A DNA stretch of 62,871 nt from a virus (lineage: Duplodnaviria; Caudoviricetes). A model generated the notes under the pieces. The model was not told the origin of the DNA and did no database searches. It worked only from the letters and a program-made list of their open reading frames with translations. Of this stretch, positions 1 through 62,871 are shown piece by piece. The translations under genes were made by a program, and so were the position numbers. The stretch is taken from positions 1-62,871 of IMG/VR virus record IMGVR_UViG_3300042381_000268; one strand, written 5' to 3'. Within the stretch, counting starts at the first letter, position 1; every line of letters begins with the position of its first letter.

Positions 1-1
1 T

Positions 2-151
2 AAGCCATCAACAACGTCAACCTGGCATTTACTTGTTGAAATAAATAAGAAAATAAGTATAAGCCCTGACACATATAAGAAAGTAGAAATCTGGAAACAA
101 TTATATAAATTTTACATATACTATTACGATAAATATGCTATCACCAAATAA
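2..151 (+). CDS. 3' end of hypothetical protein (truncated at window start)
   Basis: Open frame KPSTTSTWHLLVE...YYYDKYAITK ending at TAA 149-151, overlapping the next start. Confidence 0.55.
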   Translation, partial: KPSTTSTWHLLVEINKKISISPDTYKKVEIWKQLYKFYIYYYDKYAITK

Positions 152-926
152 AAAATCAACAAGCAATTACGAAGAACAATATAAAGATATACTTGAACAA
201 TGCATTGCATTTGGGACTGAACGTCACGACAGAACAGGCGTTGGATGTTATTCCATATTCAATGCAAGTTTGAGTATTAATTTAGGCGACGGTTTCCCTT
301 TATTAACCGGTAGAAAAATGTTTGAGAAAACATTTAAAACTGAATTTGAATGGTTCATGAATGGTGAAACCAATATACAAAGATTCAGAGATGCTGGCGT
401 AAAGATATGGGATGCTTGGGCAGATGAGAATGGAGATCTTGGGCCTGTATATGGGCATCAAATGCGCAATTTTAATGATCAAAATATAGATCAGATGCAA
501 ATGCTTATAAAGAACTTAATAGCTGATCCAGACAGCCGTAGACACATTATAAGCTTATGGAATCCTGCTCAGCTTGATCAAATGCGATTGCCTCCCTGTT
601 ATTTGTATTTCCAATTCTTTGTGGATGGCAGCTGCTTGAACATGTTTGTTGTACAAAGATCCGGTGATTTATTCTTAGGTATACCTTACGACGTGGCTTT
701 GTTTTCCCAAATACTTTTGTATGTAGCTGAAAAAACCGGTTATAAAGCTCGTAAACTGGATATTCAGATTGTAGATGCTCATGTCTATAAAACAAGTTCA
801 AAAGCAGTTATACAATATTTAGCACAAGAAACGTTTGATTTACCAAGTTATGAGTATAATAACGAAATATTAACAATTAACAATTATAAGCACGGATTGG
901 TTATTTCTGCTCCGGTGGCTGTCTAA
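135..926 (+). CDS. thyA: Thymidylate synthase-fold enzyme, possibly dCMP-specific
   Basis: DRTG, LGPVYGHQMR, SRR, LPPC (catalytic C155), QRSGD and DAHVY motifs; the specificity residue is D186 (GIPYD) instead of N. Confidence 0.9.
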   Translation: MLSPNKKSTSNYEEQYKDILEQCIAFGTERHDRTGVGCYSIFNASLSINLGDGFPLLTGRKMFEKTFKTEFEWFMNGETNIQRFRDAGVKIWDAWADENGDLGPVYGHQMRNFNDQNIDQMQMLIKNLIADPDSRRHIISLWNPAQLDQMRLPPCYLYFQFFVDGSCLNMFVVQRSGDLFLGIPYDVALFSQILLYVAEKTGYKARKLDIQIVDAHVYKTSSKAVIQYLAQETFDLPSYEYNNEILTINNYKHGLVISAPVAV

Positions 927-937
927 ATAAAAAAAAT

Positions 938-1810
938 ATGGAAAAAACTAAGAATTTATACTATTTATATCATATTCCAGGGAAAAAAGTTGGAATGACG
1001 CGTAATATTTATAGAAGGGTCATATTACAACAAGGTTACAAAGATGGTGAATTTCAGATATTAGAATCTTCATATGATAAAGATTTTATAGAGGGTAAAG
1101 AAAAACATTGGCAAGAATGGTTTGGATATAAAAAAGATCTTAACTCTTATGATGACGCAAAAAAAAGTCCTATTAATCAATTTAAATTAAATAAAACTAT
1201 GTACACTAACGTAACAGATCAAACTACAACATTTAATGTTCCAGTAAACAAATTAAAAGGTTTTTTAATGGATAACCTAGGACAAACATTTGAAACAAGT
1301 TATGGCAAATATACTGTAACACCAGAGTTAGTCAGAATATTAGTAGACAATGCTCGTGAATCAATGTACCGCAATACTGCTTGTTATGTATATAATAAAG
1401 TATTATTTGAAGCAACTCAAAAAACAACGCCTAATGATGTGTATTTTGAATTACCAGAAACAACAGATAGTGTATATGATTTAATTAGGCAATGGGCAGC
1501 TGGGCGTGGTATATATACAAGCGGTGATTCTAAAACACAATATACAAAACTATGTGAAGAGTCCGGAGAATTAGCAAGAGCAATACTTAAAAACGATAAG
1601 TCTGAATTAATTGATGCTATTGGAGATATGGTTGTCGTATTAACTAATTTAGCAGCGTTAGAAGGATTAAAAATTGAAGAGTGTGTTGTATCAGCTTATG
1701 ATGTTATTAAGTCGCGACAGGGCTCTATGATCAATGGCACATTTGTTAAACAAGATTATGCGGCTACCACAGCTCCATCATTAAACAATCACATTAAAAC
1801 AACACTATAA
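938..1810 (+). CDS. MazG-like NTP pyrophosphohydrolase with GIY-YIG-like N-terminus
   Basis: C-terminal KLCEESGELA...DAIGDMVVVL MazG motif; N-terminal YYLY..VGMTRN..RR..E. Confidence 0.75.
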   Translation: MEKTKNLYYLYHIPGKKVGMTRNIYRRVILQQGYKDGEFQILESSYDKDFIEGKEKHWQEWFGYKKDLNSYDDAKKSPINQFKLNKTMYTNVTDQTTTFNVPVNKLKGFLMDNLGQTFETSYGKYTVTPELVRILVDNARESMYRNTACYVYNKVLFEATQKTTPNDVYFELPETTDSVYDLIRQWAAGRGIYTSGDSKTQYTKLCEESGELARAILKNDKSELIDAIGDMVVVLTNLAALEGLKIEECVVSAYDVIKSRQGSMINGTFVKQDYAATTAPSLNNHIKTTL

Positions 1811-1811
1811 T

Positions 1812-2252
1812 ATGACAAAGCAAGAAATTGAATTTAGAGACCCAGTTGTACAATCTGTAGTAAATAAGTTTGTAGATAGATCTGATGTTGGCTTTGCAAA
1901 GTATGGCAAAACATTACGTGATGATAGCTCTGATGTATTTGCTTGGCTTAATCATTTGCAAGAAGAATTAATGGATGCTACATTATATTTACAAAGATTA
2001 AAAGAAGAAATAACAACATTGCGAGAAGAAAAAGCATTGCTAAGAGAACTAAACGATATTGATGTTATAGATGCTTTTATTGTAGAAGAGAAAAAAAAAC
2101 TGCCGAAAGATTTAAAAAAATTCAAGAAGAACTTGAAGGAGAAGCTTGGTCGTGGGGATAATACAGGTATAAAAAAGTTTCCAAGTGTAAATGATCCTAC
2201 TCGCTATTGTCTTGGGCGTGATTATTGGTATACAGTTGAAATAGATGATTAA
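1812..2252 (+). CDS. Phage protein, putative all-alpha nucleotide pyrophosphohydrolase family
   Basis: RSDVGFAKYG...WLNHLQEELMDATLY motif common in phage nucleotide-metabolism clusters. Confidence 0.55.
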   Translation: MTKQEIEFRDPVVQSVVNKFVDRSDVGFAKYGKTLRDDSSDVFAWLNHLQEELMDATLYLQRLKEEITTLREEKALLRELNDIDVIDAFIVEEKKKLPKDLKKFKKNLKEKLGRGDNTGIKKFPSVNDPTRYCLGRDYWYTVEIDD

Positions 2253-2691
2253 GCGATCAAAAAAGAAAGGCCCAGTAGTTGCAAAGAAGGTAATATATAA
2301 TGGTATTACCTTCGCCTCTGGTCTTGAAAAGTTTATGTATAAGTCTTTAAAGGACGCTAAAATAGAATTTAGATATGAAGGTGAATCATTTGAATTACTA
2401 CCTAGTTTTAATTTTAAAAATGAATGTTATGAACGACAATCAAATGGTAAAGGAGATTTTATAAATAGAGGAGACAAGAAAGTTCTTAATATAAAATATA
2501 CGCCAGATTTTATAGGAGAAGACTTTATAATAGAAACAAAAGGCAGAGCTAATGATTCTTTTCCTTTACGTTGGAAAATGTTTAAATACTTAATGCACTT
2601 AATGAATGACAAAAGAACATTATATAAACCGCAATCGCAATCAGAATGTTTAGAGACAGTGAAAATAATACTAGAGAAGAGAAAAGACTAG
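2245..2691 (+). CDS. T7 endonuclease I-like resolvase
   Basis: FASGLE, FRYE, YTPDF and IIETKG (PD-(D/E)XK) motifs. Confidence 0.85.
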   Translation: MIKRSKKKGPVVAKKVIYNGITFASGLEKFMYKSLKDAKIEFRYEGESFELLPSFNFKNECYERQSNGKGDFINRGDKKVLNIKYTPDFIGEDFIIETKGRANDSFPLRWKMFKYLMHLMNDKRTLYKPQSQSECLETVKIILEKRKD

Positions 2692-2822
2692 CCCGTAAAA
2701 AATATGCTGAAAGACAATTTGATAAATGGATCAGATGGTCATTTGAAATTAAGGGCAGAATAAAATATAAGGATATATTAAATAAGCAAGAGGAATTAAA
2801 TTTAACCAATAACAATTATTAA
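2646..2822 (+). CDS. Hypothetical protein, 58 aa (not in ORF track)
   Basis: MFRDSENN...QFDKWIRWSFE...NNY* fills the gap between neighbouring genes. Confidence 0.55.
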   Translation: MFRDSENNTREEKRLARKKYAERQFDKWIRWSFEIKGRIKYKDILNKQEELNLTNNNY

Positions 2823-2824
2823 TT

Positions 2825-3013
2825 ATGACAAAAAAACAAAAAGAAGTTGTGCCAACGCCATTACCGGAAGAACCACAAGGAAAAACATGGACATTCTCTA
2901 TAGGTATATATCCTGGAATACTGTTTGGTATTAGAACATACGAGGAAGTTGATTTTAAGACACATGTTTTATACCTGCCATTTATTGACTTTGCATTAGA
3001 AATAGATAATTAA
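2825..3013 (+). CDS. Hypothetical protein
   Basis: Tightly packed in the operon, AT-rich start. Confidence 0.7.
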   Translation: MTKKQKEVVPTPLPEEPQGKTWTFSIGIYPGILFGIRTYEEVDFKTHVLYLPFIDFALEIDN

Positions 3014-3027
3014 AATAATATATAAAT

Positions 3028-4899
3028 ATGAGTTTAAGCTTAGATAAGCAAATATTAAGTGACATTACAGTATACACTAAGTATGCTAAATATTTACCGG
3101 AAAAAGAGAGAAGAGAAACCTGGGATGAATTGGTAACGCGCAACATGGAGATGCATACTGCTAAGTTCCCTAAAATGAAAGAATCAATTGAACAAGTTTA
3201 CAAGAATTTTGTATTTACTAAAAAAGTTTTACCTTCGATGCGAAGCTTACAGTTTGGTGGTAAAGCTATTGAGCTTAATAATGCTCGCGTTTATAACTGT
3301 GCTTTCCTACCTGTTGATAGTATTCATAGTTTTTCTGAGACTATGTTTCTATTGCTTGGAGGGACTGGAGTGGGTTATTCGGTCCAGAACCACCACATTG
3401 AGAAACTTCCTGAAATTAGAAAACCTAATTACAATCGTAAGAAAAAGTATGTTGTTCAGGATAGTATAATTGGTTGGGCAGACGCGGTTAAAGCTTTGTT
3501 TAAATCCTATACTGGAGGATTAACATCACATATAGAGTTTGACTTCTCCGACATAAGAGCTAAAGGAGCTTTACTATTGACCGCGGGAGGTAAAGCACCA
3601 GGCCCTGAGCCACTAAGAATTGCACTAGTAAAGATTGAAGCTGTACTACGTGAGAAAGATGATAGATCTAAACTAACAGATATTGAATGCCATGATATTC
3701 AGTGTCATATCGCTGACGCGGTTTTAGCTGGCGGTATTCGTAGAGCAGCAATGATTAGTTTGTTTGATCTTGATTCTGATGCAATGTTAAATTGTAAAGC
3801 TGGTAACTGGTGGGAAGACAATCCACAAAGAGGTAGATCTAATAACTCTGTAGTATTGTTAAGACATAAGATTGATAAGAGAACTTTCGATAAAGTATGG
3901 GAACGTATTGAAGCATCAGGATCTGGCGAGCCTGGTATTTACCTAACTAATGATAAAGACTGGGGTACAAATCCTTGTTGTGAGATTGCCTTAAGACCAT
4001 ATCAGTTTTGTAATCTTACGGAAATCAATATGGCTAATGTTGAAAATCAAGAAGACTTTAATGCTAGAGCATCCGCAGCGTCATTCATAGGCACATTGCA
4101 AGCATCGTATTCAGACTTTCATTACTTGCGTGATATATGGAAAAAAAACACAGAAAAAGATGCATTATTAGGCGTATCAATGACGGGCATTGCATCAAAA
4201 CATAACATACAATCTTTAAACTATGAAGAAGCAGCACAAACTGTTAAGGAAACAAATAATATTATTGCAGCGGCTCTTAATATCAACAAAGCGGCCAGAA
4301 CCACCGCTGTTAAGCCGGCAGGAACTACTAGCCTTGTACTTGGCACTTCTAGCGGTATTCACGCTTGGCATAACGACTATTATATTCGCCGTATGCGTTT
4401 AGGTAAGAATGAAGCAATCTATTCTTATCTCGCAATAAATCATCCAGAACTGATCGAAGATGAATATTTTAATCCAACATTACAAGCAGTTGTTTCTGTG
4501 CCTCAGAAGGCTCCGGATGGCGCCATAACGCGACATGAATCAACATTAGATTTGTTAGAGAGAGTTAAATTAATTTCTAAAGATTGGGTTAAACAAGGTC
4601 ATGATAAAGGTAATAATACTCATAATGTTTCTTGCACTGTTTCTGTGCGTGATGATGAATGGAAAATTGTTGGTGAATGGATGTGGGCAAATAAAGAGTA
4701 CTATAATGGTTTATCTGTATTGCCTTATCACGGAGGTACATATAAGCAAACGCCGTTTGAAGACTGTACTAAAGAAGTATACGAGCAGATGATGTCTACA
4801 TTACATAATGTTGATCTGTCTAAAGTAATTGAAGTACAAGACAATACTAACTTTTCAGATTCGCAAGCATGCGGAGGAGGTAATTGTGAGATTGTATAG
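3028..4899 (+). CDS. nrdJ: Class II (adenosylcobalamin-dependent) ribonucleotide reductase
   Basis: YNCAF, GGIRRAA, TNPCCEI, FCNLTE, VKPAGT and C-terminal ACGGGNC; no beta-subunit gene nearby. Confidence 0.92.
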   Translation: MSLSLDKQILSDITVYTKYAKYLPEKERRETWDELVTRNMEMHTAKFPKMKESIEQVYKNFVFTKKVLPSMRSLQFGGKAIELNNARVYNCAFLPVDSIHSFSETMFLLLGGTGVGYSVQNHHIEKLPEIRKPNYNRKKKYVVQDSIIGWADAVKALFKSYTGGLTSHIEFDFSDIRAKGALLLTAGGKAPGPEPLRIALVKIEAVLREKDDRSKLTDIECHDIQCHIADAVLAGGIRRAAMISLFDLDSDAMLNCKAGNWWEDNPQRGRSNNSVVLLRHKIDKRTFDKVWERIEASGSGEPGIYLTNDKDWGTNPCCEIALRPYQFCNLTEINMANVENQEDFNARASAASFIGTLQASYSDFHYLRDIWKKNTEKDALLGVSMTGIASKHNIQSLNYEEAAQTVKETNNIIAAALNINKAARTTAVKPAGTTSLVLGTSSGIHAWHNDYYIRRMRLGKNEAIYSYLAINHPELIEDEYFNPTLQAVVSVPQKAPDGAITRHESTLDLLERVKLISKDWVKQGHDKGNNTHNVSCTVSVRDDEWKIVGEWMWANKEYYNGLSVLPYHGGTYKQTPFEDCTKEVYEQMMSTLHNVDLSKVIEVQDNTNFSDSQACGGGNCEIV

Positions 4900-4965
4900 T
4901 TACTTAGGAACAGAATGTTGGATCTATTCATTAGCCATTAATACAAATAACTTAAATTAAATAAT

Positions 4966-5184
4966 ATGAAAGAAAGTGCATTAGTAGATATGCAAAAAAA
5001 GCAGGAGGCCATAATAAGGGTACTGCAAGAAATAATGAATGAGCAACAGCATTTGACAACATTAGCAATGGGGGTTTTAGAAACAATCAAACTAATGCCA
5101 GGATATGAAGACGCAATAAAAGTCTTAATGGAAAAAAGCAAGGCCACAAATGAAGAGCCTGAAAAACCAACACTAGAATTATAA
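4966..5184 (+). CDS. Hypothetical protein
   Basis: Last + strand ORF before the terminator. Confidence 0.7.
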   Translation: MKESALVDMQKKQEAIIRVLQEIMNEQQHLTTLAMGVLETIKLMPGYEDAIKVLMEKSKATNEEPEKPTLEL

Positions 5185-5190
5185 TTTAAT

Positions 5191-5225
5191 AAAAAAAGGG
5201 GACCACAAACGTGTATCCCCTTTTT
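5191..5225. terminator. Bidirectional intrinsic terminator
   Basis: A7-GGGGA...TCCCC-T5 hairpin between convergent gene blocks. Confidence 0.85.
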
Positions 5226-5271
5226 AATTATAGGAACTATTAGGTATGATGCCTATTATCTTTTGCTCCTA

Positions 5272-8200
5272 TTATTCGCCCATTCTTCTTTTTCTTCTTT
5301 TACGCATTTCTTCGCGTTTTTCTTTAGCTCTTTGTATTCTTCTTTCTTTTTTTTCTAAAGCTATTTTACGTCGATACACTCTTATTTCTGTTGGAGATAA
5401 GCCTTCAATACTATCTTTTAATCTTTCAGCATTTTCTCTTCTAGTCTCTTTAGCTTTTAGCAACCCTTCTTCTTTACGCGTTGCTTTAGCGGTTTCTTTT
5501 ATAAGTATATCTCCTTTTGTTCCTTCAATACCAACTGTCCAAGGAGAATAACCTAATCCCACACCAAGTCTTTGTATCGCAGTATTATCTGCATTAAACG
5601 CTTGTGATACATTCTCAACCTTATTAACTAATCGATCCATAGGGAAGTTAGTTCCAACCTCAACAAGTTTCCCTGTTACAGAATACATAGGACCTAAGTG
5701 AACTCTACCATCTTGCATAACGCCCCAACCTCTTTCAGCTATTAAGTCCTTATCGTACTTAGTTTGTTGTAATGCACTATATGTTTTTCTCAACTTAGAC
5801 CCAATTGGTGGCGACATATTTGCTGCTTCAAGAACAACCTTAGCATATTCTGCTTTTTGTTTTTTTGCTCTTTCCTCAAGGTATTTAACAACAGTATTCT
5901 TTAACGTTGCCGTAACGCCTCCAACAAAACCAGTACCTCTAAGTATACTATCTAATACTCCATTTGCAATATCAATAGCAGCATCTTCTTTTGTTTTTTT
6001 CTTTTTGTCTTTTTCTTTATCTTCCTCATCGTCATCAGCAAACAAAACCGCGAACAACCCTTGTTGTAATGTAGAGAACATAATATTCTGTACAGCTAAG
6101 TAATAAGCTATTTTAGATATATTAGTTTTAGCATCACCTCTACCATTTTTAAGATCTAGCGCAGCTTTCTTAACGATACGGGATTGCTGCATTGTAAAGT
6201 TTTGGAATACTAATAATAATCTACCTGCAGCACTCGACTGTTGTTTTGATATATCTTTTGGGTCACCAGATTGCTGTGTTTCGTCTGAAACTTTAGAAAA
6301 ATCCTGCCACGCTTTTGATTCAGCTTCTTGTTCTGTTAGCCCTTCTTTCATGTAAGAATTAATTCTATTTCTATAAAACGGAGCGCCTCCAGAAGCAATA
6401 GCGAAACTATCCGCTAATTGTGTTGGTGTATATCCAATCTTTAATAGATACGATGTTACCGCAACTACTTTATTTTTACTTCCTGCAGCAGCATTAGCAA
6501 TCTCAGCAGAAGCAACATCTTCCCTTAATCCACCACGTCTTTCTTTTAGCTTATCTGAATTCCATATACGAGCAAAGTCTTTCCAGTATTGCGGTTGATT
6601 TAAAAATGCTTTACCCGCATTAAACGGATTGTTGTCTCTCCAGTTTAAGAAGTTAACTGCTCCTAACATCTGTAAAGCAGCGGAACGAGTATTCAAGAAC
6701 ATAATCGCTCCAGTTGAACCATTTACCCAACTACTCCAAGCGGTTGTTTCTTTATCCTGCCCAAAACTTCTATTCTTACCGTTTATCATTCTGTATATAG
6801 AATCTTCTAACGCTTCTCTAACGTTTGTTCCGTAAACAGCTTCTACTTTATTCATATTAGGACCAACTAATCTGCCGTCTTCCCATTTGCCAAAAATATT
6901 TTCTGTGTTTTCAATAAACTCTGCTAAGAATTTCTTTCTACCAGAACCTTCTGTTATATTATATAGATCAGAAACAATAGTATCAGAATCCCAAAAAGTA
7001 CCTGGTGGTAACCAACCATCTTTTTGCCTACCCATTACTATTAACCCATCTTTAAATGCCGCAAGTTCTGGATCATTATTAATAAGATCAGTTAAATAAG
7101 TCACGTCTCTTTGAGATAACCCTGGAATTTCTGTGCCATATTGACTCCATATTGCAACTCGCATTGCTTGATCGTATGTAAAATCTTTATTTGGCGTTAA
7201 CTTTTCAAGGTCTTTTCTAACCTCAGGGAATGATTTTAACAATGCTTTATATTCCTTCTTAATAGATTGTCTTACCGCGTCCATCATGTTTACCCCGTTT
7301 ATATATGGAGTCATTAAAGCATTTTGGAAGAATTTCTTTTGTTCTTCACCTAACTCTCCTTTACCCATAAAATTGTAAAGTAATAATTCAAAATCCGCTG
7401 CAGATGGTGGAACATATAAGTCGAATCTGTTTTTCTTTAAACCTCTTCTCCTTGCGGTAATATCCGAGAATACTTTGTAACTTTCTACGCCCTTATTTTC
7501 TTCAATGATTCTATTGAAATCATCGGACATGGTTAAACTAAATTTAAGTTTAGCTTGCTGTATTTTTGATTTAACATCTAATACTTTTAGAGCATTTTCA
7601 ACCGCTTTAACATTTTGTATTGCATCATCAGAAAAGTAAAAGTCATTATATCCTTCCGCTGCTTTTGCAACCATCCAATCCGCTTTTGCTTGAGCCGTAC
7701 TATTGCCTAATCCGGTTATGTTTTCTAATGGTATGTTAATACCTATTGATGATAGGAATTCATGTATAGGGCCTGCCGCATCAGCAGGACGAGCTGTAAG
7801 AATAAAGAAATTTTCTGGCCCAAATTTACCAATCATCTTCTTCATCTTTTCAACCATTGGACCTGGCTTACCATCTACTACTTTACTAAATTCAGAGAAA
7901 TCAAACACTGCTCCGTCTTCCAAAAACTTAGCCCCTTCTTTAGCAAACTCTTCTGCATTTAATTTACCTTTAGAGCCATCAGGCATTGTGTATAGCACAC
8001 TACCTTTCGTTAATCCAACAGTGTCATCAAAATCAAAAACAGATATGCCCTTAGGTGATTTTGAATATTTTGTTGTTAATGAGTTTGTAACTGCGTCAAT
8101 ATTAATTCCATTTTGCGGATCATATGTTTTTGAAAATCGTACAAACCCGTCACCTAATGTTTTTACTTCCGCATTAGGGTCTAAATTTATTAAGGAGTAT

Positions 8201-11200
8201 AATTTTTCATTTCCTGCGGTTGCTATATTATAATATCTAGAGCCTTCAGAAACATCTCCAGCAATTCCTTTTATTTGAAAGCCAAGTTTTGCAATTTCTT
8301 TATCCATAGAGATAGGAATTACTGCAACATTAAAGTCTTCCATTATATCAGCAAATTGGTTTTTTCTTTCTTGTTTAGACAAATTGCCACTAAATAGTTT
8401 GTATAATTGAGCCCTAGTTTTATCAACACTCTTCAAATGTTCGTAACGCAAATCTCCAAAATCTTTTGGCCCTGAATTTTCATTAAATATCCATTTTGCA
8501 ATAGCCGCTTTTCTTAAAGGACTTTCTTGACTAGAATTTAAACTTTTCCAAAGCATTGCTTTAGCAATATCAGGAACTTTATTTATTGGGTCATAATACC
8601 AATCTAATATTTCATATAAAAATTCTTGGTTTTCTATAGCGGTTTTTTTCTTATTTTCTAAATATTCCGCATTATTTCTATTAGCATATAATTTTTTAGA
8701 GTCATCTTCAATATACCCTTTTCTATTTCTACTAAATCCAGGCTCTAAAACAACTCCAGCAGCTTCTAAAGCATATTTTGCCGCTGCCCAAAATGAAGGT
8801 TTACTAGAATATATTTGATCCGACGCTCTTTTCTTTTTTTCTTTTTTTGTTTTTCTGTCTGTAGCTACTCTTGGCACTTGAGGCACTAATTGATTATCTA
8901 TTATTGTAAGACTATCGTCTCCAATTTGAGCTTGCGACGCTAAAAATGAACCAATTTTTCTTAATCTAGCGCTTAATTCCTCATTATTATATTTTTTCCC
9001 TAAATGAGTTATAAACTTAGAAGTAAATGATTGAGCTTGTCTAATATATTGTTGTTGATTAAATAGTGACCCAATGCTATCTACAATTTTACCCTCTGCG
9101 TCTTTTAATTGATTATTTTTTTGATAATCTAATTTGTTGCTATTTTCTTCAAGGGAAGCATTAATAAAGTTTTTTACATAATCAGCACTTTGTTTTTTTA
9201 ACAAAGGAGCCAATATAGGAGTATAATAACCTTTTATATCTTTTGATAATTCTTTTAAATTTTCATTAGATATGGTTCCGTTATTATAAACTTTTTGTAA
9301 TGCTTTAAAAATATCATCTTCATCAGGAATAAGATTATAATTAATATTAGCCAATTCAGACGCTAATTTAATAGAATTATCTATTATATATTGTTTTTGG
9401 GATAAATCAAAATTATTAAATGTTTTAGAGAATTTAATATTACCTCTATCTGAATCTTTTTGAAATACTGCTGGGAAATTTTCCATAACCTCAACACCTA
9501 GCCTAGTTTGATTAGCTGATAACGCTTCATAAATAGGGCCTTGACTCTCAAGATCCGCATTAATAATATCAAATGCTCCTTCTTCAGCCATTGCCTTTGA
9601 CACAGACTCTTTTCTGCCTCTAATTGGATTACCATCAGGCCCTATTATTTGGGCTAAGAAATCTTCATTAGAAACATTATTATTAACATTAGGTAAACGT
9701 CTAACTAGTTCTGCTCCAGAAGTTCTCCCCGCTTGATCTGTAGTTGTTTTTTCCCTATCAATCTTTTGACCAACCCAGTCCGGGAAACTAACCCACTTAC
9801 CATCAATTTGTTTTTGAATAGCTTGTGGTATACCTCCTTGTCCATCTTTACCCATTAACCAAGTAGTGGTCATGTTCTCGAGGATATACTTTTTGATTCT
9901 TAGTAATTCTTTTCTAAGCACACCGTCTTTTTTGCCCCCTAGCATTGTTTTTATATCAATGTCTAACTGTTTACCAACTTCGTCTCTAATTTCAGAAATT
10001 AATGGCGTTACCGTTCTATTTAATGTGATAGGGGCATCAATCCTAGACTTTAATGTTCTAACTATTGTTACTATCTTGTTTGTGGCTGTTTTTAAGATAT
10101 CTGGGCTAAAAACATTTGATTCTAATGCATTCTTATATTTTGGTTTTTCTTTTACCTCAGAAACAGTTTCTTCAGCTATTAAACCTTTTTCTTCTGTAAC
10201 ATCTTTGCTAAAGTCTTTATCTAATATCCTTCTTGAAGCGGCAATTGCTCTTAATGGTAATTGTTTATTTATATAAGCCGCTAATGGAACTCCTTTTTCA
10301 GACTTATAACTTCTAATAAGATAAAGAAGACCACCGTCTCCGGTTTCTATTTCACTTGTTAATAATTCTCTATCAAAACCAGGGGCATCCATTCTTTTGT
10401 TTACTAATTTTTTAGTAATAGGTTTGAATAGATCTATAATTTCTTGAGCACCATTTACTCCTTTCTCTTCGTATATTCTTTGAACTTTATCAGATGATAT
10501 AGATCCTTTTTCGTTTTTTATTATTTCTTTGTCAGTCTCTTCTTCTGTTACTTCTTTTTTAACTACAGGAGCAATACCAGCTTTTTCTTTTTCAATAGCT
10601 TTTTTAATTTTATCTTCTAAGTTCCTTACTTGTTGATCAAAATCATCTGGATCATAATCGCCTTCATTTTCTTCTAGGTCCTCAAGTTCAGCCTTAAGTT
10701 CTTTTGAAGTTTTAGAAAATTTTAAATCTGTGCTTTTTTCTTCCTCTTCCTCTTGTATTGGATTAGAATAAAGAAATCTAGACTTTATATTACTATCTTT
10801 TCCACCTAATATACTATGATAATCTTTTATTAAATTATAAATATTGGATCCATCCATAGAATCTAAAGACGCTACATCTAATGAGCTTGGATTAGATCCT
10901 ATTATCCCTTTTGTTAACGTATTTAAAAAATTAGATATTCTTGTAAGAGCACTTTCGTTTGGTTTTTTACCGTCTTTAAACGTATCACTTAAAGCGTTTA
11001 ATACTTCTTCCCCATAATTAGTAGCAATAGGTTTGCCATCTTTATCTTCATATGCTTTCATTCTTTCAGAAACTATAGCATGTAAGTCGGGTTGTGATTC
11101 TTTTAAATATTCTAGAAGTTTTTCGCCCGCTTTATTAGCTGTACCTTCGTTTGCTTTAAAGCTAGACTCGGTGATTGCATGCAATAATTCGTGTGAACCA

Positions 11201-14200
11201 ACGCTTGTGTGCCCATTTTCTATAGCTCTAGATCTATTTATAAGAATTGTATTGCCTAATTGTGCTCCATTTGCGCCACCTAAAATATTTTCAATTTCTT
11301 TTTTTGTTAGGTTTTTCTTTATTTTTTTTGCCGCCTTTAGCATTTCTTCAGCGGTATCAACTATTTCAAAATTAATGGTTACACCTAATTCTTTGCCAAG
11401 ATTTTTAGCAAATTCTATATCAGTATCTAAGTCTTCACCTAGTTTTTCTTTTACATAAACGTCTCTAGCAGCTATTTCTAATTCATCTCCTGCTAGTTTA
11501 CTTTTGCCTTCTTCTTCCAATGCAATATTTATCTTACTATAGTAATCTTGTTTGCGCGTGGTTGACATAGAACCAAATGCTTGGGCTTTTTCTAGAACCC
11601 TATTTTGCGTAGTACGAAGGTTATATATACCCCATCCTTCTTGAGCGTTTAACTGTAATTTTTTAGTATTATAATCTTCATTATTTTTTTTACGAACATC
11701 TTCATTACCAAGGATACCTTCTCTAGCATCAACTGTTTCTTTCCAGGCTTGCTCGTAGCTTTCTTTTGCGGCTTTTAATTGAGATTCAGACATGGAACCA
11801 TCCGCCATTGTTTCCTTAAAGTTTTTAGCTAAACTTCTTAGCTTTTGGTTTAAGTCACCAACCTCTTTTACTTGGTCAATACTTAAATCTTTGCCTAATC
11901 TATTTATTATTTCCTCTTTTTCTCCTTCAAATTCATTTATTATTTCTTCAGCCAATCTTCTGGCTTCCGGGGACATAGGTAATTTATTTAAATCATCAAT
12001 CGATGTATCATGATTAATATCCTCGTAATTTGTTATATCTCTTAATTTTTTAACTTTTTTAGCACGATCTGTCATCTCCTTGCGGGTACTAATCTCACTA
12101 ACTATAGCGTTAGTCATAGGTTTAGCCGATGCCATAGCTGCAAAACCCGGCCCCATAAAAGCCCCAGCTGCAGTAGCGTCCGGTACTCCTTCCCATATAC
12201 TTTTTTTAGTATCTCCAAGGATATAAATGTCCCCTAAATTATTTGATAGTTGAGTTAATCCTTCTGTAATACCCTCTCTAGGTATTGACTTAGCGGCCTC
12301 TTTTACAAATACACCTGTATTGTGTCTAATACCTCTATATAAAGCGTCTTTAGATACAGCTTTCAGTGATTTAGTGGTATTCTTTAAAATTTGCATGGAT
12401 CCAAACTTTTCAAAAACAACTTCGGCTATTCCACCTACTGCTGAAGAAGTTAATCTTTGCCCCTCTGATATATTTAATATACGTTTATCCTCTTTTATTT
12501 GAGCGTTTACTGCAGCAGTTTGCTCTTCAGAAAGAGTGCCACTTTCTAAAGCATCTACATTTTCTTGAAGTCTACTAACCGCGTCTACTTGTTGTGATTG
12601 GATTTCAGATGATTTTGAACCAAAACCACTTAAAAAGAATAATGGAAGAGCAATTTCGCCGGTAAGAGCCATTCCGATAGAAGAGGGCATGCTAGTTGTT
12701 GTTGCCGCTGCCCATCTACCTAAATCATCAAGGTCTTTTATTCCATCAACACTAACTCCTTTTTGATATGAACTTTGTTCTTTCTCTAAATCTCTACTAA
12801 CACTATATATAGGGTCTAATACTAATCTTTTTGTTATAGAGCGTTTAGCTTCCCATAAGTCCGCAAAAGAGCGACCTGTTCCAGATTGTGCACCTACTAT
12901 AGCCAAATCAGTTAAGCCTGTAGCTATCTCCGTTACGCCACCAGCAATATCTACCGCTGTCTTTTTTAAAGCAGTTGCGGTTTGCTCAAGTCTATTATAA
13001 TTTGCTTTTGAGGCTTCTAAGCCTGCGACTATAAGTTTTTCACTATTAGGAGCTTTATCTACAAGATTATTAAAGTTCTCTAACTTTTTATTATAAGCTA
13101 ATATTTGCTTTTGCGCATTTGATTTTTCTAGGGGGGTAGCATTTTTATTGCTAATAATTGATTTTATGGTATTATCTAATGCAATACCTTCTGCTTTTAA
13201 AGCCTCCCCTGTTTTTGGCAAGTTCTTTATCTCTATAAGTTCTTTATTCTTTATAGCAGTTAAAGCCACTCTAGCTTCAGGGTCTAAATCATTTAACGCT
13301 TTTTCAAATCCATATTGCCTTGCTTTGTCATTTTCTGATCCTATAAATTTTTCTAATTTTTCTGTGCTAGGAAAAGGCATTTGGCCAGTTTCTTTATATA
13401 TTTTATATTGATTATATTCATCTGGATTATTAAAATCTTCTTTATTTAGCTTTATTGCATCAATATATTCCTTTTGTGACTTAGTTGAATATGGCGTATT
13501 ATCTCTTAAACGATTTCTTTTAAGCTCTTCTTTTTCTTTAAATTGATTTATTGAAGTTTCGTTCCATAGTTTTATTTTTTGCTCAAAAGTCCTAGATGGA
13601 GGAGCGGCTTTTTTAGTAATAGCGTCGTTTATTTTACCATATTTAGCCTTTGCTTCTTCTGAAAAATTAGTATTACCATATTTTTCTATAAGATCATTTA
13701 ACGCATCGGCAGAAGCTTGGCGTTCTTCCTTGCTTAGAAACGAGCCAACTCGCTGCCCTAAAATCTGCTCAACTTGGTCTCCATTCTTATTACCAATTGT
13801 AATAGCATTCATACGGTCAATGCCATATTTATCCACCGCTCTAGTCTCAATAGGGGTTAACCCATACATTGCAACTATGCCCTTAAGGTTTTTAGAGACC
13901 TCCTCTTCGCTTTCAAAATTAAGCATGGACGCTGTAATAGGCCTCGCCGGAGTATTCTCTATAACCTCATTTGTGTCTCTATCTACTAATTCTTTTGAAA
14001 CATTAGCGTCTATTATGGCTCTTCTTGCGGCTCTTTCTTTAGCTTTAGCTTCCTCTTCAATTTCTTTCTTTTTAGTAAATTCAGTTTTTATTTTTTGTTG
14101 CTTTTTACTTTTAGTAAGCTCGTCCTTAAAACTCCAAGCCTTTGTAGGCTGTCCAATGTCCGTACCCGCAAATGGATCTGATCCAGATGTAAATACCGGC

Positions 14201-14424
14201 TTGTCTTCTATTACGGTTTTTTTAACCGGCTCCTTTTTATTTTTTTTAGTTGCAGTGTCTATTCCTAAAAGTTCAGCCCCCGACTTTACTTTAGTTGCAT
14301 TCGGCTTTGGTTTATACCCGTTTTTTTTAACTATAGCATCAAAGGAGGTTTTACCCTCCTTCGCCATTTTAGTAATTTGATCGTATGTAATTATATTACC
14401 TGAACTGTCTATGTATTCAAACAT
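5272..14424 (-). CDS. Giant internal virion/ejection (polyvalent) protein with zincin, sigma-region-2-like and HAD domains
   Basis: 3050 aa at the end of the virion module; HELLH at aa 1078; sigma-2-like from aa 1326; FDFDDT/TARP/SDD HAD motifs from aa ~2130; five KFS-like motifs. Confidence 0.8.
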   Translation of the reverse strand: MFEYIDSSGNIITYDQITKMAKEGKTSFDAIVKKNGYKPKPNATKVKSGAELLGIDTATKKNKKEPVKKTVIEDKPVFTSGSDPFAGTDIGQPTKAWSFKDELTKSKKQQKIKTEFTKKKEIEEEAKAKERAARRAIIDANVSKELVDRDTNEVIENTPARPITASMLNFESEEEVSKNLKGIVAMYGLTPIETRAVDKYGIDRMNAITIGNKNGDQVEQILGQRVGSFLSKEERQASADALNDLIEKYGNTNFSEEAKAKYGKINDAITKKAAPPSRTFEQKIKLWNETSINQFKEKEELKRNRLRDNTPYSTKSQKEYIDAIKLNKEDFNNPDEYNQYKIYKETGQMPFPSTEKLEKFIGSENDKARQYGFEKALNDLDPEARVALTAIKNKELIEIKNLPKTGEALKAEGIALDNTIKSIISNKNATPLEKSNAQKQILAYNKKLENFNNLVDKAPNSEKLIVAGLEASKANYNRLEQTATALKKTAVDIAGGVTEIATGLTDLAIVGAQSGTGRSFADLWEAKRSITKRLVLDPIYSVSRDLEKEQSSYQKGVSVDGIKDLDDLGRWAAATTTSMPSSIGMALTGEIALPLFFLSGFGSKSSEIQSQQVDAVSRLQENVDALESGTLSEEQTAAVNAQIKEDKRILNISEGQRLTSSAVGGIAEVVFEKFGSMQILKNTTKSLKAVSKDALYRGIRHNTGVFVKEAAKSIPREGITEGLTQLSNNLGDIYILGDTKKSIWEGVPDATAAGAFMGPGFAAMASAKPMTNAIVSEISTRKEMTDRAKKVKKLRDITNYEDINHDTSIDDLNKLPMSPEARRLAEEIINEFEGEKEEIINRLGKDLSIDQVKEVGDLNQKLRSLAKNFKETMADGSMSESQLKAAKESYEQAWKETVDAREGILGNEDVRKKNNEDYNTKKLQLNAQEGWGIYNLRTTQNRVLEKAQAFGSMSTTRKQDYYSKINIALEEEGKSKLAGDELEIAARDVYVKEKLGEDLDTDIEFAKNLGKELGVTINFEIVDTAEEMLKAAKKIKKNLTKKEIENILGGANGAQLGNTILINRSRAIENGHTSVGSHELLHAITESSFKANEGTANKAGEKLLEYLKESQPDLHAIVSERMKAYEDKDGKPIATNYGEEVLNALSDTFKDGKKPNESALTRISNFLNTLTKGIIGSNPSSLDVASLDSMDGSNIYNLIKDYHSILGGKDSNIKSRFLYSNPIQEEEEEKSTDLKFSKTSKELKAELEDLEENEGDYDPDDFDQQVRNLEDKIKKAIEKEKAGIAPVVKKEVTEEETDKEIIKNEKGSISSDKVQRIYEEKGVNGAQEIIDLFKPITKKLVNKRMDAPGFDRELLTSEIETGDGGLLYLIRSYKSEKGVPLAAYINKQLPLRAIAASRRILDKDFSKDVTEEKGLIAEETVSEVKEKPKYKNALESNVFSPDILKTATNKIVTIVRTLKSRIDAPITLNRTVTPLISEIRDEVGKQLDIDIKTMLGGKKDGVLRKELLRIKKYILENMTTTWLMGKDGQGGIPQAIQKQIDGKWVSFPDWVGQKIDREKTTTDQAGRTSGAELVRRLPNVNNNVSNEDFLAQIIGPDGNPIRGRKESVSKAMAEEGAFDIINADLESQGPIYEALSANQTRLGVEVMENFPAVFQKDSDRGNIKFSKTFNNFDLSQKQYIIDNSIKLASELANINYNLIPDEDDIFKALQKVYNNGTISNENLKELSKDIKGYYTPILAPLLKKQSADYVKNFINASLEENSNKLDYQKNNQLKDAEGKIVDSIGSLFNQQQYIRQAQSFTSKFITHLGKKYNNEELSARLRKIGSFLASQAQIGDDSLTIIDNQLVPQVPRVATDRKTKKEKKKRASDQIYSSKPSFWAAAKYALEAAGVVLEPGFSRNRKGYIEDDSKKLYANRNNAEYLENKKKTAIENQEFLYEILDWYYDPINKVPDIAKAMLWKSLNSSQESPLRKAAIAKWIFNENSGPKDFGDLRYEHLKSVDKTRAQLYKLFSGNLSKQERKNQFADIMEDFNVAVIPISMDKEIAKLGFQIKGIAGDVSEGSRYYNIATAGNEKLYSLINLDPNAEVKTLGDGFVRFSKTYDPQNGINIDAVTNSLTTKYSKSPKGISVFDFDDTVGLTKGSVLYTMPDGSKGKLNAEEFAKEGAKFLEDGAVFDFSEFSKVVDGKPGPMVEKMKKMIGKFGPENFFILTARPADAAGPIHEFLSSIGINIPLENITGLGNSTAQAKADWMVAKAAEGYNDFYFSDDAIQNVKAVENALKVLDVKSKIQQAKLKFSLTMSDDFNRIIEENKGVESYKVFSDITARRRGLKKNRFDLYVPPSAADFELLLYNFMGKGELGEEQKKFFQNALMTPYINGVNMMDAVRQSIKKEYKALLKSFPEVRKDLEKLTPNKDFTYDQAMRVAIWSQYGTEIPGLSQRDVTYLTDLINNDPELAAFKDGLIVMGRQKDGWLPPGTFWDSDTIVSDLYNITEGSGRKKFLAEFIENTENIFGKWEDGRLVGPNMNKVEAVYGTNVREALEDSIYRMINGKNRSFGQDKETTAWSSWVNGSTGAIMFLNTRSAALQMLGAVNFLNWRDNNPFNAGKAFLNQPQYWKDFARIWNSDKLKERRGGLREDVASAEIANAAAGSKNKVVAVTSYLLKIGYTPTQLADSFAIASGGAPFYRNRINSYMKEGLTEQEAESKAWQDFSKVSDETQQSGDPKDISKQQSSAAGRLLLVFQNFTMQQSRIVKKAALDLKNGRGDAKTNISKIAYYLAVQNIMFSTLQQGLFAVLFADDDEEDKEKDKKKKTKEDAAIDIANGVLDSILRGTGFVGGVTATLKNTVVKYLEERAKKQKAEYAKVVLEAANMSPPIGSKLRKTYSALQQTKYDKDLIAERGWGVMQDGRVHLGPMYSVTGKLVEVGTNFPMDRLVNKVENVSQAFNADNTAIQRLGVGLGYSPWTVGIEGTKGDILIKETAKATRKEEGLLKAKETRRENAERLKDSIEGLSPTEIRVYRRKIALEKKERRIQRAKEKREEMRKRRKRRMGE

Positions 14425-14440
14425 ATATCCTACTATTTAA

Positions 14441-16036
14441 TTATTTTTTTACTTTTTTTGCTGCTTTAGTTGAAGCACTTTCTAGTGCATCTTTCATTTC
14501 TGCATATGTTTTATTTTTAGCTATAAGAGTGCCTCCCACGCTTGTGGAAACATTATATGTTCCGTCATCATTTATTTCAACAACCCCCGACTGTTTAGTT
14601 CCATTAAAATAAACCGGTACTTTGTCAATAGATCCATTACCTAATACATCTTGTACAGTTGTTCCTGTATTTGCCGCTACATACTGCGCTCCACCTTTTC
14701 CGCTCTTACCGGACTTTTTTGCTACTTTCTTTTCTATAGAAGTTTTAACGGAGCCATCATCATTTAATATAGGGGTGAATTCATATTGTTTAGTTAATAT
14801 ATCTTTTTGCACCATGGTATGGGCTAGTTCGGCCATTTCCTTTTGCGGTTGCGTTACCGGGTCTCTATTCGGTTTGCCATCTTTGCTAATTAAACCAAAT
14901 GCCTTTTGTATATCTTCTATTTTTTTCTTGTCCTCAGGTTTAGTATCTTTATCATTAGCCATAGCCTCAAGTTTAGGCTCAAGTACATTAAAGTATAAAC
15001 TCTTTACGGATAATTCATGGTCAGCTGTTGATTCCGCAAATATAAGTTTTTGTTTGTCTACCCAGTCTTGAGTAAAAAGCTTAGACATATCATTTTGTTG
15101 AAAATATGTTCTAGTAGAATTTGTAACAACACCATTTGTAATTGTAAGATCAGTATCTTGGTAAGCAACTCCGTTAACTATTGTTCTCCCCTTATACTCT
15201 GTCTCTTTACCATCTTGAGTTGCCGCAATTTTAAATGATTCGTTTAAAACACCTGTAGGTTCAGGTTTTCCATCTTTACCTGTTTTTGTTTTTTCCCATA
15301 TTGTAGCTTGACTTGCGTTATAAGCTATTCCAGCGTCTTCGGTATCGGGCACTCTTAAAATAACGTTTTCCCCCCTTGTTTGTATTTGTTTCATAATATT
15401 GTCCCCAATGGTCAAAGGTGCATCTTTACCTCCAATTTCAAAAGACATGGAGTTTTCCATTTGTTTAGTTTCGCTATTATATTTGCTTGAGAATCCGGTA
15501 CCTTTAACATTTGGGTTTAATCCCGTCCCGGCTTTAAGGCCTTCCATAAGCTCTTCTGCGTTGAAAAATCTATCTATAGATCCTGATGTTCCAAATCCTT
15601 TTTTATAATCTTCTGCAAACCCGGTTCCTATATCAGCAAATGTTCCAATAAAAGCAGATACTCCCCCGGGAGATAAACGTAAAGCATTTAATTCTATTTT
15701 TTCTTCCGGTGTTATACTACCTTGTATATTTTTAAGCGATAAATCTCTTACCTTATTAGTATTTTCATCAAATGTTTTTGAAAAGTCTATCTTTGTATTC
15801 TTATTTGATACAGCAGCAGCATCTGCCTGATATGATAAAGCGGTTTCGTCTGCTTCTCTATTTTCTTTGGCGTCTTTCTCTTCTTTTCTTTTCCGTTCCT
15901 CAGCATTTGCTTTCATTTGAGCTATATAGTCTGTGCTTGTTTTACTTACAAGATTAGCTATATTAGTTGTAAGATCCCTAAAGTGTTGCCCCGTTTGTGT
16001 GTCTACGTATCCAGTTGGATTTGCATATTCTCCCAT
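14441..16036 (-). CDS. Putative internal virion protein
   Basis: Lies between the small and giant ejection-type proteins; no recognised motif. Confidence 0.55.
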   Translation of the reverse strand: MGEYANPTGYVDTQTGQHFRDLTTNIANLVSKTSTDYIAQMKANAEERKRKEEKDAKENREADETALSYQADAAAVSNKNTKIDFSKTFDENTNKVRDLSLKNIQGSITPEEKIELNALRLSPGGVSAFIGTFADIGTGFAEDYKKGFGTSGSIDRFFNAEELMEGLKAGTGLNPNVKGTGFSSKYNSETKQMENSMSFEIGGKDAPLTIGDNIMKQIQTRGENVILRVPDTEDAGIAYNASQATIWEKTKTGKDGKPEPTGVLNESFKIAATQDGKETEYKGRTIVNGVAYQDTDLTITNGVVTNSTRTYFQQNDMSKLFTQDWVDKQKLIFAESTADHELSVKSLYFNVLEPKLEAMANDKDTKPEDKKKIEDIQKAFGLISKDGKPNRDPVTQPQKEMAELAHTMVQKDILTKQYEFTPILNDDGSVKTSIEKKVAKKSGKSGKGGAQYVAANTGTTVQDVLGNGSIDKVPVYFNGTKQSGVVEINDDGTYNVSTSVGGTLIAKNKTYAEMKDALESASTKAAKKVKK

Positions 16037-16063
16037 GTTATATTAAAGTATTTGCTATTATTC

Positions 16064-16804
16064 TTACCCTTTTTTAGAAGCCGCATAGCCTTGGCCCGTT
16101 GCCTGCGCAATACTGCCTAATGCGCTAAGCCCTGAAGTTATCGCTCCTGTTTGATCAGCTCTCGCTTGTGCGGCTTGTTGACCAGCAATACCAGCTAATC
16201 CAGCTGTCCTATCAATTTCTTGTTGCTGTCTGTTTTCAGTAGCATTAAACACAAATTGTTTGCCAGCTACCTCTGCGTTTTGTATTCTTTCTGCTTCTGA
16301 TAATTGAATACCTTGTTGTCTTTGAGCCTCTGCAATTTTTGCTTGCTGCATTTCCTGCTGTCCTTGGGCTTTTAATTTTTCATTCTGTGCTTCTTGCTGT
16401 TCAATAGAAGCAGATATACCTTGTTTACTCTTTAATGCTGCTTGAGCTAAAGCAGTTGCCCCACCCGCGCTAGCACCTGTATCTCTAAGCGTATCCAATG
16501 TGTTTGCTAATGACAAGTCAATCTGCTCAGCCTCAAATTTAGCTGCCTGAGTAGCTACCCCTAAGTTAGCATATGGATTACTTATCATACCAGACAAATC
16601 TTTAGCCATACTACTAAGGTTTTTTACATTAGCATACGGATTAATTATTGCTTGCCTGTTCTTTTCTAATTGAGCTAATTTAGCTAATTGTTTTCTTTTT
16701 TCTCTTTCAGCTCTTCTCCTTGCTTTTGAAGCAGACATAGAGCCAAATACTGAACTACCTATAGTTAGGGCTGCTCCTACACACCCGGTGACTACCATTG
16801 ACAT
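16064..16804 (-). CDS. Putative small internal virion (ejection) protein
   Basis: Ala/Gln/Gly-rich with hydrophobic termini and coiled coil, typical of podovirus ejection proteins. Confidence 0.6.
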   Translation of the reverse strand: MSMVVTGCVGAALTIGSSVFGSMSASKARRRAEREKRKQLAKLAQLEKNRQAIINPYANVKNLSSMAKDLSGMISNPYANLGVATQAAKFEAEQIDLSLANTLDTLRDTGASAGGATALAQAALKSKQGISASIEQQEAQNEKLKAQGQQEMQQAKIAEAQRQQGIQLSEAERIQNAEVAGKQFVFNATENRQQQEIDRTAGLAGIAGQQAAQARADQTGAITSGLSALGSIAQATGQGYAASKKG

Positions 16805-16807
16805 AAT

Positions 16808-17281
16808 CTATTCGTTTAAAAGTTTATATTCTTTAAATTCATCATACGATTTCCACGTAAGTAAATTTTCTAAAGTTTCTATATCTGTTATATTATCTGG
16901 GTTAGGATATACATTGACAAAAACGCTATCCTCAAGCGCGTGTAAAACTCTTTTTGCTCCCATTGGCGCAGTAACATAACAAGGGGCAATATAATGGTTA
17001 ACACCCTCGCTGGTGGCTATTTCGAGCTCCCCACTGAGCAAAAACCAAGTATGTGATATCTTATACATTTTACCAATTACAAAGCCTCCTTTGCGCATAA
17101 ACATCTCCCTAACATATATACCTTCAGAGAATGAATGTTTCAACGGAAAAGTGCCGTCATCGCCTTTAGCAATACCAGGTAGATCACTACTTAATAAAGC
17201 TTTTTCAAGGTGATCAACTATATTCATAAAGTCACCATTTATTAATCCTTGTTCTGGTTTTAGTGTTATATCTTTATCCAT
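16808..17281 (-). CDS. Cupin-fold phage protein
   Basis: HSFSEGIYVREMF..KG..VIGK..K.SH..FLLSG pattern. Confidence 0.65.
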   Translation of the reverse strand: MDKDITLKPEQGLINGDFMNIVDHLEKALLSSDLPGIAKGDDGTFPLKHSFSEGIYVREMFMRKGGFVIGKMYKISHTWFLLSGELEIATSEGVNHYIAPCYVTAPMGAKRVLHALEDSVFVNVYPNPDNITDIETLENLLTWKSYDEFKEYKLLNE

Positions 17282-18840
17282 TAATATGAAGATTCTACAT
17301 ATCCTAATGACACGGCAAATAGTTCATTTCTACTACTTGGAGCACCAAAAATGCTATTATTAATTAACATAGAAACATTTGCATAATATCCTTTAATACC
17401 ACTAATTGATTGCCCAAATACAACATCTCCTGCTCCGGCGGTGGTATTATTTACAATGTTTGCAAAGTATTTATTTTCTTTTTTCTTGAAGTTATTAATG
17501 GCTATTTGAGTTTCTAAGTTAGCCAATGTATTTACTTGAGCACTATAAGCAATATTCACTGCTCTATCCGTATCGGTTATTAAGTTTAGCGATTGCCAGC
17601 CATTTGTTCCCTCGTAGTTTATAGTATTAAACGTTTTGCATCCTGATACCTCTGGATTAAATACAAACGCAATATTAGAATTGTAGGTTGATCCATAGAA
17701 ACTTCCTCTATATACACTGTTTGTATAATGTCTCCATATATTACCTTCCTTAAAAGTAAATGTTTCGTTTCTTAAACTTTTAATAACTTCAGGTTTGTAT
17801 GTGTATCTACTAACCCAACCTTTTGTATCCTCGTCAAATGCTAATGTTTCATATTTTCCTTTAGAAGGTAGATGCATAGATAAGATATATTGCTTATTGT
17901 GCATGTCCCATCCGCCTACTACAAATCCACTATTGCCAACACTAGATAAATTATCTCTAAAATAATCAAGCATACCATATGCTGATATTTCAGTTATGCC
18001 ATCCTGTGACAATCTTAATACAGCATTCTTTGTTCTATCTGTAAAATATTTTCGATACCCATACATCGCAAAACTTTCCGGGTTAGTACTAATACCATAA
18101 TTTCCGCCATAAGCCTGTATTTGACCTATAACTTGTGCTGATGATGTAGTTACTGGACTACCTTCCGCGGAATATATTGCATTTTTATCAATTAATGCTT
18201 GACTAACTTTGCCTTCCTGGAATATAATAAGATTGGTATCTTCCGCATAAAGCTTTTGTATAGAGCCATTCGCAGGGTCTACAGCTTTTGTTATATCTAC
18301 ACCAACCGAAAATTCATTAGTTCTATTAACGCCTGTTCTTGAGTTAAATATACCTGAATATATCATAGAATTAGCTAAGTGTTGTTGCTTAACAACATCA
18401 TCTACTATATAAGCTTTTACGCCAAAATCAACAGTAGTATTATTATAGCCTCCTCTTATCCTAGCTTCCTCAATGTGCCAATCTTCGTTTTCTTCTCCTT
18501 CGCCTACTTCCGCATAGGCTGCTGGTATATATGTAAAATCAGATAATGGGCCAAACGTTAAGGTAGTACCCGCTGTTAATATGGCATCTAATGGAGTTGT
18601 TAAATAAATTTTAATACCCTCTACACTATACACAAAATTTGTTTTAGCGTTAACCCCTGAGGACCAAGATATTTTTTGGCCTACGGCTATTTTAGCATTG
18701 GCGTCCTCTAATATAATAGAATCATCGCCTATTGCTCCCGCTTCATCTACTTTACCGGTTGTATTAACAACTTCGGTAACTTTTTTCATCTTCTTTAGCC
18801 AGAAAGAGTTAAAATATTTTATTTCTAATGTTGCAGCCAT
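17281..18840 (-). CDS. Tail stabilization/nozzle-like protein
   Basis: GSIQKL..DTNL, YGISTNPESFA.YG...YFTD, LRLSQDGITEIS motifs of crAss-related tail proteins. Confidence 0.7.
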   Translation of the reverse strand: MAATLEIKYFNSFWLKKMKKVTEVVNTTGKVDEAGAIGDDSIILEDANAKIAVGQKISWSSGVNAKTNFVYSVEGIKIYLTTPLDAILTAGTTLTFGPLSDFTYIPAAYAEVGEGEENEDWHIEEARIRGGYNNTTVDFGVKAYIVDDVVKQQHLANSMIYSGIFNSRTGVNRTNEFSVGVDITKAVDPANGSIQKLYAEDTNLIIFQEGKVSQALIDKNAIYSAEGSPVTTSSAQVIGQIQAYGGNYGISTNPESFAMYGYRKYFTDRTKNAVLRLSQDGITEISAYGMLDYFRDNLSSVGNSGFVVGGWDMHNKQYILSMHLPSKGKYETLAFDEDTKGWVSRYTYKPEVIKSLRNETFTFKEGNIWRHYTNSVYRGSFYGSTYNSNIAFVFNPEVSGCKTFNTINYEGTNGWQSLNLITDTDRAVNIAYSAQVNTLANLETQIAINNFKKKENKYFANIVNNTTAGAGDVVFGQSISGIKGYYANVSMLINNSIFGAPSSRNELFAVSLGYVESSY

Positions 18841-18873
18841 ATTTTATAATCACTTGTTTTTTTATATTTTTAA

Positions 18874-21800
18874 TTATCCGTTGTCATAAACGGTATCATA
18901 ACTCCATACTCCTAGGTATTGTATTAATGGCCTACCATATACGCCTGGGGTGTTCATATTTTCTTTTATAAATCTAACTGAAAATCCATAAGTTTTTACG
19001 ATGTCATTTTCATTGTAAGCAAGAATTGGGGAGTCGGCTCTTCCTATTCTAAAAAAAAAGTAACGTAAATTACCCGCAAATGGATCGTTTGTGGTTGATG
19101 ATGTCCAATAATTTGCCTCAATACCCCTCCTTCCAAATCCAATATTATCTAGTGGATTTTGTATTCTAAGCCCATTAGATATTGCGGTAAACCTAAGATT
19201 GTCATTACTAGCAGGGGTAGTGTCAGTTGGCCAATGTGCCGTGCCTATCTCCCTCCAAAAGTTACCTTTGCGATTTATATCACCTGTTTGTCCATACCCA
19301 CGATATATGGCCCATTGTAAATCCGTAAAATGACTATTAGTCGGTATGATCCACCCATAAGGGGCAAGTCTATTACTAGGAGAAGCCCCACCAGGGGTCC
19401 TAGTGCTCCACCAATTGTATAATTTACCGTATGTTTCCGAATTGGTTGGATCATTATTGTAATTACAATATGCACCAACTGTAGCGCTATTCCATTCTGC
19501 ATGAGTTATTTTTTCAGGTATATTTGTACCGTCTCTATATGTTGTACCATTAAAATTCTTTGTTGTCCAAACATTACGGTATACTCTTGGTTGACCACCG
19601 TCTACATACGCAATATCTACATAAGTTGACTCTAAATCAGTAAATAAGCCAGCGTCCCAACAAGTTTGAACATTGAATTTAACATTTGCTCCTTGATTAG
19701 CGTTTACATATACTCTGCCTTTTTCGCCTAAATTCATGCAATACAATGGATTATCCGAAACTTTCCCAAGCAATAATGAGTCTGTTACGCCAACTCCTTT
19801 CATATTTTGAGAGGTTTGAGTTTGTACAACATAAAATTTATCCGCAACCGGAGGTTCCCATTTTATTGTACATAAGTCATTCCTGTATAACTGTCTTATA
19901 GAATTTCCAAACTTTGTTCTAGCATATAATGTTCCTGAATTATCTTGTGACTGCTTAATTATAATAATATCGCCTACAGCCAATGTATTTGGGGCAGTAG
20001 GGTTAAATCTAAATGTTGTACTATTTGTTACTGTTTCTACAAACCCTATTGGTTCAGCCGCAGATGGAGATTTTATACCAGCAGGCACTCTCCAAACAGT
20101 CATGCCAGGAGACATATTATTATTTTCATTATACACCTTCTGTACATTTGGGGCAGCTGGAGGGCTCAATAGTTGATCGTTATAAGGCGTTCCAAGAGCT
20201 CCAAAAGTTATTATTTGAGAACCAGAAGGCCCCGCAGTTACAACTGTTGTTTTATACATTACAGAACTAAATTTTAAACTTGTTCTATTATCTTGCAAAT
20301 GGAAAGGTATACTATCCAAATAAGGAGTAGCTCTTTGGTATAAACCGTTAATAATGGTATCCTGCATTCCTGTTTTATATTCATATACCTCATTTGTTAT
20401 AGGAGTGGTATTATTAAATATAAACTTTGGTGGCATTGTGGGAGTTATAGTTCCGCCCCAAGTACCATCATAATAAAAGTTAGCGTCGTGTACATAAACC
20501 ATTGCGTTAGCTCCTACAGAATTAAGAGGGGCGGTACAACCTGTGCTCGTATCAATCAAAACCAAAGTTAAAGCCCATTCATAATCTATGCCGTCTTGCG
20601 GGGCAGCTGTTGTAAACGAGGTCATTCTAAATCCTTTCTCGTTTTTTGCACAATCTAATTTTATTGCTAAAAAGTTTTCTCCATATTTACCAGGGTTGGC
20701 GGTGGGGGATGATACTGGATAATTATAAATAAACCCAGAATTAGCGGGGATAGTAGTTATTCCTGATTTATATCTATCCAGGAAATTTGAATTTATAGTG
20801 CCGGTATCAAAAACATTGTTATCGTCAGTTATTCTGCTCCATGTATTTATATTAGGTTGGTTATTAGTAGCTGCTGGACGCCTCCATAAACGGGCCAATA
20901 ATGAGGCTTCTTGTATAGTTCCGTTAGTATCAGATGTTGTGCCTCCTAAAACTACGGTCCATCGCAATGTTCCTTTTTTAAAACCTACAGTGGCAGGTAA
21001 TGGGGATGATGGCGTAGGTAAATTTTGTATATTTACAGCGGTTTCAATATTAACAAATCTTTGGTAATTTTGTGTAGTGTTTGTGCCAAATTCAAAAGAG
21101 CCAAGAACAGGGGTAGCAGGCAATTGACTTCTAGCTGTAGTATTCCCTAAAACAGCATCAGATGTGTTATTTAATAATGGTTCTTTCCCTACATATACAA
21201 CTCCATATTTAACATTTGTGGTACTTAAAGGAGCAGTTAACCCGGTAGGAGAAGTAATTGGAATGCAAACTCCACCGGTATTGCTTTGGTTATATAAGAA
21301 ATTATTTTCTGTAATATAAGGTTTTATTTCACTATTAACAGGTGGGGGCACAACATTAATGACTACTTTTGCAACAGTATATAAACTTGTATCTCCTCTT
21401 GAAAGATTACTTATTGGCCCATTGGTCTCCTCGTAATCTGGGCCAGGTAATGTAGCGTCAGTTAATTTTACTACTATTTCATATGAGTCGTAATCTTCTA
21501 ACTCCACTTCATCCGCAACTCTTAATGCTCCTGTTAAATTATTTATTGAAAACTTATTAGAGTCATCAGAAGTTTCTATTTCCCAGTACAGCTCTTCTTG
21601 ATTAACAGAAGTGGTATATGCACCATTAACACCTGTTAATGTATCTATGTTTATGTCACTTGAAGTGATATTATATGTTAGTATACCCGCGCCCCCCTCT
21701 ATAATTGGTTGTGCGTTACCCAATTGAACTTGATCAGTTATTGAAAAAGTATAATTATTAATAGACCCTGGTATTGGGTATGAGAATGTTATAGTAAATG

Positions 21801-24800
21801 TGTATACTTCATTTAATGGGTCTCCGTGATTAAATACAAATGCAGACGACGGGGCTCCCCCTGGGAGGGTCGCTATTCTTATTCTATATTCACCAGGGTT
21901 TAATGATGGATTTGTAATACTATCTTCGAGCACAAATCTATTTGTAACATCACCAGATGTAGAAGCAACTGCCATTGTAGCAGTTGTTGATAATACAGGG
22001 ATATCCTGGTTATTTAATGCTGTAAACACATCTGATATATATGGTGAATTTGTATCGCCTGTGCCTTCCTCGTTGCCATCATGTTGGTCCTCATAAAATG
22101 CTAACTCTAATGGTGTAACTGCAACAGGGCCTTCAAATCCAGTTAAAACGTCCCAGTTTAGATCAGATATATATCCAGTGGTGGAACTCTCCCAGAATAT
22201 ATCTAACAAAGACTCTTCTGCTTTTGTTTCGTATACCGCTAAAAACGGCAACATAACATTACCAGCCTCAACACCAATTCCTGATTTAGTAGATATTCTA
22301 CTCATTATAGGATTTGTTTGAAGTTGATAAAAATTAACACCTGCCGTGCCTGATATATTCTCTAATGAATTATCTAGGAAACTAAAGTCAAGAGCATTAG
22401 CTATAGACGTAGCTATATCTGCTTTTGTGGTTGGAAAATATTGTTCATTAGTAGAACTATATACAGGGAATGTAATATAAGACTCTGATGGAGTAGGCCC
22501 TAATAAAATAGTATTAGGCGGCGCAAAAGTTATTACGCCATCACCAGTAAGTGGATCGTACACATTAGATACCACAACTGTATTAGCATACCATTTATTA
22601 GGATTAGATAAAGGAGGAGTTCCTGGTATTGGAGTGTTCGCTTCTACACATTGGATTGAGTCCCCAGGTTTTATTGTTTGCCATGCGTCTGATGTTTGGC
22701 TTGCTGATTTGTATTTTATAGTAGTTGTTACAGAATCATACTCTGGTTGTTCTCCTATTATATCTCCTTTCTCTACGGATTTATTTTGTACTCTTCCAAA
22801 TAAATTTACACTACTTCTGTATTGCTTTTGATCCGGACCTACTTCTGATAAATCTCTAGGTATTTTATTAATGTTATCGTTTATTAAAACAACATGCGCT
22901 GTTCTATTTGTTTCCCCTACTGGAAAATTGGTTGTGTTTATACCATTTTGATTAGTTGCCAAAGAAGCGTTGGCTAGTTTTAATGATAATTGTATAGTCC
23001 CCGCAAAGTTAGTATCAGGAGTTATCGCTAAAGTATTTGATGTTATAGCTCTTATATAAGAAGAACCGGAACTAGTCAGATTATCCAACTCTGCATCTCC
23101 AAAAGAAATTTTTAAATCTGCTCCCGGAGCCGCACCGGATATGGTATATTGCACATTGTAATAACTGCCAGGTATTGCTGAAATTGTTGTAGTTAAGGGC
23201 AATGAACTGCCTATTATATGCGTATATCCACTTTCAAAGCTTGTTCCACTCCAATTTCCAAATGCATTACCTACGGTTGCTAATTCAACACCATCTGAGT
23301 TACTATAAGTTAACTGCGAGCCGTATGTTTGTAATTCCGGGTATCCGTTAAGAATACCAGGTAAATATACATTATAATAGTTTTGTTCTTGTTGTCTAAC
23401 AACAACCTTATATGAATACCACCCTATTTCGTTTATAGTATATGAATATTTAATATCTGGAACTATTGCAGAAAACTCAGGGTTGTAATTGTATAAATCA
23501 TTTATAGGTTCATTTGTTGTCACTATATAAGTGCCTCCAACATAATTAATTGTAATTATTTCTACATAATCTTTATACTTCCCGCGAAGATATTGCCCTG
23601 CAGAAGGAACAATAACATTATCTGGCCACGTAATAGAATCTAATTCAAATGCATATACATAATTACCAAAACCATCAATGTACATAGCGCTGTAATCTAT
23701 AGCGAACCCTAAAGGACTAACTTGATTAGCGTATAATCCAGATTGGCCAAGTAATGTACTCTTATTAGAATTTAAAGGGGTGTTTACCACCATAGATAAA
23801 GCATTTCCAAACCATTTTTTAGTGCCTGGAAATAATATATCCTCATTATCAATAAATGGTGCATAAACAGTAGACCCGCCAAAAACAGTTTCTCCACTTG
23901 TAACAGTAGATAAATCTGCCTCCGATAAAATCACAGATGATTGTCTACCAAATTTATCTGCTAATACAAATCCAACCTGGTATGTTCTATTCTGTTTTAG
24001 CGTATGATTAGGGTATTCTATAAAATTTGTAAATACATCAGACTTTGGTCTTGCTGCTGTATTATAATTTATAGTATTTTCAAAGAAATATTTATCTCTA
24101 TAATTACCATATACAACTCTATTGCTAACCGTTTCTTGAGCTCTAGCCCTTACCGGAACTCTATCATATACTCTAACTGTTTGTTCTTCAGCAAGTGTCT
24201 TATATGGTTTCTGTGATTGATATGGGAACGTATATATATTTGTTGTTAAAGTACTAATATCTTGTACCTTTACCGTCTCTACAACTTTAACTGCTAATGA
24301 GTCAGATTCTTTATATAATATATCTAATTCCGTTATTTTATATGAAGTAAAAACTGAATTTATTTGATCAGGGAATGGTATTAATAACTCGATGTTATTA
24401 GTATTATTTTCTACCCACTTTACAACCGTACTTCTATATGCTTCGTTTTCGTCTCCGTCTATAAAATATCCTTTCTGATTAGGTATATATGCTATTTGAG
24501 TAAACGGCGCCATTAGAGAATACTCACCATCATCAAATTTATATCTGTAACTGAATCTAACATACCTATCCTGCAAGAAATCTGGATCACCAGGCCAATC
24601 GGCTACATCTGAGCGATCACTCATTGTGGAAGCTAAAAAAGTAACCTTGTCGCCTGCTTCAATTAAGTCATCTGCAAATGGCCCATCTACTGTTTCGTAT
24701 AATGTTACATCATTACCAGTAACATCTACAACAATAGCAAAATCTCCTCCATTAACATTATTTGATACTAATTGCATTCCTTTAGTTACGCCGGTGGCAT

Positions 24801-25425
24801 CTTCTAAAGAGACTACGTTCCCCACATTTGGGGCTGATGCAATCTTATTTAACTTACGATACATCTCTATAGTTTCTATAGGTGCATACTTTGCTACAGA
24901 TATTTGTACCTCGTTTGTATAATATAACGGGTTACTTATAGCAGATTCAATATTTATTTTTCTTGGTTGGTTTCTATTATCAGTCCAAAACAATAAATTT
25001 TCTAATAAGTTTAACCCTGTTATACTAAACTCAGGATTAGTTGCTAAATTTAAAAATGTTCCAGAAACCAGCACTCTATAATCTGATGTAGTAAGATCGA
25101 ACATAACAATCTTATTAGTATACCCGTCTGGCTGTGGATCCATTATAACTGGTGATGGATCAAAATAGTTGGTTAAAAATTGGTATATGCGATTATTTCT
25201 TTCATCCATAAACGCTCCTATGCATCTCATAGTATCATCCGCTTCGATTGGATACCCGTCTGGAATTGCATTACCCCATATTGGTTGCACAGTACCAATA
25301 TCACTACTTTCAGATTTACCTACTTGTATATTTAAAGCATCTCTATATTCTCCGTTTGGAATAAGTCTATCATCAAGATCTTTATTCATCTTAGCTGATA
25401 GAAAACTATTTTTAACTTCTGCCAT
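18874..25425 (-). CDS. Large tail protein with cadherin-like and C-terminal Fib_succ_major (FISUMP)-like domains
   Basis: N-terminal MNKDLDDRLIPNGEYRDALN; FSINNLTGAL..E.Y.IVV.LTD; YGKLYNW..APYGW.IPT..YWTSS..GFSVR. Confidence 0.75.
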   Translation of the reverse strand: MAEVKNSFLSAKMNKDLDDRLIPNGEYRDALNIQVGKSESSDIGTVQPIWGNAIPDGYPIEADDTMRCIGAFMDERNNRIYQFLTNYFDPSPVIMDPQPDGYTNKIVMFDLTTSDYRVLVSGTFLNLATNPEFSITGLNLLENLLFWTDNRNQPRKINIESAISNPLYYTNEVQISVAKYAPIETIEMYRKLNKIASAPNVGNVVSLEDATGVTKGMQLVSNNVNGGDFAIVVDVTGNDVTLYETVDGPFADDLIEAGDKVTFLASTMSDRSDVADWPGDPDFLQDRYVRFSYRYKFDDGEYSLMAPFTQIAYIPNQKGYFIDGDENEAYRSTVVKWVENNTNNIELLIPFPDQINSVFTSYKITELDILYKESDSLAVKVVETVKVQDISTLTTNIYTFPYQSQKPYKTLAEEQTVRVYDRVPVRARAQETVSNRVVYGNYRDKYFFENTINYNTAARPKSDVFTNFIEYPNHTLKQNRTYQVGFVLADKFGRQSSVILSEADLSTVTSGETVFGGSTVYAPFIDNEDILFPGTKKWFGNALSMVVNTPLNSNKSTLLGQSGLYANQVSPLGFAIDYSAMYIDGFGNYVYAFELDSITWPDNVIVPSAGQYLRGKYKDYVEIITINYVGGTYIVTTNEPINDLYNYNPEFSAIVPDIKYSYTINEIGWYSYKVVVRQQEQNYYNVYLPGILNGYPELQTYGSQLTYSNSDGVELATVGNAFGNWSGTSFESGYTHIIGSSLPLTTTISAIPGSYYNVQYTISGAAPGADLKISFGDAELDNLTSSGSSYIRAITSNTLAITPDTNFAGTIQLSLKLANASLATNQNGINTTNFPVGETNRTAHVVLINDNINKIPRDLSEVGPDQKQYRSSVNLFGRVQNKSVEKGDIIGEQPEYDSVTTTIKYKSASQTSDAWQTIKPGDSIQCVEANTPIPGTPPLSNPNKWYANTVVVSNVYDPLTGDGVITFAPPNTILLGPTPSESYITFPVYSSTNEQYFPTTKADIATSIANALDFSFLDNSLENISGTAGVNFYQLQTNPIMSRISTKSGIGVEAGNVMLPFLAVYETKAEESLLDIFWESSTTGYISDLNWDVLTGFEGPVAVTPLELAFYEDQHDGNEEGTGDTNSPYISDVFTALNNQDIPVLSTTATMAVASTSGDVTNRFVLEDSITNPSLNPGEYRIRIATLPGGAPSSAFVFNHGDPLNEVYTFTITFSYPIPGSINNYTFSITDQVQLGNAQPIIEGGAGILTYNITSSDINIDTLTGVNGAYTTSVNQEELYWEIETSDDSNKFSINNLTGALRVADEVELEDYDSYEIVVKLTDATLPGPDYEETNGPISNLSRGDTSLYTVAKVVINVVPPPVNSEIKPYITENNFLYNQSNTGGVCIPITSPTGLTAPLSTTNVKYGVVYVGKEPLLNNTSDAVLGNTTARSQLPATPVLGSFEFGTNTTQNYQRFVNIETAVNIQNLPTPSSPLPATVGFKKGTLRWTVVLGGTTSDTNGTIQEASLLARLWRRPAATNNQPNINTWSRITDDNNVFDTGTINSNFLDRYKSGITTIPANSGFIYNYPVSSPTANPGKYGENFLAIKLDCAKNEKGFRMTSFTTAAPQDGIDYEWALTLVLIDTSTGCTAPLNSVGANAMVYVHDANFYYDGTWGGTITPTMPPKFIFNNTTPITNEVYEYKTGMQDTIINGLYQRATPYLDSIPFHLQDNRTSLKFSSVMYKTTVVTAGPSGSQIITFGALGTPYNDQLLSPPAAPNVQKVYNENNNMSPGMTVWRVPAGIKSPSAAEPIGFVETVTNSTTFRFNPTAPNTLAVGDIIIIKQSQDNSGTLYARTKFGNSIRQLYRNDLCTIKWEPPVADKFYVVQTQTSQNMKGVGVTDSLLLGKVSDNPLYCMNLGEKGRVYVNANQGANVKFNVQTCWDAGLFTDLESTYVDIAYVDGGQPRVYRNVWTTKNFNGTTYRDGTNIPEKITHAEWNSATVGAYCNYNNDPTNSETYGKLYNWWSTRTPGGASPSNRLAPYGWIIPTNSHFTDLQWAIYRGYGQTGDINRKGNFWREIGTAHWPTDTTPASNDNLRFTAISNGLRIQNPLDNIGFGRRGIEANYWTSSTTNDPFAGNLRYFFFRIGRADSPILAYNENDIVKTYGFSVRFIKENMNTPGVYGRPLIQYLGVWSYDTVYDNG

Positions 25426-25429
25426 TTAA

Positions 25430-26644
25430 TTAGTGTTTAATCCATTTAGACTGACCTCTTAATACCTGTGTTATTTCTTCTAACTTGATATTAGATAATC
25501 TTATTTTTGTATTTCTTAATTTTGCTCTTCTTTCTTGTTTTAATCTATTAACTAGATATTCCGGTTGATTAGACCTAGTTGAAATAATAGCATGCAATAT
25601 GTGTGCATACATTGCTTCCTCTGCTAATTTAGGTACCTTTGTATCTAACTCATAAGCTAATCCGTCTGATATATATTCTAATACAATTACCATGCCGACT
25701 AGATCACTAGAAAAAGATATTTTGTTTTCTCTTTCATTTATTGTGAATGTACCATTGACATTAGCTAACTGCGGATCAATTCCATAACGACGACCATAAA
25801 AACCGCCATATCCCCAGTTATATCCATACCACCCATCATTATATCCTAGTGTGGAAGCTATATTATTAAGCCCTCCATTATTTCTAGCTCTTTCTTCTGT
25901 TATAGAGGTTCCTTCAATATTATCATCAAAGTTACTTTGCATTGGTATTCCGAAGCTATCTTGAACCGGTAACTCTGTTGGATTTATTGTAAGTCTTGTT
26001 GGATAAATAGGGTGTTTGTTTCCGCCTCTATCAATCCACGACATCTTAACATAGTTTACGTAGTCTTGTGGTAATGGTATACTTAAGTTATGAGGCACCC
26101 CTAATTCCTGCGATTTGATACTTTTTAATGTATCATAACTAAATTCTTGTAATGCTCGTTTAGCGTGGAATATAACGTCAGTTCTTTTAACATCACTTAT
26201 CAACTTGCCGTTACCAATATATGCAACCATAAAGTTATCTATAACGTCATTAAGCTTTATATAAGAGTAACTACCGTAATTCTCTTCCACAGTATTGCCG
26301 TATGCATCTTTGTCTCCATATTGGCCTCCATTTTGCATTTTAAGCTGGCAAACTAATATCTCATCAAATAATATAGGATCTACTAATGTTATAGTATTTC
26401 CTTCTAATGTATAAGGCAATGTGTACTCGTCATAGGTAAGCCCATCAACGCTGTGGTATAATTTAAAATTATTTAAAGCATAGTTTACATCTGATGGATT
26501 ATAACTACCTAAAATTAATTGTGTATCAAATGTAAATGTAAATACGGTATCGTCTACCCCAAGTTCTTTAACTTGAAAGCCTTGAGAACCAGCGTAATAC
26601 TGTCTATTAGTTTCGGTAATTAAACCTCCGTTTGGAAATGCCAT
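25430..26644 (-). CDS. Tail tubular/ring protein
   Basis: LPQDYVNYVK and VLEYISDG motifs; gene order after the capsid genes. Confidence 0.65.
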   Translation of the reverse strand: MAFPNGGLITETNRQYYAGSQGFQVKELGVDDTVFTFTFDTQLILGSYNPSDVNYALNNFKLYHSVDGLTYDEYTLPYTLEGNTITLVDPILFDEILVCQLKMQNGGQYGDKDAYGNTVEENYGSYSYIKLNDVIDNFMVAYIGNGKLISDVKRTDVIFHAKRALQEFSYDTLKSIKSQELGVPHNLSIPLPQDYVNYVKMSWIDRGGNKHPIYPTRLTINPTELPVQDSFGIPMQSNFDDNIEGTSITEERARNNGGLNNIASTLGYNDGWYGYNWGYGGFYGRRYGIDPQLANVNGTFTINERENKISFSSDLVGMVIVLEYISDGLAYELDTKVPKLAEEAMYAHILHAIISTRSNQPEYLVNRLKQERRAKLRNTKIRLSNIKLEEITQVLRGQSKWIKH

Positions 26645-26651
26645 AGTTTAT

Positions 26652-27566
26652 TTAGCTTTTTTCGTTAATCTTTTCTGATTGAGCTTGCTGAGATGCTACT
26701 TGTATAATTTGTGGATCTTTAATAATTATTCCAGAATAAAGTAGTATCTGTGTTATAATATTAACTTGCTCAGTTGGGTGTAATTCAAAATCTACAGATG
26801 ATGCAGAATTATATATATATTGGCCCGTAGTAGTTGATGGTATAAAATTCCATCTTGGGTCTAGTGGTTTTCTTATATAGGATGCTGTTACTTTATCGGT
26901 TATAGTTTCTGGATACATATATATCTTAAAATCTTTATAACGATATATTGGAAACTCTTTTGTAGGCTCTGTAAGCTTAGATAATTTAATTTTCAATAGT
27001 TCATTAGCCTGAACATATTGAGCTTCTCTGTGGTTGTCGTATATGACCGTGCCAAGCTTATAGAAATTAAATGGGAATACCTGAACTATTATTGTTTGAC
27101 CCCCTGTTGGTAATGAAGATAAGGATAGAGTACTGCCTACAATGCTCCATGTTCCAGAACTTTGGGCTACTCCATTGATAAAAACTAATACTGATCCAGA
27201 ATCTAATAGATCCGGGTCTATTTGTGTTAAAGTATATTGTGTTACATTAGTTACAGCTGTTATAGATTCTACTATAGACGATGTATTGGTGTTTGGTGCA
27301 TTAAAATATGGCCCAATATATTCGCATTCGCTAAGTTCCTCAAATATAGCTATCTTTTCTTGTAAATTTTTTTGACGATCCGAATACTCATTGTCATTAT
27401 CAGGAACCCTTAGTTGCTGATTAAGATCTTCAAAGTACGCATTAAATATATCTAGTTGCACTTGCGTTGCGGTTCTATTAAACTCATCCGGAGTCATATA
27501 ACCACGATTCTCTTTATTAAGTATTAACAATACTGTTTTATATACTGTATCAATATTTACTGCCAT
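26652..27566 (-). CDS. Head-tail adaptor/ring protein
   Basis: NKENRGYMTPDEFN and YIRKP..PRW motifs; gene order. Confidence 0.6.
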   Translation of the reverse strand: MAVNIDTVYKTVLLILNKENRGYMTPDEFNRTATQVQLDIFNAYFEDLNQQLRVPDNDNEYSDRQKNLQEKIAIFEELSECEYIGPYFNAPNTNTSSIVESITAVTNVTQYTLTQIDPDLLDSGSVLVFINGVAQSSGTWSIVGSTLSLSSLPTGGQTIIVQVFPFNFYKLGTVIYDNHREAQYVQANELLKIKLSKLTEPTKEFPIYRYKDFKIYMYPETITDKVTASYIRKPLDPRWNFIPSTTTGQYIYNSASSVDFELHPTEQVNIITQILLYSGIIIKDPQIIQVASQQAQSEKINEKS

Positions 27567-27633
27567 ATCATATGCTATTATAATATTAAGCGGTCACAAT
27601 ATGCAACCGCTTAGTATTAATTATTACGTGTTA

Positions 27634-28509
27634 TTATATTTTTTTCTCTATTGAGCGATAAATTTCTACACCTTCATCAGTCTTGAAGAATGCAGCCATA
27701 GCTGAATATGGATTTTCGTCAAAAGGAACTGTCATAAGCTTTCTATCATTACTTCCCCAATGGAATGTTCTTTGATCTTGTGACAATCGGATTATGCCTT
27801 CTTCTGTTGCTTTGATAGCAAAGTTTCTTAATCCAACGTTCTCATCGTTTGCAAGCTCAATAAACAATTGAGGGTTCTTTTTAGCAAATAACATCAAATC
27901 CCGTTTAAGTTCTTTAGAACTCATCTTACTAACTTTAGACCCTAACTCAACGCGTAGTATTGCCTCCGCTTGATCAATATCCATTTCTTTAGCTGCTATT
28001 AAAGCATCTAACTCCATTTCCATTTCTTCAAGATCATCAATAGCATCCGCTTGCTCATCTAGTTCTTTATATACTTTATTCAAACTTGGATGATACAAAG
28101 AAAGTAATTTTTGTAAGTTTTGTTTTTCTTTAGGAACAAATAAGGTTCCATCTTTAAACATTATGTGTCCTAACGTAGCTTGCCCTTTTTGTTCACTTAC
28201 AAGTGGGGAGTTTTGATTAGTGGCATAACGTAATTCTTTTTGTTCACCAGCCTCTTTGTCAAACCATAATAACGGACTATGAGCAGTATGCTTAGATTTC
28301 ATCATATATGTTAATGGAGCTGGTCCTACTAAATAATAATTTCTATCTTTTACTTCCCACTTAGGAGCCGTTTTTTCCTTTGCTTTTGGTTTTTCAATTA
28401 CTGGTTCATCAATTGTTTCTTCTACCTCTTTTTCAAAATCGTTTAGAGGTTCAATGTATTCTTTTTTAACAGCTACTGTTTTAGCTATTGGTTTTTTAGC
28501 GTCTGCCAT
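27634..28509 (-). CDS. Conserved head-module protein
   Basis: Immediately downstream of the major capsid gene. Confidence 0.55.
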   Translation of the reverse strand: MADAKKPIAKTVAVKKEYIEPLNDFEKEVEETIDEPVIEKPKAKEKTAPKWEVKDRNYYLVGPAPLTYMMKSKHTAHSPLLWFDKEAGEQKELRYATNQNSPLVSEQKGQATLGHIMFKDGTLFVPKEKQNLQKLLSLYHPSLNKVYKELDEQADAIDDLEEMEMELDALIAAKEMDIDQAEAILRVELGSKVSKMSSKELKRDLMLFAKKNPQLFIELANDENVGLRNFAIKATEEGIIRLSQDQRTFHWGSNDRKLMTVPFDENPYSAMAAFFKTDEGVEIYRSIEKKI

Positions 28510-28547
28510 GATATAATATGATTTAATAGATTAATTAATTAAAGAGT

Positions 28548-28580
28548 AAAAACTGCCCTCGTAAATTCAACAAGGGCAAT
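28548..28580 (-). terminator. Intrinsic terminator after major capsid gene
   Basis: Minus strand TTGCCCTTG-loop-CGAGGGCAG followed by T5. Confidence 0.8.
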
Positions 28581-28594
28581 CTCTACACTTTTTG

Positions 28595-29983
28595 TTATGC
28601 TGGATTTGTTGTAGTAGTAAACAATACAAAATTATTTGCTCCTTGAACGCATAAACATCTTTCTGACAAGAAGTGAACTTCCATTGCGTCTAATGCAGAA
28701 GTTTGAGCTCCAACAGATCCTGTGATCCAGTGTTTCATTCTTCTATCATCATATTGAGAAGCTCTATATCTTACGTGTAAGAATGGTCTACGGATATTAG
28801 TTCCTAAGATTTCATCATATACTGTAGAAGTACCTGCTGGAACTAATAAACCAGAAATAGAACTATTAGCCAATGCTCCACGAGTAGATGCATCATTCAA
28901 ATATTTCCAGTCGGTTTTGTAGAAATCGTAAGATCCTCTTCTAAATCCAGAGAATCCAAGATTCAATGCCATTTTTTCTGAGTTTTCAAATAAACCATAA
29001 GATGTACCACCAGCTCCGTAAGAGTTCATAGATGCTAACATATCATCAATCAATAAAGACATTTGACGGTTATTAAAGACCATGTTTTCTTCAATAGCCC
29101 CTTGAGTATCTAAGTTTTTTAGAATAGTATCAAAGTCAGTTAAATCTCCAGAAAAATCAGCAACTTGGTTACCTCTTTCTTTAACAGCAGCAAATAAACC
29201 TTGGGTACCTTTTATATTTAAACTTGTTAATGCACTATTAGTAGCAAGTTCACCTTCTACAACAGCCATTTCTAAGTAATCTTCAAAACGTAAACGTGTT
29301 TCAGATTCTGCTTTAAGGAACCACAAGAAACCATCAGCTCCTTCTTCAGTTGTAATTTCCACCCATCCAATTTGAGCTGTATCTGAACCGTTAACAACGT
29401 ATTTAGACTTAATTATAATTGGTGAATTACTAAATTGAGTAAATGATGGTTGAACAGATGTTAATGTATCATCTGCTGTCCCTTTTTTGAACTCAGAACC
29501 ATATACAAATATTTTAAGATCTGTTGTATCAATACCAGTCCATGCGGTTGTAAGGTATGGAATAGCCGTTACATCTAATCCGCTTACCACGCTTACATAA
29601 GCTTTAGCTTCTTGTCCGTCGTTATCAATAACAACAATTGTTTGACCAACTGATATTACATTTTCAACGCCAGTAGCCGTAGGTATTGTTAAAACGTTGG
29701 TTGCTCTAGTAACACCTGTATAAGCAATGTGTAAACGGTTTTGTTCTGACCAAACAACTTGATCTGAAGTCATAGGCATCTCTGCTCCTACCATTCTTAA
29801 AAATCCAGATAACGTTCTGTTTCCATAACGCTCTACTTCTTGCTCGTAGATCTCTGGCAAATATTGTTGAGAGAAGTTTTTTCCACTGCCATCAGTGAAA
29901 TTTAAATAGTTTGTTTCTAATGTCTGTGGCTTCTGAGAAGGCACAATAGACCCAAAAAACGGATCTGGTGTAAATGTTGACAT
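28595..29983 (-). CDS. Major capsid protein
   Basis: 462 aa after scaffold and portal, followed by a terminator; VWSEQNRLH and GTQGLFAAV motifs. Confidence 0.8.
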   Translation of the reverse strand: MSTFTPDPFFGSIVPSQKPQTLETNYLNFTDGSGKNFSQQYLPEIYEQEVERYGNRTLSGFLRMVGAEMPMTSDQVVWSEQNRLHIAYTGVTRATNVLTIPTATGVENVISVGQTIVVIDNDGQEAKAYVSVVSGLDVTAIPYLTTAWTGIDTTDLKIFVYGSEFKKGTADDTLTSVQPSFTQFSNSPIIIKSKYVVNGSDTAQIGWVEITTEEGADGFLWFLKAESETRLRFEDYLEMAVVEGELATNSALTSLNIKGTQGLFAAVKERGNQVADFSGDLTDFDTILKNLDTQGAIEENMVFNNRQMSLLIDDMLASMNSYGAGGTSYGLFENSEKMALNLGFSGFRRGSYDFYKTDWKYLNDASTRGALANSSISGLLVPAGTSTVYDEILGTNIRRPFLHVRYRASQYDDRRMKHWITGSVGAQTSALDAMEVHFLSERCLCVQGANNFVLFTTTTNPA

Positions 29984-29994
29984 AATTTTTTAGT

Positions 29995-31131
29995 TTAAGT
30001 TATTTTTTTAATTCTTAATTTGTTAGAATCCATGCCGTTAATTGCTTTGATTTTTATGCCATTTACAAATAAGCTTTCAGGAGCGCTAGTTCGTGGGGTG
30101 GTGCTAACATTGTTAGACTTAGCCATTATTTCCTTAACTGCATCCGCTTTGCCTTGTTCGTAAATTTGTTTCATAATTGTCTCAGAATTATCGGCAACGT
30201 ACATAGCTTTATGATATCCTTGAACATCTACAACTTCACCCTTATCGTTTAAGAACTTCTTAACTAGGTTAGAAATATCTGATTGTTTATCAATAACTGC
30301 ATTGGTATTTGGTATATTATACCTTAATGTTTTTTCACCTAAATTAAAATCAAAACCTTTGAAATCATTAGTGAATAACTTTCTGGTATCTTCTTTGAAT
30401 TTACCATGCAATTGCTCTGAACGTTTTTCGTCCTGTTTGTATCGGTTAAAAAATTCATTAGCTTCTTGTTGTTCTCTGTTAACTGATGGCCTCAACTTGA
30501 TTTCATCATAATATTTTGTTTTAACGTCTTCCAAGAATCTTTTTGCTTTTTCAACCTCTTCTTTAAATTCGAGTCTTTTTTTCCTGATGTCTCGATCATC
30601 GTCTTCTTCTTCGTCGTAACTAAATTTTTCTTCCATGAGAAATTGTATCTCATCGTCATCTAAATGTGGTCTTGACTTTCTATAATATTCTTTTATTAGT
30701 GTTTCACTTTTTATATTCGAGTAATCTACGTTTAACCTCGAATAGTCATCTATCGTACCTCCAGTTTCTTTCATAAAAGCAATAAGCTTTTCTATATTTT
30801 CCGGCAGAGGTTCTCCTGATGTTTTTGCTTCCGCAACAATTTCATTTAATTCAGCAACCGTTTCAACCTCTGGTTGTGGTGCTGCAATCATTTCAATTAT
30901 TTCTTTTTCTTTGTTTTCGGTAGCGACTTCAACGACTTCGTTTCCTTGGACCACTTCTTGCAATCCCACTTCGGGCTGTTGATTGCCCAACACGCTTTCA
31001 ATTGTTCCTTGCTCTTGAATGGCATCTTGTTCTTTTTTAGTTTTTAAATTTACTTTTGTTACCTCGTTAGGTTTGCCTAGCTTCCTTGGGGTTTTAATTT
31101 TAAATTCCCCTTCTTGTTTAATTTCTGACAT
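29995..31131 (-). CDS. Putative capsid scaffolding protein
   Basis: Acidic and helical, located between portal and MCP; YEQGKADA motif. Confidence 0.65.
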   Translation of the reverse strand: MSEIKQEGEFKIKTPRKLGKPNEVTKVNLKTKKEQDAIQEQGTIESVLGNQQPEVGLQEVVQGNEVVEVATENKEKEIIEMIAAPQPEVETVAELNEIVAEAKTSGEPLPENIEKLIAFMKETGGTIDDYSRLNVDYSNIKSETLIKEYYRKSRPHLDDDEIQFLMEEKFSYDEEEDDDRDIRKKRLEFKEEVEKAKRFLEDVKTKYYDEIKLRPSVNREQQEANEFFNRYKQDEKRSEQLHGKFKEDTRKLFTNDFKGFDFNLGEKTLRYNIPNTNAVIDKQSDISNLVKKFLNDKGEVVDVQGYHKAMYVADNSETIMKQIYEQGKADAVKEIMAKSNNVSTTPRTSAPESLFVNGIKIKAINGMDSNKLRIKKIT

Positions 31132-31161
31132 GATATAATATTATAAAATTGTTAATGTAAT

Positions 31162-33579
31162 CTATTCACCAAATAAATCAAACCCTAATCCATTCATTAC
31201 ATCACCGCCTGATGATTCAAAATCTTTTGGCATTGATTGGTTTTGTCTTTGATCTATTAATTCACTTTGCTGAGTACCTTGCATTTTTATTCTTTTATCC
31301 TTCCGGTCCTCAATTTCTTTTATTTTGTTTTGTTCTTTTGCTAACCCCATTTGAGCAAGCTGAGAACTATAATTAAATTCTTCTGCCATTAGTATTCTTT
31401 TAAGTTCCATTTCTGATTGCATTCTTTGGATCTCAAATTGTGCTTTAGCTTGCTCTATTTGTATTTGTGTTTGAGCTAGAGCTTCTTGTTTTTGTACTTC
31501 AGCCATTGCTGATTTTTCAGCTAACTCAGCATTTGCTTGCGCTTGTGCTTGAATATTTTGTTGCTGTTGTTCTTGTTCCCTGGCTATTTTTTTCTTTCTT
31601 TTATATTTAAGAGATTGATTAGCAAGCTTTAAATTTTTTATTTGTCTAATGTCAATTACATCCTCTAAGTCTATACCTCCTGATTGCAATGCTACTTGTA
31701 TGTTTTGTTCAAGTTGTGCTTTCTCTTCTTCGTCTGGTTCTAATTCTAAATAGATACCAAAGTCATGAAGATTTAAATTAGATATTTCTCTTAGCGTTTG
31801 CACATTAAACGTAGATATACCTTCTGTTAAACTATTTGCTGTTAATGGATAATTCAATGACTCCGCTGCTTTTAAGCATATATTTTCACATAACCTTAAT
31901 GTTAAATACAAACTTGATTGTACGATGTGTCTTGTAGCCGTATTAGAATTTGCTGCGGCTAATTTTTGTAAACCAACTAAAGCATTAGGATCCGGAGTAC
32001 TTCCATCTCTCGCTTCATTCAAGCCCGTAACATCACGTATCATTTGTAAATAGTATTGATACGTAGCTATAAGAGATTGTATTTTTGCGTTGCCATTAGA
32101 TGACTGTAATTCTTGTATTGGCATTCTAGCCCCGTTCTGTCCGCCGTCTTGGTTCATTGATCTACCGACTATACTACCTGTTTGGAAATACATACTAAGT
32201 GCTTCGGCCGCATTATAGTTTGTGCCATTACCAAGATCTACTTCTGCTAAACTATCAACATCTACAAATACTCCATCAGGTACAATCTTAGATAATACTT
32301 GTTGTAATTTTAAGTGTGTTAATTGAATCATGTCAGCAAAACCTATAGTTCGGCTTACAAGTGATTCTATTCTTCCGCGATACATTCTTGGAGCACATAT
32401 GGTATAGTTCATTTCAACCTTTGTGGTATCTGCATATGGGCGTGTCATAAACTCACTCATTTCCCATTTTAACATCTTTTCTTTGCCTAATATTTTTACC
32501 CCAGAGTATAATACTTCTATTGATCTAGAAACTCTTTTAAATGTATCATTTTCAGGTGGATTAAATCCATCATCTTTTTCTATAGCTTTCTCTAATCCCG
32601 AATCAGTTTGTTTAATTTTAAACACCTGATCCATAAAGGTTTTATATTCAAAATATAATACCTGCACATTACTTGAGTCGTAACTTTGAGCGTAATAAGT
32701 GTTTCTATAATTAGTGTCTCCTGGGAATTTTTCAATCTCCAAAAGATCTTCTTCCGTTAAACTTGGAAATTGCTTTCTAAGTTCTTCAAAACTAATAGTT
32801 TTAACTTCTCCAACATAATATATGTCTTCAAAGTTAGGATCCTCTGTATATGAATATACTAGGTTAGCGGGATCAACATAGTCTAATTTAATACCTTCCG
32901 CTTTATTCCAACTTGTTTTGGCTGCTCCTATACCTAATACAGTTAAATCGTAATTTATCTTTCTATTAAGTAATTCGTATTTATTTCTAGCTAATGTATT
33001 GTTTATAACTTCTTCTGCTGCTTCTTCAACAGCTTCTTTATATGTTAGTTGTAAACGCAATGATAATTCATCAGTGTCTTCCGGCAAATCATCTGGATTT
33101 GGAGAATTAAATAGGTCTGCGCCTAAATTATTCTTTATATCCATAAGCATATCCTTTGCCATCATATCTCTTAATATGCCTGAAGCGTAATCTGTTTTTT
33201 TCTTTACAGAAACAGGGTCTTGAGCATATGCTTTTATTTCGTAACTTTTACTTGATATTCCATTTACAACAATATCAACAAATTTTGGTAATACAGGTAT
33301 TGGTTTCCAATCTAAATTTAAATAAGACAAATCGCCATTAACTGATAATTCATCTTTATATTTCTGTATAGGTTGTTCTCCTCTAGCATATAACCTTAGT
33401 AAGTGAAATTGATTCCAATTAGCGCTCCATCTATCGCCTCCTATTCCTCCATTGCGATTACCCCGGAACCATTCGTTCTCGATTGCTTTAGCGACAGCCG
33501 TTCCATACTCTAAGCCGTTTTTTACAGCTATAGGCACTACTTGACTAGGAAATGTGCTATTATTATTTGTATAAATCAT
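31162..33579 (-). CDS. Portal protein
   Basis: 805 aa after the terminase; PKFVDIVVNG and IRDVTGLNEARDG; Gln-rich coiled-coil tail. Confidence 0.85.
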   Translation of the reverse strand: MIYTNNNSTFPSQVVPIAVKNGLEYGTAVAKAIENEWFRGNRNGGIGGDRWSANWNQFHLLRLYARGEQPIQKYKDELSVNGDLSYLNLDWKPIPVLPKFVDIVVNGISSKSYEIKAYAQDPVSVKKKTDYASGILRDMMAKDMLMDIKNNLGADLFNSPNPDDLPEDTDELSLRLQLTYKEAVEEAAEEVINNTLARNKYELLNRKINYDLTVLGIGAAKTSWNKAEGIKLDYVDPANLVYSYTEDPNFEDIYYVGEVKTISFEELRKQFPSLTEEDLLEIEKFPGDTNYRNTYYAQSYDSSNVQVLYFEYKTFMDQVFKIKQTDSGLEKAIEKDDGFNPPENDTFKRVSRSIEVLYSGVKILGKEKMLKWEMSEFMTRPYADTTKVEMNYTICAPRMYRGRIESLVSRTIGFADMIQLTHLKLQQVLSKIVPDGVFVDVDSLAEVDLGNGTNYNAAEALSMYFQTGSIVGRSMNQDGGQNGARMPIQELQSSNGNAKIQSLIATYQYYLQMIRDVTGLNEARDGSTPDPNALVGLQKLAAANSNTATRHIVQSSLYLTLRLCENICLKAAESLNYPLTANSLTEGISTFNVQTLREISNLNLHDFGIYLELEPDEEEKAQLEQNIQVALQSGGIDLEDVIDIRQIKNLKLANQSLKYKRKKKIAREQEQQQQNIQAQAQANAELAEKSAMAEVQKQEALAQTQIQIEQAKAQFEIQRMQSEMELKRILMAEEFNYSSQLAQMGLAKEQNKIKEIEDRKDKRIKMQGTQQSELIDQRQNQSMPKDFESSGGDVMNGLGFDLFGE

Positions 33580-35802
33580 TTATCTTATTATTTGCGAGCT
33601 ATTACCTGTATTGTTAAATCTTTTAAAGTTTAATGGTACAACTTGTTTTTGTAATGGATTTGATGGATAGTATAAATGTCTGTTACATGCCATTATAGCT
33701 AATCCTGAACTTATCGAAGCATCATGCTTAGTTCTATTATTTATATTAAACCTAGCCCAATCCTCTAATGTTCTTTGAAAATACATATCACCATACCCTT
33801 CTTCCTTTAATCCAACGTAATTTTCTATATACGTTTCAATCGCAGCAGCATGGGCTTGCATTATATCTTGCGATGAGTTAGGTATTCCTCCAACTTCACG
33901 CTCAAATGGCGATAACTTATTATACACCTTATCTGGTCTGTTAATAGAGTAGCCTCTGTATCCTCTTCTTTTTATATGATATAATAATCTTGGCTTGTTA
34001 TTCTCTGCTAATATAGGCATTCCGTAAAATACTATTGCCATAAGAACTTCTTCAAAAAATATCTCAGATGTTTGTGGTCTAGCTATATACTCTAAGAAAA
34101 ACCTATTAGGGGGAACATCCTCCATTGAAAATTTAGTTAATCCTGACAAGGCTCCATTAGACGCTCTTGTATCCACTGTTCCCGATATATCATAGCTATC
34201 ACAACCAAATGCTCCGCAATGTTCATTACCTGGGTATTTAAGTCCATCCTTTATTATTACGTTATTTTGTAAATGTTTAGGCGGTATCCACGAAACTAAG
34301 AATCTACCGTCTTTATTAGGGTGGAATATAACTCTAGAATCTAGTATACCGTTCTCCCATTGAAAACTGCCTCTTGTTAATACATTTGTATTTCTTAGGT
34401 CATCATTGTAATCTATTTGTTCATATATCTTTGTAAGATTAAACAACGACTGTTTTGTTTCATCTCTGAACGCGTGTTGTTCCGTCTTAGGAAACTGTCT
34501 ATAGTATTCGTTTAATCCGTCGGGATCATTCTTTAAACCATCAACTTCATTCTGCCAGTGCTCTAATACACCGTAATCTATAATATTTCCATCAACGCCT
34601 TTTACCGGTTTTTCTGGAGTGTCGAAGACAGGTATGCCATAAGTATCAATGAATCCCTCGTACGACCATTCCATAGGTATGAACAAACTATATAATCCTG
34701 AACTAGTCTGTCCATTGCGGTTTCTTTTCTTAACATCTGAATCATAGTAGAGCCTTTTAAAATTTTCTCCTCCTTTATCAAGCGCATTTGATGTTGAACC
34801 CATCATACACTTGCCAATAATCTTACTACCTAATCTTAAACAGGTTTTTGTAACCCTCCAGTTATTTAATATATTGTCAGGCCTCAACCATTTACCACTC
34901 TCATCATGAACTAGTAGTTTAAGTTTTTCCCCGTCATAAGAGTTATCACCCGTGTTTTTCCAATCTATTGTTGTATCAAGACCTTCAAGTTCTTCAGGAT
35001 TTTCTTGACTATCTAGTTTTCTTCTTGTAAACTTTGAAGCAGGAATCCTATAAGCAAGTTCTGTTTTTGGTCTATCCATACCATCTTGTATGGGTTTAAA
35101 GAAGAAAGGATAGTTAATTGAAATTGGGACGACTTTGTCGGTAAACATCGTTTTAGCATCTGCTCCTGATTTTGACAGTATACCAAATCTAGAATCGCTT
35201 GATATAGTAGCTTGATTTACAATTTCAGAAGAAGACATAAAAGAAAACCCGGAACGTCTATTCTTTAAATAGCACATTCCATAACATCTTGAATCCGCTT
35301 TGCAAGCTTCCCAGAATATAAAAAATAATCTATTTGATTCTCTAAAGTCAGGTGCCCCAACGTCAATCTTGCTCCATTGCAAGTACATATAATGTGTACC
35401 AGTAATATACGCAGGAGTTCCGTTGTTGTAAAATGAGAAGCCTTCTTCTCTACGTTTAAATTCGTTGTCTACGTAGTCATACCATTTTTCCTTGAAATGA
35501 TCTGGATATTTATTCCAATCAAATACACTTTTTATTTTTTCAAGTTCTTTCGGTATTTTTAATTGTTCCCAGTATTGTTCTTCTTTCTTTGGGGCTCTTT
35601 TATAAGAATCCTCAATTAAAGGCAAAGCAATCCTTAAATTCTGTATCTCGTATATTTCACCAATCTTACCGGTTTTGCTTATAATAACTAGATCATACTC
35701 TTTATTATAACCATACTTCCATTTATTATATCGGTTTTGTTGTTTAATTACGGAAGGTTTTACGTAGTCAGGGAGTACCTTATAAAGCGTTTGTTCGTAC
35801 AT
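33580..35802 (-). CDS. terL: Terminase large subunit
   Basis: KNRRSGFS Walker A, LLVHDESGK Walker B, GCDSYD and HDASISSG nuclease motifs. Confidence 0.92.
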   Translation of the reverse strand: MYEQTLYKVLPDYVKPSVIKQQNRYNKWKYGYNKEYDLVIISKTGKIGEIYEIQNLRIALPLIEDSYKRAPKKEEQYWEQLKIPKELEKIKSVFDWNKYPDHFKEKWYDYVDNEFKRREEGFSFYNNGTPAYITGTHYMYLQWSKIDVGAPDFRESNRLFFIFWEACKADSRCYGMCYLKNRRSGFSFMSSSEIVNQATISSDSRFGILSKSGADAKTMFTDKVVPISINYPFFFKPIQDGMDRPKTELAYRIPASKFTRRKLDSQENPEELEGLDTTIDWKNTGDNSYDGEKLKLLVHDESGKWLRPDNILNNWRVTKTCLRLGSKIIGKCMMGSTSNALDKGGENFKRLYYDSDVKKRNRNGQTSSGLYSLFIPMEWSYEGFIDTYGIPVFDTPEKPVKGVDGNIIDYGVLEHWQNEVDGLKNDPDGLNEYYRQFPKTEQHAFRDETKQSLFNLTKIYEQIDYNDDLRNTNVLTRGSFQWENGILDSRVIFHPNKDGRFLVSWIPPKHLQNNVIIKDGLKYPGNEHCGAFGCDSYDISGTVDTRASNGALSGLTKFSMEDVPPNRFFLEYIARPQTSEIFFEEVLMAIVFYGMPILAENNKPRLLYHIKRRGYRGYSINRPDKVYNKLSPFEREVGGIPNSSQDIMQAHAAAIETYIENYVGLKEEGYGDMYFQRTLEDWARFNINNRTKHDASISSGLAIMACNRHLYYPSNPLQKQVVPLNFKRFNNTGNSSQIIR

Positions 35803-36080
35803 TATTTAGATCTCCCTTCTGCAAATCCTTTAAATTGTTTAGCTGGTGTATCGTCAGTATCTTTGTCTTCAAGCATTCTTTCTTCTTCGTCTATTCTACT
35901 TAGAATTTCAAATGCATCAAATATGGCTAACTTCTTTGTTGCTGCAGCGTTCTTTAATTTATCTGCGGATAAATCATCATCCCCATTATCTAAGATAGCT
36001 TCCTCTGCAACTTTAATTAATTCAAGAACTGCTTTGTGCCCAGCTTGGATTATACTCTGCTTCGTTTCCTTTGTATTCAT
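35802..36080 (-). CDS. Hypothetical protein, possible terminase small subunit
   Basis: Small helical ORF directly upstream of terL. Confidence 0.45.
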   Translation of the reverse strand: MNTKETKQSIIQAGHKAVLELIKVAEEAILDNGDDDLSADKLKNAAATKKLAIFDAFEILSRIDEEERMLEDKDTDDTPAKQFKGFAEGRSK

Positions 36081-36633
36081 ATTTAATTACAATATCATTT
36101 GATTTCATACAATATAATCTTTCACCATCAACTATAAAGTCATATTCACCATAAGGCTTATATCCTATTAAGTCTCCACGATTGATTTTAAGCTCGTTTA
36201 ATGAGCTATTGTCATATTTTAGTATTCCAATAAGTCTTTGTTCTTTATCTAGCTTAAAATGGTCTATATTCTTTAACGGCTTTACAAAGCACCGGTCACC
36301 AACAGTATTCCATTTGCCATCTTGCTTATATAGATATATTTGATCCAGTTCACAAAAGTATAAATCTTCCATAAGATATGCGCGACTATTCTTTTGCTTT
36401 CCTCTAATATCATAAAATCTTCTAAATACATTATGATGTATAATTACTAGATCCCCAACTTTTATATCAGTATTTTCTATTGCTAATGGAATAGCTACAA
36501 CCTCTGCTAAATTATTTACAGATTTAAAGCTTTCAATCGATGTGTTGATAATTAATTCTTTATCCCCGACAGAAATCTTATTATCATACCGATCTCCCAC
36601 TGGTCTTACTAAATAGCTAAATACGCTTCTCAT
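36022..36633 (-). CDS. Tandem GroES-like co-chaperonin
   Basis: Two GroES-like halves: VRPVGDR..IKVGDLVI and VGDRCFVKP..GDLIGY..VDGERLYCMKSNDI. Confidence 0.6.
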   Translation of the reverse strand: MRSVFSYLVRPVGDRYDNKISVGDKELIINTSIESFKSVNNLAEVVAIPLAIENTDIKVGDLVIIHHNVFRRFYDIRGKQKNSRAYLMEDLYFCELDQIYLYKQDGKWNTVGDRCFVKPLKNIDHFKLDKEQRLIGILKYDNSSLNELKINRGDLIGYKPYGEYDFIVDGERLYCMKSNDIVIKYEYKGNEAEYNPSWAQSSS

Positions 36634-36860
36634 TAGTATTCTAAATCATATTCGATTGCAACAGCCATATTAACATTAAACTTTTTCCATGGCATTACCT
36701 CGTCATTCTTCTTTATATGTATACTATAAGAACTGTCTGCGGTATCAAACAGTATATGGGAAATCTCATGTCCCCCATATACCATTTGCCCTACCGAATA
36801 ATGCATTGCGTTATCTTTATAATCTGTTCCAATACTTATTTTTCTTATAACTTGGTCCAC
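36633..36860 (-). CDS. Hypothetical protein
   Basis: Translationally coupled ORF. Confidence 0.7.
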   Translation of the reverse strand: MDQVIRKISIGTDYKDNAMHYSVGQMVYGGHEISHILFDTADSSYSIHIKKNDEVMPWKKFNVNMAVAIEYDLEY

Positions 36861-36862
36861 GA

Positions 36863-37102
36863 TTATTCATCTTTTTTCTCGAGTTCAGTATATGAGCCGT
36901 CTTCGAGATTAATATTTATAGCACCATATTCTTTTTCAAGTTCAGCTTTAGTCTCTTCAATTTCTTTATTAACCTCAGCAATCTGATGTAATAATGCGTG
37001 TTTTTGTGATTCTAAAACTCCAATATTGGCCAGCATCATATTTAATGCTTTTTGCTGATCTGTAATTTTGTCTAATTGTTCTTTTGTGATTTTGTTTTCC
37101 AT
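36863..37102 (-). CDS. Hypothetical coiled-coil protein
   Basis: Heptad pattern ending in YGAININLEDG. Confidence 0.7.
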   Translation of the reverse strand: MENKITKEQLDKITDQQKALNMMLANIGVLESQKHALLHQIAEVNKEIEETKAELEKEYGAININLEDGSYTELEKKDE

Positions 37103-37133
37103 TTTTATTTAATTTGATTATTTTTTAAACATT

Positions 37134-37679
37134 TTAACGTCTAGATCTTTTCATTGCATTTTCAAAATAAGCCACCTTTTTTTCTTTATCACCTCTGTCA
37201 GAAATACTGTCTGATACAAACTGATGACGAAGATCGGTATTAGTCATTCGCGATGTATTCTTTGGGTTTAGATAAGACCCAAAAGCCTGCTGAGTACTAG
37301 TGCCTGGGCCTTGAATTCCTGATTTTGCAACTATTTTACCTGTTTTTTTATCAGTAACCATACTGTTAGGGCCACCACTCTTAAATACTTTGTCAAAATC
37401 AGAAATAGCAGATTGTCCTGTAAGGAAGTTAAAAGCAACACCTTGTTGTTTTACTGAACCTTTGCTTACAAGTTTTGTAGCCGAATCTGCCGATTTTGCT
37501 GTTACCCCTTTCTTGAGTTCCGTGGTTAGTTGGTGTTTATAATTTTTAACGTCCGTATCTTTTTCCGTAGCTTTTTTTGCAATATATGCTTTTGTTTCTT
37601 TAGAATCGCCTTTTGGCTGAGTCGTTGTTGTAGTTGCACTTTTAGGTACTACTTTCTTTTTTGCTGGTGTTGTTGGCAT
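37134..37679 (-). CDS. Hypothetical basic protein
   Basis: ORF within the operon. Confidence 0.65.
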   Translation of the reverse strand: MPTTPAKKKVVPKSATTTTTQPKGDSKETKAYIAKKATEKDTDVKNYKHQLTTELKKGVTAKSADSATKLVSKGSVKQQGVAFNFLTGQSAISDFDKVFKSGGPNSMVTDKKTGKIVAKSGIQGPGTSTQQAFGSYLNPKNTSRMTNTDLRHQFVSDSISDRGDKEKKVAYFENAMKRSRR

Positions 37680-37692
37680 TTTGTTTGTTTGT

Positions 37693-38058
37693 TTAGTTTT
37701 TATTATTTACTCTTGTGTATATTAGTACGCCAGGGTATCCGCTACGTATATCTAAAGCCATAGTATTTTCGTTTATAATGGTAAATGTTGAAGATGCTTC
37801 AAAATCCAATTCTTCAAATACAGTCTTTAAATAAAAAGTATTATCTACTATCTTGTGTTCTAAAATAGTTAAAGAATCACCTGTATAAGATGAAACTTCT
37901 ATTATTGTTAATTTGTTATTATCTGAAACATTAAACCATATTTCAGTACCCTGACCATTAGAAGTCCATTGCCCCTTTAAAAACTGATTACTCATTTTTT
38001 GAGCATTAGCAAAAGAGAACATAAAAAATAAACCTAGTAATAAAAATAATTTTTTCAT
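37693..38058 (-). CDS. Secreted/periplasmic beta-rich protein
   Basis: Bacteroidota-like signal peptide MKKLFLLL...ANA-Q. Confidence 0.65.
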   Translation of the reverse strand: MKKLFLLLGLFFMFSFANAQKMSNQFLKGQWTSNGQGTEIWFNVSDNNKLTIIEVSSYTGDSLTILEHKIVDNTFYLKTVFEELDFEASSTFTIINENTMALDIRSGYPGVLIYTRVNNKN

Positions 38059-38120
38059 AATATATTTGATTAAAGTTATATATTATTATTATTACGCGTA
38101 TTTATTACATTTTATTACAA

Positions 38121-38246
38121 TTACTTTCTTTTAACTTTACCGTATTCTTTTTTTTGCTCGGCTTTTGATTCAGTTTTTTCGTGCTTTTTCATTGCAGCTT
38201 TAGAAGTATACTTTTCTTTGGTCTTTTTTTCTACTATTTTTTTCAT
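38121..38246 (-). CDS. 41-aa Lys-rich peptide (not in ORF track)
   Basis: MKKIVEKKTKEKYTSKAAMKKHEKTESKAEQKKEYGKVKRK*. Confidence 0.55.
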   Translation of the reverse strand: MKKIVEKKTKEKYTSKAAMKKHEKTESKAEQKKEYGKVKRK

Positions 38247-38248
38247 AA

Positions 38249-38395
38249 TTATTTCTTTTTAGTTTTAGCTTTTATTTTTTTTGCTTCTGAAAGCATTGCT
38301 TTGGTTGGTTTTTTACCACTACCTTTATTTTCTCTAATGTTATCCCAAAGTCCACGTCTTGACGTAGATCCATCTTTTCTTTTTAACAGTTCCAT
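38249..38395 (-). CDS. 48-aa basic peptide (not in ORF track)
   Basis: MELLKRKDGSTSRRGLWDNIRENKGSGKKPT...KKK*. Confidence 0.6.
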   Translation of the reverse strand: MELLKRKDGSTSRRGLWDNIRENKGSGKKPTKAMLSEAKKIKAKTKKK

Positions 38396-38655
38396 TTGTC
38401 TAATGCTAATTTTTTTCTTGTAGGTTCTCCATTCGGTTTTTTCATAGGACCTGGCATACCAGACATTCTAGCACAAAAAGATTTACGTCTTTTAGCATCT
38501 TTACTGCCTGCCTTTAATTTAGAAGGTTTTGTAGTAACCGCTGTCTGTAATTTACTGCCTGGGTTTTCTTTTCTATATGAAGCTACTCCTTTAGCGTTTA
38601 GACCGCCTTTAGGATCCTTGCCCTCTTTACGAGTCCACGCTGCCGTCTTTGCCAT
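38383..38655 (-). CDS. Small basic phage protein
   Basis: AWTRKEGK..GGLNAKG..RRKSFCARM..LDKWNC, a motif widespread in aquatic phages. Confidence 0.75.
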   Translation of the reverse strand: MAKTAAWTRKEGKDPKGGLNAKGVASYRKENPGSKLQTAVTTKPSKLKAGSKDAKRRKSFCARMSGMPGPMKKPNGEPTRKKLALDKWNC

Positions 38656-38854
38656 CTTTATTATCTTTTAAATGAATCCATTTGTGTAATGTGTAACCTA
38701 TAGATACCAAAAGTAAAGTTATCTTTAAGTACGTTTCTATATTAGTCATACTAAGCATCAATGCTCCAGTATTCAATAGGTATATCCTTGCGTCTGTAAC
38801 GTTCACTTTATCGTATTTTAGCGCGTTGCGTAATAGGCATACTAAGAGGAGCAT
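38627..38854 (-). CDS. Small membrane protein (holin-like); true start probably downstream
   Basis: TM segment LKITLLLVSIGYT. Confidence 0.5.
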   Translation of the reverse strand: MLLLVCLLRNALKYDKVNVTDARIYLLNTGALMLSMTNIETYLKITLLLVSIGYTLHKWIHLKDNKDGKDGSVDS

Positions 38855-39023
38855 CGCAACTACAATCTTTTTTTAGTTTTATGCCATTCTTGCCATTGCT
38901 AGCTCCTGGTTTCATTGGATATCCTGCTGTATCTAATGGACCATCCCACAAGTGATTTAAACCTGATGTTTTAGGTTTTTCTAGTTTCATCAAATGAGGA
39001 TCTTTAATATCGGGAGTATACAT
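38808..39023 (-). CDS. Hypothetical protein
   Basis: ORF within the operon. Confidence 0.6.
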   Translation of the reverse strand: MYTPDIKDPHLMKLEKPKTSGLNHLWDGPLDTAGYPMKPGASNGKNGIKLKKDCSCDAPLSMPITQRAKIR

Positions 39024-39034
39024 AATATAGTTAT

Positions 39035-39286
39035 TTATAAGGTTGATAAATTATAGTTTGGAACAACCGGAGTTTTAACGGCTGAGGGGGGCGGTGGGGG
39101 CATGGATCTATCAAATGACCCTTGCATTGGAGCACCATACATATTAATCATTGATTGTTGGTCTCCAGGCGAAAACGGAACCGGAGCCCCTGTTGCTTTA
39201 ACGCCAGGATTAAATAATCTAGGATCCGCCGTAGTAGACGCTGGCTGTGCTAGTGTTTGTTGGTTTGTAACTCCTATATTATTCAT
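39035..39286 (-). CDS. Pro-rich hypothetical protein
   Basis: ORF within the operon. Confidence 0.55.
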   Translation of the reverse strand: MNNIGVTNQQTLAQPASTTADPRLFNPGVKATGAPVPFSPGDQQSMINMYGAPMQGSFDRSMPPPPPSAVKTPVVPNYNLSTL

Positions 39287-39728
39287 AATTCGTATTTTTA
39301 TTTGCGTTATTTATAGACTTAATTAATACCGTATCAGTATAAGTTTTGCCTCTCATTATTTTGTTGCTTCTTGGGCTTGTTGGTATTTCTTCTTCACCAA
39401 TCATTATTCGATACATGCGATTTATTAGCATTCTACACTTAAAAGAAACTTTATATATATTGTATTTTTGGGTTGTATGATTTCTATTTCTCCACACAAC
39501 TATCCATCCTTCTTTTAATAAATTATTCCAGCGTTTATTATCCCAGCTATAAGCGTATGTACCTATCTTGTAATCTTGCTTTGTGAAAAAATCCATACAA
39601 TCAAAATAGATCAGTAGCTCTAGATCGGCATCGGTTAAATCATTATTCCTGCATGCCCATCTGCGAATTATCCTGTAGTGTTTTAATATATTGTTATTTC
39701 TGAGATCGCTAAATTCTAAACGTTTCAT
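39279..39728 (-). CDS. Hypothetical protein, possible winged-helix
   Basis: LTDADLELLIY...LLKEGWIVVWR...IYKVS pattern. Confidence 0.55.
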   Translation of the reverse strand: MKRLEFSDLRNNNILKHYRIIRRWACRNNDLTDADLELLIYFDCMDFFTKQDYKIGTYAYSWDNKRWNNLLKEGWIVVWRNRNHTTQKYNIYKVSFKCRMLINRMYRIMIGEEEIPTSPRSNKIMRGKTYTDTVLIKSINNANKNTNYE

Positions 39729-39988
39729 AATTTAACAACAATATCATCTATCTTTATTAACCTGTAATCTTTATCTACTCCCTCAAGCATATGACCGGCG
39801 ACCATATCATATAATATCTTAGTGCCCGGTTCTAAACCTAATATAGGCATTCCTGTTGAGATAATTTCTGCTTCTCTATATCTTATGTCTTCTCTGGTTT
39901 TATTGTCCATTAAAAGCCCTTTTTCACTTTTGCTTAAAATATCTTTTTTAGGCAAAACTATTACATACTTACCTATTGCTTCCATCAA
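39725..39988 (-). CDS. groES: Co-chaperonin GroES
   Basis: AIGKYVIV..KGLL..AEIISTG..G..ILYD..YRLIKIDDIVVKL; adjacent to groEL. Confidence 0.8.
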   Translation of the reverse strand: MMEAIGKYVIVLPKKDILSKSEKGLLMDNKTREDIRYREAEIISTGMPILGLEPGTKILYDMVAGHMLEGVDKDYRLIKIDDIVVKL

Positions 39989-41528
39989 TTCTTAAATTAT
40001 TGATTACACAATCGGTTGACAATATAGTGATAGCTACAGACGCTGCATTTCTTAATGCGCTTTTAGTAACAAGTAGCGGATCAATTATGCCGGCTTCAAT
40101 CATATTAACAGTTTCCCCTGTTACTACATTAAGACCGTATCCAACACTCGATATAATTTTGATTGGCACTTCTTCAATGCCTGCATTATCTAATATAGTG
40201 TTAAATGGAGCTCTAATAGAATCTAGCAATATTTCTTCTCCAAGTGAGAATGTGTCTATGTTATGCGAAGCATTTAATAAAGCAACTCCCCCGCCTGGTA
40301 CAATACCTTCTTTAATAGCCGCTTTAGTAGCACATATTGCATCTTCAACTCTATCAGCTTTTTCTCTAAGCTCTATATCTGAATTAGCGCCTACTTTTAT
40401 TACAGCAATTTTAGCGGATAGCCTAGCCAACCTTTTTTCTAGTCGAATTACTTCGTTAGGTTTTTTAGCTTTTGATATATCCTTTTTAATATTTAGGATA
40501 ATATTATCCACCTCTTCTGTTTGTTTGTTAATCTTTAATATTGTTTCTTGATCGTATGTTATACTTTTTATACAATTGCCCAAATGTTCTGGTTGTATTA
40601 AATCCATATCATCGCCAAGATCTTCGTTTATAACTGTAGCTCCTGTTAATAAGGCTAAGTCATATATTGTATCTTTTTTATTAACGCCGTATGTTGGGGC
40701 GTTTATAACATTAACCTTTAGATTGCCTTTAACCTTATTCATGGCTAATGCGGCTATAACAGGTTGATCTAAATCTGCAATAATCAATAATGCTCTTTTT
40801 TGTTCAATCGCATATTCTAATACAGATCTTATTTGTCTTATATTGGTTATAGGTGATTCAATTATTAAAACCAATGGATTATCTAATTCAGCAGCTTTAA
40901 TTTCAGGGTTGGTAACAAAATGTGCATTAACCAATCCTTTATCATATTGAACGCCTTCTACTATTTCTACTTCTGTATCTGATAACGCCGAGTGTTCTAA
41001 CATAACAACTCCAGTATTACCAACAGCTCTAAAGGCGTCTCCTATTATTTTACCTAAGTATGGATCATTATTAGCAGATATTGTTGCAATCTGATCCAAC
41101 ATATTATCATCAACAGTTATACTTGTCTTTTCTAAATAATCTATTACTTTATTTACTGCTGAGGTTATGCCTTCTTTTATTTTTCTTTCATTTGGATTTT
41201 CAACCATATGAGCATTCTTTAAAATAGAATATGCTAATATTGTAGCGGTTGTTGTTCCGTCTCCAGCTTCTTTAACAGTCTTACGCGCGGCCTCTTTTAA
41301 AAGTCTAGCCCCCATATTTTCTATAGGATCTAATAGTATAATACTATCTGCTACTGTTACACCATCTTTTGTAATAACTGGATTACCAGAACTATCTTCA
41401 AGCATTACGCATTTACCACTGGCTCCTAATGTAGAACTAACGGCTTTAGTTAGTTTTGTTATTCCTTCGAATACTTTATCCCTAGCCTCTTTTCCAAAGC
41501 TAAGGTTCTTTACAATTGCATCTGTCAT
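39969..41528 (-). CDS. groEL: Chaperonin GroEL (start at MTDAIVK)
   Basis: ITKDGVTVA, AGDGTTTAT, GIVPGGG and GIIDP motifs; no GGM tail. Confidence 0.95.
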   Translation of the reverse strand: MTDAIVKNLSFGKEARDKVFEGITKLTKAVSSTLGASGKCVMLEDSSGNPVITKDGVTVADSIILLDPIENMGARLLKEAARKTVKEAGDGTTTATILAYSILKNAHMVENPNERKIKEGITSAVNKVIDYLEKTSITVDDNMLDQIATISANNDPYLGKIIGDAFRAVGNTGVVMLEHSALSDTEVEIVEGVQYDKGLVNAHFVTNPEIKAAELDNPLVLIIESPITNIRQIRSVLEYAIEQKRALLIIADLDQPVIAALAMNKVKGNLKVNVINAPTYGVNKKDTIYDLALLTGATVINEDLGDDMDLIQPEHLGNCIKSITYDQETILKINKQTEEVDNIILNIKKDISKAKKPNEVIRLEKRLARLSAKIAVIKVGANSDIELREKADRVEDAICATKAAIKEGIVPGGGVALLNASHNIDTFSLGEEILLDSIRAPFNTILDNAGIEEVPIKIISSVGYGLNVVTGETVNMIEAGIIDPLLVTKSALRNAASVAITILSTDCVINNLRIDGSNR

Positions 41529-41589
41529 GTTATATTTAATTTGATTTAATTTTATAACAGTATTATTACGCAATTTTTGCGGTTTTTAG

Positions 41590-41721
41590 TTACCCTTGTC
41601 CTCTAGATAGCTTTTTATAATTTTTAGATGTTTTTAAATTAGATGTTTTAGCTTTAGCATGAACACCTGGCCTTGCAATATTTTTTACAACACGTTGAAA
41701 AGTCGCGGTTTGTTTCGCCAT
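41590..41721 (-). CDS. 43-aa basic peptide (not in ORF track)
   Basis: MAKQTATFQRVVKNIARPGVHAKAKTSNLKTSKNYKKLSRGQG*. Confidence 0.55.
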   Translation of the reverse strand: MAKQTATFQRVVKNIARPGVHAKAKTSNLKTSKNYKKLSRGQG

Positions 41722-42173
41722 AATAAATATATAATTAATATTAATAATATCCACCAAAATAAAAACCAATAATTTTGTTCTTTATCAATTATTTTTGTTT
41801 TACCAACTTGGTGTTCTTTTGTTTTTACTGTAGACACTATCGTGGAGTCAATACGTTTAATACTAGACTCCTTTTTGTTATTTGTATATAATGTATTAGA
41901 TTTATTTTTTTTAATCTTTAAAACCACATTTTTATAACTCTTACCGTCAACTATAATTGTTTTACTTGAATCTATAGGTGTTATAACAATTTCGCTATTA
42001 TCAGTATCTATAATTACTTTTGTAGAGTCTGTTTTATTTACAGTATCTATTTTTGTAACTACTACTTTTGTTTCTGCAATACTATCCTTCTTTATATTAG
42101 TTTTATCAACTAATACTTTTCTTGAAGAACACGATGCTAAAAGCACCATTATTATAAATATAATTTTTTTCAT
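41685..42173 (-). CDS. Lipoprotein with C-terminal TM helix, putative unimolecular spanin
   Basis: Lipobox LLAS-C; C-terminal WFLFWWILLILIIYLLW; downstream of the endolysin. Confidence 0.65.
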   Translation of the reverse strand: MKKIIFIIMVLLASCSSRKVLVDKTNIKKDSIAETKVVVTKIDTVNKTDSTKVIIDTDNSEIVITPIDSSKTIIVDGKSYKNVVLKIKKNKSNTLYTNNKKESSIKRIDSTIVSTVKTKEHQVGKTKIIDKEQNYWFLFWWILLILIIYLLWRNKPRLFNVL

Positions 42174-42183
42174 TTTTTTAAAT

Positions 42184-42642
42184 TTAATCTTTAACTTGAA
42201 AATGCATCCAATCGTAATTCTTTTCTCGGCCTAAACTTTCAAACCCATGTTTGTAAAATATGTCAATCATTGGGTTATATTCCATACGCGCAAATCTTGC
42301 AGTCTTTGAGGTTTCTTTTAATAGATTCCTACTTGGGTTTAAATCAATGGCGCAACCCCAGCTGTGTACGCTTAGTTTAGTTCCGCCTCGCATTAAACGA
42401 TAATTAAAGCATCCACCATAATCATCGATCTTTAAATCACTAATTGCATCTTGACCGTAAAATTCTAATATATCATTAAATATTGCAAGCAGTTTGTCTG
42501 CAACTAATTTATGGCAACGGATTTTATTTACTTTTTTGCCATCGTAATACATAGGATAAGGCAAAGTTATTGGTACAATATATCCTTTCCCATCTTTGTT
42601 AGGTGTGCCGTATTTAGCTATAAGTTCCTCCTGAGTTATCAT
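42184..42642 (-). CDS. Endolysin, peptidase M15 family
   Basis: R...SVHSWGCAIDLN...DWMHFQ zinc motif. Confidence 0.88.
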   Translation of the reverse strand: MITQEELIAKYGTPNKDGKGYIVPITLPYPMYYDGKKVNKIRCHKLVADKLLAIFNDILEFYGQDAISDLKIDDYGGCFNYRLMRGGTKLSVHSWGCAIDLNPSRNLLKETSKTARFARMEYNPMIDIFYKHGFESLGREKNYDWMHFQVKD

Positions 42643-42838
42643 TGTTGTTGTTTCTTATTTTAGAATATACCGTAACAGAATCTAATACTGTTTGGCTACT
42701 TAAATATGTTATTGCGATTAACGCCCAGTCTGATGACTCTAAGTCTGCAAACATTAATAAACCACTAGCTACTAAGAAAACAAATAATTTTCTACTTATC
42801 CATTTATTTATTAATGCGTCTAAATTTTTTCTACTCAT
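42614..42838 (-). CDS. Putative holin
   Basis: SRKL followed by two TM segments, upstream of the endolysin. Confidence 0.65.
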   Translation of the reverse strand: MSRKNLDALINKWISRKLFVFLVASGLLMFADLESSDWALIAITYLSSQTVLDSVTVYSKIRNNNNDNSGGTYS

Positions 42839-43179
42839 TTTTTTAAAAAATATTTTAAATCGTTTAATACTAAAAGCATTGATATAACACAAGTGCTAAT
42901 CATTAGCCACTTTATATCTGGGAACCAAAGACTAAATAATCCACCTGCAAATGTGCCAACAGCGGTTCTTACTATATCCATAACATCAAAATAAGACTTT
43001 ATGATTACTGCCTGAGCCCATTCCCAAAAGAATCCTATTGCCCCACCTATAAACGCGGATGCTATAGGAACCCCTATAATTTTTCCGTCAAGTGTAAATT
43101 CCGCGAAATCTGTAACGCTGCCAATTAAATACATAATTGCAAACCCGATAAAAATGTGAAAGCTGTCTCTTAATTTCAT
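42835..43179 (-). CDS. Multi-pass membrane protein
   Basis: Four hydrophobic segments; H..., WE..Q and D...T..G pattern. Confidence 0.65.
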   Translation of the reverse strand: MKLRDSFHIFIGFAIMYLIGSVTDFAEFTLDGKIIGVPIASAFIGGAIGFFWEWAQAVIIKSYFDVMDIVRTAVGTFAGGLFSLWFPDIKWLMISTCVISMLLVLNDLKYFLKK

Positions 43180-43181
43180 AG

Positions 43182-44384
43182 TTATATATTATATGACGCT
43201 ATTTGTCCACCTGTTGTTGCCACTGTACTTGCGTTTTGTAATCTATCCCCAATACTATCAGCAGTAAATCCACTTGCAATTAAATAGTTCCAAAAGTCTG
43301 CAGGTGTCATAAGTAATGTTCCAGTTGTATTATCTGTCCCAACACCTTGTAATACATTAGAAGGAGATGGTACAATCAATGTTCCTGTTAGAGCATTTGC
43401 AACCCCAAAAGCGGTTCCTAGTCTTACATTAGCTACAGAAGGAAACCCCGTAACTTGATCGTTTGTATATAGTATTCTATTAACTCCTACAGAAGACTGA
43501 TTAGTCCAAAATGTTGATGTACCTGTAATAAAAAATTTAGGAGCGTAAATAGCACTGACACCATTAACATTAACTAATGGTCCTGAAACTCGTATTGTTG
43601 CAACAAATGAATTTGATGATAAACCTACTTGTGCATTTGCTGTTATAGTTCCAGTTACTGTAACAGAACCTGTTGTTGTTGAACCAATGCCGAGCCCTAG
43701 TGGCCCACCTCCCCCTGTAACATTTCCTATAACTATTAAGTTTCCAGCTGATATACCAATACCGTGTGTTGCTCCTGTGCCTGAACCTCCTGTAACACTT
43801 CCTGTGACAGTTGTTGTACCCCCACTTATAGTTAATCCTGTTGATGCTTGACTACTTCCTGCTGCCCCATTTATATTACCTGTTATATTTACTGTTCCAG
43901 CAGTAATATTTATAACTCCACTGTTACCAGTTGCATTATTTAAATTACCAACAAAATTTAATGTACCTGCTCCATTTTTAAAAAATGAACTATTTGTAAT
44001 AGCAGCACCAGGGAAAATTAATGGTATATTAAAGTTTACAGTTCCACCACCAGCAAATTGTATTGCATTAACGCTAGGGAAAAAACTATTAGTTACATTA
44101 ACTGTATTAGTTCCTGTTGTGTGATTAAAAGTTATTAAACCATTTGCTCCTGCGCTCAAAGATGTAATATTAGCTGTGAATCCTCCTGTTGTAAAGTTAA
44201 AGCCACCTCCAATTGTTGCACCGCCTGCTCCTGAATTACTTAAATTTAAAACAGTAATGTTTGTGTCTACAACAACTATAAAGGTATTGCTTACAGCATT
44301 ATCAGCTGCACCTGGCACAACACCACCTACCCAAGTTGCTGGAGCACTAAAATTACCACTTGCAGCTGCTAGTATAATAGCCAT
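43182..44384 (-). CDS. Gly/Thr/Asn-rich beta-solenoid tail/spike protein
   Basis: Repeated (I/V)TG(N/S)VTGG units. Confidence 0.6.
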   Translation of the reverse strand: MAIILAAASGNFSAPATWVGGVVPGAADNAVSNTFIVVVDTNITVLNLSNSGAGGATIGGGFNFTTGGFTANITSLSAGANGLITFNHTTGTNTVNVTNSFFPSVNAIQFAGGGTVNFNIPLIFPGAAITNSSFFKNGAGTLNFVGNLNNATGNSGVINITAGTVNITGNINGAAGSSQASTGLTISGGTTTVTGSVTGGSGTGATHGIGISAGNLIVIGNVTGGGGPLGLGIGSTTTGSVTVTGTITANAQVGLSSNSFVATIRVSGPLVNVNGVSAIYAPKFFITGTSTFWTNQSSVGVNRILYTNDQVTGFPSVANVRLGTAFGVANALTGTLIVPSPSNVLQGVGTDNTTGTLLMTPADFWNYLIASGFTADSIGDRLQNASTVATTGGQIASYNI

Positions 44385-44386
44385 AA

Positions 44387-44677
44387 TTAAATATTTTTAT
44401 CTGTTATGAATTTTTGTAAAGCACTCATAATTGTAAATGTAGCTTCTAAAGCTTCTGAATCTTGACTTTCAAAAATATCCATATAGGTAAATTGTAAAGC
44501 ATTATTAGGCAAACTTACTGAACTTCCATCTTCTAATGTTCTATAAGGTGTTAAAAGCATTGCTACAGTCCCACCTACATTAGTTGGTTTAACTAATGGT
44601 GATATTGCTAAATTTACCATAAAATATGGATACTCTACTCCGTCTACTTCTATTGGGTTTGTACTTGTAATTGGCAT
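44387..44677 (-). CDS. Hypothetical protein (tail fiber-associated)
   Basis: Located between fiber genes. Confidence 0.6.
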   Translation of the reverse strand: MPITSTNPIEVDGVEYPYFMVNLAISPLVKPTNVGGTVAMLLTPYRTLEDGSSVSLPNNALQFTYMDIFESQDSEALEATFTIMSALQKFITDKNI

Positions 44678-44689
44678 AATTTCTATTTT

Positions 44690-47605
44690 TTATATATATG
44701 TTGCTGATTCTCTATTTGTCCAAGCTACGTTTGTAGCAGTTGCTACTGTGATTGAGCCACTTGCAGCTATTGTTAATCTTGTTATTGTCCATACTGCTGA
44801 TGATTCTGCTGAACCCGTTACAGCATATCCATTATAATTTATATTATTATTAGAAGAATTATTTGCATTTCTTCTTATATTAAATAATAGATTAAATGTA
44901 TGTGTGTCACCACTTGATGATATATTAAAATTTGTGGCTCCTGTTCCAACATCAAAATATTGAGTACTTGCAGATAATCCATTTAATGAAGTTACGCCTC
45001 CCGAAAATGTTGTTATAATTTCGCAAAGTGTGTTGTCTTCAGTATGTAATGTTATTGTTCTACCTCCCGAATTATCTACAATATAGACTCTAATTGCTAA
45101 TCTATCTGTAACTAACAATGAAGTTGTTGGTACTGCTAAAGAAGTTAAATATAAATCTATTGTTGTTCCGCCTGTTATTTCTTCAGCTACTGAAACACTC
45201 GAAGCTATTGATGTAAAAGTAGTTCCATCATATTTTAATAATTCAACATAAAACTTTTGGCTTCCACCTGCGCTACTTGCTTGAAAAAACATTTCAAAGT
45301 TCCAAGCACCCCCAGGAATTTCTAATCTATTTGGATTGCCTATATCTGTTAAAAACTGTGCAATAAGCCCATTCCCAGCCAAAGTAAAATCAGTTCCTCC
45401 TCCAATCGTTGCTGTATTACTTAATTGTTTATATCCTGCAACCGAAGCATTAATACTTCCGTTTAAATAATATGCAACCGTTGAACCTCCTCCCGCTCCT
45501 GTTGGCAAAGTTGCTAATTGTCCATCTCCTCGAATATATTGGGAAGCAGTCCCTAATGCAGTTACAGCTATATCGCCACTTGATGTAATTGGACTATTTG
45601 TTACACTAAAAGCAGATGGCATTGTTAATCCTACTGAAGTAACTCCTCCTGTTGGAATATCTGAAAGTAAAGCTATTGTGCCTGAAGCGTCTTGAAAGGT
45701 TACAACACGATTCGCAGTAGGATCTGTAAATTCTAATTCTGTTATAAATGTTGTTGGACTGCTAGGATTAGTTTGATCTTCTTTTGTAAATGTAATTTTA
45801 TTATAAAACATTTGCATCCATGTAATGATAGATGGATTTGCTATTGAATTTCTTATTCGTACACTATCAGGATAAAGTATTAAAGCTTCTCTTAATGATG
45901 ATGCTTGTAAATTAAAGATTTTATCTGTTGCAGTATTACCTGCAGCTAATACATTATCAATATTTCCTAGTGGTATATCGCTTAATAATGCAATAATACC
46001 ATTTTCGTCAGGTAACGAGTAAATGCGACTATCACTTTGTAAACTTGTATCAAGATAAGTTTGAAATCCACTTGATGCATTATCAATTATTAATGATCCA
46101 TCACTAAATATTAAACTAGAATAGTTATCATTAGCTCCATCATATAATTCTAATCCTGCAATTTTAATATTATTTGTAGTTTCATTACCCTCATCCGTAA
46201 CCTCTTGAAGTGTTGGAGTGGTAATATCAGAAGTTAAAGCTATTGTGCCACTTGCATCGGGTAACTCCCATTTTCTATCTTCTGTTATATTATTAAAAGA
46301 TAAACGACCTAAATATTTAGTTAATCCACTTATCCATTTTGAGAATACTGTTTGATTTTCAGCATCAGCTGTTGCTTGAAAACCAAATAAATTAACATTT
46401 TTAAAAATATTTGTATTTCCTGCACCTGCCCCAAAAGCATTGGCGTGGTTAGCTTCATTATTTTGAAGAGCGGCAACCCCAAAAGCGTTTAAGTATGAAC
46501 CTGTGTTGCCACCTGCCGAGGCTTCTCCGAAAGCATTTATTTCAATTCCTGTATTATCCGATGCGGCTAAAGTTCCAATAGCATTTACTCCATCTCCTGT
46601 ATTATTTACTGCAGAATTAGTACCAAAAGCAACTACATTAACACCAGTATTATTTAGCCCAGCTTCTGTTCCTTGAAAGTTATTACCATCTACTAAATCG
46701 TGGTTATTATCTAAAACCTCTTGAAGTGTTGGGGTGGTAATATCAGAAGTTAAAGCTATTGTACCTGAAGCGTTAGGTAATTGTTGAATGTAAGTGCCAT
46801 CAACTAAATCAGTTTTAATTTCAACAGAACCAGTTAATGTGCCATCTGAACCATTTAATGAAATATAAGGCTTTAATGACGCATTTGCAATAGTTAAAAA
46901 TCCATCTCTTAAATTAATATTAGAATAACCAAATTCTTCAAAATTAAGTCCTGAACTGTTTATCAACCCATATCTATTAGCGCTATAGTCATTTAGTTCA
47001 ATTAAAGAGCCAAATGCACCTTCAACCTGTAATGTTAATGTATTATCGTTATTTGCAACTTGAATATAAGAAGTTCCTGTTTCTTTACTTACAATAATAT
47101 CATTAGATGTAGTATTTCCTTCATCAGTAACTTGCTGAAGCGTTGGGATTGTAACCACTGGCACATCTGACAATAAAGCAACTGTCCCAGATTTATCAGG
47201 AAAATCCCATACTCGGTTAGCTGTTATATTACTTACCTCAAATGAACCTCTGTAACCAGATGACGAGAAGGAACTGAACATATCCCTTTGCGTTCTGAAT
47301 ACTTCGCCATGCGTAACCGTACTAAAAGAAAATCTATTTTGGTTTAACGCGATATTACCATAGTCCGCTATAGGTGTATCATATAAATATAACCTCCCTA
47401 TTTTAGCGTCTAATAACGATGTGTTCCCAACTAGTAGCACATCATCCAAAGAAACGTTCTGTTTAATGAACCCAGTTAAATCCGCAATACTAAAATTCTT
47501 TGTTGCATTTTTAGGCTGCCCATTGACTATCTTAGTAGACGTACCAATGAGCATATCTTCCGCTAAGAGTATGGAATTTAAAGGATAATTATATATTATA
47601 GCCAT
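44690..47605 (-). CDS. Modular tail fiber protein
   Basis: Five (L/F)PxASGTIALxSDI repeats; NAFG..A YadA-head-like repeats. Confidence 0.75.
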   Translation of the reverse strand: MAIIYNYPLNSILLAEDMLIGTSTKIVNGQPKNATKNFSIADLTGFIKQNVSLDDVLLVGNTSLLDAKIGRLYLYDTPIADYGNIALNQNRFSFSTVTHGEVFRTQRDMFSSFSSSGYRGSFEVSNITANRVWDFPDKSGTVALLSDVPVVTIPTLQQVTDEGNTTSNDIIVSKETGTSYIQVANNDNTLTLQVEGAFGSLIELNDYSANRYGLINSSGLNFEEFGYSNINLRDGFLTIANASLKPYISLNGSDGTLTGSVEIKTDLVDGTYIQQLPNASGTIALTSDITTPTLQEVLDNNHDLVDGNNFQGTEAGLNNTGVNVVAFGTNSAVNNTGDGVNAIGTLAASDNTGIEINAFGEASAGGNTGSYLNAFGVAALQNNEANHANAFGAGAGNTNIFKNVNLFGFQATADAENQTVFSKWISGLTKYLGRLSFNNITEDRKWELPDASGTIALTSDITTPTLQEVTDEGNETTNNIKIAGLELYDGANDNYSSLIFSDGSLIIDNASSGFQTYLDTSLQSDSRIYSLPDENGIIALLSDIPLGNIDNVLAAGNTATDKIFNLQASSLREALILYPDSVRIRNSIANPSIITWMQMFYNKITFTKEDQTNPSSPTTFITELEFTDPTANRVVTFQDASGTIALLSDIPTGGVTSVGLTMPSAFSVTNSPITSSGDIAVTALGTASQYIRGDGQLATLPTGAGGGSTVAYYLNGSINASVAGYKQLSNTATIGGGTDFTLAGNGLIAQFLTDIGNPNRLEIPGGAWNFEMFFQASSAGGSQKFYVELLKYDGTTFTSIASSVSVAEEITGGTTIDLYLTSLAVPTTSLLVTDRLAIRVYIVDNSGGRTITLHTEDNTLCEIITTFSGGVTSLNGLSASTQYFDVGTGATNFNISSSGDTHTFNLLFNIRRNANNSSNNNINYNGYAVTGSAESSAVWTITRLTIAASGSITVATATNVAWTNRESATYI

Positions 47606-47611
47606 TACTGA

Positions 47612-48739
47612 TTATACTAGTCTTATTTTTACGGTGCCAGCAGTGTGATATAGCCCACCAACAGCAATGCCACCAATAGCCGCCGCTGCATCATTTGCAA
47701 AATTATTTGCTACCTGAGGCAGGTATACCGTTAAAGCCACCGTACCATCAGCGTCAGGAAACTCAATAGTCCTATTTGCTGCCAGGTTGAACGGAGGGAT
47801 CAAATCCATTTGGTAGCCGATCTCATTTAAGATATCATTTCTATAAAACCTTAAAGAGTCTCTACGTAATGCAATACCTTCATTAGAAATTGGGTTTTTA
47901 ATAGATACTATGGATCCGGTTAAAGTAAGCGTGTTAAGAGCTCCTGCTGTAGCAGTATTTCCTACCGCTAAGACTTGTTCAAGGTCTCGAGGTATATCAG
48001 AAAGGTAGGCTACTATCCCGTCTGCATCTTGGAATGAGACAGACCTAGATGCAGTAATAGTTGATGGTTTTCTAATTTGAAAAATAAGACCTGGACTAGC
48101 GTCTCTTAAAACTAAGGCGTCTTTTATTAAATATCCAATATCAAACCCAGTTGGGGAATTGAAATTAAATCTATTTTTATCGGAACTAATATAACCATAA
48201 CCTCCATTAAGTGAATCCCATAAACCCAAAACTCCAATACTAGCGTCAAGCTGAGTTATGTTACCTGAAACTAAAACATCCTCTAACGGAGGTATATCGC
48301 TTGTTAGAGCAATAATCCCGTCTGCGTCTTGAAAAGTAACTGTTCTATTAGCAGTAACGGCGGCTGGCTTCATGATACTAAGCTGATATTCATCTCCGAC
48401 ATTTGTTAAACTCAAAGTGTCTTGACTTAAATTACCATAATACTCACCAACATTATTATAGAAATTAAATCTATTTTTATTTCCTGTAATGTATGGGTAA
48501 CCAAGGCCTGACGGACCATGGCTATTGTATAAAAATATACCTCCCACCTTAGCATCAATCTGGGATACATTGTCATTATCTAAAACATCGTTAAGCGTTA
48601 CAAATCCTCGTGTAAAAGAAGCAAGGTCGCCTACGCTATAGTTCTTAACTACGCGAGAACCATTGTCCATTTCACTGCCTAAAACCCAACTGTCATTTGT
48701 TACTTCATCCGCCAACGGATAACTGTATATTAGTGCCAT
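47612..48739 (-). CDS. Tail fiber-like protein, paralogous to 44690-47605 (start MALIYSYP)
   Basis: Shared N-terminus (MAxIYxYPL..KNxSxxDL) and three FxDADGxxA repeats. Confidence 0.7.
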   Translation of the reverse strand: MALIYSYPLADEVTNDSWVLGSEMDNGSRVVKNYSVGDLASFTRGFVTLNDVLDNDNVSQIDAKVGGIFLYNSHGPSGLGYPYITGNKNRFNFYNNVGEYYGNLSQDTLSLTNVGDEYQLSIMKPAAVTANRTVTFQDADGIIALTSDIPPLEDVLVSGNITQLDASIGVLGLWDSLNGGYGYISSDKNRFNFNSPTGFDIGYLIKDALVLRDASPGLIFQIRKPSTITASRSVSFQDADGIVAYLSDIPRDLEQVLAVGNTATAGALNTLTLTGSIVSIKNPISNEGIALRRDSLRFYRNDILNEIGYQMDLIPPFNLAANRTIEFPDADGTVALTVYLPQVANNFANDAAAAIGGIAVGGLYHTAGTVKIRLV

Positions 48740-48743
48740 ACCT

Positions 48744-49010
48744 TTATTTTTTTTGTTTATTTTTATAAGAACCCACTTTCTCTTTAACTTTACCTTCTTT
48801 TTTTGTACCCTCACCATCATTACCCCTATTAGCTGCGACGGTTTTAAATTTCCTATCCTTGTGATCATAATCCTTACCGTTGTTTCCGGGGTGCTTACGA
48901 TGCATTCTTTGATTCTCTGCTTTTTTTGCTCTTCTATCATCGGTTTTAGCGTATCTTAAGTCTCTTTCCGCTTTTGCCTTAGCAGCTTTCGGAGATAATT
49001 TCTGTGCCAT
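48744..49010 (-). CDS. Small basic HNH-like protein
   Basis: GKDYDHKD...AANRG degenerate HNH motif; first gene of the leftward arm. Confidence 0.55.
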   Translation of the reverse strand: MAQKLSPKAAKAKAERDLRYAKTDDRRAKKAENQRMHRKHPGNNGKDYDHKDRKFKTVAANRGNDGEGTKKEGKVKEKVGSYKNKQKK

Positions 49011-49076
49011 ATTACTAAATTTAGTTATAGTATATACTATCACGTATAAATACCAATTCTTAAAATAAAAAAAATA

Positions 49077-49120
49077 GCGACATTAGCCTATTACTATTAT
49101 ATTTAACTACCTAACGTCAC
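49077..49120. repeat. Long-spacer inverted repeat, copy A
   Basis: GCGACATTAG-N24-CTAACGTCAC. Confidence 0.8.
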
Positions 49121-49267
49121 ACTACTAATGTATCATATTATACACATTATTAATTTTTTTGTATATAATAACGTACGTTTTAAAAAAATGTTATTACAAA
49201 TATAGAAGTAAGGGGTTATATACTATTTTCTAACAACAACTTTCAAAAGGAAAACGAATCTGTTTTG

Positions 49268-49518
49268 ACCCACCCCCCGGCTTGAAATGGAAGAGTCGTA
49301 AAACGTTTCGGCTTTTCGTACGGCGCGGCATAATGGTTCTAGCTATTATGTTTGACGATTGCATACATATGTGTCGATCCGATTGCATGTGTGTGCACTG
49401 GATAGTATGTTATACGATACGATACGATACGTGTGCATGTGTATGGTATGTTGTACGATACGATAGCAAGCGAAGCGCGAAGCGCGAAGCGTAGCGTATA
49501 GCATACGCGTATAGCACT
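49268..49518. repeat. Non-coding low-complexity region at the strand switch (candidate genome end)
   Basis: ACCCACCCCCCGG, tandem TACGA and tandem GCGAAGC repeats. Confidence 0.65.
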
Positions 49519-49574
49519 TACAGTACCGATACGACGTAGTTGTGATAATATATATGAATCTAAAATATATAACT

Positions 49575-49733
49575 ATGAACATTTCATTCGATCAAATCAT
49601 CATCAATGTAGTGAATAATAACTTCACACAAATTGTATTCATTAAAGACTGTATTATATTATTCGTTGAACCATTCGAATCAAAACACCACAACGAGTAT
49701 CTTAATCTAGATATCACTGAGTTCCAGTTCTAA
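49575..49733 (+). CDS. Early hypothetical protein
   Basis: ATG downstream of promoter copy 1. Confidence 0.6.
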   Translation: MNISFDQIIINVVNNNFTQIVFIKDCIILFVEPFESKHHNEYLNLDITEFQF

Positions 49734-49752
49734 TACTCAGTTAACTATATAA

Positions 49753-49772
49753 GGTCCCTACGGGGATCTATT
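49753..49772 (+). terminator. Hairpin/weak terminator
   Basis: GGTCCC-TACG-GGGATC (UNCG-type loop) after the first early gene. Confidence 0.45.
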
Positions 49773-49914
49773 TGCTCCGTGCGACGGAATGGACAGGCGG
49801 AGCTGTGCGAGTTAGCGAGCACGCGAAGCGTATAGCATTTACAGTCTGAATACGATGATAAAATGATAATATATATGAATAAAGAAATTAATATAAATAA
49901 ATAAAATAACAATT

Positions 49915-50106
49915 ATGAAATTAACAATTTTAAAAATCAATCAAAACTTTCGATCAATTATTTGTAGTCAATTAATTAATTCAAATAAATTAGAATTTGA
50001 ATTCAAAATGATAAATAATAAATTAATAATAAATCAAATTGACTTTGAAATTGTTGATAAATTATTAACTAGAAATTATCATAACTATAAAGTCTTACAG
50101 TCTTAA
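49915..50106 (+). CDS. Early hypothetical protein
   Basis: Follows promoter copy 2. Confidence 0.6.
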   Translation: MKLTILKINQNFRSIICSQLINSNKLEFEFKMINNKLIINQIDFEIVDKLLTRNYHNYKVLQS

Positions 50107-50165
50107 TACGATCAGAAAATGATAATATATATGAATCTAAATAATAACAATTAAATATAATAATT

Positions 50166-50504
50166 ATGAACAATCAAGAACAAACTTTGTCAAGTAAAGA
50201 ATTAATCGCTAATGCAATCGCTAAGCTAAGTCCAGAAGAATTAGCAGCAATCTATCCACCGATCGAACGAGCTAACTTTGTAGTCAGAAAATCTTGGCTA
50301 GGTCGTAATCAAGTTATAACATTCGTTAATAATAAAAATCAACGAATAACTTACAATCACGATGAAGTATTAAAAGTTATGCTACCGAAGCTATCTATAA
50401 TGCCATGTTGGATCAAGCGCGAATATTGGTCACAATCTACTGATATGCCAGCTAATGTTAGAAACTTAGCCAAAGTTGAAAATCTAGAGTCTACTGAAAA
50501 GTAG
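50166..50504 (+). CDS. Early hypothetical protein
   Basis: Follows promoter copy 3. Confidence 0.75.
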   Translation: MNNQEQTLSSKELIANAIAKLSPEELAAIYPPIERANFVVRKSWLGRNQVITFVNNKNQRITYNHDEVLKVMLPKLSIMPCWIKREYWSQSTDMPANVRNLAKVENLESTEK

Positions 50505-50612
50505 GCTTTGGATCAACCTCAACACGCTGTAATCGTTGGCCACGTTGCTATACACTTACAAGACGAATACGACGATCAAATGATAATATATATGAATATA
50601 AAAATTAATAAT

Positions 50613-50864
50613 ATGACTTTACTAAACAAACAAATCACTTCAAAACAAGACATTAAAAACTTCATTGACTACTTAGCAGCTAATAACATGCTCTATCACT
50701 TTGAAGATGATGCAAAAGACATATACAGCTGCAGTTCAGGCTTTGAAGAGCGAGCATTCACAGATGAGCAATGTGTATTACTAGATCAAAGAACTACTGA
50801 AATGCTCAGAGTTGATCATGAATACTCTTTTGATTATGCACTAGAAACTTATTTAAACGATTAA
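50613..50864 (+). CDS. Early hypothetical protein (start MTLLNK)
   Basis: Follows promoter copy 4. Confidence 0.7.
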   Translation: MTLLNKQITSKQDIKNFIDYLAANNMLYHFEDDAKDIYSCSSGFEERAFTDEQCVLLDQRTTEMLRVDHEYSFDYALETYLND

Positions 50865-50881
50865 ACAATATGAAAAACAGT

Positions 50882-50925
50882 GCGACGTTAGCCTACTATT
50901 TACTTAATTAAGTACCTAATGTCAC
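50882..50925. repeat. Long-spacer inverted repeat, copy B
   Basis: GCGACGTTAG-N24-CTAATGTCAC. Confidence 0.8.
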
Positions 50926-51006
50926 ACTTTTAACGGTCCCTTCGGTCCCTTAAGTAATTGCTATACACTTACGGGACGAATACGACCATATTTTGATAAT
51001 ATTAAT

Positions 51007-51054
51007 GGGCCTGGTGTTGAAATATCATCGGAAGAGTAGACTCCGCCCTACTCC
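51007..51054 (+). ncRNA. Candidate small structured RNA
   Basis: Directly after promoter copy 5 with no sizeable ORF; CTGGTG/CATCGG and GAGTAG/CTACTC stems. Confidence 0.35.
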
Positions 51055-51150
51055 TGCTATACATGCTATGCACCGCATTCGCTTGATCAACTCCTACAAG
51101 ACGAACACGAACTAAAATTGATAATATATATGAATCTAAAAACAAGTAAT

Positions 51151-51450
51151 ATGAAGTATATAATAAAACAAAGTACAGAGATTGTGTGGTGTGACCAAGA
51201 TGATAGGTATATTATGGTTATGAAAGAAGAAAATGAGATAATTGGGTTAAATTTCATGCAAGGTGACGAATTCGAGTACTTCGTTGAACACTATATGGAC
51301 ATTGACCATGAATTAACCGACTTCTATAACTCCATTAAGTACTATTTAAGTGGCGATTCCGAGTTAGATCGAGTAAATCAAGCAATTTGGGCACATTTTG
51401 ACTATAAAAATCGTAAATTTGAGCGAAAAACAGGGTTTATGCGTTCATAA
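51151..51450 (+). CDS. Early hypothetical protein
   Basis: Follows promoter copy 6. Confidence 0.7.
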   Translation: MKYIIKQSTEIVWCDQDDRYIMVMKEENEIIGLNFMQGDEFEYFVEHYMDIDHELTDFYNSIKYYLSGDSELDRVNQAIWAHFDYKNRKFERKTGFMRS

Positions 51451-51694
51451 CGAGGGGGTTATACCATTCTAACTATTTGATTGAGTAAACAAAGTTCAAC
51501 CTCTTACAATAACAATACGATTATAAATTGATAATATAAATGTAAGTATAACAAACAAATATAACTAATTATGAGAAGATTTAACAATGCATTTAGAGTG
51601 GTAGTATTAAAAGTGAAATTTGAGCTCTTAGAGGGCGCTAGAAACGCTGCATATGTGCTAAGTAAATAATGTTTAACTAATAAAAAATAGAATT

Positions 51695-51805
51695 ATGAGT
51701 ATGGTAAGTGAATGTTGTGGCGCGGCCACTGATATGACCGAGTACGGTTTATGTCCTGATTGTTATGAGCATTGCGAATTTTATGATGATGAAGAAGATG
51801 AATAG
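51695..51805 (+). CDS. 36-aa zinc-ribbon acidic peptide (not in ORF track)
   Basis: SECCGA...LCPDCYEHC. Confidence 0.65.
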   Translation: MSMVSECCGAATDMTEYGLCPDCYEHCEFYDDEEDE

Positions 51806-51903
51806 CGATGATATAGTAATGTTGATATGTATCTTTTACGGTACATTCGCAGTGGGAGCAGTGTTTTTAAAATGGTTTAATGATAAATATAATTGAGTAA
51901 ATT

Positions 51904-52074
51904 ATGGCAAAGTATAAAGTAAGAATTACAGAGTATTTAAGTAGAATTGTAGAGGTAGAAGTTAGCGATGAAGAATACGCTATCAAAGTAGTTAAAGATC
52001 TGTATTTCGATGGAGAAATAGTATTAGACTATGGCGATTTTGATGAAGTAGAATTTAATAATGTAGAAGAATGA
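51904..52074 (+). CDS. DpnD/PcfM-like small protein (not in ORF track)
   Basis: KYKVRITEYLSRIVEVE....AI..VKDLY..GEIVLD..DF..VEF. Confidence 0.65.
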   Translation: MAKYKVRITEYLSRIVEVEVSDEEYAIKVVKDLYFDGEIVLDYGDFDEVEFNNVEE

Positions 52075-52289
52075 GTTATCCAATAATAGAGTATTGTAAC
52101 CCGTGTTTTCCTGACGTACCACATTTTAAATGTTCTATAGACGGTACTACCCGACACACCACTGATCTTGATGAACTTAAAGAGTGGCGAAAAGAAATGG
52201 TTGACACCACTGATTACCGTGCTCAAGCTAAAATAATTACTAATATGGCAATGGAATCATTTGTCAAAGACCTAAAAAATAAAGATTAA
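52071..52289 (+). CDS. Hypothetical protein
   Basis: ATGA overlap with the upstream ORF. Confidence 0.65.
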   Translation: MSYPIIEYCNPCFPDVPHFKCSIDGTTRHTTDLDELKEWRKEMVDTTDYRAQAKIITNMAMESFVKDLKNKD

Positions 52290-52292
52290 CAA

Positions 52293-52364
52293 GGTTAATA
52301 TGCGAAATGGGATTACGCGCCATACTTTGATATGGAGATAGGGGTTCGACTCCCCTGTTAACCA
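52293..52364 (+). tRNA. Atypical tRNA-Gln(TTG)-like element
   Basis: Acceptor GGTTAAT/GTTAACC; T-arm AGGGG-TTCGACT-CCCCT; anticodon stem CCATA/TATGG with only a 6-nt loop CTTTGA. Confidence 0.65.
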
Positions 52365-52429
52365 CAAGATGTTTACAATATAAACACGACAGCGAAATGA
52401 TAATATAAATGTAACAAATAATATATACT

Positions 52430-52612
52430 ATGAAAAATTCAATTAAGTTCTTAAAAAACAATTTTATTAAAGTTAATGGCGTGCTATACACACCATATTT
52501 CGTCGGCGATCTACCGCAAAGCTTCGGCTTCATCTTCGATGCTGAAAATGAAAAAGACGGTATATCCAAATTCTTTAACTTCAAAGGTCTAACCTATATA
52601 ATCAAACCGTAA
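52430..52612 (+). CDS. Hypothetical protein
   Basis: Follows promoter copy 8. Confidence 0.7.
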   Translation: MKNSIKFLKNNFIKVNGVLYTPYFVGDLPQSFGFIFDAENEKDGISKFFNFKGLTYIIKP

Positions 52613-52613
52613 T

Positions 52614-52862
52614 ATGATAGTAGTAGCGAGTAATATGAAAGAAGCGTTGCAATACTTAAAAGAAAAGAAAGCGCGCAATTTAGCAAACCACCGATCAATT
52701 GTAGCAGTCAGTGGTTACTGTAAGCCCTTAAACATTAAGGAATACAAACAAGTGAAAACTGGTATGAAAGGTGCTGCTAATAGAAAAGCCAAGACCTTTA
52801 GCGTAACTAGATTATGGAACCACAATAACCTAACATTAAAACAAATTAAAGAACAATACTAA
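52614..52862 (+). CDS. Hypothetical basic protein
   Basis: Operon packing. Confidence 0.65.
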   Translation: MIVVASNMKEALQYLKEKKARNLANHRSIVAVSGYCKPLNIKEYKQVKTGMKGAANRKAKTFSVTRLWNHNNLTLKQIKEQY

Positions 52863-52863
52863 T

Positions 52864-53151
52864 ATGAAAAGACTAATAACTAAAAGCGAAGATACAGTAG
52901 CGTTATGCGATATTGAAGATACTTCAATTGTTGGTATACAATGGGAACGTGGCGATAAAGCTATGATAATTAGCTCACCGGATGGATTTTGCGCACTAAG
53001 TAATAGGCATAAACCTAACCTATGGAATGTATGGTATGCTCCGTCTACAAGAGAATATCTAGAGAGAGCACTAAGACAAGGTAACAATACAAAATCAAAA
53101 GCCTTTGTTTTCGATACAACATACGAGTTATACGAATGGATGAGTAATTAA
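52864..53151 (+). CDS. Hypothetical protein
   Basis: Operon packing. Confidence 0.7.
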   Translation: MKRLITKSEDTVALCDIEDTSIVGIQWERGDKAMIISSPDGFCALSNRHKPNLWNVWYAPSTREYLERALRQGNNTKSKAFVFDTTYELYEWMSN

Positions 53152-53164
53152 TAAATATATAGAT

Positions 53165-53356
53165 ATGAAAAAATTTAACGGATTTGAAGCGTGGTTAATT
53201 CTTGAAGGTTTAAAACTTGCAAGTGAAGATATGAAACAAGGTATTGAGCAAACTATTGCTAATGGTAAAATGCCTCTAATGACCACCGGCTATGTGGATA
53301 TGGTTATAAAAGATGCAGTTGAAAAAGTTAACAGTCTAACCATAAAACAAAAGTAA
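53165..53356 (+). CDS. Hypothetical protein
   Basis: Operon packing. Confidence 0.7.
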   Translation: MKKFNGFEAWLILEGLKLASEDMKQGIEQTIANGKMPLMTTGYVDMVIKDAVEKVNSLTIKQK

Positions 53357-53357
53357 T

Positions 53358-53624
53358 ATGAGTACAACCTTTGGCGTATTAAAAGAATATGTTGACCCTA
53401 TTAAAATAGTCGACGAAGATGGCGATCTATTATGGTACATAAGTGAAAATGCATTTGAACCTATATTCTTTAGAAGTATGAGACAAAGCAGATGGTTAAA
53501 TTGGGCAGGTGCATATATGAATGACGATACTATAGTATATGCATTAGACAATACCCGACAAGGTATCTATACCATAAAAGATTGTAAAGAATTATTAAAG
53601 AAAGAACAGGAAGCACAACTATAA
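53358..53624 (+). CDS. Hypothetical protein
   Basis: Operon packing. Confidence 0.7.
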   Translation: MSTTFGVLKEYVDPIKIVDEDGDLLWYISENAFEPIFFRSMRQSRWLNWAGAYMNDDTIVYALDNTRQGIYTIKDCKELLKKEQEAQL

Positions 53625-53710
53625 AGTAATTGATCTTAGCGTGCTATACACTTTTACAGTCTAAATACGACAACAAATTGATAATATAATTGAATCTAAA
53701 AACAAATAAA

Positions 53711-53953
53711 ATGAGCGATACAACAACTTTCGACCTAGTTAAAGAATTAGCAATGCTATCTAAAACTGTAAATTTCAGCGATTTCTATAATATAGATATT
53801 CGCCCTAATAAACCTGAGATCAGATTACAAGGCACATTTACCTATGCTACAGCCAAAACGGCTAAATCCTTAGGTATAAAACTAGAATTTGATAATGAAA
53901 CAACTATGCTTCGTGGTAATGACGGCATTATTTATATAACTTTAACTGAATAA
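53711..53953 (+). CDS. Hypothetical protein (start MSDTT)
   Basis: Follows promoter copy 9. Confidence 0.7.
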   Translation: MSDTTTFDLVKELAMLSKTVNFSDFYNIDIRPNKPEIRLQGTFTYATAKTAKSLGIKLEFDNETTMLRGNDGIIYITLTE

Positions 53954-53955
53954 CT

Positions 53956-54159
53956 ATGGATATAAAAATAAACTTAGTAGAGATCGCCTCTGAATTAGCG
54001 AATGATAGAGTATATGAGCAGATGACCTCTGAATATATGGGTGAAGCTGACATATATAAAACAAATAGTAAACTTATAGAATATACAGAATACGGACAAA
54101 AAGTATTTGATGGCTGGTATGATTACTATTATAACTTTATTAACAAATATAAAGATTAA
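53956..54159 (+). CDS. Hypothetical protein
   Basis: Operon packing. Confidence 0.7.
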   Translation: MDIKINLVEIASELANDRVYEQMTSEYMGEADIYKTNSKLIEYTEYGQKVFDGWYDYYYNFINKYKD

Positions 54160-54160
54160 T

Positions 54161-54346
54161 ATGAAAGATGAACAATTAGCATTTCAAGAAGCAAAAGCAT
54201 TTGAAGTATGGATGCGTGATACTATAAAGTCTGTACATTATGCGGACAATAAGTCAATGACAGAAGCATACGATAGAGTATTTAATAACAGTTTAGAAAT
54301 TATAGTATATGAGAACATTAAGCGACAAAGAAGCGAACCTAGTTAG
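54161..54346 (+). CDS. Hypothetical protein (start MKDEQ)
   Basis: Operon packing. Confidence 0.6.
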   Translation: MKDEQLAFQEAKAFEVWMRDTIKSVHYADNKSMTEAYDRVFNNSLEIIVYENIKRQRSEPS

Positions 54347-54530
54347 ACTAGCAGTATATGAGGGAGTTGACACCATTGTTGACAGGTTATGGACAGATTT
54401 TAAAATTTGTCAAACACAATTAACACCATTACAATCAGATAGATTTTGCGAATTCGAAGATCTGCTATACACATTTCTTTGCGAGCTCGCCGAAGATCAC
54501 GGTGTCTTACAGACTGAATACGATTCATAA
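54309..54530 (+). CDS. Hypothetical protein
   Basis: Operon packing. Confidence 0.6.
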   Translation: MRTLSDKEANLVRLAVYEGVDTIVDRLWTDFKICQTQLTPLQSDRFCEFEDLLYTFLCELAEDHGVLQTEYDS

Positions 54531-54563
54531 TTGATAATATAAATGTAACTAATAAAATATAAT

Positions 54564-54848
54564 ATGATAAATTTAAAGAAAGAATTTAGTACTGTGCAAT
54601 TCAGAAAATTCGTAGGCGATGAGGGTAAGTTATTTAGTGTAACTTTTAAGAAAAAAGACGGCACATTGCGTACTATGACTGCAAGATTAGGTGTCCGTAA
54701 GTATTTAACCGGCGGTGGTGCAAAATTTGATGCTGAACCAAGAGGTATGGTAAGAGTCTTTTCAATGAGAGATAAAGGTTATCGTACCGTAACCGCTGAA
54801 AAGATTACCAGAATAAAAGCTTATGGTAGAGTATTGGATCTACAATAA
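54564..54848 (+). CDS. SH3/WYL-like small phage protein
   Basis: FSVTFKKKDGTLRTM...KGYRTV motif. Confidence 0.7.
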   Translation: MINLKKEFSTVQFRKFVGDEGKLFSVTFKKKDGTLRTMTARLGVRKYLTGGGAKFDAEPRGMVRVFSMRDKGYRTVTAEKITRIKAYGRVLDLQ

Positions 54849-54899
54849 TAACACGATGCAAAAATGATAATATAAATGTAACTAATAAAATTTAATCTA

Positions 54900-55298
54900 A
54901 TGGAAAAAATAAATGAATTATTCGAACTTCAAGTAGCTATTGTTATTGATGCGTTCCCAAGCGTTTATACTAAAGATGATGTAATATCATTGCTAACCAC
55001 ATTGCGAACCCAAGTATTAATTGAAGTATCAGAATTAAACCCTATTGAAAGTATAACTGAAGAGCAATTCCAAGAATTTGCAAGTGATGTTCAAAATAAT
55101 CTTGAGCGATCTTTATGCAATGGCCAAATTGAAGTATATGATACGGGCTCTGCAGAATTTAGCATTGGTTACGATAATAAAATTCAAATTGAAAACATTG
55201 ACGTACTTACAGACAATATAACCGACGAGTTACACGATATATTACTTGATCAATTCCAAGTACATTTTAAAAAATTATTAACCAATAACCCTGAATAA
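54900..55298 (+). CDS. Acidic hypothetical protein
   Basis: Follows promoter copy 11. Confidence 0.75.
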   Translation: MEKINELFELQVAIVIDAFPSVYTKDDVISLLTTLRTQVLIEVSELNPIESITEEQFQEFASDVQNNLERSLCNGQIEVYDTGSAEFSIGYDNKIQIENIDVLTDNITDELHDILLDQFQVHFKKLLTNNPE

Positions 55299-55300
55299 AT

Positions 55301-55774
55301 ATGGCTAAAGCAAAAAAATTAAATTTAAAGACCGTACTAGACGAAATATTCCTTGAGGGCGGCGTAAGTTATAATGTAACTACTGGCGAAGTTAATCCTA
55401 AGTCTGGCTATATGGTTAGTATATTAGGGTTCGAAAAACAATATGACCTAGATACCATAAAAGCTAATGATCTTCGCGAGTATGTATTAGACAATGCTTA
55501 TGATCTATGGGGTGAGAATAGATTTGTAGGCGGCTGGATAAATACAGATACCAGCAAAGTTGTATTAGATGTTTCAGTAAACATTACGGATGTGACAAAT
55601 GCCTGTTATACCGGTATTATTAACCAACAAAAGTGTATATATGATTGTAGTAATAAACGTAATATATCTTTACCTTCACCTCAAACTGCAGGAACTGAAG
55701 TACAAAAGAAAGCGTATGCGAAAATGAAAGCAGAACAGTTAGCGTATTTATTAGAAACTACTGGTGTTGAGTAG
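55301..55774 (+). CDS. Hypothetical phage protein
   Basis: GYMVS..VGGW..VVLDVS..QKCIYD pattern. Confidence 0.75.
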   Translation: MAKAKKLNLKTVLDEIFLEGGVSYNVTTGEVNPKSGYMVSILGFEKQYDLDTIKANDLREYVLDNAYDLWGENRFVGGWINTDTSKVVLDVSVNITDVTNACYTGIINQQKCIYDCSNKRNISLPSPQTAGTEVQKKAYAKMKAEQLAYLLETTGVE

Positions 55775-55787
55775 TTATAGTGCTATA

Positions 55788-56126
55788 CACGGTTGTTCAC
55801 TAGAGTGCACGTATGTGGTGCCGTGTTATTTACCATTTGAGATGAACAACGCGCCTAAGTTAACGGGTAACAAAGCGGGCCGGCAACTCCGGGTAGCGAA
55901 TGGTTGAGCGTGGGAAACAGCACGTAATGCTGAATAAATTGTATGATCACTGGGAACTATAATCGCCACAAAACAGTTTAAATAGTCAATGTATGTGCTG
56001 CGTATCATTGAACTTACCTATATCATATTTTGTTGATTATTTCGGGGTTACGGAAACATTGTCCAATCAGTGCTGGTTGGTTGTAATCGAAACGCAAATA
56101 AAGTAGTAACCGGCTTGCGAGTCAAC
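55788..56126 (+). ncRNA. Candidate structured non-coding RNA
   Basis: Relatively GC-rich tract without a credible ORF and with several complementary segments, upstream of the tRNA-like elements. Confidence 0.45.
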
Positions 56127-56129
56127 TAA

Positions 56130-56201
56130 GAACTAAGTATGGTTTGCCATTAGCAGAACACAACCGACGGGTTAAGGGGTTCGATTCCCCTTTTAGTTCC
56201 A
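56130..56201 (+). ncRNA. tRNA-like element lacking a normal anticodon arm
   Basis: GAACTAAG/TTTAGTTC stem plus AGGGG-TTCGATT-CCCCT T-arm. Confidence 0.55.
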
Positions 56202-56205
56202 AATT

Positions 56206-56296
56206 GTCGAGATTGATGTAACTGGGAATGAATACCAGCTAGGGTAACACGGTGTAATACTACACTTCATAAGGGTTCGAATCCCTTATCTCGACC
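56206..56296 (+). ncRNA. tRNA-like element with expanded D-loop and truncated anticodon loop
   Basis: GTCGAGAT/ATCTCGAC stem; AAGGG-TTCGAAT-CCCTT T-arm; GTGTA-ATAC-TACAC arm. Confidence 0.6.
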
Positions 56297-56365
56297 TAAA
56301 TTAAGTCCTACAGTCTGGACACGATCAAATAATGATAATATAAATGTAACAAAAACAAATTAACT

Positions 56366-56839
56366 ATGAATATATTTTATTTATCTGAAGACCCTAATGA
56401 AGCGGCTAAGTATATGTATAACAAGCATGTAGTAAAAATGATCCTTGAGTCTGCGCAATTATTATGTACCGCTCATATCATTTCTGACGGCGAAGCTGCT
56501 GATGTTCCTTACAAAGCAACGCATAAAAATCATCCGTCTGCAATATGGGCACGTGAGTCTGTATCTAACTATATATGGTTGTATGATCATATGATTGCAT
56601 TGGGTAATGAGTATACACGTCGTTATGGCAAAAAACATTTAACAATATTAAAGTGTAGCGGCGCATTATGTAAAGCTCCAAACAATGTTACTAAAGTCGA
56701 TCTAACGCCTATGCCACAATGTATGCCTGATCAATACAAAGTTCCCGGCAATAGTGTAGAAGCATACTGGAATTATTATGAAGCAGAAAAAGTAAGCGTA
56801 AAAAACTCAAACGAAAGTATAATAACTAGACCTAAATAA
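56366..56839 (+). CDS. Pyrimidine-dimer DNA glycosylase (DenV-like) family protein
   Basis: MNIFYL...KHVVKMILESAQLL...HKNHPSAIW...EYTRRYGKKH. Confidence 0.8.
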   Translation: MNIFYLSEDPNEAAKYMYNKHVVKMILESAQLLCTAHIISDGEAADVPYKATHKNHPSAIWARESVSNYIWLYDHMIALGNEYTRRYGKKHLTILKCSGALCKAPNNVTKVDLTPMPQCMPDQYKVPGNSVEAYWNYYEAEKVSVKNSNESIITRPK

Positions 56840-56840
56840 C

Positions 56841-57422
56841 ATGAAACAATTAACTGATATTCAATTAGCGGAAATAAATAGTAATCTTGATAATTACTTT
56901 TCCTTAGCAACTGACGGCGATATTGATAACGGTATCGCATGGTATAAGCAAGCACATTATATCTGCAAAGATCTATCTAAACAGTATAATGTACCTATTG
57001 CTGTTGTTGCAAGTATTGTTAGCGCATTGTCGCCACGTAATAAATGGAATCAAAACATTAAAGATACCATAACCGTGCTAAATGCTATACACAATAATCT
57101 TTCGCCAGACGATATCAAAGTTTGCACATTCCACAAAAATAAGTACAAAGCATTTCTATTAGGTCAAAGAAAAGCTCAAATCACTGAACAAAGTTTGAAA
57201 ACATTTAACTTTGTGCGCAATATTGCTGATCTTGATGAAAATTCAATTACTATTGACGTGTGGCATTTGCGTGCTTGCTTTGGTAAAACAATAAAGAATG
57301 TGCCTACACCTACTGTTTATGCACAAATCAAAGAATTAACAATTAACAAAGCAAAGGCTAAAGGCTTAAAAGGTTTTGAGTATCAAGCAATTATATGGAA
57401 TTCGGTAAAAAACAATTTTTAA
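56841..57422 (+). CDS. Putative DNA glycosylase-like phage protein
   Basis: WY..AH..ALSPRNKW..N..K.FNF..NI..ITIDVWH.R..QAIIW, with a HhH-GPD-like C-terminus. Confidence 0.55.
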   Translation: MKQLTDIQLAEINSNLDNYFSLATDGDIDNGIAWYKQAHYICKDLSKQYNVPIAVVASIVSALSPRNKWNQNIKDTITVLNAIHNNLSPDDIKVCTFHKNKYKAFLLGQRKAQITEQSLKTFNFVRNIADLDENSITIDVWHLRACFGKTIKNVPTPTVYAQIKELTINKAKAKGLKGFEYQAIIWNSVKNNF

Positions 57423-57423
57423 T

Positions 57424-57621
57424 ATGGACAAAGAAATCAAAGAAGCAGCACAAGATAAAATCTACGCAATATACTTTAATCTAATGCGTGAAAGTTTACA
57501 ACTAGATAAGTACTGGAAAGTTGATCCAGATAGAGCAATTGAATTAGAAAAATCACACGATAAAGAAGTGGCAGTGTATTCTTATATATTAGGTTTAATA
57601 GAAAAAGATAATAAATTATGA
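57424..57621 (+). CDS. Hypothetical protein
   Basis: Operon packing. Confidence 0.65.
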   Translation: MDKEIKEAAQDKIYAIYFNLMRESLQLDKYWKVDPDRAIELEKSHDKEVAVYSYILGLIEKDNKL

Positions 57622-57818
57622 CAGCAGTAGAATGGTTAGAAGAGTGTTTAACAGAGCAATATCCAAACGGTAAATTTGTTTGGAATACACGAGCAGATAT
57701 AGAAGTTTTATTTAAACAAGCTAAAATAATGGAAAAGCAACAGATTGAAACCGCATATAATAAAGGAGTGCCTTTTAAATATGGAAAAGAATATTATGAA
57801 GAAACATTTAAAAAATAA
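57618..57818 (+). CDS. Small phage protein (TAVEWL...EKQQI family)
   Basis: Motif recurrent in flavobacterial-type phages. Confidence 0.7.
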   Translation: MTAVEWLEECLTEQYPNGKFVWNTRADIEVLFKQAKIMEKQQIETAYNKGVPFKYGKEYYEETFKK

Positions 57819-57821
57819 ATT

Positions 57822-58025
57822 ATGGAAAGAACTAAAGACTTTGTAGATCAAATAATGCAATTTGAATCTGGTATGCTTAATGATAAAGAAATAATAGAAC
57901 TGTTTTCAGATATGGTAAAAACTGATGTAGCATGGTCATTACAAGGTCATTATGGTAGAGCAGCATCCGCTCTTATAGAAGGTGGTTGGTTAGATAAAGA
58001 AGGTAATATATTAAAAAACTTATAA
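57822..58025 (+). CDS. Small phage protein
   Basis: E.G.L..AWSLQGHYGRAA..LI..G motif. Confidence 0.7.
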   Translation: MERTKDFVDQIMQFESGMLNDKEIIELFSDMVKTDVAWSLQGHYGRAASALIEGGWLDKEGNILKNL

Positions 58026-58029
58026 TAAC

Positions 58030-58572
58030 ATGACAACATATAAAAATAGATACAATGATGTATTTACATTCACTAAAGATGACAACAATGATATTTTATG
58101 GGAGGGTAACTTTCAATATTCTAGATTTGGTATGCCTAATGATTATACTAAAGCCTTTAATGCATTTGTTGCTGATGGAGGTAAGTTTAGTTTTAATGAA
58201 TTTAAGAAAGCCGTGCATGAATGGGATGATGAAATTAATGATTATTCTTATCCTAAATATGTAAGAATGGTTGAATCATTATCTAATGAGATTGATATGG
58301 TAGACCCAAGTGGCGGCCCTTATATTACTAGTGGCATGTCATTAGACAGTTTCGGATTTAAAGGTTATGTAGTTAAAGACTTTAAAAAAATTGATACCGG
58401 TTATAAAATCGTTACAGAAAAATGCGGCGGTTGCAATAAACCTGGTGCTATACACAAAATGTCATGCCCTACCAAAAAATTTGCTGTTTTTATTGCTAAT
58501 GAAATAATAGAAGCATACTATGATCAAATGGATAAAGAGGTTCATCAAAATAGAGGTAATTTAAACAAATAA
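58030..58572 (+). CDS. Hypothetical protein
   Basis: MVDPSGGPYI motif; C-terminal CxxC..H..C. Confidence 0.7.
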   Translation: MTTYKNRYNDVFTFTKDDNNDILWEGNFQYSRFGMPNDYTKAFNAFVADGGKFSFNEFKKAVHEWDDEINDYSYPKYVRMVESLSNEIDMVDPSGGPYITSGMSLDSFGFKGYVVKDFKKIDTGYKIVTEKCGGCNKPGAIHKMSCPTKKFAVFIANEIIEAYYDQMDKEVHQNRGNLNK

Positions 58573-58574
58573 TT

Positions 58575-58817
58575 ATGAAACAAGAAACACTTGAAGAAGT
58601 TGCTGAAAGATTATACCCAAGACAAAAACCTAATTCTTATTATGGTAATATAGAATTATTAGAACAAGAAGCGTTTGAACAAGGTGCTAAATGGCAACAA
58701 GAAAGAAGTTATAGTGAGGAGGAAGTGATAGCATTTGGAGAGTTTATATTTAAACATACTTTATTAGCACATGCCAAAGGAGTTAAAAATTTATTTGAAC
58801 AATTTAAAAACAAATAA
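58575..58817 (+). CDS. Small phage protein (ETLEE...GAKWQQER family)
   Basis: Recurrent motif; operon packing. Confidence 0.7.
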   Translation: MKQETLEEVAERLYPRQKPNSYYGNIELLEQEAFEQGAKWQQERSYSEEEVIAFGEFIFKHTLLAHAKGVKNLFEQFKNK

Positions 58818-58874
58818 TACTTACAATCAAAACACGAATAACAATTGATAATATTAATATAAAAACAAATTAAT

Positions 58875-59177
58875 ATGAGTGATGAAGAAATCGAAAAACT
58901 TGCAGAATTAATATTCCAAAAGTTATTACAAAAAGAAAAAGAATATATTGACGGTATGGAATTACCTATTACCTGGGTGGCAGATAATACTACTGGCGAC
59001 TGGTATAAAGTTTCTTTCTCCGGTCCTGGATCTAGTAAAGATCTATTAATGCAGCGATTAGTAGCATTGAATATTGAAAAACAAGAGCTAATAGAAAAAG
59101 AAGATTATGAGGAGTTAATTAAATTACAAGAAAGAATAGATGGAATAAAAGAACAATTAAAAAAATATAAGGACTAG
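58875..59177 (+). CDS. Hypothetical protein with UVR-like C-terminal coiled coil
   Basis: LIEKEDYEELIKLQERI. Confidence 0.65.
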   Translation: MSDEEIEKLAELIFQKLLQKEKEYIDGMELPITWVADNTTGDWYKVSFSGPGSSKDLLMQRLVALNIEKQELIEKEDYEELIKLQERIDGIKEQLKKYKD

Positions 59178-59188
59178 CGTACAATAAT

Positions 59189-59233
59189 GCGACGTTAGTT
59201 AATTAATATATAAAAGTAATAAGCTAATGTCAC
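59189..59233. repeat. Long-spacer inverted repeat, copy C, overlapping the ATG at 59227
   Basis: GCGACGTTAG-N25-CTAATGTCAC. Confidence 0.8.
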
Positions 59234-59847
59234 ACGATCGTAATCTAGAATTTCTAAATAAAAGAAAAGTGATATATAGAAGAGGACCAATTAATGATAA
59301 ACCTTCTGAAGAATTTGAATGGGGTTATTATTATGAACAAGGCACACACGAGTGTTATGAACTATTCAGAAGCAAAGCTAAAATACCAACATATAAGTCA
59401 TTAAAATGGCATTTGTATGTGTTATGGTATCTTAATCCTAATATGGACCAGAATGAGTTTGAAACAACTGTGAGGCATGTATGTGATAGAAAGAATGGGT
59501 TTGTAACTTTCAATGTTAGTGAACAATTACTACAGAATATGATGTATGAAGTTTCATTAAAAGATCTTGAAGAACCTCCTAATAACAAGCAACGTAAAAT
59601 TATATTCAAAGACAGTTGCCAATTAACATTAACCGAAAAGTTATCTATTGTAGGTAAGATAATTGGTAAAACTAAACGGATAAACGAATCTGACATTTAC
59701 GATGCAATGCTATACATTCACGATCTTAATCAAAAAATAACAATCAACAAATTAGCAGAACATTTTGGGTGCACAACAAGAACAATACATCGCAATATGA
59801 GTAATGAGTTAAAAAAAGAAAAAGAATTACTAAATCAAAGTATATGA
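59227..59847 (+). CDS. DNA-binding protein with C-terminal HTH (regulator or replication initiator)
   Basis: KITINKLAEHFGCTTRTIHRNM. Confidence 0.75.
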   Translation: MSHDRNLEFLNKRKVIYRRGPINDKPSEEFEWGYYYEQGTHECYELFRSKAKIPTYKSLKWHLYVLWYLNPNMDQNEFETTVRHVCDRKNGFVTFNVSEQLLQNMMYEVSLKDLEEPPNNKQRKIIFKDSCQLTLTEKLSIVGKIIGKTKRINESDIYDAMLYIHDLNQKITINKLAEHFGCTTRTIHRNMSNELKKEKELLNQSI

Positions 59848-60044
59848 CACTAAAAGAAAAGTTTAGACCACACGCAAAATATTGGGATTGTTATAATGAT
59901 GAACCATTGAAATATGACCACGAAAATAAATGTGTAAAAATAGCAGATGAATTTGCTATTGAATTTGCAGAGTGGTTATTTAATATTGATAAAGAATTAT
60001 TAAAAAAACAATTAAATCATTTTAAACAAGAAAAAAGATTATGA
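59844..60044 (+). CDS. Small paralogous protein
   Basis: IADEFAIEFAEWL motif. Confidence 0.7.
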   Translation: MTLKEKFRPHAKYWDCYNDEPLKYDHENKCVKIADEFAIEFAEWLFNIDKELLKKQLNHFKQEKRL

Positions 60045-60226
60045 CACTAAAAGAACAATTTATAGATGCATTTAAGTCTGGTAAAAGATTTGACATTCAA
60101 AATGCAGAAGTAATAGCAGATGAATTTGCTATTGGATTTGCAGATTGGCTTATTAAAAGAGAAACAAAATATTTTGAATCACTTAAAGAACTATTAGAAA
60201 TCTATAAAAAAGAACAAGGATTATGA
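60041..60226 (+). CDS. Small paralogous protein
   Basis: IADEFAIGFADWL and ELLEIYKKEQGL. Confidence 0.7.
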   Translation: MTLKEQFIDAFKSGKRFDIQNAEVIADEFAIGFADWLIKRETKYFESLKELLEIYKKEQGL

Positions 60227-60501
60227 AACAAGAAGACAATAATATGATTACTACTTGGCTTAAAAATAATAGTGATCCACAAATTGAAATAAAAGTATTA
60301 AATGAAGCTATTGATAAATTAATAGAACAATTACAAATGGCTTATTTACAAGCAGACGAATCCGCTATTGGATTTTTACAATGGGCAAATGAAAATTATG
60401 ACTATTATCATGGCGATGGTGAATATCATAACAGTTCTAAAAATAAATGGTACAAAGTAGAAGAGTTATTAGAAATCTATAAAAAAGAACAAGGATTATG
60501 A
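60223..60501 (+). CDS. Small paralogous protein
   Basis: ADESAIGFLQWA and ELLEIYKKEQGL. Confidence 0.7.
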   Translation: MKQEDNNMITTWLKNNSDPQIEIKVLNEAIDKLIEQLQMAYLQADESAIGFLQWANENYDYYHGDGEYHNSSKNKWYKVEELLEIYKKEQGL

Positions 60502-61262
60502 AAAGTTATAACATACCAAATTACATAAGGTACAAGGAAGATATAAAACAAGTTAATAAGGATAATAACTCTGATAATTTTCATTTATATTCTAGAAATA
60601 ATCTTATTACACGTTTTCTTCCATTAGTAGAGAATATTGCTAAAAAGTTTTCAACTACTACAGAAGCGTGTGGCATATTAGATATTACAGATCTTATTCA
60701 ATGTGGATCAATTGGCCTTATACAAGCAGTTGATAAAATAGAATGGGATACTATTAAAGAAAGCGATCATAAAGAAAGTACATTAAAATCTTTTCTATCA
60801 AAAAGAATTAAAGGCTCTATTAGACGCGCTATTGATATTAATAGAGGTTCAATTAAAATTCCGGAGCATAAGTTAAATGAAATACGTAAGGACAATAGTA
60901 AAGATCATAGATTAGTTGCAATGTTTTTTAATTCCATATTTTTAAGCATTGATGAACAAATTAATGATGATGACGATGGTAATATGTTATATCAAATTCC
61001 GGATCAATCCGAAGTTTACAATATAAATTTAATGAATCTTTATTTAACTAGTTTACTTAAAAAGCATTTAGATAATCGTGAGTTTGAAGTATTAAGATTA
61101 AGTTATGGATTAGATTGTGATAAACATTCTGCTAATGAAATTGCAAGCAAATTAGGCATTGAAGGAGCAACAGCTTATGTTAAAATTTCAGAGATAAAAA
61201 AGCAAGCAATTCAAAAGTTAATTGACAATGTAGATTCCTCACAAGTCATTGATTACCTATAA
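60498..61262 (+). CDS. Phage sigma-70 family RNA polymerase sigma factor
   Basis: Region 2 PLVENIAKKF..DLIQCGSIGLIQAVDK; region 4 LDNREFEVLRLSYGL..SANEIASKLG. Confidence 0.88.
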   Translation: MKSYNIPNYIRYKEDIKQVNKDNNSDNFHLYSRNNLITRFLPLVENIAKKFSTTTEACGILDITDLIQCGSIGLIQAVDKIEWDTIKESDHKESTLKSFLSKRIKGSIRRAIDINRGSIKIPEHKLNEIRKDNSKDHRLVAMFFNSIFLSIDEQINDDDDGNMLYQIPDQSEVYNINLMNLYLTSLLKKHLDNREFEVLRLSYGLDCDKHSANEIASKLGIEGATAYVKISEIKKQAIQKLIDNVDSSQVIDYL

Positions 61263-61311
61263 GTTAAACTTAAAATTAGTCCCAAAAATATACTAAATAT
61301 GGGACAAAACA

Positions 61312-61321
61312 CGTAATTATA
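61312..61321 (+). promoter_or_regulatory. Class-2 promoter-like motif CGTAATTATA, preceded by a GTCCCA/TGGGAC hairpin (61279-61305)
   Basis: Similar motif on the minus strand at 18845-54, 27619-28, 38087-96, 41561-70 and 49035-44. Confidence 0.6.
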
Positions 61322-61355
61322 ATAATATATAAACTAAACCAATTAAATCAAATAT

Positions 61356-61916
61356 ATGGCAAAAACAGAAGAAAAAGAATTAACGTTAAATGAGAAACTT
61401 GCAGTCATACAGACTAAGTTTAAATCTAAGAAATCTAGGTTTAATTCATTTGGCAAGTACAATTTTAGGTCAGCAGAAGATATCTTAGAAGCTACTAAAC
61501 CGTACTTGTTAGAATTAAATGTATCAGTAACAATTAACGAAAGGCTATTGGAAAGTAACTTCTTGCAATTCCCTATGCTGGAATCAACAGCGACTATTTC
61601 AGACAATTTATCTTCAATCAATGCAACAGCAATTGTTGGTATAGATTTAGATCAAAAAGGTATGCAGATGCCACAAAAGTTTGGTTCAGCATCTAGTTAT
61701 GGTAAGAAGTATGCATTAGGTAATCTATTCTTAATTGATGATACACAAGATCCAGATCATGGAAAAGCAGAACCTGTTGATAAAGCTAAACTTGATGTTA
61801 AAGATGCAGCGTTTGAAAAAGCAAAAGCATTTATAACAAATGGTGGATCTATTGATACTATTAAAAATAAATATGCTTTATCAAAGGAAGCAGATGAAAT
61901 TTTATCCACCTTATAG
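61356..61916 (+). CDS. ERF-family single-strand annealing protein
   Basis: YNFRSAEDIL and GSASSYGKKYALGNLFLIDD..DPD motifs. Confidence 0.9.
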   Translation: MAKTEEKELTLNEKLAVIQTKFKSKKSRFNSFGKYNFRSAEDILEATKPYLLELNVSVTINERLLESNFLQFPMLESTATISDNLSSINATAIVGIDLDQKGMQMPQKFGSASSYGKKYALGNLFLIDDTQDPDHGKAEPVDKAKLDVKDAAFEKAKAFITNGGSIDTIKNKYALSKEADEILSTL

Positions 61917-62654
61917 ATGACTAATAAACAAAAAATAATAGAAAGGTTAAGGAATGATGAAGACTACTATGGAGAATTTGGTAAACAATACTTAAGTAAC
62001 TCTAATATAGAAACATTATTAACTAATCCTTTGCTATTGAGACAACCTCAACCTCCAAATATTAATTTTGCTATTGGCGGTTACTTTCATACTTTAATAT
62101 TAGAACCTGATAAGCTAGAGAAATATAAAGTTGTAGAGGCAACCACTAGAAATACTAATAAATATAAAGAATTATCAGGTGATGAAATATGTTTGTTACA
62201 ACATGAGGTTGATAAAATAGAACGTATGCGGGATGTAGTATTAGATAATGATATCTGCAGAGACCTTATAAGAGGTTTGAATATAGAATATGAAACACCA
62301 GGTATTGCTGAAATATTTGGGGCAATGTGGAAGGGTAAGGCGGATATAATTAATCACGACCATAAGTTGGTAATAGATTTAAAAACAACGTCTGATATAT
62401 CAGCATTCCCTTATTCAGCAAAGAAATATAATTATGACAGTCAAGCATATATATATAGATTATTATTTGGCTATGACTTAGTATTTATAGCAATAGACAA
62501 AACCACAAACCAGGTAGGTATATTTGATTGTTCAGATAAATTCCTATTAAATGGTGAAGACAAAGTCAGACGAGCAGTAGATGCTTATCAATTATTTTAT
62601 GAAACCGAGGGATTTGATCCCAAACAATTTTTATTAACTAAAACCCTTAATTAA
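61917..62654 (+). CDS. PD-(D/E)XK exonuclease (RecE/ExoVIII-like)
   Basis: LSNS, G..FHTLILEP, KGKADI, IDLKTT and YDSQAYIY motifs. Confidence 0.85.
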   Translation: MTNKQKIIERLRNDEDYYGEFGKQYLSNSNIETLLTNPLLLRQPQPPNINFAIGGYFHTLILEPDKLEKYKVVEATTRNTNKYKELSGDEICLLQHEVDKIERMRDVVLDNDICRDLIRGLNIEYETPGIAEIFGAMWKGKADIINHDHKLVIDLKTTSDISAFPYSAKKYNYDSQAYIYRLLFGYDLVFIAIDKTTNQVGIFDCSDKFLLNGEDKVRRAVDAYQLFYETEGFDPKQFLLTKTLN

Positions 62655-62871
62655 TGGCAAGTATTATTAAAGCAAGTATCAATTTAAATGAAATTCCTAA
62701 AAACAAGATTATAGATGGCAAGAAAGGAAAATACCTTCCCATAACTATAACAATTAACGATGAAGTAGACCAGTTTGGTAACCAAGGACCAATACAAGTT
62801 GAACAATCAAAAGAAGAAAGAGAATCAAAAGCAGCAAAAGTATATCTTGGTAACGTAAAAGTTGTATGGAC
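62654..62871 (+). CDS. Probable ssDNA-binding protein (3'-truncated)
   Basis: MASIIKASINL..GKKGKYL...DQFGN...SKEERE...YLGN; follows ERF and exonuclease. Confidence 0.6.
   Translation, partial: MASIIKASINLNEIPKNKIIDGKKGKYLPITITINDEVDQFGNQGPIQVEQSKEERESKAAKVYLGNVKVVW

Follow-up and report, generated by a model that had tools for sequence, protein, structure and literature searches.

ORF 135-926 of the IMG/VR virus record IMGVR_UViG_3300042381_000268 most likely encodes a folate-dependent enzyme of the thymidylate synthase (ThyA) family that prefers dCMP over dUMP, and the residues of its active site predict 5-methyl-dCMP as the product. By mechanism and family the protein would most likely belong with the deoxycytidylate 5-methyltransferase of phage Xp12, in the class of ThyA homologues with Asp at the position of Asn177 in Escherichia coli ThyA (here, positions 80 to 177 cited without a residue of the phage protein are those of the E. 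coli enzyme). The window, by which is meant the whole stretch of DNA that was analysed, is the entire record, linear and 62,871 bases long, with a completeness of 98% by CheckV and a GC content of 33.5%. Given such an enzyme, the genome of this phage possibly contains 5-methylcytosine (5mC).

The phage and its gene block

Its terminase, its portal and structural proteins, and the presence of GroEL/GroES group the phage with podoviruses of Flavobacteriia. The nearest deposited relative by terminase is MW202828 (65% identity), followed by the Flavobacterium 'elemo' phages, whose terminases are 44% identical to that of the window; additional terminase matches were to Cellulophaga, Tenacibaculum and Maribacter phages. 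At the nucleotide level, no match to the window was found among 50,697 phage records. In related viral loci the ThyA homologue sits within a gene block that runs from a sigma factor, Erf, an exonuclease, an ORF of 106 amino acids, a primase/helicase and an ORF of 90-112 amino acids to the ThyA homologue itself, and then through the equivalents of ORF 938-1810 and ORF 1812-2252, a DUF1064 gene and small ORFs to a ribonucleotide reductase. The primase/helicase of the relatives (577 aa; phrog_239, 1.1e-87) was recognised in a PHROGs scan of four of their extra ORFs. It is absent from the window record because the record is cut inside this replication and nucleotide block, starting within the last part of the small ORF that precedes the ThyA homologue and ending after the exonuclease. 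The ribonucleotide reductase, which provides deoxynucleotides from within the same block, matched TIGR02505 (5.1e-76; 256 bits, under the 340 cut-off) and PF02867 (1.6e-09). The features discussed here are collected in Table 1.

Table 1. Coordinates of the ThyA homologue, its diagnostic codons and the neighbouring genes in the window
Feature	Position	Strand	Basis
ThyA-family enzyme, predicted dCMP 5-methyltransferase (5-methyl-dCMP synthase), 263 aa	135..926	+	PF00303, E 1.8e-73
Codon of Leu152, at the position of E. coli Leu143, 3 residues before the catalytic Cys	588..590	+	Leu in 120/120 relatives
Codons of catalytic Cys155 (TGT, 597-599) and of Tyr156 at the ThyA His147 position	597..602	+	Invariant in 120/120 relatives
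GAC codon of Asp186 at the Asn177 site, the pyrimidine-specificity determinant	690..692	+	120/120 relatives, 80/80 viral loci
C-terminal tail Pro-Val-Ala-Val, equivalent to E. coli PVAI	912..923	+	Alignment with E. coli ThyA
Three-domain protein, 290 aa; candidate dCTP-to-dCMP enzyme	938..1810	+	PF03819, 6.8e-07; PF01503, 2.6e-06
Conserved protein, 146 aa, helical hairpin	1812..2252	+	Alignment; model pLDDT 64.7 (low confidence)
Class II (B12-type) ribonucleotide reductase, nearest to the RTPR model	3028..4899	+	phrog_367, 1.3e-132

Active site of the ThyA homologue

ORF 135-926 is full length for the ThyA family, with 247.4 bits against the PF00303 cut-off of 24.3 over residues 14-252, a match to phrog_160 (3.2e-81) and matches to 125 chains of solved structures, of which 3ix6_A was the top one (1.3e-58). 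With 39% identity it is closer to E. coli ThyA than to the enzyme of Xp12 (25%) or to T4 gp42 (24%). The catalytic residues are all present (R33, E70, W92, W95, Y106, C155, R175, S176, D178, H216 and Y218), and by alignment the protein is a canonical thymidylate synthase except at two specificity positions. Aligned to ThyA of E. coli K-12, Cys155 corresponds to C146, Tyr156 to H147 and Asp186 to N177, so that the Asn177 and His147 of canonical ThyA are replaced by Asp and Tyr. In HMMER alignments with solved thymidylate synthases, the stretch 'gdlflgipydva' of the window protein is paired with 'adiflgvpfnia'. The first-pass annotation had already singled out the catalytic Cys in LPPC, the Asp in GIPYD 31 residues later, the Asn found at this spacing in canonical ThyA and the Tyr that follows the Cys in place of His; the translation reproduces the motifs and their spacing exactly, and the alignment agrees on both replaced residues.

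Further equivalents around the site are Leu152 (position 143), Asp178 (169), Trp92 and Trp95 (80 and 83) and Val105-Tyr106 (93 and 94), and the protein ends in a tail that runs from Ile257 to Ala-Pro-Val-Ala-Val. A tail of the PVAI type closes the folate site for hydride transfer. Eight of the NCBIfam ThyA equivalog models were matched by the protein and a single one was passed, namely TIGR03284 (thymidylate synthase; 205.2 bits, above the cut-off of 108.35); the best-matching equivalog, NF002497, gave 251.6 bits and was not passed.

Conservation among relatives

The equivalents of Tyr156 and Asp186 were found in every one of the nearest 120 homologues (71-93% identity, taken from 6,108 matches) and, without exception, in those of the 80 related IMG/VR loci, which were drawn from 103 confirmed related stretches. 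Asp186, Leu152, Asp178, Trp92 and Trp95, Val105-Tyr106 and the tail are each invariant or nearly so among the 120 relatives. Such uniformity shows that the pair is neither a chance substitution nor a sequencing error. Close relatives with Asn at this site would, according to the first-pass annotation, have spoken against a change of substrate, and at this distance all carry Asp. That Asp is strictly retained, and His never found at 147, in these 200 relatives indicates selection for the altered site.

An exhaustive search that covered 1.84 billion cluster representatives extended this picture to greater distances. The best eight representatives (43-69% identity) are all of the Tyr type, and Asp is present in all seven that cover the 177 site, the eighth being a fragment that ends upstream of it; canonical His/Asn enzymes first appear at about 42-45% identity. 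Among the best 150 representatives of clusters at 50% identity, the site is occupied by Asp in 36, by Asn in 108 and by other residues in 6, and the His that normally follows the catalytic Cys is replaced in 24 of the 36 Asp types, as against 2 of the 108 Asn types. A FastTree phylogeny of 146 rows shows strong clustering of the Asp types, yet it requires at least 11 label changes and most of its branches are weakly supported, so that a single origin of these types is at most a tentative reading. The query falls in a clade of 6 rows, each of them Tyr/Asp, for which local support is 100%. That Tyr147 acts as a second specificity determinant and marks a distinct lineage of dCMP methylases is a tentative proposal, which forms part of the wider reading of a 5mC-bearing clade set out below.

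Residue code and predicted product

Published work on this family provides a residue code against which the window protein can be read. In the MetaGPA study, positions 177 and 147 were reported as those that best separate ThyA homologues of cytosine-modified viral contigs from those of unmodified ones (PMC8670742), and Asn177 is described there as the determinant of dUMP specificity, its change to Asp yielding a dCMP methylase (Liu and Santi 1992; Hardy and Nalivaika 1992, via PMC8670742). The signature described for hydroxymethylases comprises Asp or Glu 3 residues before the Cys, Ser or Thr 2 residues before the Tyr, Val replacing Trp83, and absence of the C-terminal tail (PMC6400193). A further account assigns dCMP to Asp at 177, methyl transfer to Leu at 143 and hydroxymethyl transfer to Asp or Glu at 143, with Asp169 marking the folate type and a change of Asp169 to Asn marking flavin-dependent 5-hydroxy-dCMP synthases (PMC13326640, NAR 2026).

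At positions 177, 143 and 169 the window protein reads Asp, Leu and Asp, and the tail is kept. It thus has the features of the Xp12 type, which are the catalytic Cys with Asp177, a non-acidic residue at 143 and the folate-type Asp169. The features of the T4 type are missing, since Leu152 stands where T4 has Asp145, Pro104-Val105-Tyr106 takes the place of the Ser/Thr-x-Tyr arrangement, and the tail APVAV is retained; the Asn169 of 5-hydroxy-dCMP synthases is likewise replaced by Asp178. An alignment with the ThyA and dCMP hydroxymethylase families, a check that the first-pass annotation had proposed, placed Asp186 together with the Asp of T4 gp42, which bears out the remark that T4 dCMP hydroxymethylase shares this residue, and left the remaining sites ThyA-like. 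Both the conserved residues and the published tests on natural Asp177 homologues fit the prediction of a dCMP-directed ThyA homologue.

The earlier annotation had left the product as either 5-methyl- or 5-hydroxymethyl-dCMP. The triad Asp/Leu/Asp, taken with Trp80 and Trp83, Val93-Tyr94 and the PVAV tail, predicts 5-methyl-dCMP and not 5-hydroxymethyl-dCMP; the hydroxymethylase signature is absent and the features associated with reductive methylation are kept, so the methyl alternative is favoured. In silico, 5-methyl-dCMP can be regarded as a reasonably secure prediction.

Neighbouring genes

Among the 78 loci that extend far enough to show it, 75 have a homologue of ORF 938-1810 as the gene immediately after the ThyA homologue. 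The protein matches phrog_1992 (4.4e-33), and its structural model (pLDDT 81.7) consists of three domains. The N-terminal domain has a beta-beta-alpha-beta-alpha arrangement and a motif that resembles GIY...YIG; of 27 homologues, 11 have a weak match to T5orf172 in this region and 13 to MUG113, and a few GIY-YIG proteins are among the BFVD matches of the model. The middle domain is conserved and had no match. The C-terminal domain, at approximately residues 176-272, is a MazG/PRA-PH NTP pyrophosphohydrolase domain with the motif EExxE...DxxxD, in which E207, E208, E211, D226 and D230 are invariant. PF03819 and PF01503 exceed their cut-offs in all 27 aligned homologues, 1vmg was matched at 7.3e-07 by profile and with a VIA-align Z of 10.5 over 82 residues, and the top 12 rows of VIA-align are all MazG-type enzymes. 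Foldseek matches include DCTPP1/RS21-C6 dCTPases, the MazZ of cyanophage S-2L and MazG enzymes of other specificities.

The adjacency of the two genes both here and in Xp12, together with the report that PRA-PH is among the five domains most co-localised in modified contigs (bioRxiv 10.1101/2024.12.05.627091), makes it plausible, by analogy, that ORF 938-1810 encodes a dCTP-to-dCMP enzyme. In hhalign comparisons the protein had no significant similarity to T4 gp56 (probability 1.2%), and the probability against the Xp12 PRA-PH protein was 0.6%; a link by hhalign to these two proteins was therefore dropped, and what they have in common is shared membership of a Pfam family. In Flavobacterium phage elemoB, which lacks any ThyA homologue, the same module nonetheless includes a gene for a PRA-PH protein (BLASTP 5e-06), which shows that the MazG gene is not specific to this pathway.

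The first-pass annotation had spoken of adjacent MazG-like genes that would remove dCTP, and this is half supported: ORF 938-1810 has a MazG/PRA-PH domain, and no MazG family was matched by ORF 1812-2252. In the latter, W45, H48, E51, E52, D55 and Y59 are invariant, an EExxD motif is present, and the model places helices at residues 11-31 and 39-81. A MazG-like identity was considered and set aside as unsupported, since no match was obtained with hhalign against ORF 938-1810, in PDB sequences, in Pfam at E values up to 10, or with Foldseek against the PDB and the Atlas, the model itself being of low confidence.

Proposed pathway

In the proposed mechanism Cys155 would attack C6 of dCMP, and Asp186 would read and protonate the N3/N4 face of the cytosine. 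Methylene-tetrahydrofolate would then be joined at C5, and the resulting exocyclic methylene would be reduced through hydride from the folate, a step to which the sealed hydrophobic site (Leu152, Trp92/Trp95, Val105-Tyr106 and PVAV) points. The expected products are 5-methyl-dCMP and dihydrofolate. Kinases would convert 5-methyl-dCMP to the triphosphate, from which 5mC would enter phage DNA, and the neighbouring MazG-domain protein probably hydrolyses dCTP to dCMP, thereby feeding the enzyme and cutting the competing dCTP.

Several steps of such a pathway are unaccounted for within the record. Of 64 ORFs of at least 70 amino acids, 61 were scanned with Pfam and 50 with PHROGs, and the whole record was covered by six-frame family searches. 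These searches recognised no dCMP deaminase, dihydrofolate reductase (DHFR) or dNMP kinase, and no ThyX, second ThyA, C5 DNA methyltransferase or DNA polymerase in the record; no glycosyl-, arabinosyl-, carbamoyl- or other base-decorating transferase was recognised by Pfam in the 61 ORFs. An orphan ORF of 971 amino acids (44693-47605) was considered as a DNA polymerase and rejected, since it returned weak, tail-fibre-like leads only. The host would be expected to supply the kinase, the DHFR for recycling of dihydrofolate, the polymerase and dTMP.

On a broader scale, it may be that a large, hitherto uncultured clade of Flavobacteriia-type podoviruses, comprising at least 103 related IMG/VR stretches and at least 120 protein clusters, substitutes 5mC for C by means of the Tyr147/Asp177 ThyA homologue and the GIY-YIG-MazG fusion, and does so without a deaminase, DHFR, dNMP kinase or polymerase of its own. 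This joint reading is judged less likely than not. Were such a minimal module real, host kinases and the host replicase would have to handle 5-methyl-dC nucleotides.

Restriction-site counts

Counts of 4-mer palindromes, observed against a maximal-order Markov expectation, were used as a proxy for modification. Two relatives that have no ThyA homologue are strongly depleted, MW202828 in GATC (0 observed, 146 expected) and CCGG (0 and 22), and elemoB in CATG (1 and 119), CGCG (0 and 13), CCGG (0 and 11) and GGCC (1 and 21). The strongest depletion in the window is that of CATG, with 84 sites against 175 expected, and at most amounts to a two-fold deficit. Among the 80 loci with the same Tyr/Asp enzyme, 17 have GATC and/or CATG at less than one fifth of expectation (23 cases); almost all of these depleted loci are among the more distant relatives. 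One of the 17 has no GATC against 25 expected and no CATG against 29. The mild depletion in the window would fit relaxed restriction on modified DNA, but in view of the 17 strongly depleted loci that carry the enzyme the counts were given no weight either way. Site depletion tracks lineage or host and not the presence of the enzyme. The near absence of GATC and CATG from distant Tyr/Asp relatives indicates that modification, if present, does not lift restriction-type pressure on C-containing sites.

Alternative explanations

An ordinary or bifunctional thymidylate synthase, which converts dUMP to dTMP for an AT-rich phage and tolerates Asp and Tyr as variants, would explain why the protein has all other catalytic residues in place at 39% identity to E. 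coli ThyA, passes TIGR03284, is the sole such gene in a genome of 33.5% GC that has its own ribonucleotide reductase, and has relatives named 'thymidylate synthase' in the source databases. It is nevertheless unlikely, given that Asn177 is reported to set dUMP specificity and its change to Asp to give a dCMP methylase (via PMC8670742), that the strict Asp and non-His147 across 200 relatives indicate selection, and that the protein falls under the cut-offs of NF002497 (252 versus 327 bits) and of six further NCBIfam ThyA equivalogs. A different possibility accepts the enzyme and questions the fate of its product: 5-methyl-dCMP might be mainly an intermediate that a host dCMP or dCTP deaminase turns into thymidine nucleotides, which would shift the pool from C to T and leave virion DNA little methylated or unmethylated. 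A branch from 5mdCTP to dTTP has been proposed for Xp12-like phages with 5mC-selective deaminases, although there it coexists with full 5mC substitution (bioRxiv 10.1101/2024.12.05.627091), and the window encodes no deaminase, unlike the phages described with that branch. The lack of another dTMP route in the window and its AT-rich genome fit such a diversion, as does the continued avoidance of GATC and CATG in enzyme-bearing relatives, but dTMP would already be available from host ThyA, and the explanation is judged quite improbable.

Asp177 is common to the window protein and T4 gp42, and a dCMP hydroxymethylase whose 5-hydroxymethyl-dCMP is possibly decorated further could be proposed on that ground. 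There is little to recommend it, since Leu replaces the Asp/Glu found 3 residues before the Cys, Pro-Val-Tyr replaces Ser/Thr-x-Tyr (PMC6400193, PMC13326640), Trp95 corresponds to Val85 of T4, the protein retains its C-terminal tail, the identity is 24% to gp42 versus 39% to E. coli ThyA, and Pfam recognised no glycosyl-, carbamoyl- or other transferase among the 61 ORFs. A flavin-dependent 5-hydroxy-dCMP synthase of the RB69 gp48 type, likewise described as a ThyA homologue with Asp177 (PMC13326640), is hardly credible here: the diagnostic change of Asp169 to Asn is missing and all 120 relatives keep Asp178, Leu occupies position 143 in the window protein versus Glu in RB69 gp48 and DLP3 gp80 (the two 5-hydroxy-dCMP synthases for which that position is reported; PMC13326640), and arabinosyl- or glycosyltransferase genes were not recognised in the Pfam scan of the record. 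A folate-dependent dCMP methylase that releases 5-methyl-dCMP is the preferred interpretation of ORF 135-926.

Significance

If this interpretation is right, the 'thymidylate synthase' labels carried across an abundant group of aquatic phages are wrong, and the DNA of the group would be substituted with 5mC. This would bear on restriction-based and methylation-aware virome methods, on defence by modification-dependent nucleases and on estimates of how frequent modified genomes are in nature. It would also offer a natural dCMP methylase close to ThyA (39% identity to the E. coli enzyme), and with it a probe of the change from His147 to Tyr beyond that from Asn177 to Asp. The principle is already established from Xp12 and from metaviromes, so the gain would be incremental.

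Comparison with known systems

In the DNA of phage Xp12, 5mC replaces all cytosine. The Xp12 deoxycytidylate 5-methyltransferase (MT664984, 45326-46195) shares with the window protein the ThyA fold, the catalytic Cys, Asp177 and Asp169, and both have a residue other than His at 147 and a C-terminal extension. In both phages a gene of the PRA-PH/MazG family adjoins the ThyA homologue, the Xp12 neighbour being annotated as 'HAD hydrolase' and containing a PRA-PH domain (6.6e-15). The two enzymes differ in that Xp12 has Pro147, Asn143, Phe83 and the tail PEVIE where the window has Tyr, Leu, Trp95 and PVAV, at an overall identity of 25%. A dCMP deaminase and DHFR lie beside the Xp12 enzyme, whereas the window record has neither, and Xp12 infects a gammaproteobacterial host at 68% GC, in contrast to the 33.5% GC of this Flavobacteriia-type phage.

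Asp177 homologues of ThyA are reported to be common in modified metavirome contigs, and those described resemble the window protein in the diagnostic positions 147 and 177 (MetaGPA, eLife 2021, PMC8670742) and in their association with PRA-PH (bioRxiv 10.1101/2024.12.05.627091). When expressed with T4 gp1, the Xp12 enzyme and five of seven metagenomic Asp177 homologues gave 5mdC in E. coli DNA, and the other two gave none; the tested homologues had been picked for a dCMP-type deaminase within 3 kb, which the window clade lacks (bioRxiv 10.1101/2024.12.05.627091). In engineered E. coli ThyA N177D and Lactobacillus casei TS N229D, one change from Asn to Asp turns a canonical scaffold into a dCMP methylase; the window protein, by comparison, is natural and conserved and has the second change of His147 to Tyr. 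T4 gp42, a dCMP hydroxymethylase, shares Asp177 and uses the substrate predicted for the window protein, and it acts in a phage nucleotide-metabolism setting with the all-alpha dCTPase gp56, but has Asp145, Ser94, Val85 and no C-terminal tail (the last according to PMC6400193) where the window protein has Leu, Pro, Trp and a retained tail. The text of the published accounts consulted describes no characterised enzyme that combines Tyr147 with Asp177, and searches of the dCMP methylase literature yielded no paper on this phage group. Unlike the characterised examples, the enzyme described here is, as judged from the record, encoded by a polymerase-less podovirus of Flavobacteriia type with no linked deaminase or DHFR, stands nearer to bacterial ThyA, and carries Tyr at position 147.

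The N-terminal domain of the MazG protein

The MazG protein encoded directly downstream of the ThyA homologue carries an N-terminal part that looks like a GIY-YIG-type domain. The predicted model of this domain has a beta-beta-alpha-beta-alpha fold in which Y11, K17, G19, T21, R27 and E55 are invariant, and among the MazG protein homologues weak matches were obtained to T5orf172 (11/27) and MUG113 (13/27). After the GIY-YIG-like domain comes a middle domain, also conserved, that gave no match. A GIY-YIG-MazG fusion is an uncommon arrangement.

Gene content and ends of the record

Features of the virus record and of the compared loci
Feature	Location	Strand	Match or annotation
MazG protein, N-terminal part	window 938-1432		GIY-YIG-like
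Giant ORF, 3,050 aa	window 5272-14424	-	no family match
ORF with crAss muzzle C-terminal domain	window 17281-18840		PF25729, 5.3e-12
Giant ORF, 2,183 aa	window 18874-25425	-	virion structural phrog_14478; Fib_succ_major domain
Cpn10/GroES-like protein	window 36022-36633	-	
Cpn10/GroES-like protein	window 39725-39985	-	
GroEL-type chaperonin	window 39969-41528	-	phrog_5725, 5.6e-131
Orphan ORF, 971 aa	window 44690-47605	-	
T4 endonuclease V-like pyrimidine-dimer glycosylase	window 56366-56839	+	PF03013, 2.3e-06; phrog_624, 1.3e-52
Phage sigma-70-type factor	window 60498-61262	+	PF04542 (region 2); phrog_351, 1.7e-23
3′ end of record	window 61917-62871		
5′ end of record	window 1-151		
Corresponding part of the replication module	3465-6017 of L005, a related locus		
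Gene beside dCMP methyltransferase	Xp12 (MT664984, L083) 46207-46980		‘hydrolase (HAD superfamily)’
Following gene	Xp12 (MT664984) 46973-47455		HhH-GPD glycosylase domain

The pyrimidine-dimer glycosylase and sigma-70-type factor genes both lie within the early region. Scans of the 971-aa orphan against Pfam and PHROGs gave no match, a tblastn search of 50,697 phage records returned a single weak one, and the Atlas gave weak leads towards YadA-like or trimeric tail-fibre proteins.

A DNA polymerase was not recognised in any part of the record. The record is broken off inside the replication module. The 3′ end stops past the exonuclease gene, and the 5′ end starts within the tail of the small ORF preceding the ThyA homologue. 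In relatives the interval between these two genes holds a 106-aa ORF, a 577-aa primase/helicase (phrog_239, 1.1e-87) and this small ORF of 90-112 aa. The record therefore lacks some 2.3 kb, the primase/helicase among it, despite an estimated completeness of 98%.

Comparison with related and known phages

Palindrome content was compared between the whole window and two relatives without the ThyA homologue, MW202828 1-50000 (locus L002) and MT497068 1-50000 (locus L087). GATC, CCGG, CATG, CGCG or GGCC is at zero or near zero in these relatives, in sharp contrast to the window, where none of these 4-mer palindromes is eliminated. GATC and/or CATG are nonetheless almost absent from 17 of the 80 related loci carrying a Tyr/Asp ThyA-family enzyme.

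In Xanthomonas phage Xp12, the annotated hydrolase beside the dCMP methyltransferase gene has a PRA-PH (MazG-like) domain at its N-terminus (6.6e-15).

Follow-up and report, generated by a model that had tools for sequence, protein, structure and literature searches.

The window analysed here, a stretch of 62,871 nt, is the whole genome (98% complete) of an uncultured, Bacteroidota-type phage (flavophage). Its early region, which we scanned from 48941 to 62871, holds small ORFs, a gene for a 206-aa protein with a C-terminal helix-turn-helix (HTH; 59227..59847, + strand), a gene for a 254-aa sigma-70-family factor with regions 2, 3.0 and 4.2 (60498..61262, +) and an ERF recombinase gene. The initial annotation had described thirteen tripartite + strand elements here, and this count was borne out: the motif TACA-N7-YACGA-N8-TGATAATAT, called class I below, gave 13 matches at up to three mismatches (12 exact and one with a single mismatch) between 49519 and 58854, all on the + strand. 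By chance 0.42 would be expected (sd 0.65, largest 3), and none of 100 shuffles reached 13. At up to one mismatch the window held 13 forward and 0 reverse matches, while the reversed pattern, used as a control, gave none in either direction. The box starts are 11 and 13 nt apart at all thirteen sites, and the word A(T/A)ATG(A/T)A, said to follow usually, is present downstream of ten (it is missing at 50970, 53655 and 58822).

The sites are densest near the strand switch, as had been proposed, with seven of the thirteen in the first 2 kb past it. Sites 1 to 4 (49519..49551, 49840..49872, 50096..50128 and 50557..50589) precede ORFs starting at 49575, 49915, 50166 and 50613; sites 6 and 7 (51095..51127 and 51505..51537) precede ORFs at 51151 and 51571; and sites 8 to 12 (52374..52406, 53655..53687, 54508..54540, 54841..54873 and 56309..56341) precede ORFs at 52430, 53711, 54564, 54900 and 56366. 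All of these are exact, as is site 13 (58822..58854), which heads the gene run 58875-61262: an ORF at 58875, then the HTH gene and, at the end, the sigma gene, confirming that the last element lies ahead of the HTH/sigma genes. Site 5 (50970..51002) carries the one mismatch (TACG) and has the lowest PWM score (21.9); an 86-nt stretch follows it, and then the next class I site. Site 11 overlaps the last 7 nt of the preceding ORF. A tRNA-like call at 52293-52365 lies just before site 8. Small ORFs stand directly downstream of the sites, at about one site per 1–2 genes. Counting the T of TACA as position 1, the gap between position 40 and the ATG of the next ORF of 30 aa or more measures 17 nt at 6/13 sites and 14–20 nt at 9/13; to the ORF start it is 14–36 nt at twelve sites, with 121 nt free of any ORF at 50970.

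Class I signals are common to hundreds of related phages. The exact pattern occurs in at least 120 IMG/VR stretches, and each of 32 near-complete genomes picked for having a motif hit carries 1–14 copies, strand-pure in 31. When loci were instead picked by the phage sigma alone, ignoring the motif, 52 of 56 had at least one class I site upstream of sigma and 45 had at least three, with 321 forward hits against 2 reverse. Leaders are similar elsewhere: of 240 unique copies in other phages, 215 are followed within 160 nt by an ORF of 30 aa or longer, and in 120 the leader measures 12–25 nt. The signal spans about 45 bases, longer than the pattern first described. In 258 unique instances from other phages, positions that the pattern leaves unfixed are 0.81–0.91 conserved (A10 0.86, A11 0.91, A34 0.88, T37 0.85, G38 0.84, A40 0.90, A44 0.85, A45 0.81). 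The boxes are fixed and the spacers free to vary; together with the conservation at unconstrained positions, this argues for selection on the boxes. A survey of 185,579 species genomes found class I in only 18 stretches, all of them MAG contigs and at least five carrying homologues of this phage's genes. Near absence from these genomes indicates that class I is not a host promoter class. The earlier description of the elements as phage-specific and promoter-like agrees with all of this: they lie between genes on a single strand, a short and nearly constant way ahead of start codons, and are conserved in hundreds of relatives. On such sequence features, the thirteen elements are almost certainly the early promoters of the phage.

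At positions 28-33 all thirteen sites carry TAATAT, a -10-like hexamer with the A at position 2 and T at position 6 of an E. coli-type sigma-70 -10, and a conserved A lies 7 nt downstream. In place of a -35 element stand TACA and YACGA, one helical turn apart and 21 and 9 nt from G26. Read as TG-n-TAATAT (A at -11, T at -7), TGATAATAT resembles an extended -10 (TGnTATAAT); that class, however, lacks the two invariant upstream boxes. G26 does not change from one lineage to another, whereas position 25 may be T, G, A or C, so that the T of the extended -10 is not conserved beyond the lineage of the window phage. The upstream boxes had been called unlike E. coli TTGACA and Bacteroidota TTTG, and indeed the elements match neither TTGACA-N17-TATAAT nor TTG-N17-22-TAnnTTTG. 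We rejected class I as an E. coli -35/-10 promoter: there is no TTGACA at 16–18 bp, positions 5-10 are variable, and yTTACA as a -35 would demand a 21–23 bp spacer. A generic E. coli-type promoter scan of the region returned 87 sites against 81.5 expected.

A Bacteroidota sigma-A (-33/-7) promoter was also rejected. According to PMC2483708 and PMC9723704, the primary sigma of the host phylum usually uses TAnnTTTG; the former states that Flavobacteria sigma-A promoters require this element and that foreign promoters mostly work poorly there. The nearest -7 in class I, TATAWATG (31-38), departs from it by 1–2 mismatches in TTT, and its TG is gone in several related genomes. Sense-strand TTG-N17-22-TAnnTTTG had 0 matches in 48941-62871. 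What the two do share is an AT-rich leader without a Shine-Dalgarno sequence. "Tripartite" is also used, in bioRxiv 10.1101/2020.03.07.982082, for the middle promoters of Cellulophaga phage phi14:2; those sites are TTGnnn-N17-TAnnTTTG, whereas the early region of the window has no such sense-strand site. Sigma28/FliA-type promoters, given in PMC12784957 as -36 TCTAAAG -30 / -15 GCCGATAA -8, have in common with class I a GATAA core and often a CTAAA (at positions 7-11 of many sites), but the spacing between them is not N15: TACA lies 21 nt and CTAAA 13–14 nt from the GATAAT box, and class I was rejected as a sigma28/group-3 promoter.

Class I does not fit the N4 hairpin promoters either. These have a hairpin, whereas the 13 sites, folded as DNA and compared with shuffles, had a mean z of -0.01 and no conserved hairpin, and the spacers showed no conserved pairing. 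It does share with T7-class and N4 promoters a very high information content (58 bits over 49 nt for the window sites) and near-identical copies before many genes. T4 middle promoters keep the sigma-70 -10, with the -35 replaced by a MotA box near -30 and an AsiA-remodelled sigma; Pho boxes are activator-dependent tandem 11-bp repeats. Class I is like these activator-dependent promoters in joining a -10-like hexamer to a specific box centred near -27, in setting its boxes one helical turn apart and in placing a phage-specific consensus before many genes. Its boxes nevertheless differ in sequence from theirs, and it precedes the earliest genes, so any T4-middle-like activator would need to be present at time zero.

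A second promoter-like motif, class II, TAAA-N15-GTAATTAT, occupies 61294..61320 (+), between the sigma gene, which it follows directly, and the ERF recombinase gene. It is bipartite, TAAA-N15 being followed by an 8-mer that starts with G, and among 93 unique loci, counted downstream of the sigma gene, 83 have it within 150 nt past the sigma stop codon. Its TAAA-N15-8-mer geometry is the same as that of the sigma28/FliA promoter in PMC12784957, though the 8-mer sequences differ. The profile of the phage sigma matches primary SigA/RpoD and FliA chains in PDB. Classes I and II have a G-(n)-TAAT core in common. In 53 of 55 sigma-selected loci the closest class I site ahead of sigma is 0.9–7 kb away, and only one locus has a class II match separating the two. 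From these features we consider class II the likelier target of the phage sigma, which would make class I a pre-sigma tier.

We are thus inclined to a reading in which the phage would rely on host RNA polymerase and class I would supply the promoters used before sigma, in a cascade of two tiers. TAATAT would be the -10 hexamer, G26 an invariant -14 G, T25 the -15 T of an extended -10 (in the lineage of the window phage only) and A40 the likely start site, followed by a short A-rich leader of about 14–20 nt; TACA (~-39 to -36) and AAYACGA (~-30 to -24) would flank the usual -35 position and give specificity. At infection onset class I would fire to express the small early genes and, last, the HTH-sigma pair, after which sigma would turn on class II promoters, the first of them right behind its own gene. 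The initial annotation had class I acting before any phage-made factor; gene order (class I before sigma in 53/55 loci, class II after it in 83/93) upholds this by logic only. Its suggestion that serial promoters might drive transcription-coupled DNA entry found no support: in three fetched records classed by IMG/VR as having terminal repeats (G001, G010 and G014) the cluster lies at least 10.9 kb from either end, evidence that is weak since the repeats may be assembly overlaps.

As to the reader of class I, the host holoenzyme may be helped by a time-zero protein, virion-borne or host, a possibility that we put forward tentatively; our sigma and polymerase searches of the virion protein identified no such factor. 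It is rather doubtful that the host holoenzyme reads class I alone, while the boxes also serve the 206-aa HTH protein as an operator or activator site, because the need of Flavobacteria sigma-A for TAnnTTTG, as stated in PMC2483708, speaks against unaided reading. The HTH protein has no informative relatives in PDB or Pfam.

Equally doubtful, judging from the loci compared, is that the phage sigma itself, with or without the adjacent HTH protein, reads class I. In that case the small ORFs would belong to a delayed-early or middle phase, and leaky host transcription would yield a little sigma and then positive feedback. The phage sigma retains the region 3.0 helix (IKIPEHK), region 3.0 of sigma-70 being the part that reads an extended -10, and the 58 bits of class I would suit a dedicated factor. 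Sigma and HTH protein each occur in 32/32 motif-bearing genomes, their genes abutting or overlapping in several of those fetched, and the motif in 52/56 sigma-selected loci likewise favours sigma as reader; in genome G010 the sigma ORF even has a class I site immediately in front of it. Close homologues of this sigma are missing from the cultured phages of the collection, and one close structural relative, MW202828.1, lacks motif, sigma and HTH protein alike. Yet joint presence in 32/32 and joint absence in MW202828.1 are expected whether the motif is read by sigma or drives sigma, so this comparison does not separate the two. Against sigma as reader, in 53/55 loci its gene comes last in the units that class I drives, with no other conserved promoter type upstream, so that each early promoter would await its own product. 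Moreover, the equally conserved class II, with canonical bipartite sigma geometry, lies behind the gene, and class I, with TACA and YACGA where they are, does not fit that geometry. No sigma residue tracks position 25 (best mutual information 0.84 of 1.70 bits), and the top columns fall outside regions 2.4 and 3.0. Given the shared core and CTAAA, one sigma could conceivably serve both classes.

That the early specificity factor travels in the virion seems unlikely to us, whether as an adaptor within the 3050-aa virion protein that would steer host polymerase to TACA-N7-YACGA-N9-GATAAT promoters or as a polymerase in that protein's C-terminal block B. If true, it would give a phage that lacks a recognisable virion polymerase a new route past the host promoter code, open from the first minute, and would apply to a very large uncultured phage clade. 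The virion sigma-like fragment of the initial annotation did not hold up: Pfam, NCBIfam and PDB profile searches with the stretch whose sequence resembles a sigma factor to the eye returned no sigma, hhalign against the phage's own sigma gave a probability of 0.3%, and six-frame searches with PF04542 and PF08281 matched only the sigma gene at 60498..61262. Covariation of motif and sigma-like domain, proposed as a check, also failed, the block being absent from 12/32 motif-bearing genomes. A virion-delivered RNA polymerase that would read class I without the host enzyme, as in N4, crAss-like and phiKZ-like phages, is in our estimate improbable. Block B is present in 32/32 motif-bearing genomes at 38–74% identity, the cultured elemo phage has, at the homologous position, a protein annotated as structural, and MW202828.1 combines an unrelated giant protein with a different early element, a 16-bp palindrome in 14 copies, mostly ~20–25 nt before ATG. 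The information content of class I is within the range of single-subunit polymerase promoters, and AATACGAC looks like part of the T7 promoter. On the other hand, Pfam, PHROGs, NCBIfam and PDB searches gave no polymerase in the giant protein, hhalign against N4 gp50 reached a probability of 1% or less, and no conserved DxDxD catalytic motif was found. Its homologues carry swapped modules (LPD14, Zeta-toxin/AAA_33 and DUF6934) typical of polyvalent cargo proteins, and class I has no hairpin tendency. The phage also has its own sigma gene, which implies use of the host core enzyme. No other ORF is both large enough and unassigned for a single-subunit RNA polymerase; the 971-aa and 442-aa proteins have tail-fibre-like repeats. 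A six-frame PF00940 search had no match in the window and matched no control genome either, which makes it uninformative.

It is very improbable that the boxes are not promoters at all, being instead sites for a phage DNA-binding protein (operator, partition or replication) or recombination boundaries for cassette shuffling. TACA and YACGA do form a direct repeat with an 11-bp period, as tandem HTH or winged-helix sites show, and a further short word, GCTATAC, likewise clusters there in the early region. Strict strand polarity, the near-fixed distance to start codons, the AT-rich -10-like hexamer with its conserved purine 7 nt downstream and the rate of about one site per 1–2 genes all argue for promoters instead, and a regulator site and a promoter can coexist.

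The initial annotation described thirteen early promoter-like elements of the form TACA-N7-YACGA-N8-TGATAATAT, and this tripartite motif (class I) proved to be real: 13 copies, 12 of them exact and the other with one mismatch, lie at 49519-58854, all on the plus strand. The chance expectation was 0.42, and 0 of 100 shuffles reached 13. No copy was found on the opposite strand of the window, and none of the reversed pattern. The motif is also longer than first described: the 13 sites align as yT-TACA-N5-AA-YACGA-N5-wwT-TGATAATAT-A-w-a-TG-w-AA and together carry 58 bits. Counting from the T of TACA as position 1, an ORF of at least 30 aa has its ATG 14–36 nt 3' of position 40 at 12 of the 13 sites, and the leader from position 40 to the ATG is exactly 17 nt at six of the 13. 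The site at 50970 is the mismatched and lowest-scoring one; after it come 86 nt with neither an ORF nor notable RNA structure (z -0.70), and then the next class I site.

The genome around these sites (rated 98% complete, G+C ~33%) consists of a long minus-strand block of late genes at 5272-48940 and of plus-strand genes, with many small ORFs, that start near 49.5 kb, reach the end of the record and resume at base 1. The late block encodes the large terminase (33580-35802), the portal (31162-33579), a 2183-aa virion structural protein, a GroEL homologue and a 3050-aa giant protein without a family match (5272-14424), all on the minus strand. Adjoining the strand switch are minus-strand genes for a 971-aa and a 442-aa protein (44690-48940), which have no family match and carry repeated, tail-fibre-like ...FPD(A/K)SGT(I/V)AL(L/T)SD(I/V)P... 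units. The plus strand encodes a 206-aa protein with a C-terminal helix-turn-helix (HTH; 59227-59847) and a 254-aa sigma-70-family factor (60498-61262; Sigma70_r2 of Pfam, 24.9 bits; TIGR02937, 55.4 bits against a cut-off of 42.9), together with an ERF recombinase, a PD-(D/E)XK exonuclease, thymidylate synthase, MazG and ribonucleotide reductase. In large-terminase comparison, MW202828.1, an uncultured podovirus, is the nearest relative (64.6% identity); cultured Flavobacterium, Cellulophaga, Tenacibaculum and Maribacter phages follow at below 60%, the elemo phages among the matches listed being at 44%.

Class I is found in many other phages. An exact-pattern scan of IMG/VR found it in at least 120 stretches, with 282 instances, 274 of them with full flanks and 258 unique. 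Among the unique instances, positions that the pattern leaves unfixed are conserved (A10 0.86, A11 0.91, A34 0.88, T37 0.85, G38 0.84, A40 0.90, A44 0.85 and A45 0.81) and the N5 and N8 spacers scarcely depart from background, which points to the boxes being kept by selection and not by recent shared ancestry. A set of 240 unique instances was filtered separately: 215 have an ORF of 30 aa or more within 160 nt, and 120 have a leader of 12–25 nt. Thirty-two near-complete genomes, chosen for having a class I match, carry 1–14 copies each (at most one mismatch), confined to a single strand in 31 of the 32; the control gave none. Selection on the motif was removed by gathering loci by the sigma protein alone. 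A position weight matrix was applied to the 56 such loci that extend 5 kb or more 5' of sigma: 52 had at least one class I match 5' of sigma and on its strand, and 45 had three or more (321 forward matches versus 2 reverse). Across lineages TACA and AAYACGA are nearly unchanged; the third box keeps G26 and TAAT, with T, G, A or C at position 25 and a tail of TAATAT, TAATAA or TTATAA depending on the lineage. The cultured relative vB_FspP_elemoA_15-9B has no multi-copy early motif, and in phi14:2 TGATAATAT is only scattered, mostly in coding places. No description of class I was found in the accessible literature, which does not include the promoter table of phi14:2 or the motif logos of F. psychrophilum.

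By comparison of motifs, class I appears to fit no known promoter code, the host's included. Its TAATAT is a good -10 hexamer, as in E. coli-type promoters, but the motif varies at the -35 position, and a spacer of 21–23 bp would be required for yTTACA; the initial annotation was thus right to set it apart from E. coli promoters. Generic sigma-70 sites in 48800-62871 gave no signal (87 versus 81.5 expected). Hairpin promoters are a trait of N4, and this type was rejected for class I, whose sites have no hairpin tendency (mean z -0.01). The proposed distinction from the Bacteroidota primary-sigma promoter (TTG ... TAnnTTTG; accessible text of PMC2483708 and PMC9723704) also stood, the early region containing no sense-strand TTG-N17-22-TAnnTTTG. 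In the accessible portion of bioRxiv 10.1101/2020.03.07.982082, Cellulophaga phage phi14:2 is said to have tripartite middle promoters that are read by the host; those inspected have the form TTGnnn-N17-TAnnTTTG. A promoter class of the host itself was considered and rejected: across one genome each of 185,579 species, class I occurs in just 18 stretches, all of them MAG contigs, at least 5 of which hold homologues of the window's phage genes. The MAG labels were likewise set aside as a guide to the host. Twelve of the 18 are Bacteroidota, yet three phage contigs lie in implausibly labelled MAGs; as these contigs carry the phage sigma and HTH genes within Rickettsiaceae or Clostridium MAGs, the binning is unreliable.

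A second, bipartite motif (class II) lies directly 3' of the sigma stop codon in 83 of 93 unique loci, where it reads tgTAAAt-N10-A-yry-GTAATTATA-ttaATA. Its core is TAAA-N15-GTAATTAT, i.e. TAAA-N15-GTAAT(T/A)AT. The window has exact copies at 61294-61320 (plus strand, before the ERF gene) and, on the minus strand, at 41562-41588 (before GroEL), 38088-38114, 42010-42036 and 34253-34279 (within the terminase gene). This geometry is that of sigma28 promoters, given in the accessible part of PMC12784957 as -36 TCTAAAG -30 and -15 GCCGATAA -8. The sigma profile scores similarly against the chains of primary SigA/RpoD and of FliA, and class II is likely the target of the phage sigma. In 53 of 55 sigma-selected loci the nearest 5' class I site lies 0.9–7 kb (median 2.7 kb) before sigma, and a class II match falls between the two in only one locus of this set. 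In several of the genomes fetched, the genes for HTH and sigma adjoin or overlap each other. The simplest reading of this layout is a cascade: class I would drive the early genes, the HTH-sigma pair coming last, and sigma would then open class II, first at the 3' end of its own gene. Such a widespread environmental clade would combine two sharply defined promoter classes with its own sigma factor. We call the family large on the basis of at least 8000 sigma matches (E 1e-10 or better) and 3388 representatives matching block B, a conserved part of the giant protein. The cultured-phage collection contains no isolate of this clade.

A concrete, testable question is what recognises a 58-bit promoter at a time when no phage protein has yet been made. 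Presence and absence cannot name the reader, since sigma, HTH and block B each co-occur with class I in 32 of 32 genomes, and MW202828.1 lacks the motif, sigma, HTH and the giant protein, block B included. We lean slightly towards class I being read, ahead of sigma, by the host polymerase, either alone or assisted by a helper present at time zero. The T7 A1 promoter is transcribed in vitro by Cellulophaga polymerase (accessible portion of bioRxiv 10.1101/2020.03.07.982082). According to the part of PMC2483708 that is accessible, foreign promoters generally work poorly in Flavobacteria, making it doubtful that unaided host sigma-A reads class I; if unaided host polymerase were the reader, Bacteroidota promoter grammar would be wider than known. 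Reading by the phage sigma, with which class I invariably co-occurs in these genomes, is less probable: class I sites precede its gene, and a covariation search of sigma residues against the lineage-specific base at position 25 gave no standout column. A role other than that of a promoter seems very improbable for an element found on one strand a short leader before ORFs.

Reading by a polymerase hidden in the virion is possible but distinctly unlikely. To our knowledge, the start of transcription in Bacteroidota phages is known in very few cases; in the crAss-like phage phi14:2 a virion polymerase reportedly performs it. The initial annotation had pointed to a virion sigma-like fragment, and residues ~1315-1400 of the giant protein do resemble sigma region 2 by eye. 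This proposal failed on every comparison made: a Pfam scan of the fragment and NCBIfam gave no sigma match, a PDB profile search (30-sequence alignment) returned no sigma, and profile-profile comparison with the phage's own sigma gave a probability of 0.3%. Apart from two sharply conserved blocks, A (~1270-1650) and B (~2100-3000), the giant protein is variable in sequence. Twelve of the 32 class I genomes lack block A, which therefore cannot be required. It contains an invariant D-x-A-G-R that recalls the T/DxxGR of T7-like polymerases, in a block dispensable in those 12 genomes. The giant protein has no match in PHROGs, Pfam, PDB or NCBIfam and no similarity to N4 gp50; a search of all window ORFs for DxDGD or DxDxD yielded merely two non-conserved acidic stretches, both in this protein, and a six-frame search of the window with PF00940 gave no match, nor did its control. 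A block B profile run against 1.84 billion representatives gave the 3388 matches (50% identity level); all of the 150 listed belong to the same giant-protein family and offer no functional lead. Polyvalent ejected cargo proteins are a recognised class, and the giant protein looks like one, judging by the modules swapped among its homologues (LPD14, Zeta-toxin/AAA_33 and DUF6934), a conserved HExxH (residues 1078-1082, ~nt 11179-11193) and a HAD-like DxDxT (residues 2131-2135, ~nt 8020-8034).

The suggestion that serial promoters drive transcription-coupled DNA entry found no support: in the three fetched records that IMG/VR classes as having terminal repeats, neither end is closer than 10.9 kb to the class I cluster, though the repeats may be assembly overlaps. 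For Flavobacteria genetics, the compact promoter-plus-leader cassettes and the sigma/promoter pair would be ready-made parts.

Several further features were observed. The non-coding stretch 49230-49518, which lies at the strand switch and at the cumulative GC-skew minimum, is relatively GC-rich and rich in repeats (GATAC in tandem, copies of GCGAAGC, TGTGTGCA words, the palindrome GCGTATAGCATACGC), and is a candidate replication origin or packaging region. In the divergent region before the first class I site, a generic scan found overlapping E. coli-type sites, TACACA-N17-TATAAT at 49141-49169 (plus) and TATACA-N17-TATAAT at 49165-49137 (minus), each with 10/12 matches; these may have arisen by chance in AT-rich DNA or may provide a start for leaky transcription. 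Of the 14 occurrences in the window of the word GCTATAC (mostly tGCTATACAC), 13 fall within 49496-59715, several copies lying 4–45 nt 5' of class I sites and others within ORFs; the word is likewise concentrated in the early regions of five related IMG/VR genomes (G014, G001, G003, G010 and G027). ARAGORN called a tRNA-like gene with an abnormal anticodon loop at 52293-52365 (plus), just 5' of the class I site at 52374; Rfam gave no tRNA at gathering score for this call, and no family reached its gathering score in the whole window. Intrinsic terminators in 48800-62871 show no excess (4 versus 5.4 expected). Another related genome, G032 (129,537 bases), has two copies each of sigma and HTH and block B matches at two separate regions, and may be two related genomes joined in assembly. 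Finally, the early region of MW202828.1, whose own giant protein has no informative Pfam or PDB match, carries 14 copies of the perfect palindrome GTGTCGTTAACGACAC at 43748-55157. Most, not all, precede early ORFs, mostly ~20–25 nt before the ATG, in what looks like a swapped early-promoter system.
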